Shown here in pieces: positions 1 through 64,000 of a DNA stretch of 64,000 nucleotides. The notes under the pieces were generated by a model that worked only from the letters and a program-made list of their open reading frames with translations, was not told where the DNA came from and did not search any database. Numbering within the stretch: the stretch's first letter is position 1; every line of letters starts with the position of its first letter. The translations under genes were made by a program, and so were the position numbers. The DNA comes from Oopsacas minuta (taxonomy: Eukaryota; Animalia; Porifera), in NCBI GenBank assembly GCA_024704765.1, contig JAKMXF010000321.1, forward strand, positions 558,001 to 622,000. Direction: 5' to 3'.

Positions 1-764
1 CCAAAAATTCAAAATGATGCTAAAGATTTGTTTCAACGGTTACTCTTGGGTAATCATGTGCGTAGAATTCGTTTCTGACATTTGCAAATATCAAACATAG
101 ATACTTATCATACATTTCATCATATTTTGTTAGATGCTCGTAGGACCTTGAGTTACACTACCAGTCAATCAGTTGGACTTTTTTTGCCTAATGCACCATT
201 CATAGAATTGTATTCGTTTAGCCTACACCAAGATTGAGACATAACTCACTGATGTCTAGACAGAGAAACAAACCTCAGTTTGCTCAGCTAGAGGTAACCA
301 GTGCTGCTTGTAGATTCCGTAAGGATAACATTGACTGATTCATATCGTATTGTTTGTATATCTTGTTTATGTTATTGATGCACTTGTCATTATATGTAGG
401 TACTGCATGCTACTGTTTCACCGATTTCTGATAAACATACGTATTGTTGTTATATACTGTTAAGTAAGTTGTAGACTAATCTAGTTCTAAGCGCTTTGTC
501 TCGATTTGATTAATAATTATTCTATTCCGGCCTAAGTGTTAAGATCGTGATGAATCGTAACAAACATTTTTGTTGACATTTAGACTCTATTTTTGATTTT
601 CAAAAATTCAAAATTTTGCCTGTCGTAAGGAGCGAAGCATAGTTACCTATTGATCATAATTTCTGGTACTAAGTCACCAACTGCTAGTCAGGTTCCATGT
701 AATCCTGTATAAATAGGCCTGAGCAGTACTACAAGTTAACATATTTAAAAATTCCTAAAATAGC

Positions 765-2210
765 ATGAGTGGGTGTAAGATAGATGTCAGATCGAGATTA
801 AACCAAACTCGCAAAGAAGAGAGAGAATATTCTAAACTAATCTGTTCATTCATGCGTAGTCTAGACGAGCACCAGAGGAAACAAGATGATATCGATAAGC
901 GAGAGAGAGCTCTCTCAGAAGCAGAATCTGTCAGGACACAATTACAAACAGATCTTATAGCAGGAGCTGACGGAATGGGTCGTGCTCACGAATCAGCTGA
1001 TTCTATTCAAGAGCTAGAGAGTAATGCGAATGATTCTTATCTTGTTAGGAAGATAGAAAGTGATTCCAAAGCAAGAGAGAGATATAAACAAGCTATATCT
1101 AAGCTAAATAAACAGAAAATGGATGATATCAATTTGAAAAATACTAAACGCACTCAACTCCCCACTCCCAAGTTTTCGCAAGAAAGCACATTCAATGCAA
1201 TCGCGAAAGCTATCGAAACTAAGAAACATCAAAAACGCGAATTTGATCCTTGTCTAAAATCTAAACCTATTACAGGTTCAACTGTGAAGAAATATTCTTT
1301 GTCTTATATTAATGTGTATTCTGCTCCTAACAAGCATAAAGTTGAGAAGAGTGATAAGAAGAATGGTGAGGGAAAAATACGCAATTTGTTTATTTGTTTG
1401 TTTACTTTTGTGGTTTGGCTAAAATTATTTCTTGAAAAGAATACAGCAGTGTTTGCTTATTTGCAATTTGTCTCATAGCAAAATCCGTATATTAGCAAGG
1501 GAAATTCATGCAAGATATGATTTGCTAATAGACGAACTCCACTCTAGTATACTAGAGAGTTTAAAATAAGCATATAGATGTTCTTTTACTTCCCACAGTT
1601 TTTCTTGTTCAAAAAATACAAGTAATGAACTCTTGTTAACAATCAAATTGAATATAACTTTATGTAACAAATTTTCAATTATATAGAAACAAAAGCAGCT
1701 GACTTGGCTGTAGTTAAGAATGCTGAAACAAAGCGAAAAGAAGCAGAACATGCAATGAGGAGAGAGGAACAGTTAGAAAGAGCTCGCTTAAGAGGGAAAC
1801 ATGCAGACCATATCAATAGAATGGAGAAAGATAGACAAGAAATACTGAGAGAATTATCTTTCTATCAAAAGAAGGAGATGCAACAAAAACGCACAAAATT
1901 AGAAGCAAACATCCCACTAGATCCTCCTTACCCAGAAAAGAAAGCAATAGAACGTAGAAAACAGAGAGAACTTGAATCTCAATTTGAAAAGCTATTTATA
2001 CCTTCTCAGGATCATACTGTAAAACCTACTGAACAATCTCAAGAGAGTGCTTACAATAGTCAGACAAAATTGAGAGACTTAATATCTCAACAGAAATTTG
2101 TCTTCAATGAAATGAATGAAATGACAGATGATAATTTAATGACGTCATTACCTGACAGCAGTTCACAGAGTCTATCTGTGTATGCTCTATCTACCGACGC
2201 TAGTTTATAG
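765..2210 (+). CDS. CEP295: CEP295 (Ana1/KIAA1731) N-terminal-domain-like protein, about 374 aa; join(765..1365,1687..2210)
   Basis: Two ORFs joined by a phase-1 intron (AATG|GTGAG; TATAG|AA; alternative in-frame acceptor at 1698). GMGRAHESA, ERARLRGKHA, QEILRELSFYQKKE and QRELESQFEKLF resemble recalled human CEP295 N-terminal segments SMGEGHRQA, EKAHVRGFQA, QEKLMKELKQLQQE and QRELEFAFEDMY in the same order. Confidence 0.7.
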
Positions 2211-2680
2211 CTGTGTAACCCAATCTCTTACTAACCTTTTAACTACTTCATGAGATAAGTGTTCATCTCTGAAATATATACACTAACTACTGACCACACG
2301 AACTCGGTTATTTGAGCGTTTATCTGCCTGCGTTTTTTCGTCCAATTTGTTGGAGATATATTGCATGTTTGTTGAGTGCATATCCGGCTGAAACGTGCGG
2401 AAGAGCGTTTGTATCTTGCTTTTTTGGTAGACAATAGGCCAGCGTTTCCCAACCTGGTGATCCACTGACGAAATTAGGGATTCCACAGGATATCAAAATT
2501 TGTATTGAAATCTATGAGAAGGTGCCACATGGCTACAGAAAGGTATGGCCATTACATTATATGAGGGATCCTTGGATAAATACAGTTGGGAACCGCTGCT
2601 TGTCTATGATTTTAACCCATTGAAACTTAACATTGAAATTGTCTATTTATTTCATACTTAACAGTAGTTCACATTTGGAA

Positions 2681-4084
2681 ATGATTACAAGTAACTCATG
2701 TTTGGTAAAGTACGACAATCCTGTTCTCATCAGCAAGACAGAGTTGAGACTAAATACTAGCAAGCCTAGATCATCTGGCGTAGGTAGTAACACTGCTAAC
2801 CAGACCAAGCAAAATCCGGCTGAGCAGAGATCTAAGGAGACAGAGGAAATACTCAACAAGATTATACCTCCACAGGTATGTAGCATTAATGACATTTCTG
2901 AGAGGTAATTACTGGGATTGAAATATTTAGGCTAATATTTGTTAAAAATTTTTTCAGCTCCACGGCTGGGGGGCCCATCATTTTTTGCCACATGAATATT
3001 GTCATTATTTCACTATTTTCTCAGTGAAGTTCAACCACACAATATATATTACGTGCTAACTAAAGGGTAAATAGTACAGTAGTGATTTTATCTTCACAGA
3101 CTTCCTTTAAAACTCGCAAAATTTAGTAGAGTATCATTCCATCAATTGACCATTTTGTATTATTATAATGTCATAATATGATGAAATGCCACCCACCCGC
3201 ATTCACAGACGTACATCATGTGGAGCTGAAACAAGTTTCTCATTAACAAGGTCCTTAATACTACAGCATTGAATGTAGGAATGGAATCAGAACAATCAGC
3301 TATGGAGACAATGTGTATCAGCTACACCTGCTACTCGTCTAGACGTGTGTGCTCTACAAGAACAGCTGGAGATGAGACTACTACAGAGAGAGGCTAGAGA
3401 GACTGGGATATGTCCTATCAGGAGGGAGTTATACACAGAATGCTTTGATGAGTTAATTAGACAAGTGAGTAGCTTATCTTGCTATATACAGCGGAGTTCA
3501 CCTATTAGCAATTCGTATATTGCACGAATTTCCTTGTTAATACCTGAACTTGCTATTACAGGAATTATTCCCAATACAAACCGGAATAAGTCCATGAAAC
3601 ACTTGCAAGTATTTGGGGGAATTTTGCTAATAAGCGAGCACCACTGTACTATATATATATATACTGACCTGATTAACCGGTGGTCTTCAGTATGTATATT
3701 AATGAGACCCAATAACAGGTTACTATTATATGTGCAGAGCGTGGTCTCCTCCTCCTCAGGGTACGAGATGAGATAAAGATGACACTCAATGCTTACCAAA
3801 CTCTATATGAAAGTAGTGTAGCATTTGGAATGCGTACTGCTTTATCAGCTGCTCAGAAACATACAGCAGCTAATCGTACTAGTCAAGAGTTAGGAGCAGA
3901 GATAGCTGAGTTACAACGTAAAGTTACAGAAGAGAGGAGAAGTAGTGATGAAAGTGCTAAGAGGGAAGCAGAGAGGAGGAGCGCCGAGGAGGCTAGACAC
4001 CAGGAAGAAGTACAGAATTTGAAGAATAGCAATGCTGGACTAAAGTCACAATTAGATAATATATTTACTGTAGCAAAGAAGTAG
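2681..4084 (+). CDS. DNALI1: Axonemal dynein light intermediate chain p28, 248 aa; join(2681..2875,3279..3464,3719..4084)
   Basis: The spliced product reads MITSNSCLVKYDNPVL...ARETGICPIRRELYTECFDELIRQVTIICAERGLLLLRVRDEIKMTLNAYQTLYESSVAFGMR, typical of DNALI1. Both introns are GT-AG, phase 0. Confidence 0.96.
2930..3254. mobile_element. PIF/Harbinger (Tourist-like) MITE family T1, in DNALI1 intron 1
   Basis: Right TIR TGGAGCTGAAACAAGTTTCTCATTAACAAGGTCC, degenerate left TIR, TTA on both flanks. Confidence 0.8.
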
Positions 4085-4548
4085 AATATTGGCTACACGC
4101 TATATTGCAACACGATCACTATTACTGTATTATTATTCCCAAGATATACCTCTATATATTACAATGGTATTATTCTGAAAGCAAACCTGTATTCGTAGAA
4201 CCTCTCGTTAATTAGGGACCGCACTATTTGTCCAATAAATCACTGAAATCAATATATTGGAACCAAAACTCGATATCGCGTTTCCAGACATCTCTTACAA
4301 TCATTTTTAAAATATACAGAAACTACCAATAATTATCGAATATTTCCCAATTCAAAAATCACGACATGTATTTACAAATATCCGAGATATTATGATAAAT
4401 ACAAATCCTCTAAAACTTTGTCAACCAATTTTTAACTGCAGTATTGTCAATTCTTGGGATTGAAAAATTGCATGAAGTTTCGTATTAACGAGAATATACT
4501 GAATTCTGTCTCTATAGCCAATAAAAAACTTACTCACAATGTTTTTAG

Positions 4549-6684
4549 ATGTTCTCTATTCCCATTTTCCAAAATGTATATATAACTAGCTCCCGCTTCC
4601 TTGTAAGGTATACCAGGAGTCTGTTTAGTGACAATCATTACAGAGTAGGTATAGTGGGTAGTGGTCCAGCAGGATTCTACACAGCTCAGAGATTATTGAA
4701 GCTAAATAGTAATGTTAGAGTTGATATTATTGAACGTCTACCAACTCCATTTGGACTTGTCAGGTCTGTACAACTTTTAAGTGTATATAAGTACATCAAT
4801 AGGATTAATCACCAGTTTTAATATGAGTAGAAATTTGCTTTGCTAATTGCTATGTAAAATATTTTAGTCTAAATCGCCTGTAATATTTCTGGGCCTAAAA
4901 ATATATGAATATTTCAAATGTTTAAGTAGTAAAATGTGTATGCACAATCTGTAATCAAACTCATCAAAGAATTATCCTTTAATTTGTTAAAATACAAATA
5001 CATTTTTCCTGACGGGGGATAAAATTCGGGATGAGAAAAAATTCTATCGCTTTACATGTCCTCCTATTTATACTCAAACTTTACTGTAGATATGGTGTAG
5101 CTCCCGATCACCCAGAAGTTAAGAACGTTATAACTAACTTCACAAATCTTTTGAAAGACACTCGTTGTAGATTCTACGGTAATATCTCTGTCGGTACAGA
5201 TATCTCTCTCTCTCAGCTGTTCACATACTATTCTGCTATTGTCCTAGCTTATGGAGCTGATTCTGATAGAAAGCTAGAAATACCGGGGGAAAATGCTAAG
5301 GGTTTCCTCTCTGCTAGACGGTTTGTTGGTTGGTATAACGGTCTACCAGAGGATGTCAGTCTAGATGTAGACTTGTCTTCTCAAACAGCTGTTATTATTG
5401 GACAAGGTTTGCTATTAATATAATGGCAATGCAGCATGGAGTACAGTGAAACCTCCACAAACGGGGAACTTCTGGAAGCAGAGTGAAAAATATATAGAGC
5501 GAATTCCTAGTCCCATACTAATGAACCTCCACAACTGGAATTTGACAGTAACGGGGAAACGGGGTAGCATTTTTTGGCGTCCCTGGCACCCCGTTTGTGG
5601 AGATTACACTGTACGGTGGAACCTGCATAAACCGACACTCGTTGAGACATGAAAACTTTCTCGGTTTAGCAAATTGTCGGAATATGCAAGTGAATTTGTA
5701 TTGTCGGAAGCTATTTCAGATATCTTTATTCAGTTAAGCAATAATGAAATTAATCCCATTCTCCATCCACCAGGTAACGTAGCTATAGACGTAGCTCGTA
5801 TCCTCCTTACACCCACAGAACAACTTGAAAAGACAGATATATGTAATCATGCTCTGCTAGCTCTGAGAGAGAGTAAGATACAGAGAGTAGTATTGGTGGG
5901 AAGGAGAGGCCCCTTACAAGTCGCGTTTACTATAAAAGAGCTCAGAGAATTACTTAAATTGAAACAAATAACAACTTTACTAACAAAAGAAGATCACGAT
6001 TTCTTAGAACCTATAATATCAACATTACCAAGAGGCAGAAAGAGACTAATAGAACTTCTATACAAAACATCAAGACAATCTTTACACACAGAAACATCAA
6101 ACAAATGCCTCGAAATTTCATATCTCCGTTCACCTACCATTATTAATACAAACACTGAAGGTAAGATTAATTCCATTACATTTGAAGTAAATAAGCTACA
6201 AGATCATAACAGTATCAATACTAAGGCAATTGGCACTGGAGTGTATGAGACAATTGAATGTGGTATTGCCTTTAGAAGTATTGGCTACAAGAGTATACCA
6301 ATACTCGAATCAGTACCATTTGATAATATTAAACACGTTATACCTAATGAGAGAGGTAAGGTAACGCATTTAGATGGTACACTCTATAAAGGATTGTATT
6401 GTAGTGGTTGGATTAAACGGGGACCTGTTGGAGTAATAGCCTCCACTATGAATGATGCTTATGAAACAGCTGAGAGAGTACATGAAGATTTAACAGCTGA
6501 TACACTACAGAGTTTTAACACAGATTTTAAATTATCTGATTTAATACCAGAGGGGCATAGAATGGTAAATTATACTGATTGGTCTAGTTTGGATACAGAA
6601 GAGGTATCAAGGGGCGGAGAGAGCAAGCCAAGAGAGAAAATAACCTCTATACAGGAAATGATTAGGATAATGAACAATAAGTAA
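4549..6684 (+). CDS. FDXR: NADPH:adrenodoxin oxidoreductase, mitochondrial, 480 aa; join(4549..4763,5090..5406,5774..6684)
   Basis: FAD motif [24 protein letters not shown] across intron 1, NADP motif [11 protein letters not shown] across intron 2, and [16 protein letters not shown]-terminus resembles a mitochondrial presequence. Confidence 0.97.
5444..5611. mobile_element. Tc1/pogo-type MITE in FDXR intron 2
   Basis: TA|CAGTGAAACCTCCACAAACGGGG ... CCCCGTTTGTGGAGATTACACTG|TA. Confidence 0.85.
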
Positions 6685-6864
6685 TTGTATGGAAATACAA
6701 TTGTTGTTTCGATTAGTTAAATATATAACTGGTATCATGGTATCATATAGGTAACAAATCGCTACTGCACATATGTTTATTATAATATTTTTATTATATG
6801 CACAAATATCCATAAATATGCAAAACAGGCTAATAACAAATAGTACAGATATAGGAGAGATACT

Positions 6865-9800
6865 TTATTTGATATCGATTAGAGTTTTAGGTTTTATTCC
6901 ACACTTTAAGATTTTATGAATCAAATCCTCACTGTGTTCAGGACTGACCAGTTGTAACCTACATTCATCTTTGAATTTTATCACAATTTCCTTGTTAGCT
7001 GTCATGGACCATATATCTACGTCACTCGTACTCCACATGGTAGCTAGATCTATCTCACAGCTTCTTGACATGCTCAGTAGATGGAAGTTCCTCTTATTGA
7101 TACCCAGCACTGTATCTTTGATCCTTTTATCTACCTTATTGTTAATTTTAACGTAAAAGTATGTAGATTCTCTCAATCTGCTTTCTTCGGCTAGTTTTAT
7201 GACCTGTGGCATTATTTCATCGGGGGACGATTTCATACACAAGTTTATTGAAGGTTCAATATGCGAATTCATCTCTGGATCGTTCTTATACACATCTGGG
7301 ATCATTCTCTCCCAATCTTTAAGTCGGTATATAGCCCCTAAATATGAAATCAAATTCTTTACATTATCTTTTCTCAATGGGAGTGCTCCTTGGACTAAAG
7401 GGAGTAATGAGCGGTGAAAATGTTCTGGTAAATTCTGCTCACGCTCGCTTATATAACGATTGTAGTTATTTTCATCAAAGCCTGCATTAGCCTGTGAGAT
7501 ACATATGATATGCGAGGTGAATACATTGATTTGATGGAGAGATACGGTTGGGTCTAATGGTATCTTTCCTTTACCAGTGATCTTTTTCAAAAAATTTTCT
7601 AATTTCTGTGGCCCTGTATTTATTCTATCATTAACTTCAAGTAGTCCTACCTGTGCTCCAAGCGTTACGACCGATTTCGCCATACTATAATTATAATATG
7701 ATGTTAATTTTTCTGTTAGTACAATTCCTATAGGATGTTCTAGAGATAGCATTTCCTGAGTTAGTATATTGTGTTCCGCTAGGTAGAGGTAGAACACTGA
7801 ATGGTTAGAGATTATATCATAGAACTTCGCTTCTTCCGGACTGCTTGTCTTGTCCAATAGTACTTTCCGTTTCTTGTAACCTTTATACACGTAACATATT
7901 ATATTTCTATTGAATGGATTACATGGTATTTGTACGTTTTACATATTTACCATTTACTAAAAAAATAACTATTTTCCCTGTCATATGTATTCCCAAAATC
8001 CGGGTTTTTCTGGATTGTGAATTTTATATACAAATACATGATAAGAATTTTTCCTGTATTTATTAGAAATTAGCAAGAATTGTCCAATGTTTGTTGGATT
8101 TTCTTTTCTCCTGGAATTGGAAATAATGTAAATCCCGGGATTCAGGAAAGTTGGAAAGTATTATAATCAAGCATATTGCTTCAAATAACTTCACTATGAT
8201 GAAATATTATTGTATATATTGTTACAATACATACACGTATTCGTATTTCCCCTTAGTAAATATACTTACCTTGTTGATCAAGGGCTAGTTCAGTTCTCTC
8301 ATTTATCAATTCTCTCAGATTGAACACTGCAAGAGAAGTATCTCCCTCTCTCTTTTCAAATTCTTGTTGTTGTGTTTGTTTATCTTCTTCAGGAGAACTT
8401 AACAATACCAAATATTGATCAGAATTTTTCAAAGGTTCATTAGTTTGGTTAGAATTCTCTTTCTTTTGTTCATTAGACATCGTATCATAATTTATAGTGT
8501 TAATATCACCAATTCTGTGTGTGTTACCCGATCGTGGAGTATCTAAGAAATTTGCATACTGCGGATCACCAGGCTTTGGTCGAAACTTTCTCACATCTTT
8601 AGAAGAAATATTTTCCATACTATTCCTTCTGGGAGGTAGTCTTGGCTTTATTTCATCAGTTGACAGTATATCTATGCTATTGCTACGCTCTATTTTACAT
8701 TGTTCAATATTATCACTTTGTATGATGTTGTCTTGTGGATACATGTAGGGAGTAGGAAATGGTGGTCTGTCATCGTTTGGATAAAGTCCTGATCTCTGTC
8801 TATTAGTTTTAATTTCTCCATCATCCAAGGGTAGTGGTGGTCTCTGTGTACTTGGATAGCCCAGCTCTTTGGGGAGGGATTCGTGTATAATTGTATTGCT
8901 CTCTCCAAATATATCGTTTTGATGATACTGTGTGTGTTGTCTAATTTCTAAAGGGGCGTGTGGTATATTCAATTGCGGTTTATTGGGTAGAGCGGATTGC
9001 AGGACTGCAGTCTCCGTAGGGTAACGATTCATATTTAAGTTATGTTGTAGCTCTTTATTTTCTAAATGAGATCGATTTCTATCTGAATAGTTAGGGTATG
9101 GTTCTCTAACTGATATTACAGTATTCGTATAGGTAGGTCCAATGGGGTCTTCTCTCGGTGGTGCGTACCTCAAGGGAGTATTACCCATCTTTGGAATAGC
9201 AATTGGGGAGCGATTATCGAGTGGTGGCAGCGGTAGGGGCCTTGTCCCAGAACTTTCTTGTAATATTTTCTTACCCTTTGGTGGAAGAAGTGGACTCCTA
9301 GCCTTAAAATCTTGCATCGATCTATTCATTAGCAGATTTTCATCTTGATTATTTCTCACGCTTTGTGTTAGCATAACATCAGGCCTGATATTATTTCGCT
9401 GATTTGAGTATGGTTTGTCTGTTACTATAGTGTTAACGTATTGCCTCTCCTCTGCTTCTGGAGTTCTGAAACAGATTGCTTCAACTGTTTTCCATTCTTC
9501 TAGTAAGGTTGTGAGGAAAGAGAGCATCTCCAATGGTAACGTGCATTTCTCCCTAATTGCTAATAATTAATTATAACTACCGCAATATTGTATTATTCCT
9601 ATTAGAGTGAACACCAAATAGCTCAGAAATCCTTCCATAAATTACTTTATGCAAATTGCGCTTATAACGAAGTGATTCTTACCTATAACGAACTTGGTTC
9701 CCAAATATCTTTTAGTATATAACGAATTCGGCGTATCCCCAAATAAACCCGATGTATGTTTATTGGGTCATCGACTTTATTCACCCCATTACCTTTGGCT

Positions 9801-9982
9801 GTGGTTTATATCTCTTCTATTGATACACGCGTAAGTAACGGTCGAACGAAAAACTTGATTAATATAATGTTGCTTGATTCGGACACACTTCAAATACGAA
9901 ATATTACATTTTATTTACAAAACTTACATTCAAGGAGGAATTCATTGTCTTTTTTGAATCTTTCACTCTTTAAATCAGCCAT
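6865..9982 (-). CDS. Proline/tyrosine-motif-rich adaptor with a C-terminal FERM-like domain, about 786 aa; complement join(6865..7880,8270..9559,9928..9982)
   Basis: Three exons join in phase 1 (GAAT|GTAAGT, CAAG|GTAAGT). C-terminal LAEESRLRESTYFYVK...TVLGINKRNFHLL resembles the FERM F2/F3 junction and PH-like lobe. The central region is low-complexity and rich in PxxP and YxN motifs. The last acceptor (AAG) is weak. Confidence 0.6.
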
Positions 9983-10218
9983 TTAGAAATACACAGTTTG
10001 TGAATGTAATTGTAGAGACTTGTTCTACAACTTATACCTACACTGGTCACTGTATTAAGTTACCAATAAATAGCTAATCAATAGCATACCCATAAAGATG
10101 CTATTACGACGAATCGGCTGATAACCTCGATTGAATAATGAATTTAACCACACTATACAAAATTCTCACTGTATTCTCAATTCATACTGCACAACATGCT
10201 CTAATAAATATATACATT

Positions 10219-11519
10219 TCAAAGGTCAGTTTGGTTGCCAGGGCCAGGCTTATTCGAACTTCCCACTTTCTCTACATCTTCCATAGCAATTAAATCTTGA
10301 CTACTATCAGCTAGCAGAGCTTTCTTATCTTCAGGTATTTTCTTGGATTTAAAAATCTTGTCTCTTAACTCCTGTGTACTTCCATTGACACTATCCTCAT
10401 CTATTAGTCCAGTTAGATCTTCTGGAATGTTCTCTTTTCCAGAAGGGAATTCCTCTTGACTTATAGCTGTAGTATCAAAATTATCATCTTCCACATCTAA
10501 CTCTCTGAGTGTTTGAAATGTGAATTCTTGTTCTGATTTCCTGATTTTAGATTTGTATAATTTTCTGATTAAGAGAATTAGTACGATGATTGATGAAACT
10601 ATTATAACACCTAGATAATTATATTGAATGAAATAATCTCTCATTCTGTTGAACTGATTCAAATACACAATATACTGAGTTTAATAGCTTTTGTTATAAT
10701 TTATATTAGGTAACGAATTTATTGATATTGTCCCACGCTCCTGGAAATGTCATAGGCCTGGCAGAAGCAAATTGGAAGTGGTAGGGTGAATTTTCTAAAG
10801 AGAGTATGGCAGAGCTCTAATCATTTTATATTTTCGAAGTAAGTCGAGCTCTGTCGGCCCTATACGTACCATAATTTAACGAAAAGCTATAATTTTGTAA
10901 CAATAACAAAATTTCTAACCTGTTGGAATGATGATGAGTATACATATGATTCCTATAATCAGTCCAATATGAGCCTGTGCAGTACAACTACATACAGATC
11001 TTCCTCCACAATCTGGGTCTATAGTGATACTCCCTCCATTCTGTAGATTAAAACTGTTGACCGATAAATTACATAATCCTAGCTTTATATTATAATATAG
11101 GACAGTTTCATACAGAAATATTTGTTTTAAGAATATATCTACAGCTAAATTACCCCGGAGATTTGCATATATTTCTCATTAGTCATTACCAAATTAAAAT
11201 TATCCTAGTGAACTTACTAAGATGTCAGATTCCTAATCTCTTCAATATCAAATACATTTTCTCCTTTCCAATTAATCCCTAACACTTCAACGTTTGTACT
11301 GACGGTAATAACACCAGTGAGAGTGGAATTTATTTCTGGAAATGATACATTATCCTTTCGACAAGGCGATTTAATTGCTGTTGAATTGTTTATTAGCCAA
11401 TTATGAGGTTCTTCCCATATTTTATCATATTGTCCATCAAAATTCCAAGTGAATAACTCGCAATTTTCAATAGAAATCAGACTACAAACTGACAACACAA
11501 AAATTATTATTTTCATCAC
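10219..11519 (-). CDS. Type I membrane protein with amnionless-like N-terminus; exons about 11250..11519, 10920..11090, 10219..10610
   Basis: Signal peptide; W-EEPHNW...SPC..D.V.FP resembles the amnionless N-terminal motif; CGGRSVCSC; TM helix assembled across a phase-1 intron (IGLIIGIICILIIIPTG/VIIVSSIIVLILLI); acidic tail. The exon 1-2 junction is unresolved. Confidence 0.55.
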
Positions 11520-11742
11520 ACAAAACTCTGTTATGAATCTGCTTATCTATCTTTAAATATATGTGTCGAGATATTTTCAAATCTTTTAAGTTAAGCCTAT
11601 GAAATATTAAATTACCTCTGTTCTAGATATTTGCATTGATCAACATTACCCACCATTCAATCTTGTATACAATATTAGATCTTCATAGCGAATTTACCAT
11701 AAAAGTAGGTTTTTTGATATTTTCACAGTCCCCGATACCTTT
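11520..11742. promoter_or_regulatory. Probable bidirectional promoter between the amnionless-like gene and DDX56
   Basis: Head-to-head start codons only about 220 nt apart; inferred from geometry only. Confidence 0.5.
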
Positions 11743-13770
11743 ATGGAGGTAAACAGTGCAGTTAGTTTCGAGTCAATGGGTTTAGATCCCAGACTTTTGA
11801 AATCAGTTTATAAGATGAGTTGGATTGTTCCTACCCCTGTACAATCCCAAGGTATTCCCCTTGCATTAGAAGGCAATGATATTCTCACAAAAGCAAAGAC
11901 AGGATCAGGTAAAACAGCAGTATATCTGATACCTATAATTCACAAGATTTTAACGAAAAATGGCTACGGCATAAGGGCTGTTGTTATTGTTCCATCTAAA
12001 GAGTTGAGTAGACAGGTTTGTTGTCAGACTAAAGATTTGAGTTATGCCTGTAGTAGAGAGGTTAAAGTTCTTGACTTGATTGCTAACGGTACTAAGGAGC
12101 AAGTTATGTTTCAAGAGCCAAATATAATAGTAGGTTAGCGAATATATTTTCAGCTTCCAAATTGAAATATTTTACATCTTCGTGGAATATAATTTGGTTA
12201 TTGGAAATAAATAATATTGAAGTAATTTCAACAAGTTTCTTTGTGCTAGGCAACTGTTAATTAGAAACTTGTTTCAGCTCCATTCTCCACCGCCCCGAAG
12301 TTGATCTGCTGCATGAATATTAGCAATTTACCATTTTAGAATTTTTGTCATTCATTATACTAACTGGTGACTTTTAGTGATATTTCACCGTCCTGCTTTA
12401 ATTCCCATATTTCGAAGTAGAGTCATTGAAATATTTCGTATTATCGATAATGTCATAAATAATGATAATGAAATGGCTCTCGCATGCTTAGATGGACATC
12501 ATGTGGAGCTGAAACAAGTTTCTCATTAACAGGGGCCTTATATCATAAATTTCTATCTTAAGGTACTCCTAGTAAGCTTGCTTCCTTGCTAAGATCAAAC
12601 GCTATCAACCTAAGCTCTTTAGAATGTCTAGCCATAGACGAAGCAGATCTCATATTCTCATTTGGATACGAGAAAGATTTTAGAAGTGTTATAACACATC
12701 TCCCAAAGATTTATCAATGTTTTTTAATGTCAGCTACTTTTAGTGCTGATGTTAAAATCCTAAAGAAACTTGTCTTACACAATCCTATAACTCTTAAATT
12801 AAAGGACACAGACCTACCTCAAGAAGATAAACTGACACAATCTTATATCAGAGCGGAGAGAAATGATAAATTTCTTCTAATATACGCGCTTATAAAACTA
12901 AATTTGCTTCAAGGAAAATCTCTCATTTTTGTAAATACAATTGATAGCTGTTATAATCTGAAATTATTTCTGGAAAAATTCTCAATTCGTTCTTGTGTAT
13001 TGAATTCAGAATTGCCACAGAATTCGAGACTCCACATAATCGAAGAATTTAATAAAGATGTCTATGAGATTATAATAGCTACTGACGATAGTGTTACAAT
13101 ACAAAATCAAACTGCTAATAAACCGAGTAAGAAATCCAGAAAAGATATGGAATATTCTGTTTCGAGAGGTGTTGATTTTCAGAACATAAAAAATGTGATA
13201 AATTTCGATTTCCCAACTACAGTAGAAAAGTATATTCACAGAATAGGCCGCACTGCTAGAGGAACGAATTCAGGAACAGCTCTGTCATTCGTTAGTTCAA
13301 AAGAAGAGAGTTATCTTCAACAATTAGAAGAGAGACTCAGTAAAAACGGAGAAGTTATTTTGAAATCCTACCAATTCAAAATGTCTGAAATAGATACTTT
13401 TAAGTATCGTGTTAACGGTGTTATGAAATCTATAACAAAGCTAGCGATTAGAAACGCTAGAGTGAAAGAAATTAAAACTGAAATATTTAATTCTGCGAAA
13501 CTACAAACTTATTTTGAAGATAATCCCCGTGATCTTGAGGTATTACGTCATGACAAGCACTTACAGCCGAAACAGATAGAATCATCAATGAAATATATTC
13601 CCCCTTATTTAGTGCCCAAATCTATGAAAGCTACATTCTCCAGTTCTACTTCTAGGAAGAAACAGAGAGCTCGCCCTTTCACATCTCGCTCTAAACAGTT
13701 GAAAAGAGGGAGACATAATCCTTTGAAAAGTTTATCTCTCCGTAAAACGACCGTACGGAAGCATAAGTAG
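11743..13770 (+). CDS. DDX56: DEAD-box RNA helicase DDX56/Dbp9, 532 aa; join(11743..12133,12563..13770)
   Basis: Q motif (PTPVQ), AKTGSGKT, DEAD, SAT, SRGVDF and HRIGRTAR. C-terminal NSAKLQTYFEDNPRDLEVLRHDK is characteristic of DDX56. Confidence 0.95.
12249..12537. mobile_element. Tourist-like MITE T1, in the DDX56 intron
   Basis: About 35-bp TIRs GGCAACTGTTAATTAGAAACTTGTTTCAGCTCCA / TGGAGCTGAAACAAGTTTCTCATTAACAGGGGCC; flanks CTA/TTA. Confidence 0.88.
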
Positions 13771-13931
13771 AGTTTAATATATATTTGTAGCTCTGTCAAT
13801 TAGAAATGTATCTTATCATATATCTTTCCTGTAATATAATCAACGAATCGCGCATTACCCCAATATTTCTAGCTTTGTATTCAATTAATCAATCATTTTC
13901 AACAGTAATTGTTCGCACTTCCAATCTACTA

Positions 13932-14081
13932 CAGTCAACTCCCCCTTATATCAAAATCTGAGATTACAAATATGGTCCCATATCATCGAAGTACCATATA
14001 TTTCATTGGCTATATCGATCTCCGCTTATATCGGAGTAATTTTCGCTGTCCATCGAGCTTCGACATAACGGAACCTGACTG
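13932..14081. mobile_element. Tigger/pogo-like MITE family (CAGTCAACTCCCGTTATATCGAA ends)
   Basis: TA-flanked left end, imperfect TIR, shared core TACAAATATGGTCC. Confidence 0.75.
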
Positions 14082-14208
14082 ACAAAGAATATTACAGTAA
14101 TACATTTTAATGAGATCAAATAAAACGACAATACAGTTAATATACGTATTTATCACGAGCAACTAACGATAAGATAATCCTTATTAACTAATTCGAAATG
14201 ACTAATGC

Positions 14209-17200
14209 CTAGCTAGACTGGCTAAGATTCTGTTTCTTATTTTGCCTCCTCTCTCTATAGAGATCATGTACAGGGGGAGACTCTCCGTCTATTTCATGGT
14301 CAGGATGGATTCGTTTCGTTGTTTTTGGTTTTTCTTCGAACTTTAGCGTATCAATACTATTCAGGAAAATATCTGTTGAGTAAAAGTATGGTTAATAAAT
14401 ACAAGTAGAAGTGTTATTCCCTGGATCAAATACAGTAGAACCTCGTAAACCCGAATTTGGCATAATATTGGTACAATCTTATAGAAACTGTATAGAATTT
14501 TATCATATACCGAATAATTACCTGGATCATGAGGGAAGTCTGTTTGTGCTATCTTCCTCATAAGCTCGTCTACTTTAACGAATGGACCATGGAAACAAGT
14601 AGGAGGAGGTAGTTTGCTGAGTAGGTCTGTGAGACTCTCTGGTATAGGCGTTACACCTCCTGCATGTGTTAACAATCCAACACCTAATTGGTGGTAAAGT
14701 AGTACCATGTATTAACAACATTTTGTATATACAGTGGTGTTCGATTGTTAGCAACTGTTTTCATGGATGTATATAGTGCATTTTTGTATGATAAATTATT
14801 CGCGCATAATAGCAATTCGCGTAGAATTACCAGCTAAATTTAACGCTGTTTTTGTGCAAAGCATGTGTAAATACCGGTTTCTACCATATTAGCGAGGAAA
14901 ACGCATTCAAAATACAATTTGCTAATACGGGAACTCCACTGTAATTATCTTTATTGCATTACCTGGAGCAGCTGATGGTCTATACGGTCTCATATGTCTT
15001 ACATCAGGTTTGTATATGTGAGATTCATAACTACTCTCTGATACACTACCTGATACACTCAGGCCCTTAACTCCAACTTCCAACTGTCCACTACGACTCT
15101 ACAAAACCTCATTTTAATATCATAACATACAATATAATGTACGTCATAATATCAATAAATATAAGCTGGAATTTCTAAAGCTTTCCTGTTGCAATTTCTA
15201 CATTATTATTATGAACCGTTAATGCCGCGGTTCCTAACCTTTCCCCCACCATGGACTCCCTATACCATTTGTACAAATTCTGTAGACTCCTGCTGTCGTC
15301 CGTGGACCACCAAGAGGCCCACGGACCGCAGGTTCGGAACGATGTATTAACGAAAAGAGTATAACTTGCCCTATATTTCATAACTTTTAGCTCGTTTTCA
15401 GCGCATGGATATAAATCTAAGTATTTGTATCTGTCCACAACAGCAGTAGCTTCTTTCTCTTTCATTCTCTACATACCCAATATAGTACATTCATTCATTC
15501 ATTCATTTACACATAACTACTCCATGAACAGGTTACCTACCTCAGGGAGCAGTTCTTCTAGAGATTCGAACCTTCTCTTCTCTACCTTGAGGAGACTTGT
15601 CAGGTCACCAATATTATTCTCAAATTCATAGAATTTATCCCAAATTTCTCTAAGAGAAAGATTGAATATTTTATTGTGCATTTATTCACCTCAAAATGTT
15701 TTACATACCCAGTTTGTTCAGGTGGTACTTGAGATAATGCTTTCTCGAATAAAACTCTTGCATTATTCTCATCTATACTTACAACAAATATATTAAATAT
15801 ATAAATAAGCCAATTATTTACATTTCTGATATTATTCTAACCGTTTAAATGTGTTAGGAAGTCTAAATAGGCTAAAACGTATGTAGATTCAGCTCCGAAT
15901 TTCTATAAATTAGATTACAATCAAATATCAGGACACAATATATAAATTCAAAATTTATCATATACCTTCAGTCCCAAATCAAATATCTTTAGTGCTGTTA
16001 TTGTTAGCTAAATATAAACAAGCAAATATGTATACAAATAATACAATACTATGTTCCTAGGCCAGTAACACACAATTTGCAATATTTACAGTCAAATCCC
16101 GTTATATCGAAGCTCAAGGAACCAAGATATAATCGATGTGATATAAAAATCAGCTGGGACCATATTTGTACAAGACTTTAATATAAGCGGGTATTCAATA
16201 AATCTGTGTCCAGTGTAACGGGAGTTGACTGTAGATACTATCCTAATATTTATCTTTAAACTAACTTTGCTAGAATAATACTCCATCAGTGCAGCAGCAA
16301 TATACACCTAGACAATCGCTTAATAATATGATTGATACAATCTGATAACCTTACGAGCTAATACAACATACATGATGTTTGCTTTTAGTATCTTTTCTAG
16401 CTCGATGGAACACTACACGGGCTCCTTGTATACCTTCAACTCGTCTAGCGAATTTCATATACTGTATGTATATCTAGGAATTGTAATAGGTGAACAGATT
16501 ATTCGAAATGTTTATAATATACAAAATACGGCTTTACTCTTCACTAATGCAAAAAGATGACGTAATTTCGTAAAAAAGTTGTTATTTCAAACCAATATTT
16601 TTCAGAAATATTGTTGCTAGTCATTTTCACATTCTCCCATAAGCTATTCTTGTAATTACTTGCATTATTTGACTTACAAGTGTTGGATCCAATTCTTCAT
16701 TTTCCAAACCTTTTTCATATATCTTATGAACCTTTTCGTATTTCATTCTACCCTAAATATTGAATACGAGAATAATCTGTGTTGCCCCGAATACCAGAAT
16801 ATGTACTACACATAATATTAATAAACCCATTAACAATACCTACTGCAGTATACTAGTCGCTGTAACAACATTTCCCCTAAAATTATGGACAAGAACGAGT
16901 AGACTGTATTGGCTGTTTTCTCGGCTAATATGCTACCAACATAATTTAGAGATAGCTGGTATCAATAATACCAACACATGACTCCGATTCACAACACTAT
17001 GATCATGCTTATATCACATAATGTCTGTGATAATTGTTAATCAATATTATAACATTACTAGGTAGATCACTCTGTAAAAACGTATCTGCTGTGAAGTTAT
17101 AAATCCTCCCACCAATCCCACTCAATTCCCAAAATATTTAATTTCTCCACCCCCAAACCTTCCCTCCTTTCTCCACTAAAACCTAACTCGTAAATCCCAA

Positions 17201-20200
17201 ATAATCACAACACCAAACACTCTTAAAATCAGTAATTCAGTTAAGTTATAAAATTGCTTGAATCTACTGGTAAGTGTTTTCACTGTGTTGTAGAGAATAA
17301 CTGAATTTATTACTTCTTCATAGTCTGAGTAAGCAAAGTAGAGTAATAGACTATCTGGTAGGAAATGAGAGATGGACCGTTCGTACCAGTTTGCCACTTC
17401 TTCTGCCATCTGATTGCTGTGAATTGGTTCCTACAGGTTCAATATTATCTCAATTACCGTGATTAGTAATTTTACATTACATAACAATGCAATATATTCA
17501 AATCACTATGCAACTCCAATTTACGCCAAACCATGAGATATACTTGCTAGCATATTTTGGCCGTTTTGTTAGCTAAATTTCTAAAATTAATCAAGTGACG
17601 CCACCTTACACATGCACACAAACATACCGAATTTTAGATTTGTAGCTCTTTCAATCAACCAATACGAAAATGTAATATTAATTTGTAAAATTACTACAGT
17701 TACACTGCTGTATACATCCAATTAATACAACGAATAATAATAATAATAAAATCTAATTTATCCAATAAATCTATTTATACCCCTCTCTCAGCCATGAACT
17801 TGCTTCTGGACTCTAAGTACTGAGCAGCTTCATACCATATATGGGTATGATAAGGGAACACCAGTAGACACTGTTCATACGCGAACATTACTACAAATAA
17901 TTTCAATAATAACCAGCACTTTTATTTTATATTTGTGTATATTTAGTAAAAATTGGCCGAACTCTCACCTCGTTTCGTTAACGTTACCATATCGTCTGTT
18001 TGCAGTACGTTAGATTTCTCCCAGTTTATATAGGATTTCCACAAATCAATCTATGAATGGAAAACTAAAATTTTTGAGTTTATTGCAAACTATATTAACC
18101 TGTTGCAATTCCTTGGGATTGCCTGTTGGTGGGGTTGGAGGACCATTCTTATTGAGAGATCTGTAATCTGTCTCGAATGCCTTGGCAGTTCTTCTAGCAG
18201 CCATTTGGACTCGTGTCTTATCTTCAATGAATTTCTTTGCCAAACTTTGATTGCAACCCTTCAAACATTAAATAATTAGGATTGCATACCATTATCATAA
18301 TGTATTCGATGTGAATATCCGATTTTAATTGAAGCTAATCGTGATTGATTTCAAAATTTATAAGCAAGTTGGGTGGGTATTTCCCTAAGGGATCATTCAA
18401 AGTTACGTAACATAAATTTTCCTAATTTTGGTCCCCTCTCCTCCCTGTGTCATACATTTGACCGTTCTGTAATACAAAATAATGGGGCTGTCACACTTTG
18501 CATATCACCCCTTTCTTGTCCTTGGTAGCGTTACGTAACTTTTGAACGGCCCTAATATGAAATAAAATTTGAATTTGCCAACTCAAAACAATTATATATT
18601 ACCTCTACCTCTGTCTAAACCAATACTATATGAAACACTCTACATACCGTTTCGAAATCACTGTAAGATTTCCATATATTCTCAACCCCCTGTAACGCAG
18701 TAGCAATAGCTCTCTAAACAATAAATCACAATAATTATACGGTAGTTTCCAATAGATACTGATAATTAGCATTTTATTAGCATATTGGATACCTGATAGG
18801 TTTTCCTTAACTGGTTAGTCTTTTGGGTTTCAGCAAAAGTCCCTGTGCAATCACTATAAATATACAGTGCCAGCTTAAAGTATGCATGATACAATTTCTA
18901 TTTCTATTAGTTTCAGTCAATTGTTGAAAAATAGTAAGTTATCACATTTATTTCTGTATTTATACAAATTGGAAGCCAATTCCCTTCTGGGTTATAATTG
19001 CAATCTCACCTTGTTTTCAAAAAGTGGATGAAATCTTTCCAGATCTGTGTGAAGCGAAAAAGGAGATAGATAAATTATTTTATCTCTACGTAACTTTAGC
19101 ATTAATTAATATTTCTAACAATACTTACTGAGCCTCAATTCTTGTTTATACGTTTGCGAATATGTACCCCAGTGGCGTAGCCACATCCGGGTAACTGACT
19201 GTCGTGCCCGGGCAATATTTCTAAAAATATGTTTGTAACTGCTTTAAGCAAATTATTTCTACTTAATAATAAACCGTTTTGTTGTGTTTCGATACTCTCA
19301 ATAATTTCCATATTCATTATCTCAATTCAATTCGTATTATGTTTTTACTGTTTAAACCCACTCGTATTCTTCATTTTATTATTCTTATTATGGCATACAT
19401 TGTATGTGTGGTCTAAATCCAATCTTGTCCGTGTGCCCGGGCAAAATCACTCAAGGCTGGCTACGCCACTGATGTACCCTTATGTTCTTATTAGGCTAAC
19501 TAATTTCTCAAAAAAATGTTCAAACTAGACTAATTGATTGTAACTTGCAATAATCTCCCAAAATTTCAGACTAATCCCTACAAGTTACAGTGGAACCTGG
19601 TTAATACGCATATACGAACACGGTTAATACGAATTTCCATATAAAACGAACAAATATTTATATAAAATCAGGTACATACGATATTTATTAAATTGGTATT
19701 ATTCCGGTTAATATGAAGTCAGGATAAAGAGAACAAATTTTGGTCGTCATTTGTGTTCGTATTAACGAGGTTCCCATGTATATAACCCCTCTATAAATGA
19801 TTAATTTCGAAATAGTCGATGCATATGTCACCTGACCAAATGTATAATGTATTGACAAACTTACAGAAGTAGAGTTCATGTCCAAACCAACATTGTCTAA
19901 AGCGAATTCATAAGCTTTTGTAAGCTTCTCCCTGTTCAGAATAAAATACAATAATAAACATGGACACAATATTCGTTATATGAAGTGCAGCTACGAATCC
20001 AGTTACTATCAAATGAATGAATACATTTATTTGTATATTGGCCAATTTCCTATTTATGGTTTTACCTGTAATTGGAGAGCTCCCTCTTAACATCACGTAC
20101 ATAATTCACATAGCATTTCCATAAGTCAATATGTAACACTCTTTTCAAACATCTTTGAAACAACTACGGGTAGTAGATGGGTTAACCCATAGCTTAATTA

Positions 20201-22827
20201 TCAACATTACGTAATTGTATGGTTACCTTTTCGACCTTATCGTAGTTTCTATGTCCCATCTATTGAATCAAATAGAATAGTATAATAATGATGTAATAAT
20301 GTATAGTGCCATTTCTATAATGTTAGATACTAATTCATGACTGTTGTTATGCATTATAATGTATGTATAAGATATTTGATGACCGATTTACTATTTGAGA
20401 GAGAATATTAATTTAGAGTGCTGAGATGAACCAGCTGTGGGGTTTATTCAGAGCATTAAGCGTTCCTCATTTTTGGAGCGCACTCCCGCTCCCGCTCCTG
20501 AAAATGGAGCGCGCTCCTTTTCATTCTTCTTGAATTGGACCATTGTACATTCGGAAAATTGCTAAAATGTACACGTCAAACCCATCTCAATAAATAAGTA
20601 TTAATGTGAATTATGAAAAAGTGACCCAAACCATATTTATAGCAACAAGAGTGAATTTTATGCAGAATAACGATGAAATGTAAATAGTTTGCTATTAAAT
20701 AGGAGCATGCTCCGGTGTATCCGGTCCTCAAAAATGGGTCATTGCTCCACCCTTCATTCTTTTTTCTTAAATTGAGCGCATTCTAGGTTCCTCTCCTCAA
20801 AATAGGAGCGCGCTTCTTTAATGCTCTGGGTATATTCTTGATGGCCTTGTCAAAAGCTACTGTGAGGTCGAACTCTGCAATATTGCTTCTATTTTAAATG
20901 CAGAACACGATATATACCAGTAGTGGAGGAGTATGCGGAGCCATGACCCACCACCTTTTCGTGCAGATGAGTATTAGGAACTCCCTTAAGTGATTGGATT
21001 CTGTTATAACGCGTGTATTGTAGCTTTCTATCTCGCCAATATATTGCAAAAGTAATGTATTCGAGGGTTTTCTGTTATCATATCATAACCAGATATAGTT
21101 TGCGCCTAACACTCAAAATTTGATTCCTACGCCCCCTGCCCCTGTATACATGATGATACCACGATATGATATTTATAAGATTTTGGGAGCTATTCCCGTT
21201 CTCAATTGATTTGCAACTAAAAAAAATTACTTCCTGCATTTTGAAATGGCAGAAGTGAATTAAACGGATAAAACTATACATTTAGGGAAATCAAGCGGAT
21301 GGTAGCCCACTTTCTAGGAGCTATAGGAATGTACTCAAAGGAACCGTTTGAAATATGTTTCTTTGAGATTAACTAATAAAATACTTCACCAAAATTGAAC
21401 ATCAGATGAAAAGTGTTAAGAACATTGCCTTTCCAGCGGTACCGCGTACTTCTATACACTTCAGTGTTTTCCAATATTGTTGGCAATGTACATTTATCAT
21501 TTTTCCTGACCCAGAATTGCAATCAGTGCAAAATAGTACTTCTCCCGAATCCCACGATTGGGAAATTTCACGTTTGAGAGCCTTGCACTATAGCAGGTTA
21601 TACTATCTGTAATAACCCGAATAATGTTCCTTGTATTAAATCCCTATTTCAAATTTACAACCATAAGTTCCCCCAAATAATCCATCCTTCCCAACATGTT
21701 CAGTAATATAAAACATATCACAACACATACAAAGAGAATATACAATAGAATTGTAATCAGATGCATGACCAGGGTTACCATTATTAGAATTGAATTAATA
21801 CATTAATGTAACTCCACCTCATGTTCTATGTAAGTCTTCCAGAATCTTCCACATGTAGGGAACTGTATTACAAGCTTCTCAAACAATATTCGAGCTCTTG
21901 AGCTGTGCTGGCCCTAGAAATAACAAGTTTGGATAATTGTAATCTATAAGTTATTTTATACGTATAATTATTCCTCCAACTTTTCCGTAGGAAACGGTCC
22001 GGTTGGTCAGGTTTCAACCTGACTAATTGAAATCTGCTTGCTACGGCCTTGTCCAATTACGTAGGTTAAATTCGACATAGCTAGCTACCATATGTCACAG
22101 TGTTATAAGGGTTTTTAATAAATTTAACGGAATTCCTTTCATTCCTAGAAATTGTCCCGCGGACATTAATCTCTAGATGTTATAAGAATAGTATTATTAG
22201 AGTATAGTGGACCACTAGCTATTCACTGACATACTGGGTTTCCGTTACAATCCTACGTCAAAATTAGAATCATTATCAGAGACATAGTTGGGAGTAAAGC
22301 TAAATATAGCGAGGAACATATTACCTGTTTACCTTCCCAATCCCACTCAAACTAGGAATTAAGATTATTACAGTGAAACCTCCACACACGGGGTTCCAGA
22401 GACGCCGAAAAATACTACCATTACCACGTTTCACCGTTTCCATAGATCGTTTGTGGAGGTTTCACTGTATTAATTAAGATCCCACTATATACCTGTGCTT
22501 CTCTTATCAATATACCCCAGGCATCAATATCATATGGGTTAGATTTCAGTTTGCCTTCAGCACGCTGTCCTTCTGCTGTAGTAGACCAGGGCTGAGATAG
22601 GTCAGTTACCTAGGAGGAGACATGATACAACTATTTTTGTAAGTACAAAATTATCAGGAATAAACACTAACATCTTTTCCTAATTTCTTTGTGAAGAAAT
22701 CACTTCCTTGATGCATTGGTTGAGTTTGTGTTACAACCTGAGGTTGTAACGGTACTACTAGTGGTGGGGGAGCTTGCTCCACTTGCATTGGCTGTTGTTG
22801 TTGTTCAGGGGTCGAAATTGTCGCCAT
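14209..22827 (-). CDS. CSTF3: Cleavage stimulation factor 77 kDa subunit (Suppressor of forked), roughly 20 exons
   Basis: Minus-strand exons read in order: [16 protein letters not shown] (about 22493-22609), [22 protein letters not shown] (about 21820-21917), NYDKVEK (about 20227-20259), [51 protein letters not shown] and [12 protein letters not shown]-stop (14209). The start ([12 protein letters not shown], 22827) is less certain. Confidence 0.93.
16089..16231. mobile_element. Tigger/pogo-like MITE, in a CSTF3 intron
   Basis: TA|CAGTCAAATCCCGTTA ... TAACGGGAGTTGACTG|TA. Confidence 0.85.
18389..18552. mobile_element. Second Harbinger-like MITE, in a CSTF3 intron
   Basis: TAA|GGGATCATTCAAAGTTACGTAAC ... 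GTTACGTAACTTTTGAACGGCCC|TAA. Confidence 0.8.
19170..19471. mobile_element. hAT-type MITE with perfect 8-bp TSD
   Basis: ATGTACCC|CAGTGGCGTAGCCA ... TGGCTACGCCACTG|ATGTACCC. Confidence 0.92.
20449..20828. mobile_element. hAT-type MITE with subterminal GGAGCG repeats
   Basis: GGTTTATT|CAGAGCATTAA ... TTAATGCTCTG|GGTATATT (8-bp TSD, one mismatch). Confidence 0.88.
22371..22467. mobile_element. Tc1/pogo-type MITE, same family as 5444
   Basis: TA|CAGTGAAACCTCCACA ... TGTGGAGGTTTCACTG|TA. Confidence 0.85.
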
Positions 22828-23029
22828 ATGATCTACGTTCTCACACTCTTAAATTTTCTAATACAAATGTAAATAGTAGAAAGTTATCAAGCAAAGTTAT
22901 GGAACATATTTTCTCTTTTCGCATATTCTTCCAATTTCAAAACGGTTAGAGTTGTTTGAGGGAGGAAAGTTGAGGTTTCACCTTGTAGAAAATACGAAGA
23001 ATGAGAATTAGCTTAGAGAAAGTAGAGAG

Positions 23030-23031
<2 letters not shown>

Positions 23032-23062
<31 letters not shown>
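23032..23062 (+). repeat. (GT)15 microsatellite upstream of CSTF3
   Basis: Read directly from the sequence. Confidence 0.98.
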
Positions 23063-23063
<1 letters not shown>

Positions 23064-24884
23064 CTACAAACGAGAATAATTCATAATACAATTACCTTGC
23101 TATTTGTAGTCATATAACTCGTGTATAGGCTCAGTGCGAGCCTGACTAAGGATTCTACAATCTACTCTTATAGTATTATAGTAGGTTGTTTATGAAGTTG
23201 AATCCTAATTTGTATTTATTTATTTATTATTTTGCTTTCTTTGAGAATACAGTCTAGTCTGTCGAACACGGAAATATCGAAGAATGAAATCGTATAAATA
23301 ATAATATGGTCACAAACAGGTGTCAAAGGGAATCCTGTTTCTCCGAGTGTTTCCCCTTGGTGAATATTGTGAAACAGGATTCCCTACGGAATACTTGTTC
23401 CCGTTTCCTTGACCCGCGTACGTGTTGCTAAGTGTTTCTAACTCACTATTTTGGTGATTGAATTGAATTTTGATTGGATTACCTAACTAGATAGCATTTA
23501 GCCGAGGATATGAGCATTTCTAACTCATTATTTGGATAGCCTATGTGTATTTTCATTAGATTATCTTTGGATCTTGGTCCTGCGAGGTGGCTGGAAGTTC
23601 TTTAACCCGCGTACGTGTTGCTAAGTGTACAAGGGGAAACTACTCCGAGAACCAGAGTTTCCTGCGGAATGATGTTTCCCTAAACATCATTCATTAGTGG
23701 ATAATGTCTAATTGTTTATTATGATGTAATTAGCGGTTCTATCGACCTTCGATATATCGGGAGTTTACTGTAACATTCATTGTTGAGGTGTGTTACTATA
23801 GAATATCGAATAGAATACGAAATTACGATGCTTTGACTAGTTACGGGACGACATTATGAGTTTTACGTAGAACTATAGGGAATGATGACACTGAATGTTC
23901 CACATAACGGATAGGACAATACAATTTCCAAGAATGTTGACTTATTTATTTTGCCAAATTCTTTTATAAGAGCAATGCCTTCTAGAATGCCCTTTCCCTC
24001 TTTTCTTAGCATTATTTTCCTGATTTTGGCATGTGGAAAATACATTGATGGGTGTTAGGACGTGTTCTACCCTGTTTCCATCCATCCTTACCCTGAAAGT
24101 TTCCTGGTGTGGGGTACTATACCGTCTATTCGGGTTCTTTTGAGAAGGCATTTCCCCTGAGACCTAATACTCTCCAGCATGCATTGTCATGTATGCCCCC
24201 TTAGAGCCTAAACTCAATATCTCTTAAATATATGCAAGATTTCAATCAGTATTATTACACGGCAATATTATCTCAAATCTTATAATGTGGTGATCGCCTA
24301 TTGGCAATTCCATACTCGCCAACCTTCCAGGATGCCTGGATTATCCCGGGATTTGACGTGATATCCAGGGAACTTTTGAAAATCTCGGGATCAAGATAAT
24401 ATCCAGAGAAATTGTTAGAAAGGATACGCAAGTATGCAATTCCACTATAAGTATTTCTCATACACAGAACCCAGAAAATTCCCATTGGAATTTCCAATCA
24501 TAGTGGCTTTGCTTTGCTCACTCCATTTCTAGTCTAATCTGGAATTAAATATTCCTTATCCAAATTAGGCTATTGAGCTTGCAATAAATCTGATTTGCTT
24601 TGAGTACTAAGAACAAGTTCAAATATTAAATCATACTTTTATCCTTGTAAGGAAGTAAGTACATTTACTATCTAACTTTTTAATAGAATCATTTCTCAGC
24701 AATATGATGTAACTTTTGCTTCGTATATAATCTTTGGACATATAAATTCAATGTTTGTGCAACTAATTCTTACAGATAATATTACCACAAATAAGCATTA
24801 GATAATAAGTATCGAGTAGGCGATTGAACTATAAACTCATTTGTTTTACATTTATCAAATACAAAGTATATTGTAGAGATTAAA

Positions 24885-25766
24885 ATGGCAAAAGCTTACG
24901 ATTTTCTATTCAAACTTCTTCTTATTGGGGACAGCGGTGTAGGGAAAACCTGTGTACTTTTTCGGTTCTCAGAAGATGCATTCAACTCCACATTCATATC
25001 AACTATTGGGATTGACTTCAAGATACGGACGATAGACTTAGATGGGAAAAAAATAAAATTACAAATTTGGGATACAGGTAATCATTATACTTAATTACTA
25101 TTCTACGTACGTCTTTATAAATACAGTTAACTCCAGTTATATCGAACACGGATCTATAGAAATACCCGCTTATATCGAAGCCTTAAATTGTACAAATATG
25201 GTCCTAAACCGTCAAAGTAACTTGAATTTCATCGATTCTATGGCTTATTTCGAAATAATTATCGCGGTCCCATGAGCTTCGAATTATAATCGGAGTTGAC
25301 TGTAGCCTGTTTATTTATTACAATCTCTCTAGCCGGTCAAGAGAGATTCAGAACTATTACAACAGCTTACTACCGTGGGGCAATGGGTATCATGCTAGTG
25401 TATGACATTACGAATGAAAAGACATTCGACAATATAAAGCATTGGATAAGAAATATAGATGAGCACGCAGCTCATGACGTAGAGAGAATGATAATCGGAA
25501 ACAAATCAGATCTAGATGATCGTCGAAAAGTCCCCAAACAGAGAGGAGAGATGCTAGCTGTTGAGTACGGTATCAAGTTTATGGAGACTAGCGCAAAATC
25601 TTCCACCAATGTTGAAGAGGCGTTTTTCGAACTCGCAAGGGACATCAAAAATAAAATGGACAAATCAAGCATCCGTATGAATAGCAACTCTGTTAAACCA
25701 GACAGACTAACCAGGCTAGACGCACCGGAGAAGAAGGAGAGAAAATATTTCTGTCGTTTTTTCTAA
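24885..25766 (+). CDS. RAB8: Rab8 small GTPase, 208 aa; join(24885..25077,25333..25766)
   Basis: [66 protein letters not shown]. Ends in the CaaX-type CRFF, as Rab8 does. Confidence 0.93.
25124..25302. mobile_element. Tigger/pogo-like MITE, in the RAB8 intron
   Basis: TA|CAGTTAACTCC ... GGAGTTGACTG|TA; interior matches the copy at 26046. Confidence 0.85.
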
Positions 25767-26045
25767 AATAATTTTCTCATAGAATCTATTGAAACTATGT
25801 TGAAACTGACTGACTTAATTAGTGATTTGTTTATGATGTAATTTTCAAATACTCTTCTTTGCGTGACTTTTCTGTCCCAGAATTCTAACTTGAAGATCTG
25901 ATAATTGTTCTCTCTGTTTATTACATTATATATATATAATTATAGTCAAGTGTATTTGTTAGTAAGTTAGCGCTCTAGATGTGAAATGCCATTATTCGGG
26001 TCTTTTAACTGTCTACATTCAAGTAATTTGAGTTATGCAGGCATA

Positions 26046-26222
26046 CAGTCACCTCCCGTTATATTTCAATGGATATATCGAATACCTGCTTATATTGAAG
26101 GCTGAAATTATACAACTATGGTCCTAAACCGTCCAAGTAACGTGAAATTCAACGGTTCTTTCGCTTATTTCGAAATAATTATCGCGGTCCCTTAAGCTTA
26201 AATGTTTAACGGGAGTTCACTG
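26046..26222. mobile_element. Tigger/pogo-like MITE
   Basis: TA|CAGTCACCTCCCGTTA ... TAACGGGAGTTCACTG|TA. Confidence 0.85.
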
Positions 26223-26350
26223 TAGTTATTTCTGGCTTCGAATATGTAGCCAATATCGCGAGCAGAGTGGCAGTTACAATCCCGGGAAATCCTTGTGGGT
26301 ATTACTCTTTGTAGATAGCTTGTCCGCTCATCGGAGTGTTCGTATTCTTG

Positions 26351-26445
26351 TGCACTTTATTTGAGAGATTACGAACAGGAGAAACTTCTGGGGAGCAGAG
26401 TTGAATGACTCTGGGTCTGAGTATGATGGATATTAGCTAAGTTTA
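26351..26445 (+). pseudogene. Degraded copy of part of KRI1 exon 1
   Basis: gcactttatttgagagattacgaac...gggagcagagttgaatgactctgggtctgagtatga closely matches KRI1 27540-27620 with substitutions and a small deletion. Confidence 0.8.
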
Positions 26446-27203
26446 CCTAATATTACCTTCTAATTTGACTCATCTGCAGAATTATGAAAGTATATATATT
26501 TCATTAGATAGCTCTTCTTATGTAATATTATTATCACACATAGAGTGGATTATGAAATTACTGAGTATAAGTTGAGTAATAATCAGGGGCGGATCTAGAA
26601 AATCCGTGGGAGGTATGCCGCCTATACAACCGTCAAAATATTCAATTATTGGATTTTGCTCTTTTACTTGATCATTATCAGTTTATTCCGTTTTTTAACA
26701 AATTGTAATTATATTATAACAACCAGTATTTCTCAATATGTAGTGTTTTAACCAAACATCAACAAATATTTCATAGTGATGTATGTATTTTATGCGATTT
26801 TTATGTCAGGCTTAATCTCCATGACCAATTTAACCAATCTTGACAAGCAACACGAATGCCTGTTAATTCGAACATTCGCTATCTCGAACATACCGGATGT
26901 TAACTGTATATTACCGAAATCCTCCCATATGATAAGCAACTTTGAATAAAATTACCTTTCAGTATTTATGATTCGAATAACTTTGAAATTAATTTGGACT
27001 ATTGTATGTACAGTACAGTAGGTTTCTGTAAACACCACCCTGATTATTACCAGTGGCGGATCTATGGGGGTATGGGGGTATGCATACCCCCCACCTGCTT
27101 TGTTAAATTATTTATTTCGTCTACTCAGTAGAGGTACGCTGGCATGCACAAGGTATAAATGTTTATTTTCAATCTAGCATTAACTTTATTACGTCACGAT
27201 TCT

Positions 27204-31222
<4,019 letters not shown>

Positions 31223-31429
31223 TTTATTTAATGTTATCAGCTTTTATATGTATTTCTCTTAAAATAATATTTCATAGAAACTGTGCCATTTAGCATGGGT
31301 TTAGTTATACACATTTAAATCATGGAAGAGTCAAATATAATTCCGGAATTATTTAACACTAATTATTAAGTTTGATTGAAAATTTTTATCAGAAAATATC
31401 GTTTTCGGCCTACAAATTGCTGTACAAGT

Positions 31430-32450
31430 TTACTTCAATATTCTACCAACACAGAATACTTATTACAGTGTAGTAATAAGATTATTGAACAATATGTTGT
31501 TTTGTCTCATTACTTGACTTGTTGTATTCACATCTTTGACTACCGATAGTGACATATCAAAATATCACGATGGGGAGGGAGGCACGCACCCCCAACCATC
31601 TAAATATGTCATATTATTAGCTCATTTGTCCTGTGTATTCAACTGTACTTCGTTTATGAAGGGTAATCAGTCTGTTGAATCATAACTGTATTTTTTAACT
31701 TGCGATTTGACTTTGAAAATTTACGTAGAATTAGTTATTGTTTTGTTTCTGATATGATTACACAATTTCTAACAAGCAGGTTGACAATCTGTAAAATGAA
31801 CTTTAGCTTGGCTGTTTCTTAATTTTCTGCTTTATCGGTGTATCTTGTGTTTCATTTTTGCAATGAAATACAAGTTTGTATGTCTATCATATTGTATAAT
31901 ATACTGAGTACTTAATTATATTTGTTTATGTTATCCGTAATTCGAAGGTCAATTGAATAATTAATTATTATACTGATGTATGAGAGGTGGCAATATGACA
32001 TTATGCGTATATTGCTTGGGTAATAAGTCAATCCTGATTTTGCATATTAATATTTATAAATATGTTTTTTTGCTTGAATATGTTATCATCTAATGCATCT
32101 GATTTGTTTACCATTTGATTGAGTCTTTTTGAATTATCAATACTTCCATACAATTATATTAATTGTTCCATAGCTTTATGTGTAATTAGCACCCAGGTTA
32201 CTGGCGAAAACAGGACATAATACTAATTTTTAATACATGCTATCAAGATGTAATTATTGCATTAGTAAAGAGGGGTATTTCTATATAGAATTACCTCACT
32301 CCCTACTGCTACATACCGCGTCTTATTCTCTATTGTAGTTGTGAGCTCTATTGCTCATTTCTCTGTATAGATGATATATTTCATACAAAGCCATGGCCAG
32401 ACACATTTGCTAGGCATTCAGTTATAATTAAACAATTATAGTTTCGCGCT
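31430..32450 (+). pseudogene. Possible decayed multi-TM (7TM-like) gene
   Basis: One frame reads SIILYNILST*LYLFMLSVIRRSIE*LIIILMYERWQYDIMRILLG** with flanking hydrophobic stretches, loosely resembling RILYNIQIIYEFILFLRAS...VLYKRFFD of the gene at 48045-49241. Many stops. Confidence 0.33.
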
Positions 32451-33077
32451 TCGCTATAAACATTATCTTATGAGTAATTTATGTGTAAAGTAATTATGTC
32501 TAGCCGCTGATTTCTAAGTTTCCTGATTAACATTTATGTATTTTGTCTGTCTATGTGTTGGGTTTGAATAATGGAAATCGACTGGCATTATTATAAATTT
32601 ATTACATACCTATATGACGTATACGAAATGAAGGACATCAACATGATCACAAGGTATTTGTGGAGTGCGGTATATATTACCTACATTGATGTTTATTGTT
32701 AATTACATCTTGCGATTAATCGAACCGACACCCTCGAGTTTACCCCATTTTGTTATGCAAATTTTGGAATTTCTGAATATCCGAAAAGTTTATAAATGTC
32801 GAAAAATAGTGAGAATTGCGTAAGGTTTAGTGTTCCAATCCATTACACTCCTTACGCAAGCTAGAGAATACATCATCTAGATAGAGATTATGTATTCTCT
32901 AAAATATTAATTTAGAAACGTTTCTCAGATCGAAGGTAATACATCAACTCACTCTGCTTTCTGATTGGTGGATTAACCCATAGTGACGCATTATGCTCTT
33001 ACATTCAACTCTTATAAATACAAATTTTGTTGTTAAATATTAATTATTAGCTTTTAATTACCAACCAGAATACAGAT

Positions 33078-34024
33078 ATGTCCAGAGCACCTAATGCATT
33101 ACCTATACACAAGATAGTAGTTATAGGAAGTGGGGGAGTTGGGAAATCAGCATTAACTCTACGCTATATGTATGACGAGGTGAGTTTAGTTATGATATGA
33201 TCTATTGACTCTATAATTATCATAATACATGTACAGCGGAAGCTCGTTAATACGTACGCTAACAATAGTCAAAATTTGTTCGCTATACCTGGAGTTGGTA
33301 TTAACTAGAGTCCATTATATTATCCTTCCTCAAATTGTTATCAATCTAAATATGTTAATATCTTAATACAGATCTCTATAACCACCTGTCCTAGTGAGTG
33401 TGATAATTTGACAAATTGTTAGTGATAAATAATTGTGTATTGGAAATAATTATCGTGCATACGTATTTGCGATAAGTTCAATTTTGACCGCTAACCTCAC
33501 AGTTTCACGATGAATATGTCCCAACAAAAATCGGTCAGTTCAGTAAAGAGGCCCAACTCTCTTCAGAAGAAGCTTGTATGATAGAAATAATAGATACAGC
33601 AGGAGAGGAGGAACTTAAAATTAGAAAACAGCAGAACTACGCAATCAGTGAGGGAATTATATTCGTATACGCTATTAATGATATAGACTCATACCATAGA
33701 GTTAAAGAGTTATATGAGGATGTTATGGTAGCTAAAACTGAGATAGGACAGAGAGAAAATTTTGACATTCTTCTGGTCGGGAATAAATCAGATATGGGGA
33801 CAAATAGACAAGTTCTGAGGGTTGAGGGAGAGCATCTGGCCTCTAAATGGGGGTGTGAATATATTGAAACTTCTGCGAAATTGGATGAGTTTGTCTCGAA
33901 CTCATTTCAATTAATTTTATCCAAAGTACATGATAGAAAGTTTAAAGTACCCGAACAGAAAGCGAAGAAGAAGAAGAAGAAGAACAGAAACAAGAAGTTC
34001 AAACTAAATTGCTTTATTGTATAA
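33078..34024 (+). CDS. Ral-like GTPase isoform A (divergent, polybasic tail), 207 aa; join(33078..33179,33503..34024)
   Basis: Exon 1 [34 protein letters not shown]|GTGAGT joins in phase 0 to CTCACAG|[12 protein letters not shown]...DTAGEEE...NKSD...ETSAK...[19 protein letters not shown]. Confidence 0.85.
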
Positions 34025-34700
34025 ACTCAAATTATTATAATTAAACAGCTCTTTTGTAATTATAATTACTGAAATATATTGAGTAAGATATACACTGTGT
34101 AATGTATTTTTAATGTAATTGGCTTATCCATGGTTTGTCTACAGTTTATGGACAACTATGAGCCGACTAAAGCAGATAACTATAGAAAGACTGTAAAGGC
34201 AGAAGATGGAACCGAATGTCAGTTAGATATTCTAGATACAGCAGGTAGAGTGTAGCCTAAGTTACTTGTTTATAGTGAAGTAATGTATTTATCACGAGTG
34301 ATTTGTAGGTCAAGAAGACTACCCTGTAGTGAGAGAGGCTTACTACAAGGATGGAGAAGGATTCATGCTTATGTTCGCTATAAATGATATGGATTCTTTC
34401 ACAGCTTTGGATGATTTTCATGAACAGATAACTTCAGTTAAGGGATTAAGCAAACCGCTACCCTTTCTGCTAGTAGGAAACAAAGTAGACCTAGATGATT
34501 CAAGAGCTGTATCTTCCATTGATGCCCAGGCTTGTGCCTCAAAATGGAACTGCCCATTTATCGAGACATCCGCTAAAACTCGTATAAACGTAGACGAGGC
34601 ATTCATAAGCCTATTCAACCAAATCCATTCAGCCAAGCAACCAACTGAGTTCGAAGCGCCAGCCCCAGAGCCTAAAAGAAAATGTTGTACTATTCTGTAG
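33078..34700 (+). CDS. RAL: Ral GTPase isoform B (canonical), 197 aa; join(33078..33179,34145..34244,34309..34700)
   Basis: The same exon 1 joins in phase 0 to CTACAG|[15 protein letters not shown]...DILDTAGQEDY...NKVD...ETSAK...[14 protein letters not shown] is the Ral effector loop. No other P-loop exon lies between 34024 and 34145. Confidence 0.88.
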
Positions 34701-35213
34701 ATGAATACTCCACAAATCTACATAACATCTATTTTACTGTATTAGTGCAATAGTATGGACGTGTGTTTATGTATTTAGTCTGTCAATGTATTTCTAATTA
34801 CTCTCTAATTTACTATTCATTACTGACCGTTCGGTGTAATATATTATTTGTAAATGGATAATGCTTTATTGGGAAATATGATATTTCGTTTCATGGCATT
34901 CCTACTAATCCATGGTAAATCTTCATGAGCAAGGAATGCTCTCGATATATCAGGTTAGAAAAATATAGAAAATTCCAAGATTTATCGAAAATATCACCAA
35001 TATGGAGATATTTTCAGATAGATTTTTTTCGATATTTTTCGGGTTTCTAAGTCTGGTTATTCTAATTTATCTGTAACTATTTACTACCGGCCATCGCAAT
35101 AGCCGCGACGAATTATATTATTAAAGAATACTGATTGCTGTGGTAAAACCTTTTGCAGCAACCTATGCCCAATTCTAAAGATTTGAAATCATAATTATTT
35201 ATTATTACTAGCA

Positions 35214-36157
35214 ATGAACAAGAAGATCAATATTTTCCTATTACTAATCTCATTCATGGTTAATTGTGTACTCTCCAAGAGCTATACATTCACAGTTAAA
35301 ATATCAGCTAGAGACAGTTTGTGTTTATACCAGCCTATGACAGAAGGCAATTATATGGAAGTGGATTTTCAAGTGATAGAGGGAGGTGCGTTAGATATTG
35401 ATTGCCACATTAAAAGTTCTAATTTGAGAAGTTTTAAGAGTTTCAATAGACTATCTGAAGGTTACCATACATTTGTAGCTGATAAAACAGGCGATTATGC
35501 TGTATGTCTGGATAATACACATTCCACACTGGTTGCTAAGTTGGTTTATCTTATTCTGGAGACGAATGCAGAAGATGAATTAGAGGTTCGATTTCTGTTA
35601 ATTATGGGCAAATTATGTTGTATTTTGTTTTCTTTCATACTTGACAACTCTCCGAGATTAAATGTGATTGTCTTATAGAAGTGAAATTTTTTCAAAATCA
35701 TGGGATTTTTCACACATTTTTGCTATATTTCTGGATATTTTGGTGGAACAGGGGAATAACGTGAATCCCGGGAAATTTGTAAAAGGGGGGTTGGTAATTA
35801 TGCACTTTGAATATAAAATTACAGAATTATGGCGTTAATCTTTACGAATTGTTGATGAATTATGTTTTTTAGGATTTAAATCTCTCAGAAGAAACAATCT
35901 CAAACTACGAATTAGACGGACAAGTTGAAAACATAGAGACAAAACTAAGGAACATCGGTCATGCCCTGAACTTGATAATTACACAACAGAGACATTTTAG
36001 AGGGAGAGAAGCTAGACATAGAAAAACCGCAGAATCAAATTATACACGTGTAAACTATTTCTCGATAGCTCAGATAATAGTTTTAATAATAATAGCAGGG
36101 GTACAGGTAGGAATGGTTAGAGTATTCTTCAGAGAAAGGAAAGGACAAAGAATTTGA
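35214..36157 (+). CDS. p24/TMED family cargo receptor (gamma-like), 218 aa; join(35214..35585,35873..36157)
   Basis: Signal peptide, GOLD domain (LCLY...VDFQVIEGGALDID...GDYAVCLDN), coiled coil ending REARHRKTAESNYTRVNYFS, TM helix and short FF-containing tail. Confidence 0.92.
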
Positions 36158-36977
36158 ATTAGCTATTCTACATATTCGCTGTATTATACTAATTCTATTG
36201 ATGTATTAGCTATAAATTGTATCCTAGCTAATAGAATTATAATATAACGGTTTGTTGAAACTATTTTCCTCGTGCCATGTAAAATACATTACTTGTTTCT
36301 CATTTGGAATTTCTTCGAGAATTGGGGCGGCGGCGGGTGGTTTTTATTTTTTATAAGCCAGCTAAAATGGAAAATATTTTGAACCTTTGATTATCTGATC
36401 ACTTTCTCTCTGGGTATCAAAGTATTGAATTTTCAAATATAAAAGTAGTCTAATGTGGATTACACAATCTGAACAAAGAATTATCCATAAATTTGGAAAA
36501 AAAGAAATAAAATCATTCCGGACGAGGGACAAAATTAGGGATGGGTGAGGATGAGAAACAAGTCTATTACTTTATATGGCCTTAATATGGACGAGACTGT
36601 GTACTTTGATGTAGAATTTGATCATAAAAGTAGAACTGTGAAAGAAAAGGAACAATATCGATTCGACATTTTCTGATAAAATTCGAAAAATAAACTCCGA
36701 AATAACTTGAGGGACATTGAGGCAACAAGTAGGGGCTAGAATATTCTATGTGATCAAATTTCTACTTTTCTGATCAATTTCTATATCATTTCTGAGGAAA
36801 ATATCCGGTCGCATATGGACGTTTTTCACTATTGTTTATCGAATCTACTCATTCCATCATTCACAGCAACAATGGTTAAATATTTTTAGTTGAGTTTTTT
36901 GGCCAACAATCTTTACAAGGAGAGTTTCAGCTCTGCAGATTCAAAATCACCGATGCCTAAATCATATTTACATGTAA

Positions 36978-37234
36978 GGCCACTGTTAGTTGGAAACATG
37001 TTTCAGATCCACCGCCCGCATCTGATTTGGCTACCGCACTAATATTGTCATTATTTCACCATATACTCAATGTTTTTCAACTACAAGGTGTATAAACTGG
37101 CTAGAGCACAATAGAAGTATCTTTTTCATAATCTAGCCTATTCTCATATCAAACACAAAATGATGAGATAATGATAATGAACCGCCCGTCCGCATGCATG
37201 ATCAGGTGGATCTAATGCGGAGCTAACAGTCCCC
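36978..37234. mobile_element. Tourist-like MITE T1
   Basis: TAA|GGCCACTGTTAG ... AACAGTCCCC|TAA; interior closely matches the copy at 54290. Confidence 0.85.
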
Positions 37235-37564
37235 TAATATAAATACATTTGATAATTTCTCCTACACTTTCTATTGCAAAAATTCTTGCATTACTTTCTA
37301 ATAATATATATAACAATTCTCAATTTTATGTCTATATTTAGCAACTATAAGTTAATATTACTCTCTACCGCCTGGCGTATCTGTTAGAACAATAGATTTG
37401 AAGCCAAAAGAAGCACTATTTTAATAGCTTCTTCCTCTCAACTGTAATCAACCTTATCTTACAATAGGCTAATATTTAGAGTTATTCAATCTTTATATAA
37501 ATTCTCAAACTGTATTTCTATCTTACAATTTTGCCTTCGGCTAATTCAACACACCCACACCCAC

Positions 37565-37633
37565 ACACATAGGGTTAGGGTTAGGGTTAGGGGGTGTGTG
37601 TTCTACCCTAATTCTAACCCCAACCCTATGTGT
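37565..37633. repeat. Interstitial (TTAGGG)3-4 paired with a degenerate inverted arm
   Basis: ACACATAGGGTTAGGGTTAGGGTTAGGG ... CCCTAATTCTAACCCCCAACCCTATGTGT. Confidence 0.85.
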
Positions 37634-38627
37634 ATTTACTAACTTTAGGTTTATCAGTAAATTAAATGATTACCAGTCAACTCGTATCATGCATCAACTC
37701 GTCCCTGTTCAACTCAACATCAAGTGGGCATAAAATATGGACGAGTTGACTGATCCCCAAGTTAAATACATTTCTACCAGGGGCGTTGTCAGGGTAGCGC
37801 CACCAAATATTTACTACCTTTCAGGTTCATTATTGGACATTCGATGTACCAAAAATTACATTAATAGAAACATCGATAGTACAAAGGTGTGACCTCAGGA
37901 GAACCATAGCACCACCTCGCTTCTAGTGCTAGCTACAACCCTGATTTCTTCCAAATTTGTAAACTTCTTCACAACATTGAAAATATCCTATTTTTCTAAA
38001 TATAGAAAATCATGTATAAATGCGTATACATTATTTCAATGAAAGTTATACGAGAGTGATTTACTCAGTATCATGATGATTGTATCCATCCATTTGGTAA
38101 ATTTCTGATTAGTAAAACTGTTTTGATTTCTCTAGCAGATTTGTAAACAAATTTCTAACTAGTATGATATGACAATTGTCAGTCAACTCAACATCGAGGG
38201 GACGTATCTACAAGTACGAGCTGACCAAAATTATAGACGAGTTGGCTGCCGCCGATATAACAATTAATATTATTCCCCATCAATCAACGTAGGTTAATCT
38301 ATAGTTCCCACAAAATCATCACTTCGGGCTACTAAGTTCTTAATTATAATATCCATGGAAGATATGACGTAATACATAAATTTCTTGCAATCATCCAATC
38401 TTAACGTTTCTATAGGTACCCAACGGGATGTTTATTCTTATCATGATTAAGAATATCTTCAATACATAATTACCTTGTGATGTCTACCCCCTCTTATAAT
38501 TAACGTATTTAGTGGCTAAAGTTGTTTTTCATCAATAATTAATCAATGATATAGCATGATGTGTGTTTTGTATGCTGTCAATACAATACATATCGTATGT
38601 CTATAAATAATAAACAAATTTGCAATA

Positions 38628-39152
38628 ATGTTAAAAAATCTAAATTACAATATGTCTTCAAGTAACTATGCAAACTTTACTTTCGAGAGGGAAGAGATTC
38701 TCCAGGTTAAATACATATTCAATACATTTACAGGATCCAATACTACTTACATTTGCATCGAAGATGTACCAATTATTTTCAAGAAGCTTGGACTACACAG
38801 ATCGAAGTTCCAGATTTCTAAACTGCTTGATCCTTTTAAGGAATTGCAAGGGTTAGATTTTCCAAATTTCCTTCTACTCTTATCTGCGGATATTTCTGAG
38901 CAAGAAAACCCTAGGAAATATGTACAATTGATGTCACAATTCAGTGAGGAAGCTTCACTGACATTCAACCAGATGGACAAGGACCATAATGGAAAACTAA
39001 GTCCAGAGGAGTTGAAAGAGGGAATGGAAGAAATATTTGGAGAAGATGCACGGAAAATTGATATTGATGCTATGTTTACTGCTGCAGATTCTAATCACGA
39101 TGGACAAATAGATTTTACCGAATTCAAGTCTGCTCTGAAGTCGGTTTACTAA
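38628..39152 (+). CDS. Calmodulin-like EF-hand protein
   Basis: Two canonical C-terminal EF loops (DKDHNGKLSPEE, DSNHDGQIDFTE) and a degenerate N-terminal pair. Single exon; start may be the Met at 38652. Confidence 0.85.
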   Translation: MLKNLNYNMSSSNYANFTFEREEILQVKYIFNTFTGSNTTYICIEDVPIIFKKLGLHRSKFQISKLLDPFKELQGLDFPNFLLLLSADISEQENPRKYVQLMSQFSEEASLTFNQMDKDHNGKLSPEELKEGMEEIFGEDARKIDIDAMFTAADSNHDGQIDFTEFKSALKSVY

Positions 39153-39325
39153 TAATATGTCTAATTGTTGTTTGTTATTTGTGTATGCATTATGTGTATT
39201 TTATGAAATAATATTCAAAATAATAAACTATCAAATATACGTTAATATACGTAGTAATTATTCCTAATTATAGGAAAAAGTTACTTAATCATTATTAATT
39301 AAAAAATACATTGAGAGTATAGAAA

Positions 39326-40921
39326 ATGGCTACGAGAATATCTCCAGAAGAAAGTGATAGAGAAGAATTCCTGTTTGGACTAGAGACAGCTCGCAGTGCT
39401 CTGAGAGAGAGAGTATCAGAACTGAGAGCTAATATCCACAAGATTGAAAAAGAACTGAGTGAAGAACTGAACAAACTGGAGAAGGAATTCACAGACAAAC
39501 AGAGCGAATACAAAAATAAAATGTCCTCTCTCACTGCAATAAGAATTAACATAGAGGATCAGTTCAAGAGTGGAGAGTTTGAGGATCTCAAGAAATCTAT
39601 CTTATCTGATACAGACAAGAAAATAGAAGCTCTAGACAGAGAGTATCCTCCTCACAGTGTGGAACTTGTATGGAAGGAAGGAGTAGCTGGTCAGTTGAAG
39701 GAGATAGGTAATGTAGTAGTGAGTGAAGGTAGAAGAGAAGTAAAGCATAAAAAAATTAAATTAGATAATTATATAACAGAGAGTAGTCGAGTAAATGTGG
39801 AAAGGCCAGTGAAACGAACAATTGATAAAATGGCAGTAAAACAACCAGTTGCTATTCCTCCAGTTGCTATTCCTCCAGTTATTATTCCTCCAGTTATTAT
39901 TCCTCCAGTTATTCATGCTAGAATAACAGATTACGAATTAAGGCGTAAACCTATAATTACAGTATCTCTATTAGGATGTCAATATCCACAAGGAATAGCT
40001 TATGATTATATAGCCCATGCAGTGTATGTATTGGATAACATATCTTGTAACTTATACTCATATTCCCTTGTTACTGAGAAAGTGAAAGAGGTTCAATTCG
40101 CATCTTTCATGCTAGTTAACAGGAAGGAATTTTTCATACAAGGAGATTACTATAGTAGCATCATAGGCGATGGATGCAAAACTTATATAACACGAGAAAC
40201 CCCTTTAATATCAGCAAATAGCCCTTTCAACCGTAAACCTGAACCAGAATACGTATATTTCTCACCTCAACCATACGGCATTGAGTTTCAAAACAACATA
40301 TTATATATCAGTGCTAAATCTCGCAATATTGTCACTCATGATTTAATAGCTTCCATTTCTTTAAGAGATGAGTCTCAGGATAAGTACATATCTAGTAGTC
40401 GTGTTTTTGGTAAGCATGGTTCACTAGAGGGTGAGATGAACACACCCACTGGGTTAGCATACTCAGATCCTAATCTGTACGTGTGTGACTCTAAGAACGA
40501 TCGTATTAATGTATACTCTAATGGTTGCATAGTCAAAACTATAACACATCCATCCTTGTATCAACCTCTTGACATTAAGATACACAAGAATAGTTTATTC
40601 GTATTGAATAGCAAATACTACTTAATTCTGCAATTTGATTTAAGAGGAGACCTACTTAGTCAATTCTTATCTAGAGAGTCAAATGATTTGATGCCTTCTT
40701 TCTTCTGCATAGACTCCTCAGGTCGCCTTTTGATAACCGACAGTAGAAAACCTTATGTGTACGTATTTATGAAATATAATAGAGGATATACTTTACAAAC
40801 AAGTCTAGAGTTGAAACATGGAGAAGACAGACTAGTTGAGCCTAGAGGGGTGTGTATAGACAAAGAAGGGAGAGTTATAGTTGTATGTAACTATAAGGAA
40901 GCTATGTTACAGATCTTCTAA
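39326..40921 (+). CDS. Coiled-coil plus NHL-repeat beta-propeller protein, 531 aa
   Basis: N-terminal heptad coiled coil; NHL signatures YPQGIAYD, PTGLAYS...YVCDSKNDRI, PLDIKIH, PRGVCID. No RING or B-box seen. Confidence 0.9.
   Translation: MATRISPEESDREEFLFGLETARSALRERVSELRANIHKIEKELSEELNKLEKEFTDKQSEYKNKMSSLTAIRINIEDQFKSGEFEDLKKSILSDTDKKIEALDREYPPHSVELVWKEGVAGQLKEIGNVVVSEGRREVKHKKIKLDNYITESSRVNVERPVKRTIDKMAVKQPVAIPPVAIPPVIIPPVIIPPVIHARITDYELRRKPIITVSLLGCQYPQGIAYDYIAHAVYVLDNISCNLYSYSLVTEKVKEVQFASFMLVNRKEFFIQGDYYSSIIGDGCKTYITRETPLISANSPFNRKPEPEYVYFSPQPYGIEFQNNILYISAKSRNIVTHDLIASISLRDESQDKYISSSRVFGKHGSLEGEMNTPTGLAYSDPNLYVCDSKNDRINVYSNGCIVKTITHPSLYQPLDIKIHKNSLFVLNSKYYLILQFDLRGDLLSQFLSRESNDLMPSFFCIDSSGRLLITDSRKPYVYVFMKYNRGYTLQTSLELKHGEDRLVEPRGVCIDKEGRVIVVCNYKEAMLQIF
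39845..39916 (+). repeat. Coding 15-nt tandem repeat (ccagttRYtattcct x about 4.8)
   Basis: Encodes PVAIP-PVAIP-PVIIP-PVIIP-PVIH in the linker of the NHL protein. Confidence 0.95.
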
Positions 40922-41314
40922 TAAGTATAGTATTAACTACGAATTTATTTTCAGATCACTTCTAACATTTGCATCTGTATCACTTATCCAATGACAATAT
41001 TATGTTATTCAGAAACCATCGTACATTATACAGTAATTACATTATTTTTCGTGGACATTTTAAATACATATAGTTTTACAATTTTTAAAGTACAAATGAT
41101 TTTGGAAACATAATTATCCAAATTTGTTGCATATAGTCAAAGGAGGCGTGTATTTTTCACAAGAATTTCTAGAGGGTGATGATAAATTTTTATGAACCTT
41201 GGAGCCTTTCCCCACCCCCGCCTCTTATTCACAGGGAAATACTGTAATAAATATACGAATAATGTAGTTAATACACTGCTGCATAACTCGCTATAGAATA
41301 CTTAATCATTCTGA

Positions 41315-41962
41315 ATGGCTGACAAAGGCATACCAGAGGTTCCGATAGCTCTGAACGAGATAAAACCAGACAACAGGGATCCGCTAGACTTGGACGTTAA
41401 AGCACTTCCTTACACTAAATTCTACTGCGAGGAGAATATATGGAAATTAGCTGAACATATTTCTAACAAATGTACAGACTTCTCAAAATGTTACGTCATT
41501 ATATCTAGCAATGATAAGAAGAAAGTTCCATTCTTCCACCACAAAACTGGTAAAGCTGAGAATATGTACATGCAGATATGGGATTACCATCTAATTATAA
41601 TTTGGAAAGAAAGTAAGGAGCAAATCGTTGTTTACGATTTGGATACTAATTTACCTTTCCCGATGGTGTTTGATCAATACAAACAACTTCACTTACAGCC
41701 TGATATAATGAATCGAATGACAGCTGACTTCCAACGCTCTTACAGAATTCTGAAGGCTCAAGATTTTCTAAATTATTTTGCCAGTGACAGATCTCATATG
41801 ATAGAATCTAATGGGAGTTACTATGCACCACCTCCACCACATGATCCAATACGGACAGAGCATTCCACACATACCTTAGATGAACTGGTTGCTATGAAGA
41901 AGAATACAGCACCTGGCCATGTTTGTGATGAAGAGAGTTTTATCAAAATATTTTCTCCCTAA
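41315..41962 (+). CDS. NTAQ1: Protein N-terminal glutamine amidohydrolase, 215 aa
   Basis: YCEENIWKL (catalytic Cys), WDYHL (His; family motif WDYHV) and VYDLDT (Asp). Single exon. Confidence 0.95.
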   Translation: MADKGIPEVPIALNEIKPDNRDPLDLDVKALPYTKFYCEENIWKLAEHISNKCTDFSKCYVIISSNDKKKVPFFHHKTGKAENMYMQIWDYHLIIIWKESKEQIVVYDLDTNLPFPMVFDQYKQLHLQPDIMNRMTADFQRSYRILKAQDFLNYFASDRSHMIESNGSYYAPPPPHDPIRTEHSTHTLDELVAMKKNTAPGHVCDEESFIKIFSP

Positions 41963-42339
41963 CAAATTTCTATGCTAGAATACTATATTAATACACGGAC
42001 TAATATTTATTCAGCTTATAATTATTTAGATTTGCTTTATATGGTAATATAAATTATACTAACTTCAACTTTGATTATGCTAGTTTGACAAAATGTTTTA
42101 AGATGGATTTGATATATTTTACGTTATATACTAATCTCCTGTCCAACCAAGCGCAAGCAAGGAGTCAGTCAACATGACCTAGAACAACATTCAAGCAAGT
42201 ATACTAAATCCACAACATGGTTATTGTAATGTGTATGCATGATGTTGTGTGGACACTGGACATGTTACATGGAATAGTGTATTTTCTTATTACATATAAG
42301 TTGTATCAAACATGGTGCTTTTGCATGTAAATTCTATTA

Positions 42340-43266
42340 TCATTCTTTTATTCTGAATCTAAATAAAGATACTGGTCTTCCCTTTGAGCTACATAATCCT
42401 ACCATTTCCATTGTCTTTGTATCAAAAACGATTCCAGGATGAAACGTGTTATACACATCAAAATTATTCTCGAATGTTTTCAGAACTTTACCTCTTTTTG
42501 ATATAAGCTTTATATAATACAAACTACATGTTAAATAGTTAGAATTTGGAGTGACAGCAAAAAACTGAATAGAGTTAAGATCTAATTTAATTTCCTTCAA
42601 CAGTTCTTCTTGTTGTGAAAATATTTTCAAACCCATTATCTCTGTACACGCACCCGTATGAGGTTGTAATACATCTAGCACAATTATAGTATCCTTGTAT
42701 AGTTTTATATCTCGGGGCTGTCTCAAATTTGATCTAGCGAATTCACAATATCCGGTTTCATAGTGTGTCAGTATGAATATTCTGTGATTAGATACGTCAC
42801 AAATATAAATATTTCCTTCATCGTCAACTGTTATGCCGCAAATAAGGCCTTTGAAAGTCTTAGGATTATTCGTGTTTCTAAACGAGCATTTGGTGATTCT
42901 TTCTCCTTCTAGAGTGAACACAGATACCGCATATTCATAATGCTCAGTTATATAAACTCTATCATTAGCTACACATATTCCAAAGGGATGGTGTAATGAT
43001 TTAGTAACTGGAAATATGAATAGACAGTGAAACTCTGATGAGAATACTCTAATACATCTATTTGTCTCATCACAAACATATGTATTGGAAGTTAATGAAT
43101 GAAGTGCAAATCCTTTCGAACTAAATTGCATTATTGACGAAGTGCTGAGTTCTAAAACAACATAATCCTCATGTAAATTTGATTCAATTCTACAGTCTCG
43201 TATAGGGGAGTTGCCGGTGCTGATGAGCAGTGGACGTAGACTACCTTTTGAACTACGATTTCCCAT
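42340..43266 (-). CDS. NHL-repeat protein with N-myristoylation motif, copy A, 308 aa
   Basis: MGNRSS start (MGxxxS); HPFGICV, GITVDDEGNIYICD, QPRDIKL. Inverted paralog of 43942-44871. Confidence 0.92.
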   Translation of the reverse strand: MGNRSSKGSLRPLLISTGNSPIRDCRIESNLHEDYVVLELSTSSIMQFSSKGFALHSLTSNTYVCDETNRCIRVFSSEFHCLFIFPVTKSLHHPFGICVANDRVYITEHYEYAVSVFTLEGERITKCSFRNTNNPKTFKGLICGITVDDEGNIYICDVSNHRIFILTHYETGYCEFARSNLRQPRDIKLYKDTIIVLDVLQPHTGACTEIMGLKIFSQQEELLKEIKLDLNSIQFFAVTPNSNYLTCSLYYIKLISKRGKVLKTFENNFDVYNTFHPGIVFDTKTMEMVGLCSSKGRPVSLFRFRIKE

Positions 43267-43941
43267 TTCTTTTCAAAAGTATTTGTGTCTCTAAGTTTAA
43301 ATGAATGAATTATAATTGTATTTATCGAACTAGGAACGATTGCCTAAATAAATTTTGTTCTCCCTAGTTAATTCATTTACTAAATTCATTAATAATATAA
43401 TTATCGCTTAACTTTATTACAAGTTGGCTCGCACTCTATTATCTCGAATAATCGTCTCTATTGAATAATTGCCGCCGCTAGCAGGGCTTGAAATTAATGA
43501 TCGTAACAAATGAGAAATTGTTTTACGATGTCCAGAAATGACACGGGAATGGACGTTCAATTATCTGGCCAATTAATGCCATAGAAGTAAAACAAATCTT
43601 CCGTTGAGCCGACCTATGCTTCATAGAGAATATTAGGCTACAATACATGTTATCATGTTAATGAATTTAGTGAATGAATTAACTAGGGAGAACTAATTCA
43701 TTAGGAAATCTTTCCTAGTTCAATAAATACAATCATAGAGTAATCAATAACGTCTGGGTGCTGATTGTAAATTATATTTCTGAACAGGTCAGTATCACTT
43801 AGTATCAGTATGTATAGTGAGATTTATATTTGTAGATGTGTGTGATAACTTAGATCATGTATTAATTCTCATAAGTTTTATCTTACACAATTATAATTCA
43901 TTCATTTTAAACTTAGTAGACACAAATACTTTTGAAAAGAA

Positions 43942-44871
43942 ATGGGAAATCGTAGTTCAAAAGGTAGTCTACGTCCACTACTCATCCGTACTACCAACTC
44001 CCCTATTCGAGACTATAGAATTGAATCAAATTTACATGAGGATTATGTTGTTTTAGAACTCAGCACTTCGTCAATAATGCAATTTAGTTCGAAAGGATTT
44101 GCACTTCATTCATTAACTTCCAATACATATGTTTGTGATGAGACAAATAGATGTATTAGAGTATTCTCATCAGAGTTTCACTGTCTATTCATATTTCCAG
44201 TTACTAAATCATTACACCATCCCTTTGGAATATGTGTAGCTAATGATAGAGTTTATATAACTGAGTATTATGAATATGCGATATCTGTGTTCACTCTAGA
44301 AGGAGAAAGAATCACCAAATGCTCGTTTGGATACACGAATAATCCAAAGACTAATATAGCCTTTCCTAGCGGCATAACAGTTGACGATGAAGGAAACATT
44401 TATATTTGTGACGGATTTAATCACAGAATATTTATACTGACACACTATGATAGCGGATATTGTGAATTCGCTAGATCAAATTTGACACAGCCCCGAGATA
44501 TAAAACTACATAAAGATACTATAATCGTGCTAGATGTATTACACCAACACAAGAGTGTGTATGCGGATATAATGGGTTTGAAGATATTTTCACAACAAGA
44601 AGAATTGTTGAAAGAAATTGAGTTAGATCTTAACTCCATTCAGTTTTTCGATGTCACTCCAAATTCTAACTATATAATATGCAGTTCGCATTATATAAAG
44701 CTTATATCGAATAATGGTGAAGTTCTGGAGACATTCGAGAAAAATATCGAAATTTCGAACACGTTTCATCCTGGAATCGTTTTTGATAAAAAGCCAATGG
44801 AAATTGTAGGTTTATGTAGCTCAAGTGGAAAACCAGTTTCTTTATTTAGATTCAGAATAAAAGATCAATAA
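43942..44871 (+). CDS. NHL-repeat protein with N-myristoylation motif, copy B, 309 aa
   Basis: Same motifs as copy A; head-to-head with it. Confidence 0.92.
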   Translation: MGNRSSKGSLRPLLIRTTNSPIRDYRIESNLHEDYVVLELSTSSIMQFSSKGFALHSLTSNTYVCDETNRCIRVFSSEFHCLFIFPVTKSLHHPFGICVANDRVYITEYYEYAISVFTLEGERITKCSFGYTNNPKTNIAFPSGITVDDEGNIYICDGFNHRIFILTHYDSGYCEFARSNLTQPRDIKLHKDTIIVLDVLHQHKSVYADIMGLKIFSQQEELLKEIELDLNSIQFFDVTPNSNYIICSSHYIKLISNNGEVLETFEKNIEISNTFHPGIVFDKKPMEIVGLCSSSGKPVSLFRFRIKDQ

Positions 44872-45088
44872 TCATTGCACTGTCTCCCTGCTTTTCACTC
44901 CGTTGTCTCTCCCATTTCAGTTAGCTCTCTTTAGAGACAAATAATCACAAATATTCTCTCTCTGCGAATCGTAATTACTCCTTGTTATATTGTATTGAAT
45001 GTATTCTATATTTTGTTAAAATTCTAATTATTTTATTGTAATATAATGATAAGAAGGTTTAAATAAGAAATTAGTACACACGAATTAG

Positions 45089-47410
45089 TCAAATAAGAGA
45101 TCTTTCTTCAAATCCTCGAACTAGAAGCTCTTCTTGTTTGCCTTTGGTGTTGATTGGCAAGCGAGACTTTATGAACTGTACACTGCCACATCCTTCACAC
45201 ATTGATTTAGGATATGAAGAGTTGTATACAGTTTTCATATAGTCACAATCCTACAGGATATTATAGCATAAATATATTGTCTTATATTCTAGCCTAGTCC
45301 TGCGGTTCCCAACCTGAGGTCCATGCATGGACAACAGGAGGGGTTTACGGGATCAATTGCAGTCTATGGGAGGGGGTCCACGGGTGAAAAATGTTGGGAA
45401 CAGCTGGTCTAGTCTGTTGATGAGAAATGGACTAGTTTATCGGGAATCATATTGAAGCATGGATCCAGAAATGAGTCAGTTTTTAAGATAATTATCGTGC
45501 CTCGTAATTATATCTAATTTTGTTTAGAATATTATCCATGGTCTTAGTATGATTCCTCAATGAAGAGGGTATTCTATAAATATCTATCTGAAGCCCGTAG
45601 CAGTCAAAAGTCATTGGTCCGGTTGACCCATACTCAATGTGCTAACCCAGGGGTTTATCTAAGTGCTTTTCGGGCACCTAAAGTGCCAGTTCTGAAACCA
45701 TGAGGACAAATGTGCCGACCGTGAGACTCAATTTGTACAGGATCAATATGTTACCGTCCGAAAAGTGCTGGATCAGAAATTCTTGGAAACCGGGTACTGA
45801 CACCACCAATATGATCCAGTTGGAACCTGAGGACCAACCGAACCATCTACAGCCATATATCTATCAGAATAAATTACCTTACAAACAAAATAAGATTTGG
45901 TAACTCTCTTCCTAGTAAGTGTATGATATCTCTCTGTACATTTCTTAAGAACCTTTTCTGACGTGTAATTACATACTGTACATGTGATTAGAGTTACTTT
46001 AACATCTGTTAATGTTTTCATGAAATCAATCTTAGATTCTTGTTTCTGTAATATGGCTATATTGTTTTCAAGTTCAGCCATCTTTTCTTCTTCTACAATC
46101 CAATTATATCTTCAAATAGAGCAAATAATTAACTTTGGTAAGTTAAAATTATTAATAATATACTATAACTCTTGATTCGTAGAAGTGTGTTTGAATGCAA
46201 AGTTTCTGCAACGAAATTGGCTGAAATAATAAATTTAGTTGGGAACAGCAATATACGTCTATTCTCTATACTTAATAACAGACATTTCATTCCGTGGCGT
46301 TACACTAATCCATAGTCTGGTAGTCCCCATTCCAACAACTTAAGAAACTTTTATCACCCGCGGACCCCCTTATCTATTATATGGGATCCACTGACCCCAG
46401 TTTGAGAACCACTGAACTAGAGGAGTGCCTTTAAATAGCGTGACTCAAATGTTGGTATCCAATTATTAACGATTCTATTGTATGAGCTAATTAGGTATTT
46501 ACTTAGACTTAGAATTGATTATTTCTGTAAACTCAGATGGAACAGAAGACTCATTGCCTTGAGAACTCTGACTTTGATTACATTTCATCTGTTTTATTTC
46601 ATCCATTCTTTTACGTGAAATAGTTTTCACAGATTCGTTTGGATTGTTAGGCAAGATAGGTTTGATTTTAATTTTTGAGTTAATTCCTGAAAATGATTTG
46701 GAAGAGAGTTTTCCTAAATAGGATATATAATAATTGCATACAAAGAAAACATAAAAGATATCGTACAAACTTTGGACAATTGTTTCAGCGCCACCGCCCG
46801 CATCAAGTTTACCTGCCGCATGAATATTGCCAGTGTTTCACCATTTTCTTAGCGAAATTCAAATACACAAATAATATATAATTACTGATAGGTGAATATA
46901 TTATTAGAGATTTTATCTTCACAGACCTCCTTTAACACCCATAATTATCATTTTTCGAAGTTGGATGAGATTTCTCCATTAATTGGCTACTTTGTATTAT
47001 GATAACGTCATAAATAATGAGATAACGACGATCAAATCTCGCCTGCATGCTTAGATGGTCATCATATAGGCAGTAGAGCTGAAACAGGGGCCTTATCTTT
47101 AGCATTAATAATATTATGTGTTTGAACAATATTCATGATAGACATGATAACGTAAGTTACCCCTCTTTGCTGTGGGAGTAATGTAACTAGATGGTCTCTT
47201 CATGTTCGATTGTAAGAACCTTTCTGATGTTCTGTTGACTCCAGGATTGTAAGTAGACCTGGTTGCATTATGTTGATTAATAGTATGTATTTTGTGATTA
47301 GATGTCTCTGATTTGACAGATACCTTATTCAGTGATTTAGTACTGGACTGAACAGGCACAGGATTCATTTCCTTATCAATTTCATTAATAAGCAGTGAGA
47401 TTTCATTCAT
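45089..47410 (-). CDS. MCM10: MCM10-like protein containing only the C-terminal zinc domain, about 284 aa; complement join(45089..45250,45878..46109,46503..46713,47161..47410)
   Basis: SEFTEIINSKSK, ITCTVCNYT..KCTERYH..KSYFVCKDC..CEGCGS..ELLVRGFEE match the recalled MCM10 CTD (CCCH plus CCCC zinc sites; LLPRGEEH end). Phases 1, 2, 0 are compatible. An upstream in-frame ATG at 47620 is also possible. Confidence 0.8.
45300..45406. mobile_element. hAT/Charlie-like MITE family (CAGCGGTTCCCAACC ends); related copies near 2440-2598, 15225-15344, 28424-28549, about 46320-46415 and from 61802
   Basis: TIR C(T/A)GCGGTTCCCAAC / GTTGGGAAC(A/C)GCTG; flanks GCCTAGTC/GTCTAGTC with a CTAG core. Confidence 0.8.
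46758..47092. mobile_element. Tourist-like MITE T1, in MCM10 intron 1
   Basis: TTGTTTCAGCGCCA ... GAGCTGAAACAGGGGCC|TTA; interior shared with the copies at 2930 and 12249. Left end approximate. Confidence 0.75.
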
Positions 47411-48044
47411 GTTTATGTAATATGTTTCTAATACAACAATATAATTCAATGTCAAGTTAATTAAGTGGATAATTCCCTTCACAATGGCAAAGAATTGTGA
47501 TATATTCATATATATGAGACAATGGGACCGCTTCTTGGAGTGTCCGTTTGGGAGACTCCACTGTATATTGCTTTTGGCCCTGTTCTGAAAAGCGAGGGTC
47601 TTCTGTACTACGTAATTCATAATTTCTAACGTTTAAACAATTTCTTCATTAGATCCTGGGAAAACTTAAAAATAGCAACAAATCTGACACTTTTAGATTT
47701 TAGTTGAAGAATAAGGGATTTATTCATTTGGTCTTTGCTTAGAAAATATACATGACTCTTCTAATTACTACTTGACAACTTACAACAGACAGAAGCGATG
47801 TCCCCAACGTGTCCGTTATTCGGAATCTACTGTATATCCAATTTTACTGCAGATAAGTATCTAATACTATATTACACACATTGGCAGTAATACATTGATT
47901 GTACAACTTTGGAAATAATGACTCCTAGATCCTAAATGGCACAGTGACAACAATGCTCCACTTCACAAAATTCTGAATGTTTCATTAAGAGATATGCAAT
48001 ATAAATTTAAATATTTACAACAAAGACGTACGTGACATTAATAA

Positions 48045-49241
48045 TTATAACTGATTTGTGGTATATATATAGTTATGTTTGGAAATAAGAACTTTGACTT
48101 TATCCGGATCAGAGAAATACGAGAATCTATACTTTCTTGAGCTCATCCGTCTCTTTGTAAAGAATACTATATAATTCAGTGAAACAAATATATACGGAGA
48201 AACAAGCATACACATACCTAGTGTAAATGATATCTCAATCAGTGAACTGATTAATATGTCATAAAGCTTGAGAGAAATGGGTAGATCTATGTATGTAATG
48301 TCTAAATCATGACCGATTAAAATATCTCCTAATTTTCCAGGCTGATAGAGTACAGTTACAATTAGTTGATGAAGAGAGAGTATACACATACTAGCAATAT
48401 GTCCCAGTAAAGCGAGAGCTAACAGAACTGAAGTTATCCTATATTCCGTATGAGCTCTCTTATAATATGCTATAACATGTGGACTCTGGTTTTCATGAAC
48501 CTTTGCATCGAAAAATCTTTTATACAAAACTTTTCGTAGATTTGTAGAGGCTCGTAGGAATAATATAAACTCATAGATGATTTGGATATTGTAGAGAATT
48601 CGATAGAGAAATATCGTGATTTGAAATGTACCGATGAAAGTCAAGGCGATTAGCATGACAACAGATCGAATGAATTGGAATTTCAGAGAGTAGTTAGAGT
48701 GGAAAAAGCTATAACAATTAGCCATGTATTGCGTGAGAATACGGATTAACAATATAAGGAAAAGGAAGAAATTGAAACAGACAGTACTTTGGAAACGAGC
48801 CCATGTAGAATACAGAGAGTCAGAGAACGTGAATGATATCTTATGAAAAGAAGAAGAGAACAGTTTTTTGGGAATTATATCATCTTTATCACGCAAATAA
48901 TGAGTAGATGAAAATGCTAGCAACGAAACGATGAAAGTACACTCACTTACACAAATAGCGAATAGAATAAAATTCTTAATTCGGTTATTTTTTTTGTTTT
49001 TTAGGATACTTTCGATCACTTCTTCTTTCATATCACGATTAATATACCTTTCTTTCTTTCTAAAGCCTTTTATTACGCCAGTTAGTAAGTATAACGACCA
49101 ACAAAATGATAAAATTAGAAGAAGAAATGCTGTTATGGCCACCACGGGACCACATACTGCATTCACCCCTCTATTAATCAAACCAGCAACATAGTAAGCA
49201 ATAGTGATGTTATTGTGTTCAATTGTACTATTTGATAACAT
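48045..49241 (-). CDS. Intronless seven-transmembrane (GPCR-like) protein
   Basis: About seven hydrophobic helices; short N-terminus with NST and NIT sequons if the start is MLSNST at 49241 (ORF extends to 49322). No class A motifs recognised. Confidence 0.65.
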   Translation of the reverse strand: MLSNSTIEHNNITIAYYVAGLINRGVNAVCGPVVAITAFLLLILSFCWSLYLLTGVIKGFRKKERYINRDMKEEVIESILKNKKNNRIKNFILFAICVSECTFIVSLLAFSSTHYLRDKDDIIPKKLFSSSFHKISFTFSDSLYSTWARFQSTVCFNFFLFLILLIRILTQYMANCYSFFHSNYSLKFQFIRSVVMLIALTFIGTFQITIFLYRILYNIQIIYEFILFLRASTNLRKVLYKRFFDAKVHENQSPHVIAYYKRAHTEYRITSVLLALALLGHIASMCILSLHQLIVTVLYQPGKLGDILIGHDLDITYIDLPISLKLYDILISSLIEISFTLGMCMLVSPYIFVSLNYIVFFTKRRMSSRKYRFSYFSDPDKVKVLISKHNYIYTTNQL

Positions 49242-49996
49242 TATTCTTGATTTATAGTATTGTATTTGTAACTTGAATTTACCCAAATTTATAGGAAAAT
49301 TAATAACTATAAATAGATTCAAGAAATTAGAATAATTTCGGAAATGATTACTATTTTAGAATTCAATTACTATTGGTAAGGTGCACGGCACAGTAGGGTA
49401 ATGATTCGTGATCTTTTATAAGAAGTTTGCTTAACTCATTTCCAGTTAGATAATTATACCTTGCTAATTTGATAGAAACTGAAAAGTACTGAGTATAAGA
49501 ACAGTTCGATCTAATTTTATGAAATTGTCTAGAGATGGTAATATCCAGCACAATATACTAATATCTACTGACAATGCAAAAATAACATAAATAATCAGTT
49601 ATTTCGAAATATACAACTAAGTAATAGAAGTCCGCTAACAGAAAGGAAATTCCTAACAATAATGAACATATATGATCGGGATCACTTATTTAAATTACAG
49701 TACAAGAATTCTGTAAGTACGTACTCTGCTTATGCTTTGGCGTACACTCAGTTTTCCAAAACGGATTATCTATTCTTGTATCTGAAGAAAATCAGATAAG
49801 ACGCACTTCAGTTACCACGTACAGTAGAGTCTTGTTAATACGAACACGGTTAAGGAGTACAAATTTGTACACTTTATCAGTCCCCTTCGTTACAGTTTAA
49901 ATATTAGCTATACATGGATTGGGTTTAATCGAGTAAATAACGTAAATAATTAACACTGATTAACAGTAAAAGGAAGGATACTGAATTTCTGATAAT

Positions 49997-51244
49997 TCAG
50001 AAAGCTAGAAGATTATATTTCTTGTTCCTATGAGCTACAATAATTCTATTCTGCTTGTCAATTGCTACCCCATTCGGATGATAGAACTCCTGATCTTCTG
50101 GTAGCATATCACTACTGATAGTGTGTAGTACTTCTCCTTTATTGGAGAATATCTTTATTTGATTTCCTACCCAATCTGCTATGATAATATTCCCCAGTTG
50201 ATCAATTAAGAAGAAATAACTCCAACCAATCTCACTTTTTTCTATCAAACACCTCACTAGCTCTCCTTCTAGAGAGAATATTTGTAGATGGAAAGGAGGA
50301 TATTTACCAAACATGACATACATGTTATCCTCGTACAGTTTTATGCTGTATGTCTGCGTATCGAAATTAACTTGAATAGTTTTTAGTTTGATTCTTTTCA
50401 TGAATTTGAGATCTTTATCAAACACAATTACTGATTTGTTGTCATTCTCACATCCATAAACGTTCATGTTTTTGTCAACATCAATTCCCCAGACTCTTTT
50501 CTCTGTTTTAACCGATAGGATAGATTCATTGCTCGACTTTTCTATCTTTACTAGCTCATCTCCAGTAGATACAAAAATGAACTCATTCATTAGAGCGATT
50601 CCAGCAGGTTCTTGAGGTGTTGGTATTTTATAGAGATGGTTACCTTCTCCATTGAATACTTGTATTAAGTCAGTGTTATAATCAGCAACAAATATATTCT
50701 GTGTTTCATTGTCAATTACCATTTGCATTGGCTGAACAATCTCACCAGAACCTGTTCCTTCTCGGGACCAGACAGGACACGATTTCACAAAATAATCAAT
50801 AGGTCTCTCCTTCAGTACCACAACCTTGCCCACATCAATCACTGATTGTTCCAGCTGTTCCATCTTCCAGTCCAACTTTACCCACCCCATATTCACACCC
50901 CTTGCTACCTCCTCTCCGATCTCATCTTCTAGCGTCCGTAGATTCTTCTCCAGTACTTTCCTCAATTTGTTCTTAGTCAGGTCTCTCTCCAGTCCTTCCC
51001 TAGCTGTACACAGTTCCTGGAGGAGCTCTCTCTTCTCAGTGAACTCTTGTCTCGCTCCCTTAACAAACTCATCTATTTCTTGCAACAGACTGCACTCCCT
51101 CACTACTAACAGACTGTGTAGCTCCTTGAAGTTACTACTTACTTTCTCTTTCTCTAGCTGTACGTGGTTAGTCAGATCTGTTAGATTCCTCTCTAACTCA
51201 TCTACACACATCAGTTCTCCTGCTGCTACTACTCGTGTCGCCAT
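49997..51244 (-). CDS. Coiled-coil plus NHL-repeat protein
   Basis: Probable start MATRVV (51244; ORF track starts 51274), coiled coil, then QPMQMVID..NIFVAD, EPAGIAL, VWGIDVD, HPNGVAID. Same architecture as 39326. Confidence 0.9.
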   Translation of the reverse strand: MATRVVAAGELMCVDELERNLTDLTNHVQLEKEKVSSNFKELHSLLVVRECSLLQEIDEFVKGARQEFTEKRELLQELCTAREGLERDLTKNKLRKVLEKNLRTLEDEIGEEVARGVNMGWVKLDWKMEQLEQSVIDVGKVVVLKERPIDYFVKSCPVWSREGTGSGEIVQPMQMVIDNETQNIFVADYNTDLIQVFNGEGNHLYKIPTPQEPAGIALMNEFIFVSTGDELVKIEKSSNESILSVKTEKRVWGIDVDKNMNVYGCENDNKSVIVFDKDLKFMKRIKLKTIQVNFDTQTYSIKLYEDNMYVMFGKYPPFHLQIFSLEGELVRCLIEKSEIGWSYFFLIDQLGNIIIADWVGNQIKIFSNKGEVLHTISSDMLPEDQEFYHPNGVAIDKQNRIIVAHRNKKYNLLAF

Positions 51245-52046
51245 AACTCTTAACTCAAACGTATATTCTATCACTTAACTACATATAAATCTCATAGCCT
51301 ATTATAGTTTAATCTAATATTGAAAATCTCAAATTACAGCTGTGTTGACATAATTTTTAACTAAAATAATTACAGTGGATTATTGAGTCTATTATCTTCT
51401 ACGAAATAATCCATTCAGCCAAAGAAAATTTTAATATTTTTGTATTTAAATAATTGTGCTAATACACTTTAAAGTGTCAGAATTGAATTCTCCGTCTCTG
51501 TTTACGTAACCCTAATACGAAGGTGGAAGCTAATCTCTAAGACAATTTTGAAATAGTAACCAACTTTGTGAATGTTCTGGCCAATTGATCCCCCTAGATA
51601 TTTGGCCCAGGACATGAAAATACGATTAAGCATATGATAAATCATGTAGCTACAGATTTGAAATTCTCAAAATTGGACTCTATTGCACCAAATTTCCCTT
51701 GAGAACATGTTGAAACCCATCTCTAGCATGCTTTTGAATTTTACATTGGTGTGAAAATATGATTAATCACTAAAAATGTGTCTCACTATAGAAAAATTCA
51801 TATCGAGGTGCAAATTTCGGAGGAATTTTGATGGGAATCGGACTGCTAGATTTCGCGTCCACCAATTCTAACCTAATTTAACTTTCCAAAACATACCTGC
51901 AATTCAATACGAAATCATTGCACACTAATCAACAATACAAATACTCGAAAAACAACTAAGAATTACCTCGCTACACACTACAATGATCTATGAGAGTAGA
52001 GATCAGACTGATAGAGTGTATATAGTACAAAATTAATTCAGACAAT

Positions 52047-53573
52047 CTATTTTCTATTCCATGCACTCTCTACTCTACCAGCACCAGAATTCTCAACTAC
52101 CATACCAGTAAATGGCTGAGCTAGGGAAGAGGTAGCCATTTGCTGAGGTGGTCGCTGTATGTCTGTCTGGTTACCACGTGTGTAGTGTTTCATCATGTCA
52201 GAATCTATATCTACATCTGGGTAGTTAACAGCTGAGCTGGTAGCTTGTTGTCTAGCAGGGTACATATTCAGATTCTGAGTACGTGTTTTGTAATTAGTTT
52301 CAGGCAACCGAGCACTCATAAATCCTGTATTAGTACTGTCACTGGCAGCGAATATAGAAGATTGTATTGGTTGTTGCGAGGTAGAAAATGGCTTAGTTGG
52401 TTGTTTGACAGATATTTCAGAATCGTGTAAGAAATCAAAATCTTCCTCAGAGACTACGTTAGACAGATTAATACCAGAAAATGATATTACCTGAGTAGGT
52501 ATAGGCTCTTGTATCTGTTCAGTGAATATAGTATCAGCTGATACAACAGGTGGTATGTCAATGTGTGTAGTCTCTATAGGGGTAATTACTCTTGGTTTAG
52601 ATACACATTCAGGCTCGTTATCAATCTCACTCGGTACGAATACAGTAGTCTCTATGAGTGTATTATCTGTAGCACTATTAGCTAGTCTGCTAGTAGAGCT
52701 TATAAACATCTCTTCTGTCAGGGGTTCGGCTGATTGATTGAGGATAGTTTGAGATGGGATTAGCTCTTCAATAGGTGCAGGTACTTCTGTAGTCGTAGTA
52801 GACTTGTGTTGAGGAATGGAGGGAGAGACTGTGTCCTCCAATGCATACTCCTCAAGGTCTTCAGCTAGTGCGATAGCTTCTACGACCATACCATCCAGTA
52901 TTTTCATGTTATGAACTGAGCATAATGCCAAGAGTATTTTATGTAACCTGTTATATGATAGTTTATCTTGAAAGTTCTCCTTGGATGATTCTACTAGAAG
53001 ACTGAATTGCTTTGAAATAGAAGGAAATTCAGAATGTAGTGATTCAAGGGTAGGATCCCATAGCTGTGTTACATCTAAGAATGATCTCAAATGATCCAGG
53101 TCATTCTCTGATAATTGCAATTCCGCGTAATCTTTAGCAGTCTTTTCAGTAGTGTCAATTTTCGCGAATGAAGTGAGCACCGAATGGAATTGCAGAAGCT
53201 GAGAGAAAGCAACAGTCAGATTGAGCTTAGGAGCTCTCTCCTCCCTTTTAGGGTTAGGCTTCTTCGTCACAAATTTAGCCCTGTTACCTGAATACTCACT
53301 AGACGTATCCTTGATAATACCGACCATTTCTTTAGCCATCTCTATGTTCCCGTCTATTATTGGGATTTTAGCGAGGGAGGATTTTTGATCCGCGTTCAGT
53401 GTTTTGCCTTGTTTACACTCATCTTCTAGGAGAGCTAATTTGTTACGACGTTTGTCGAGGTTACGAATACGCCTGTCTAATGTCAATGATATTCTAGAAA
53501 ACAGCTGTTCTCCTATCTCAAAGGACTGATTCACTTCAGTTGGAATGATATCCTGTTGTTCCAAGTTAGACAT
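52047..53573 (-). CDS. CAPRIN1: Caprin family RNA-granule protein, 508 aa
   Basis: LDRRIRNLDKRRNKL...GKTLNADQ resembles Caprin HR1 (IDKKLRNLEKKKGKL...GERLNQDQ). FDFLHDSEI resembles the G3BP-binding motif. Single exon. CAPRIN1 versus CAPRIN2 orthology is not resolved. Confidence 0.82.
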   Translation of the reverse strand: MSNLEQQDIIPTEVNQSFEIGEQLFSRISLTLDRRIRNLDKRRNKLALLEDECKQGKTLNADQKSSLAKIPIIDGNIEMAKEMVGIIKDTSSEYSGNRAKFVTKKPNPKREERAPKLNLTVAFSQLLQFHSVLTSFAKIDTTEKTAKDYAELQLSENDLDHLRSFLDVTQLWDPTLESLHSEFPSISKQFSLLVESSKENFQDKLSYNRLHKILLALCSVHNMKILDGMVVEAIALAEDLEEYALEDTVSPSIPQHKSTTTTEVPAPIEELIPSQTILNQSAEPLTEEMFISSTSRLANSATDNTLIETTVFVPSEIDNEPECVSKPRVITPIETTHIDIPPVVSADTIFTEQIQEPIPTQVISFSGINLSNVVSEEDFDFLHDSEISVKQPTKPFSTSQQPIQSSIFAASDSTNTGFMSARLPETNYKTRTQNLNMYPARQQATSSAVNYPDVDIDSDMMKHYTRGNQTDIQRPPQQMATSSLAQPFTGMVVENSGAGRVESAWNRK

Positions 53574-53638
53574 TATCTCATTACATAAATCTAATTAAAT
53601 GTTTTAAAATGTAAACGATTGTTGGGTGGGATGTATTG

Positions 53639-53912
53639 AAAAGTAAAGTGAGCATGCTCACTAAGTAGAGTGATTCGCAAGCCCAGCAAACTGCTAACCA
53701 ATTCACAGCTTGCTTCAGATCCAACTAGTGTATTGAAATGCTCATCTTCTCGACAAAAGCAAAGCTAGCTAGATAATCCTATCAAAATCCTATCCTATCA
53801 CCTGCCAACGTGAGTTCAGAACACACTAAGCAACATGTTAGCAAGCCCAGCAAACTTCTAGCCAACTCACAGCTTGCTCATTGGACCTAGTGAGCATGCT
53901 CACTCGACTTTT
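53639..53912. mobile_element. Inverted-repeat element upstream of Caprin
   Basis: Both ends carry the palindrome AGTGAGCATGCTCACT within a TIR; an internal direct repeat of about 40 nt (GCAAGCCCAGCAAAC...CACAGCTTGCT) occurs twice. Confidence 0.75.
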
Positions 53913-54289
53913 TATTATGTGAGTGGATATTTCTCTAATTAGAATATTACTTCTAACTGGAGCAATAATTAATTGATCACACTTAGTAGAGAAGGATTTG
54001 ACCATGGATTAGTGCTTTATTATTCGTGACTAGAATCAAACTTAGAAATGTGGCTCTGTCACGAAAAGATTTTGGTCTCTCCGATGGTCCTAGGACCAAA
54101 TTCCATGGAATATTGGTCCTAGGGTGGGACGAAAATTTCGTGAAAATTTTGGTCGGTGTAAGCGCTATTTAGAGATCAGCGATATAGGGATCAATCCAGT
54201 GATATAGGGCCCCCTACCTCCCAGAGGTTGGTCTATGCTTTTGGAAGCGATATCTAGTTGCAAATACAGATTTAGATCAAATTAGCTAA

Positions 54290-54636
54290 GGCAACTGTTA
54301 GTTCGAAACATGTTTCAGCTCCACCGCTCGCATCTGATTTGGCTACCTCACTAATATTGTCATTATTGTCATCATTTCACCATTTATTCAATGTAATCAA
54401 CTACAAGGTGTATCAACAGGCTAGAGTACAATAAAAGTATCTTTTTCATAGTCCAGCTATTCCCATATCAAATTTGATATTAGTAATAATAATATTTTTA
54501 TGAATGAAGTCAATGAACGAATTTCCAGCTGATACCTCACAAAATAATGAGATAATGATAATGAACCGCCCGCCCGCATGCATGTGTTAGGTGGATTTAA
54601 TGTGGTAGCTGAACAAGTTTCTCATTAACAGTGGCC
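54290..54636. mobile_element. Tourist-like MITE T1
   Basis: TAA|GGCAACTGTTAG ... TTAACAGTGGCC|TAA, exact TAA duplication. Confidence 0.88.
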
Positions 54637-55899
54637 TAATAATAACCATTAACTTCTAGGATTGGTGGAATTTATTCACTATTACTGTAGTTCAGGATTT
54701 CGCCTAGGATTGATGTCAATATAAGTATATATCGCTTCAAAACACACAGACATACACAGTGGCGAATCTTTGGTGGGATATATCTCCCCGCCAAGAGTAA
54801 TTACATGATATGAAATTATAGTGGAATTGGAAATTCATGTCAAATACACTGAATTATTGGCTCAAATTCCAACCTGTAAATTTCCTCACGCTTCGCTCAC
54901 ATCTTTCCCTAAATTTATTGTTGTTTTTATGAGTATAAAGTAAACAATTTCAAAATTGTGGTAGAAACATACTTTCAATGGTTATACTGTTTTATTTAAA
55001 GAAATTTCCAATTTGTCGCGTGACAATATTTGACCTTGAAATTCACAGAATAATGTAGAACAACACTTTTCAAGCATTTGTTGTGGGGTTCCCTAATTCA
55101 CGGAACGGAACTGACCAGTTTTCTTGAAGAAATTTCAAATTTGTTTGTTGCATAATTGTCCTTGAACTCACATAATATTGTGTAATGACGGTTATCAAGC
55201 ATTTGTCAATTTTCTCAATTTATAGTGAAACCTATAAAATGTCTAGTAATACCTCATGGACAACTTTTCATTAGTTCTAATCACGGATATTATATGAACC
55301 ATCTTCGGCTTGTTAACTACCTCCCTCTAGCCCAGAAAAGGAGATCGAAAATTAGGGAGGGAAATTTTCTAGGCTGAAAGGGCTGAAAGGCTTTAACATT
55401 GTACATGTATGTATACAATATTGACATATTGATCATCGGCGTGAAATGGCATAACAAATGCTTGACAATCGTCATGATACAATATTCTTTGATTTACAAT
55501 GCCAAATATGCGACAAACGAAAATTTGAAATTTCAAGAATTCTTTTCCATTGCGTAATTTAAGCTATTAAAATCGTATGTTGCGTTCCGTGGATTTGGGA
55601 AGCCCATTTTCAGGGTCAAATACGTATATGCCTATGTGCCAATTAAATAATTTGGATTTTCCTCAATACAACTTGTCCGTTTCGTTCTGTAAAAATTAAT
55701 CATAGGCTGTGATAACTGACTATTGATAGACGCGTATAAATATTTTAGTGACAAATACCAAATTGTTTCTCCGACACACTATTATAATAAATATGCATAA
55801 TATCTATCTCATCTCCTAATTTATACGATCAGTTGGTGAATCTAATCTACACTTTACACTTCTAACTAATCCATTGTATCCTCATTTCTACATACGTAG

Positions 55900-56550
<651 letters not shown>

Positions 56551-57764
56551 TCTATCTGGTTGGACTCTCTATTAGTATTTCTAACACCTCGTACTTTAGG
56601 TAAACAAAGACTAGTTAGTACCCATCAGGTGTTACATTCTATATGCTTGTATTCTTAAGATATCTCATAATTGAAAAATTTATACTCCGGCATGCAAAAT
56701 TTATCCCCAAAGTAAGGATCCACATTATAGTATTGCGTGAGATTTCTGAGCTCGATTTTATCACTACCTATATGCTTACTAGTTATTTAACCATGGATGC
56801 TGGATTTAGTTTATCTGACTGGATGTGTACTCCTAGGGTTGTTGGAGTTGGGATTTGCCCTGAATTAGTGGTCATGCCTGCTTGGATGTGTTCTAAGTCA
56901 TTTTAATACACTCTTTGCTTGATTGTATTTGAAGATTTGTGAATGACATGAAAGAAACTATATCCACAATCTATGATTAAATATCTAATAATAATCATAT
57001 AGGGAACCATTTTTGTCAAAAGAACACTAGAATTTATATTCATCACAATCGAATCAGGTTCTAATATACTTACATTGTCTCTCCATATCTAGAAACCAAG
57101 GTAAAGCATTTTACAGTTGATAATATAAAGTAACAGCCAAAAGAGTTCGAGTATGAACCAAAAGTTCAAGAGAGTTGGTTGAGCAAGATTATTCATAGAA
57201 TAACAAGAAGACTCAAATAAGTAGAATTTTATAAGGTTTAATGACACTAATAGATAAAGTTTAGAAACAAAGTATCAAGCAAAGTTCGAGGGTAAAGTTC
57301 ATGAATATGAACTAAAAAGAACAGCTGATAAAGTTCTGAAAGCAAAGTAGAGTAGAGTAAAGTAAAGTTTGCAAGGAAAGTTAATATCAGCCTCTGCGTT
57401 ACGAGTGTAATGAATCTGAATTTTGGCACTACGTTTCACTCATTTCCCATAAAATATCAACATTTTTACACTTTTGGGACGATCAAAAAGCCTACAATTT
57501 TCCGGCCGTAAACGTTTTATATAAATATTCAAACTGCACTGAGTGTGTCGAAACTTTTAATAATGTATACAAGTATACGAAATCGAAACTTCGTTCCAGG
57601 ACCATATGGCTATCCTAATATATACTTATTTACCACAATATTTAAGCTATCAGCTAAGTCTTGGCTGTCAGTTACAACATTAGTTTAGTAATGCTAAATT
57701 TGTACACAGTTTCTATATCTCTATTTCTGATTTCCATCTCCTGCAGTAGATATTAATGCATTGA

Positions 57765-59267
57765 ATGTTTGCTATACATAGAATAGGACATGTATTGCTA
57801 CGAGGTAACAATAAATACATTGTCTATTCTACCAAACCTTTCCCTCCATCTTTTATCCCCCACACACAACCTACACTCTCTCAGAAACCTCTGAAGACCT
57901 CCTCTACGGAATCCCCTCCTTCATATTATCGTAACACGTTCATCTCTCCGGTCCGTGCTATGAATGATTACCAGCTGGAGCTTAAACATCTGGAGCTATT
58001 ACAACCTCGTATGGTACGTAGTGCATTCAGTACAGATCCTGCATATGAGAAGTGCTATCTCAAATCTGAGGTAGAACAAAAAGCACTAGAGGTATGGGGT
58101 AGCTTTAAGAAGCTTGAGCTAGAGAGAACAAGACGGTCTAGGCTAATGCAGGATGATGAAGTGAGGTCTAAGATATTAGCAGGGCTAATAGGGAGAATGA
58201 AGAAGGCTAATACACTAAGTACCATGGATGAGTACAGAAAGAGGAAGCATATATTCTTAGGTGGATCAGGTCGTGTAGTAGGCTTTGCTGTATTGAGTAA
58301 TTTATTTGTTTTAACATTGAAACTCTCCACCTATTTATACACAGGCTCATCTTCTCTCCTCTCAGAAGCAATACACTCATTCGCTGATCTGTGTAACCAA
58401 ATCCTCCTAGCTATAGGTATAGCACTCTCTACACGTGATCCATCACCTGATCATCCATACGGATTCGCTACAGCTAGATACATATACTCTCTAATGAGCG
58501 GAATGAGTGTATTCTTCCTAGGAGCAGGTATGAGTGTATACCATGGAATATCTTCGTTCTATCAAGCACCAGAATATACGTCACTACCCTCTGCACTATT
58601 AGTGCTAGGTGCATCATTTGTAATAGAGAGTATTACACTGTGCATGGCAGTCATACAGATCAGGGAAGCAGCTAGATTAAGTGGTGTTACGTTCCGCGAT
58701 TATATCCTAAGAGGTAGAGATCCTAGTTCTGTAGCTGTCCTGCTGGAGGATAGCGTCTCTGTCCTGGGGGTACTAACAGCTGGTACATGTTTAACTCTTA
58801 CATATGCTACAGGTAGTCATGTGTATGATGCTATAGGCTCTGTGTGTATAGGGGGATTGCTAGGAGCTGTAGCTCTGTTCCTGATTAAGAGGAATAGTGA
58901 TGCGTTAATGGGGCGCTCTATTCCACCTGAAAGACTCAGACATATCATAGATCTCCTGGAAAGAGATAGAGTTATACGCTCTGTACATGACGTCAAAGCT
59001 CTGGACCTAGGAGCAGACACGATCAGGTTTAAAGCTGAAATAAATTTTGATGGTAATGAATTAGCACGATTACACCTTGACAAACAAAACATGAACTCCC
59101 TATTGGATAAAACTCGTAGTATTGATAGTGAAGATGAGCTCTATACATTTATGATATCTCATGGAGAGCAGATTATAGATACATTAGCTGTTGAGGTTGA
59201 TAGGTTGGAGAAGGAGATCAAGAAGAGATTCCCAGAAGCTAAACATGTTGATTTAGAAGTTTTATAA
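57765..59267 (+). CDS. SLC30A9: Mitochondrial zinc transporter ZnT9, 500 aa
   Basis: Presequence, RAMNDY..YLKSEVEQKALEVWGS, SEAIHSFADLCNQ, HPYGF, VLLEDSVSV and EVDRLEKEIKKRFPEAKHVDLEVL. Intronless. Confidence 0.95.
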   Translation: MFAIHRIGHVLLRGNNKYIVYSTKPFPPSFIPHTQPTLSQKPLKTSSTESPPSYYRNTFISPVRAMNDYQLELKHLELLQPRMVRSAFSTDPAYEKCYLKSEVEQKALEVWGSFKKLELERTRRSRLMQDDEVRSKILAGLIGRMKKANTLSTMDEYRKRKHIFLGGSGRVVGFAVLSNLFVLTLKLSTYLYTGSSSLLSEAIHSFADLCNQILLAIGIALSTRDPSPDHPYGFATARYIYSLMSGMSVFFLGAGMSVYHGISSFYQAPEYTSLPSALLVLGASFVIESITLCMAVIQIREAARLSGVTFRDYILRGRDPSSVAVLLEDSVSVLGVLTAGTCLTLTYATGSHVYDAIGSVCIGGLLGAVALFLIKRNSDALMGRSIPPERLRHIIDLLERDRVIRSVHDVKALDLGADTIRFKAEINFDGNELARLHLDKQNMNSLLDKTRSIDSEDELYTFMISHGEQIIDTLAVEVDRLEKEIKKRFPEAKHVDLEVL

Positions 59268-59730
59268 TAGTAATCATGGGTCCTGACATTTGGTATCTTG
59301 ACAACAGCTGGAGGACATTGGAATGCGTTCATTACGAAATACTGTTGGATTGAGTGGTAATTACTGAAGCAGCGGGTACCCGTATGTATGATCAAAACTT
59401 GCATAAATGTGAGTAAATATCTACAATGGCATCAACCATTTTACCACTTTACTCTTGAGTTATTAATATGTATTCTTCCTGAGTTTCATATATTGTATTG
59501 TTGTTACAGATTCGTCTATTGAATTTCAAAATGTTTATGTTTACGTTTTGGCTCAAACCGGGACAATGCTTCTCATGGCCATGGTGTTTACCAGGCTCAT
59601 TATAGATGGACATGTTTTCAACGTTATTTACCTGCAAACATTAATGTATTTCTCTCTGATATTTTAATAGTTTACTTTATACTATTGAAAAATCGGATAT
59701 TTATTTTCTTGCTCAGGTTGTATTTGATTA

Positions 59731-59886
59731 CAGTCATCCCCCTCGTAATACTGAACATGGATACGTACGTATATCGAAGTCTTGTACAAATATGGCCCCG
59801 AACCATAGAGTAACATAATGTCATCAGTTAATCGAACTCCGCTTATATCGCAGTCCCTTGAGCTTCGATATAACGGGGAATTGACT
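59731..59886. mobile_element. Tigger/pogo-like MITE
   Basis: TA|CAGTCATCCCC ... CTTCGATATAACGGGGAATTGAC; shared core. Confidence 0.75.
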
Positions 59887-60459
59887 ATATTCCTATTTCT
59901 AAAAGTGTGGAGATTCTAGTACTGTTTCATGCTTAAATATTCAAGGCGTTATATTTGTAGTTTGGCTTATATTTGTTGGGAAATACCCCACGCTTCGGTT
60001 ACTTACGCGTTTGTTTACGCAATATTTCCCCTTTGAAATATGACGCGAGTGGTAGTGATATTTATTGCATCAATTCTAAAGTAAATATTAATGAGTATTA
60101 TCACGTCTTTATTAAATCAATTATACTACGTACTTTATTTCCCATCTAAATTACAAGATAAATAGCACAGAAATATCAAATTCCAATTGAATGTAATTGT
60201 CACGTTTACGAATTTGTGGGAGATGAATTCAATTGGTATAGTGATGTGATGCTATCTCATTATCTCTCCCCAGTTAGCCTAGACATAACAATACAACACT
60301 AGATTATAGTCTCATTGTTAGAAGCATATACTTCCAAATTTTATGAATACAGAGTTACAGACACTCAATATTATGTTTTGTTAAATTTAACGTGCTGACG
60401 ATTATACATTTCTCTTCTATATAAGTTTGATATTATTTGCAAATTGATAGTTGTTGTAG

Positions 60460-61455
60460 ATGGATATTTTCACGGTTAACTTCTCTCCACCTTCCCCTAC
60501 AGCAAATGAAATTCCAAGTTTATTGGAGGTGTTCTCGAAGGAAATAATTGAACCTCCAAAAGAGGTATTTTTCGAGCCTCATTTCAACTTAGGCTCTTCT
60601 GATATGCAGGCGTACCCCTGTGGAGATTTCCCTATGACATACACAACCGAAACAGTAGAAGAATCCTCGCATTCTCCCTCTATAGTTCCATCAGCTAATT
60701 TAGCTACTGATCTGAACAAACAGAATGAGATATCTGCGTTTGATCATAAAACAGATGACGTCACCATATCACCTACTCACTACTCACATACACAACTACC
60801 ATCTGGCCCTAACAGTGTCAAATCAACAGATTCACTCCTAGCTGATGACTCAGACGGATCTCTATCAGAACAGAACATCAAAGAAACACGTGCACCTAGA
60901 AAGTTGGCCCCTCGTCCTATAGAGCCTATCCACTTCGAAAAATCAGTTCTTGTTCTAGGAAGAGAGTTTGATCAACCTAACCAGATAGCTTACACACTCG
61001 AGAAACGATTCGGTGATATATTCCATGAACACGGTGTGCATATTGACAGTCTCCCTGTACCTTCACATCGTCTATTATCAGCTGATCCAAGCCGTCTTCT
61101 AAAACGCGTATACTCCTGTCTCCTGCTCTGTTATAATGCTACTGAGGCACGTCTATTAGTGACGTCAGAAGGAGGATATTACTCATCTCTAATACCTTAC
61201 GCATTAAACGCTCTTGGTAACAATAAAGTTATGCTAGCGTTCACACATTGTCAAACAAATAGTAAAAATTTGCTAGCTACTGATCTACAAAGTCGTATCC
61301 TCGCTCAACCACACATGCAACCAATGATGAACCAATTTCGATCCATTTTCTCATGGGCTGAGACCCCCAATGACGTACATATCCAACGAATGCTTGAGAT
61401 TATTAACGAATCTCCTGTTTACATGGTTACAAAGAAATCTTGTTCTATTATCTAA
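60460..61455 (+). CDS. Uncharacterised protein: disordered N-half, alpha/beta C-terminal domain, CaaX box (CSII)
   Basis: 331-aa single-exon ORF with protein-like composition, acceptor-like TTGTAG directly before the ATG, ending KKSCSII-stop. Confidence 0.8.
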   Translation: MDIFTVNFSPPSPTANEIPSLLEVFSKEIIEPPKEVFFEPHFNLGSSDMQAYPCGDFPMTYTTETVEESSHSPSIVPSANLATDLNKQNEISAFDHKTDDVTISPTHYSHTQLPSGPNSVKSTDSLLADDSDGSLSEQNIKETRAPRKLAPRPIEPIHFEKSVLVLGREFDQPNQIAYTLEKRFGDIFHEHGVHIDSLPVPSHRLLSADPSRLLKRVYSCLLLCYNATEARLLVTSEGGYYSSLIPYALNALGNNKVMLAFTHCQTNSKNLLATDLQSRILAQPHMQPMMNQFRSIFSWAETPNDVHIQRMLEIINESPVYMVTKKSCSII

Positions 61456-62221
61456 CTGAATTATAGTTACCCCCGTGCTCACTTTATTAAATTGCTATAT
61501 TGATGCAACACATCCCTTTAGCATCAAATCGAACTCGAGAGTTAGGCTAAGTAATTTCTGACGAGTAAATAGAACTGACCCCTATAGTAAATCCCATGTT
61601 AGTGATTGTGAATTAATTATACTTTACGTCATATTTTGTGTCTGTTGTTACGCAATCGCTGATATCAAATCCTATTACTCGCTTATACGGGGTACTGTTA
61701 GGCATGTTATCCATTCGGTGTGTCCGCGAACCACTAAGTTCGCTAATGGAATACATACAATTCGTGACATGTGTTTAGAATGAACATCACTGTGCATAGC
61801 TCAGCGGTTCCAAACCTGGGGTCCATGGGTACTTTGGTCTCCACGGCCGATGGCTAGGGCCCACAAGATATAAAATTTGAATTGCTGTCTGTGAGAAACA
61901 GAACGTGTGGAAATTGCGTGAGGGGGTATACGGGTATATAAGTTGGGAACCACCATTTGTGCTAAGTTTTACGAAACACAATCAAACTTGGTAGGTCCAC
62001 CATGCGAAATTGCTGCTGCCTCTATGTAAAAATACACATAAATACAGTCTCCCCGCCTATAACCTGAGGGATCCAGACCCCCCAGGCCCCATACTTGGCG
62101 CCAGTAAGAACCTCTTTATTATAGTGTCATAATACCTGACTGTCTATCTGGTATGTCTGGTGAAAACTCGTATCACGAATTGTATGTATTCCTTCGCTAA
62201 ACATCGCAACATAAATAGAAA

Positions 62222-62711
62222 AATTGATGTTGACAAAACATGAACGTTTATGGATGTGAGAATGACAACAAATCAGTAATTGTGTTTGATAAAGATCTCA
62301 AATTCATGAAAAGAATCAAACTAAAAACTATTCAAGTTAATTTCGATACGCAGACATACAGCATAAAACTATACGAGGATAACATGTATGTCATGTTTGG
62401 TAAATATCCTCCTTTCCATCTACAAATATTCTCTCTAGAAGGAGAGCTAGTGAGGTGTTTGATAGAAAAAAGTGAGATTGGTTGGAGTTATTTCTTCTTA
62501 ATTGATCAACTGGGGAATATTATCATAGCAGATTGGGTAGGAAATCAAATAAAGATATTCTCCAATAAAGGAGAAGTACTACACACTATCAGTAGTGATA
62601 TGCTACCAGAAGATCAGGAGTTCTATCATCCGAATGGGGTAGCAATTGACAAGCAGAATAGAATTATTGTAGCTCATAGGAACAAGAAATATAATCTTCT
62701 AGCTTTCTGAA
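62222..62711 (+). pseudogene. 5'-truncated, near-identical inverted copy of the 3' end of the NHL gene at 49997
   Basis: The 156-aa translation equals the last 156 aa of the 49997 protein. By eye there is one synonymous change and a 1-nt deletion just before the ATG. Similarity ends just after the stop codon. Confidence 0.88.
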
Positions 62712-62862
62712 AATCGTCTGTTTTCTTTATTAAAACATTTATAGATTCATTTCCCGTAACGTATAGATCTCGGCAACTAGCCCAAATATTTATGTAAATG
62801 TCGAAAAAATAGTTAATTTAAATCGTCTATAATACCGACATCTCAAGATTAATCCTGAAAGC

Positions 62863-63003
62863 TAACTCGTTTGCATTGGTATAAACTATATTATATTCAG
62901 TGGGAGTCTATTAATTACCCCAAACTATCACATGTATCCGTTTGGAGCAATCAACCCACTTTCCACTGGATAGAACATAGTTTATCCCAATGCAAACGAG
63001 TTA
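62863..63003. repeat. Inverted repeat of about 28 bp (small MITE or hairpin)
   Basis: AACTCGTTTGCATTGGTATAAACTAT versus ATAGTTTATCCCAATGCAAACGAGTT. Confidence 0.75.
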
Positions 63004-63547
63004 TAGGACATGATTGAAAACAAATCCCGCAATTCGTTGAATTTAATCGACATAGCCACTCCACTATTAGGGTAAATACAGTGAAACTTGGATTATGCAT
63101 ATTACTTCTTTAGTACCAAAAATTTAGTTCCCATTTATCCCGATAGTGCATACTAATTTTCCCGAAGGTTACCTCTTATCCGAGTTTTACTGTACATAGG
63201 TATACTTATGTATCTCCTACAATAGTAGCTCCCATGAAGGTGCCTAAAGTTAATCATCGCCCTGGCTACAATTCGAGCTTCACTTCATAATGTTTGGTCT
63301 ACAGTAGCCTTCCCTCTAACGAATTTAGTTAATCCCTGTACAGAGCTCCCATTTTCCCTTGGACATTGGACAGAATCCTTTTACACCTTTCGGTCGCTAG
63401 CTACGTTAGCTCGTGCATAAAATCATTTAGGTTATACGAACTATCATGTCATTCATGTAATGTTAGTATATATAATGTATATAGACATGGTTGACACATG
63501 TCAAATTAATTTTATAAGGAGAAATCGCATTAATCACAGTCATCAGC

Positions 63548-63893
63548 AGTGGCAGACTGGGTCTAAAATTTTCTACAAGCATGGTTGACGTTCGGGTCTC
63601 TCAGGGTTACAGTGGGAATCATGTGCAGTTGTGACGCTTCCCACACTTTATCAGGGGATTTAGAAATATAACTTGGCCGACCTCTATTGTGGAATGGTCG
63701 ACAAATCTATTGATATACTTAAAATTAGTTTGATTGGTAAAAGTATCACAAAATGGCCCATAATGCCCGATCTGGCCGACGGTATCAATTACACCTCGCC
63801 TATGGCGGTCTAGAAGAATCCTGATCAAGGGAAACTTCTTTTGAAGGGGCATCCTGGCCACTGGACCGTGGACTGGTAAGCCAGTCCCCACTG
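63548..63893. mobile_element. Probable hAT-type MITE
   Basis: CAGTGGCAGACTGG ... CCAGTCCCCACTG imperfect TIR; TSD not evident. Confidence 0.55.
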
Positions 63894-64000
63894 GTCGTCA
63901 ATAGAGGATTCCCTGTACGCTTGAATATGAACTGTTAATTGCTCAACAAAATATACATATTTCAGGTACTATTAGACTCACAGTTAGTAGGTTTCTCTCA

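Follow-up and report, generated by a model that had tools for sequence, protein, structure and literature searches.

A Ral locus of the glass sponge Oopsacas minuta in which one P-loop exon serves two alternative terminal GTPase bodies

A Ral gene of Oopsacas minuta carries a single exon for the P-loop and, downstream of it, two complete and homologous terminal bodies, designated A and B, either of which is joined to that exon in RNA. The locus lies in the window, that is, the whole 64,000-nucleotide stretch analyzed here (contig JAKMXF010000321.1, positions 558,001 to 622,000). A sequence-only reading of this DNA had proposed one P-loop exon and a choice between two complete terminal bodies; both of the corresponding exon joints were found in an RNA-like sequencing run (X4), and the layout was found again in six related genomes. 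The alternative-body Ral locus is real, conserved, and unannotated, and it is a variant of alternative last-exon use. We give a probability of about 85% to the reading that a single transcription unit yields two small GTPases through an alternative 3' splice site and terminal exon and that body A is a Ral-derived body retained as coding sequence.

Results

Layout of the locus

The shared exon 1 (33078..33179; this and all other features of the locus are on the forward strand) begins with the ATG at 33078 and encodes 34 amino acids comprising strand beta-1, the P-loop (G1, GSGGVGKS), and most of helix alpha-1. It had been described as a 102-nucleotide G1 exon with a phase-0 GTGAGT donor, and direct reading of positions 33078 to 33179 reproduced this description. 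The intron of isoform A (33180..33502, 323 nucleotides) has a CGCTAAC branch-point-like element directly 5' of its CAG acceptor. From this acceptor (...CTCACAG), body A (33503..34024) starts in phase 0 at a Phe codon, as established by direct reading and translation, and continues as the sole terminal coding exon, which is intronless and encodes 173 amino acids plus a stop. The 120-nucleotide spacer between the bodies (34025..34144) contains the 3' untranslated region (UTR) of A, a presumed cleavage region, and then the acceptor of body B (TGTCTACAG). This acceptor (...TCTACAG) is followed, again in phase 0 by direct reading and translation, by the homologous Phe codon. Exon 2 of body B (34145..34244) encodes switch I, beta-2, beta-3, and the DTA-G motif with a split Gly codon; the B-specific intron (34245..34308; 64 nucleotides, GT..AG) interrupts that Gly of DTAG/Q in phase 1 and is absent from A; and exon 3 (34309..34700) encodes switch II with GQEDY, NKVD, ETSAK, the tail KRKCCTIL, and a stop. 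Every element of the earlier claim was thus reproduced: two tandem bodies, each entered in phase 0 at the homologous Phe and each closed by a CaaX box and a stop of its own.

The motifs ascribed to the two bodies were confirmed by translation. Exon 1 plus body B supplies GSGGVGKS, the Thr of the Ral effector loop YEPTKAD, DTAGQ, NKVD, and ETSAK, i.e., a complete G1-to-G5 set with the catalytic Gln, and ends in CCTIL as claimed. Body A has PTKIG in switch I, DTAGE in switch II, NKSD as G4, ETSAK as G5, and a polybasic tail ending in CFIV; like its lack of an intron, PTKIG, DTAGE, and the tail ending in CFIV had been read correctly. The two bodies are homologous as well as adjacent, being alignable end to end from the same Phe with about 34% identity (E = 5e-28), a similarity far beyond chance. 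The exchanged share of the protein, estimated earlier at about 83%, was computed as 84% for A (173 of 207 amino acids) and 83% for B (163 of 197).

The sequence-only reading had also held that no P-loop exon fits into the 120 nucleotides between A and B. A six-frame Walker-A pattern scan, in which no second P-loop was found in 33180-34144, and a tblastn search over the 64-kb window, in which no second Ral-type P-loop exon besides exon 1 was found, concur with this. The 64 kb contain four Walker-A matches, only one of which (33126) is of the Ral type; one other belongs to a Rab-like gene at 24927.

Transcripts joining exon 1 to either body

The RNA evidence comes from one run, X4, which shares its sample with the genome runs and was used in the form of assembler contigs; it alone was RNA-like among the five runs found. 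The two junctions that had been proposed for checking were both present with GT..AG ends, the joint from 33179 to 33503 at a depth of 1796 (two contigs) and the joint from 33179 to 34145 at a depth of 7958, as was the joint from 34244 to 34309 that removes B's own intron. One donor was thus joined to two acceptors in the RNA of one organism, as seen in the contigs of a single run. Only 21 to 26 letters of the joint-spanning contigs lie on the exon 1 side, a short overhang that is expected from a three-way branch of a 31-mer graph.

The depth of X4 was exon shaped, at about 278 in the intron, about 850 to 4000 over body A, and 24,000 to 41,000 over exon 3 of body B, such that the depth of B was several times to about 15 times that of A. 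The possibility that body A is untranscribed, which would have spoken against the sequence-only reading, is not borne out by these values. An unspliced contig running on into B had a depth of 156 versus 7958 at the joint of exon 1 with B, which indicates that B transcripts carry exon 1. Mutually exclusive internal exons were considered and rejected, since A and B are both terminal and there is no common downstream exon; no joint departing from body A was seen in the X4 contigs, and A ends in a stop codon.

The transcription start region with a very short 5' UTR was placed at 33059..33077, where the X4 depth rises from 35 (in a contig ending at 33058) to more than 14,000 (in the bin 33006-33106) and where adaptor-flanked contig ends occur at 33065 and 33075. 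Directly upstream is a TTAGCTTT(T/C)AA motif that is kept in two of the related assemblies (L005 and L006) and has one mismatch in a third (L001). At the other end of isoform A, the X4 contigs break at 34048, after an ATTAAA at 34040-34045, and the depth falls from 849 to 156 in the contig that runs on; this suggests the 3' end of isoform A, for which no poly(A) tail was seen in the X4 contigs. The 3' UTR of B (34701..34858, end approximate) was covered at a depth of 8,000 to 23,000 up to about 34823, after which the depth collapsed, and an adaptor-flanked contig end lies at 34858.

Conservation of the layout in six related assemblies

The search of related genomes for the same layout yielded six other assemblies, each with a single exon 1 at the locus. 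They were produced by different assemblers, and five have contigs of 0.5 to 0.84 Mb. Judged by the shared gene order and by an exon 1 protein that is 94 to 100% identical, they are presumably glass sponges (hexactinellids). In each, the order is Kri1, then exon 1, A, B exon 2, and B exon 3, and then EMP24 and an EF-hand gene. Moreover, in all six, exon 1 is followed by a GT donor, each body is preceded by a phase-0 AG acceptor, A is intronless, B has its intron at DTAG/Q, and both bodies end in a CaaX box. The body A orthologues are intact and 54 to 72% identical, compared with 79 to 91% for B exon 2, and each of the seven genomes has an open A frame of 167 to 174 codons despite synonymous saturation in most pairwise comparisons. 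The acceptor-proximal sequence of A, TTGAYCGCTAMYC-CACAG, is kept in L001, L005, and L006, and the acceptor region of B is conserved in all six assemblies.

Body A shows no variation across the seven genomes in DTAGEE, the switch I Thr, or ETSAK; its polybasic stretch and CaaX box are kept as well, and its switch I reads PTKIG or PTKIS. One orthologue (L006) has SKLD in place of NKSD at G4. The tails of A end in V, A, or I, and those of B are CCTIL or, in other assemblies, CCSIL or CCSII. No P-loop exon lies between A and B in any of the six related loci. The conventional Ral paralogs of L007 each have their own P-loop exon, which indicates that a second exon 1 would have been detectable had one existed; they also have the B-type intron at the same position.

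Identity of body B and the deposited gene models

Body B is an ordinary Ral orthologue and the major form. The ten best PDB matches of exon 1 plus B were all RalA or RalB (150 to 161 bits, versus 134 for KRas), its switch I is of the Ral type (YEPTKADSYRK class), and in a quick 89-row tree B fell inside the starred Ral clade (97*). In its end, KRKCCTIL, basic residues precede a CaaX box whose last residue is Leu, as in the geranylgeranyl type, and prenylation is predicted. In GenBank, exon 1 plus A is deposited as P0001 (207 amino acids), and B alone is deposited as P0121 (168 amino acids), which starts with MVCLQ at an intronic ATG (34130) and lacks the P-loop. These models split the locus and leave Ral as a protein devoid of a P-loop, with the consequence that glass-sponge Ral would be miscounted or misjudged in surveys of gene content among early-branching animals.

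Origin of body A

Exon 1 plus A had RalA as its best PDB match (143 bits), and the Ral-type PTK is kept in its switch I. A profile of the A body scored 101 to 103 bits against all Ral chains and 95 to 100 bits against HRas, a margin too small for a subfamily assignment by score, which was rejected; the NCBIfam match of A was to the generic small_GTP domain only. A lies within a Ral gene, begins at the same Phe in the same intron phase, and bears the PTK signature, all of which are cues to a Ral lineage.

The phylogeny of both bodies had been named as a check. The trees of A and B have the same species topology, from which it follows that the common ancestor of the seven genomes already had both bodies. 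Overall, the trees favor an origin of A from the glass-sponge Ral body. When long unrelated rows were left out, the tree split A plus glass-sponge B from the rest with a support of 99/90. A tree constrained to hold A and glass-sponge B together had a likelihood above that of the free quick tree (AU P value = 0.92). In a free search of the full 89-row set, A was placed among other long branches outside Ral, a placement flagged as possible long-branch attraction and rejected as such because constrained trees were more likely and the reduced set joined A to glass-sponge B. By its sequence, A appears to be Ral derived and is not a canonical Ral, given the PTKIG or PTKIS switch I and the DTAGEE switch II in seven genomes. 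A-type bodies were found in no other cluster in an exhaustive profile search of 1.84 billion representatives and in a word-based search; the multidomain matches that topped the profile search were dismissed as fused or duplicated gene predictions.

Selection on the two bodies

Both bodies are under purifying selection. Between assemblies, dN/dS was 0.07 to 0.2 for A and 0.02 to 0.05 for B overall; for unsaturated pairs (NG86), it was 0.115 to 0.129 for A and 0.030 to 0.047 for B, and for L002-L004 (NG86), it was 0.065 and 0.016, respectively. Nonsynonymous changes in A were fewer than synonymous ones at Fisher P values of 1e-11 to 7e-30. Set against organism B, the closest relative (3 to 5% divergent), A showed 8 nonsynonymous and 2 synonymous changes among the listed differences, which is a neutral ratio (P = 0.025 under a dN/dS of 0.2; P = 0.003 under 0.12), and the G domain of body B showed 0 and 3. 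Since the ratio in A is neutral here, selection on this body may have been relaxed, or may be positive, in the lineage of Oopsacas. The sequence-only reading had accepted that a dN/dS near 1 for A would count against it; the values between assemblies are well removed from that, and the 8-to-2 ratio relative to organism B touches it.

Predicted fold and biochemistry of isoform A

The AlphaFold2 model of exon 1 plus A (pLDDT of 89; pTM of 0.83) has the G-domain elements in full order and superposes on KRAS and RalA with target-normalized TM scores of 0.92 to 0.94. Isoform A probably still binds guanine nucleotide. Relative to RalA, it has Ile-Gly or Ile-Ser at A48-D49, Glu at Q72, and a rewritten switch II. 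Because the residues equivalent to A48, D49, and Q72 are changed, as is the greater part of switch II, A probably does not use the canonical Ral effectors or GTPase-activating proteins (GAPs). In Ras, Q61E is reported to raise the intrinsic GTPase activity (PMC2987813, PMC10515638), and a fast, GAP-independent GTPase is therefore as plausible for A as a GTP-locked one. The GAP resistance or effector switch and the distinct membrane targeting that the sequence-only reading had ascribed to A are putative.

Discussion

Transcription starts about 10 to 20 nucleotides 5' of the ATG, and exon 1 has a sole donor (GT following 33179). In the proximal route, 33179 is joined to 33503, A is the last exon, and cleavage presumably occurs in the 120-nucleotide spacer. 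In the distal route, 33179 is joined to 34145, A is removed within a 965-nucleotide intron, and the two exons of B finish the message. The two products have beta-1, the P-loop, and alpha-1 in common and differ in both switches, in G4 and G5, and in the lipid-anchored tail; the regulatory step would be a competition between the two acceptors. Body A, which is specific to glass sponges, probably arose when everything 3' of intron 1 was duplicated in tandem. It would then have lost the internal intron and undergone a burst of change in both switch regions and the tail, and it has since been kept as coding sequence.

Body A might instead be a leftover partial duplicate within intron 1 that acts as a low-level cryptic or decoy terminal exon, either as noise or as a means to turn B down, with no functional A protein. 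A is indeed the minor form (depths of about 850 to 4000 versus 24,000 to 41,000 for B; joints of 1796 versus 7958), its changes relative to the closest relative are 8 nonsynonymous to 2 synonymous while those of the G domain of B are 0 to 3, the A body of L006 lacks the NKxD Asn, and A as such lacks the catalytic Gln and the Ral effector residues. However, a decoy exon would need an acceptor and a poly(A) site only and no conserved protein, yet the A frame is open in seven genomes with a dN/dS of 0.07 to 0.2 (Fisher P value down to 7e-30), retains DTAGEE, the switch I Thr, ETSAK, the polybasic stretch, and the CaaX box, and is predicted by AlphaFold2 to fold with exon 1 as a whole G domain. 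We therefore regard a nonfunctional A as unlikely.

The deposited models P0001 (207 amino acids) and P0121 (168 amino acids) match exactly a view of the locus as two independent neighbor genes, in which B starts at the ATG at 34130 and the joint of exon 1 with B is a read-through chimera. The depth of that joint, 7958 versus 156 for unspliced sequence, contradicts this view, as does the 168-amino-acid B product itself, which lacks beta-1, the P-loop, and alpha-1, such that no nucleotide binding would be possible. Moreover, the stretch read as MVCLQ is the polypyrimidine and acceptor tract and is conserved as a splice site rather than as coding sequence, and a P-loop exon between A and B is absent from every assembly; two separate genes are thus very improbable. 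The layout could also have been produced by misassembly, through a collapsed or misjoined tandem duplication that lost a second P-loop exon. The scaffold of L005 has an exact 2,782-bp tandem repeat at the locus, beginning within intron 1, which indicates that such artifacts or very young duplications do occur there. An independent contig of 3,024 nucleotides from a DNA run nevertheless spans 32400-35362 with zero differences, the six assemblies made by different assemblers have the same order, and the RNA joints fit the layout. The assembly error that the sequence-only reading had allowed for is accordingly next to impossible.

Beyond the splicing of a single unit into two GTPases, the Ral gene of glass sponges could be a two-output switch in which the shared P-loop exon puts a canonical Ral and a lineage-specific working GTPase under one promoter. 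The second GTPase, with Glu in place of the catalytic Gln, novel surfaces toward effectors, and a polybasic anchor like that of KRas4B, would have GAP-independent and possibly intrinsically fast kinetics, as in Ras Q61E, and different partners, and 3' splice-site competition alone would decide how much of each product is made. We advance this fuller version tentatively, at somewhat less than even odds. If true, it would be the first natural exchange by splicing of both switches and the base-recognition motifs on the same P-loop.

In KRAS4A/KRAS4B and in the placental and brain forms of CDC42, alternative last coding exons swap the tail, i.e., approximately the last 10 to 25 residues, and the G domain stays the same or almost the same. 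As in these genes, one promoter is followed here by alternative terminal coding exons with different hypervariable tails and lipid-anchor signals, and isoform A resembles KRAS4B in having a polybasic stretch followed by a CaaX box. Unlike in KRAS and CDC42, the exchange takes in about 83% of the protein, with both switches, G4, and G5 among the replaced parts, and the alternatives are only about 34% identical. Splicing replaces about one-third of G-alpha-o in forms 1 and 2 from GNAO1 and three residues in RAB6A/RAB6A', with the catalytic and effector loops essentially canonical. The sponge locus is like these in that homologous alternatives from a tandem duplication replace part of a GTP-binding domain; it differs in that all but the P-loop exon is exchanged and in that one alternative lacks the catalytic Gln. 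In Drosophila lola and mod(mdg4), a common block of 5' exons is joined to many alternative 3' terminal exons, with a constant BTB domain and variable zinc fingers. Here, too, a constant N-terminal exon is followed by self-contained 3' bodies with their own stop (and, in those two genes, their own 3' end), but the boundary cuts through one globular domain and not between domains, and both bodies must therefore pack against the same beta-1, P-loop, and alpha-1.

We know of no described case in which splicing exchanges the whole switch, effector, and base-recognition apparatus of a small GTPase. A literature keyword search likewise returned no description of such an exchange and nothing relevant to the locus, and the Oopsacas genome paper makes no mention of Ral, GTPases, or isoforms. 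The locus amounts to a natural experiment on how modular a domain can be, in that one beta-1/P-loop/alpha-1 module serves two bodies that are about 34% identical across the divergence of seven genomes. It also illustrates a route by which a partial duplication can give a new protein that has neither its own promoter nor its own first exon, and it opens a testable question as to the role of a natural Gln-to-Glu Ral-like GTPase. The product of exon 1 and B resembles RalA and RalB (PDB entries 2bov, 1uad, and 6zqt) in YEPTKAD, DTAGQEDY, the N-terminal extension, and the CC-x-I-L end; unlike that of RalA and RalB, the tail of body A is polybasic, with V, A, or I instead of L as its last residue.

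Anatomy and annotation of the two-body locus

The two-body Ral locus of Oopsacas minuta is a real, conserved and mis-annotated feature. Direct reading and translation placed exon 1, the shared P-loop exon, at 33078-33179 on the + strand (102 nt, 34 amino acids), with a GTGAGT donor at its 3' end. Body A, the first of two alternative blocks encoding the rest of the protein, occupies 33503-34024 (+), where a CAG acceptor in phase 0 opens an unbroken 173-codon frame whose translation contains, in order, PTKIG, DTAGEEE, NKSD, ETSAK, a polylysine stretch and CFIV. A directly read spacer of 120 nt (+) separates it from body B, which starts at 34145 (+) with a CAG acceptor at the Phe homologous to that of A, reads YEPTKAD and DTA-G, is interrupted after DTA-G by a 64-nt GT..AG intron (34245-34308, +), and resumes in a last exon (+) that encodes GQEDY, NKVD, ETSAK and KRKCCTIL before the stop at 34700. 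A and B share ~34% identity. This anatomy is exactly that described in the sequence-only reading, which had also claimed that no second P-loop exon lies between the bodies; tblastn and a six-frame Walker-A scan indeed found no P-loop in 33180-34144, nor any other Ral-type P-loop exon in the 64-kb window. Among the other Walker-A matches in the window, one belongs to a Rab8/10-like GTPase gene of at least two exons (24906-25706, +; P-loop GDSGVGKT), ~8 kb upstream of the Ral locus.

The deposited annotation mis-splits the locus and misses the sharing of exon 1. A 207-aa GenBank entry for Oopsacas minuta (Hexactinellida), filed separately as 'Small GTP-binding protein domain', matches body A at 100% identity and corresponds to exon 1+A. 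Body B is annotated apart as a 168-aa 'Ras-related protein Ral-A-like isoform X2' (window 34130-34700), a model without a P-loop whose first residues, MVCLQ, are read from an ATG in the intron (34130). The Oopsacas genome paper makes no mention of Ral, GTPases or isoforms, and a literature search found no earlier description of this arrangement.

Both bodies are spliced to exon 1

Five public sequencing runs cover the region and were compared with it over 32400-35400. Runs X1 and X3 were DNA-like, with an even depth of ~100, and one 3,024-nt DNA contig spanned 32400-35362 with zero differences from the window. Run X4, from the same sample, was RNA-like and is the single data set providing the RNA evidence; its depth rose from 35 upstream to 14,000-65,000 over exon 1, and reached 850-4,000 over A and 24,000-41,000 over B, compared with ~278 in the intron and ~430 in the spacer. 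Both predicted junctions were present with GT..AG ends, 33179>33503 (exon 1 to A) at depth 1796 in two contigs and 33179>34145 (exon 1 to B) at depth 7958, as was the GT..AG joint within B (34244>34309). The splicing of exon 1 to A and to B was thereby demonstrated, with one donor joined to both acceptors, as expected of the alternative terminal-exon choice that had been proposed. The joint contigs ended exactly at the predicted splice sites and carried just 21-26 letters on the exon 1 side, the length expected at a three-way branch of a 31-mer assembly graph. A contig running unspliced into B had a depth of only 156, and therefore essentially all B messages carry exon 1. B was the major form in X4, several-fold to ~15-fold over A, a rough range, since expression is poorly captured by the depth of contigs.

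Adaptor-flanked X4 contig ends at 33065 and 33075 indicated a transcription start ~10 nt 5' of the ATG, and no exon upstream of exon 1 was seen in the X4 contigs across 32400-35400. The motif TTAGCTTT(T/C)AA (window 33047-33057, ~20-30 nt upstream of the ATG), shared with related loci L005 and L006 and found with one mismatch in L001, lies directly upstream of this start and could act in the core promoter. A candidate 3' end of A is suggested by the genomic ATTAAA (34040-34045) and, in X4, by falling depth and a contig that breaks off at 34048; no poly(A) tail on A was seen in the X4 contigs.

In the proposed mechanism, two acceptors would compete for the sole exon 1 donor. Upon use of the proximal acceptor, A would become the terminal exon and the transcript would end in the spacer; upon its skipping, the polymerase would reach B, 640 nt further, and A would be removed inside a 965-nt intron. 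Termination after A and regulation of the acceptor choice are the steps that we infer.

Conservation and selection

The same layout was sought in related genomes, as the sequence-only reading had suggested, and was recovered in six further assemblies (presumed glass sponges), whose A-type bodies are 54-72% identical to Oopsacas A. Each of these loci has a single exon 1 (protein 94-100% identical) followed by A, B exon 2 and B exon 3, in the common gene order Kri1 - this locus - EMP24 - EF-hand (-NHL). In 7 of 7 genomes, a GT donor follows exon 1, an AG acceptor in phase 0 precedes the Phe of A and of B, A is intronless, B has its intron at DTAG|Q, and each body has its own stop and CaaX end. 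Across the seven genomes, A terminates in CFIV, CFVA, CCIV, CCVV or CSVI, preceded by a polybasic run, and B in CCTIL, CCSIL or CCSII. The sequence directly 5' of both acceptors is conserved, in L001, L005 and L006 for A and in six assemblies for B. A further contig (L007) of the assembly that holds L003 carries, at 6971-16043 beside a CLN3 gene, an array of conventional Ral paralogs in tandem; every one of them has a P-loop exon of its own, and their two intron positions match those at the A/B locus. Since these P-loop exons were detected, a second exon 1 at the A/B locus would have been found.

Synonymous sites were saturated in most species pairs, yet the A frame was open in all. A dN/dS near 1 in A had been named as evidence that would refute the sequence-only reading; across the assemblies, NG86 estimates lay well below this, at 0.115-0.129 for A and 0.030-0.047 for B in unsaturated pairs (dS 0.44-0.69), 0.065 for A and 0.016 for B in L002-L004, and ~0.2 for A between Oopsacas and L005 or L006. 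The nonsynonymous deficit in A was highly significant (Fisher p 1e-11 to 7e-30), its nonsynonymous rate was 2.4-4.2 times that of B, and 66 positions, including DTAGEE, the switch I Thr and ETSAK, were invariant in A of the seven genomes. Against the closest relative (X5), the neutral ratio did appear: the ten listed differences in A comprised 8 nonsynonymous and 2 synonymous, and those in the B G domain 0 and 3, small numbers from a low-coverage DNA run (3-5% divergent) with a difference list possibly one site short. The 8:2 split has P = 0.003-0.025 if dN/dS were 0.12-0.2, and several of the A changes swap residues that other species also show. It could reflect recent relaxation or adaptation of A in the Oopsacas lineage.

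Origin of body A

When 1.84 billion cluster representatives were searched exhaustively with a profile, a single A-type cluster emerged (271 bits), which indicated that A is specific to this sponge group; the next single-domain matches, many of them Ral-type, scored ≤113 bits. With an A-only profile, RalA/RalB chains all scored 101-103 bits, just over HRas at 95-100. The A clade had support of 100/100, and the A and B clades had the identical species topology, (L003,((L002,L004),(Oopsacas,(L001,L005,L006)))), indicating that both bodies predate the divergence of these genomes.

The phylogeny of both bodies, a further proposed check, gave a divided answer on where A attaches. Its stem is very long, and free searches on an 89-row set attached it to other long rows, a placement flagged by the tool as possible long-branch attraction. 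Constraining A with all Ral gained 18 log units over the quick free tree (AU p 0.73), constraining it with the glass-sponge Ral bodies gained 43 (AU p 0.92), and with unrelated long rows removed, A plus glass-sponge B split from other Ral and Ras/Rap rows with support of 99/90. Also in agreement with a Ral origin are the location of A within a Ral gene, the matching intron phase at the matching residue, and the PTK specific to Ral. Together, the tree, profile, position, phase and PTK evidence points to a history in which the segment downstream of intron 1 would have been tandemly duplicated within the Ral gene, the upstream copy (A) would then have lost the DTAG|Q intron, and A would have undergone a burst of change.

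Predicted products and known analogues

Judged from its sequence, the exon 1+B product is a canonical Ral: RalA and RalB account for all ten of the best PDB matches, and a single residue separates its switch I from that of RalA. Exon 1+A is predicted to form a complete G domain (AlphaFold2 pLDDT 89, pTM 0.83) with the full beta-1 to alpha-5 element order, superposing on KRAS and RalA with TM 0.92-0.94 and 1.5-1.8 Å. Because A retains G1 (from exon 1), the switch I Thr, DxxG, NKxD and SAK, exon 1+A likely binds guanine nucleotide. The equivalents of RalA A48-D49 are Ile-Gly/Ser in A, and switch II is rewritten. By analogy with Ral effector-loop mutants, these alterations argue against binding of Sec5, Exo84 or RalBP1 by A. 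The catalytic Gln is Glu in A of 7/7 genomes; since Ras Q61E is reported to have raised intrinsic GTPase activity (PMC2987813, PMC10515638), 'GAP-independent' would be a safer prediction for A than 'GTP-locked'. The tails, polybasic with a CaaX box ending in V, A or I in A and CC-x-I-L in B, make a different lipid modification or membrane preference plausible.

The locus is a case of alternative last-exon use built on partial tandem duplication, a known kind of arrangement whose nearest analogues are KRAS4A/4B, CDC42, RAB6A/A', GNAO1 and the lola/mod(mdg4) architecture. Compared with these, the extent of the swap and the position of the boundary are new: the Oopsacas boundary cuts through a single globular domain. 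The P-loop module is all that the two products have in common; both switches, G4, G5 and the anchor are different in each, and A is without the catalytic Gln.

Other features of the related loci

The order Rab - Kri1 - Ral locus - EMP24 - EF-hand - NHL is kept in related assemblies. In the L007 array, two exon 1 copies read GSEGVGKS, with Glu at the Ras-G12-equivalent Gly, and in one body the catalytic Gln is replaced by Tyr (DTAG|YEDY); on sequence grounds, these would be natural 'oncogenic-type' substitutions. The A body of L006 (5839-6354) has SKLD in place of the G4 NKSD of the other six, its frame being otherwise intact. L005 contains an exact 2,782-bp tandem repeat (3204-5985 = 5986-8767) spanning A, B and the start of EMP24, which begins within intron 1, so that the second copy is without exon 1; the repeat reflects either misassembly of the metagenome scaffold or duplication in the very recent past. 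Intron 1 of L001, L005 and L006 contains a CRE-like perfect palindrome, TGACGTCA (columns ~155-165 of alignment A3), which the Oopsacas intron lacks. In the X5 relative, 124 nt of window 34900-35025 are missing, with 19 other letters instead; this indel is intergenic, between the Ral locus and an EMP24-like gene starting at ~35214.
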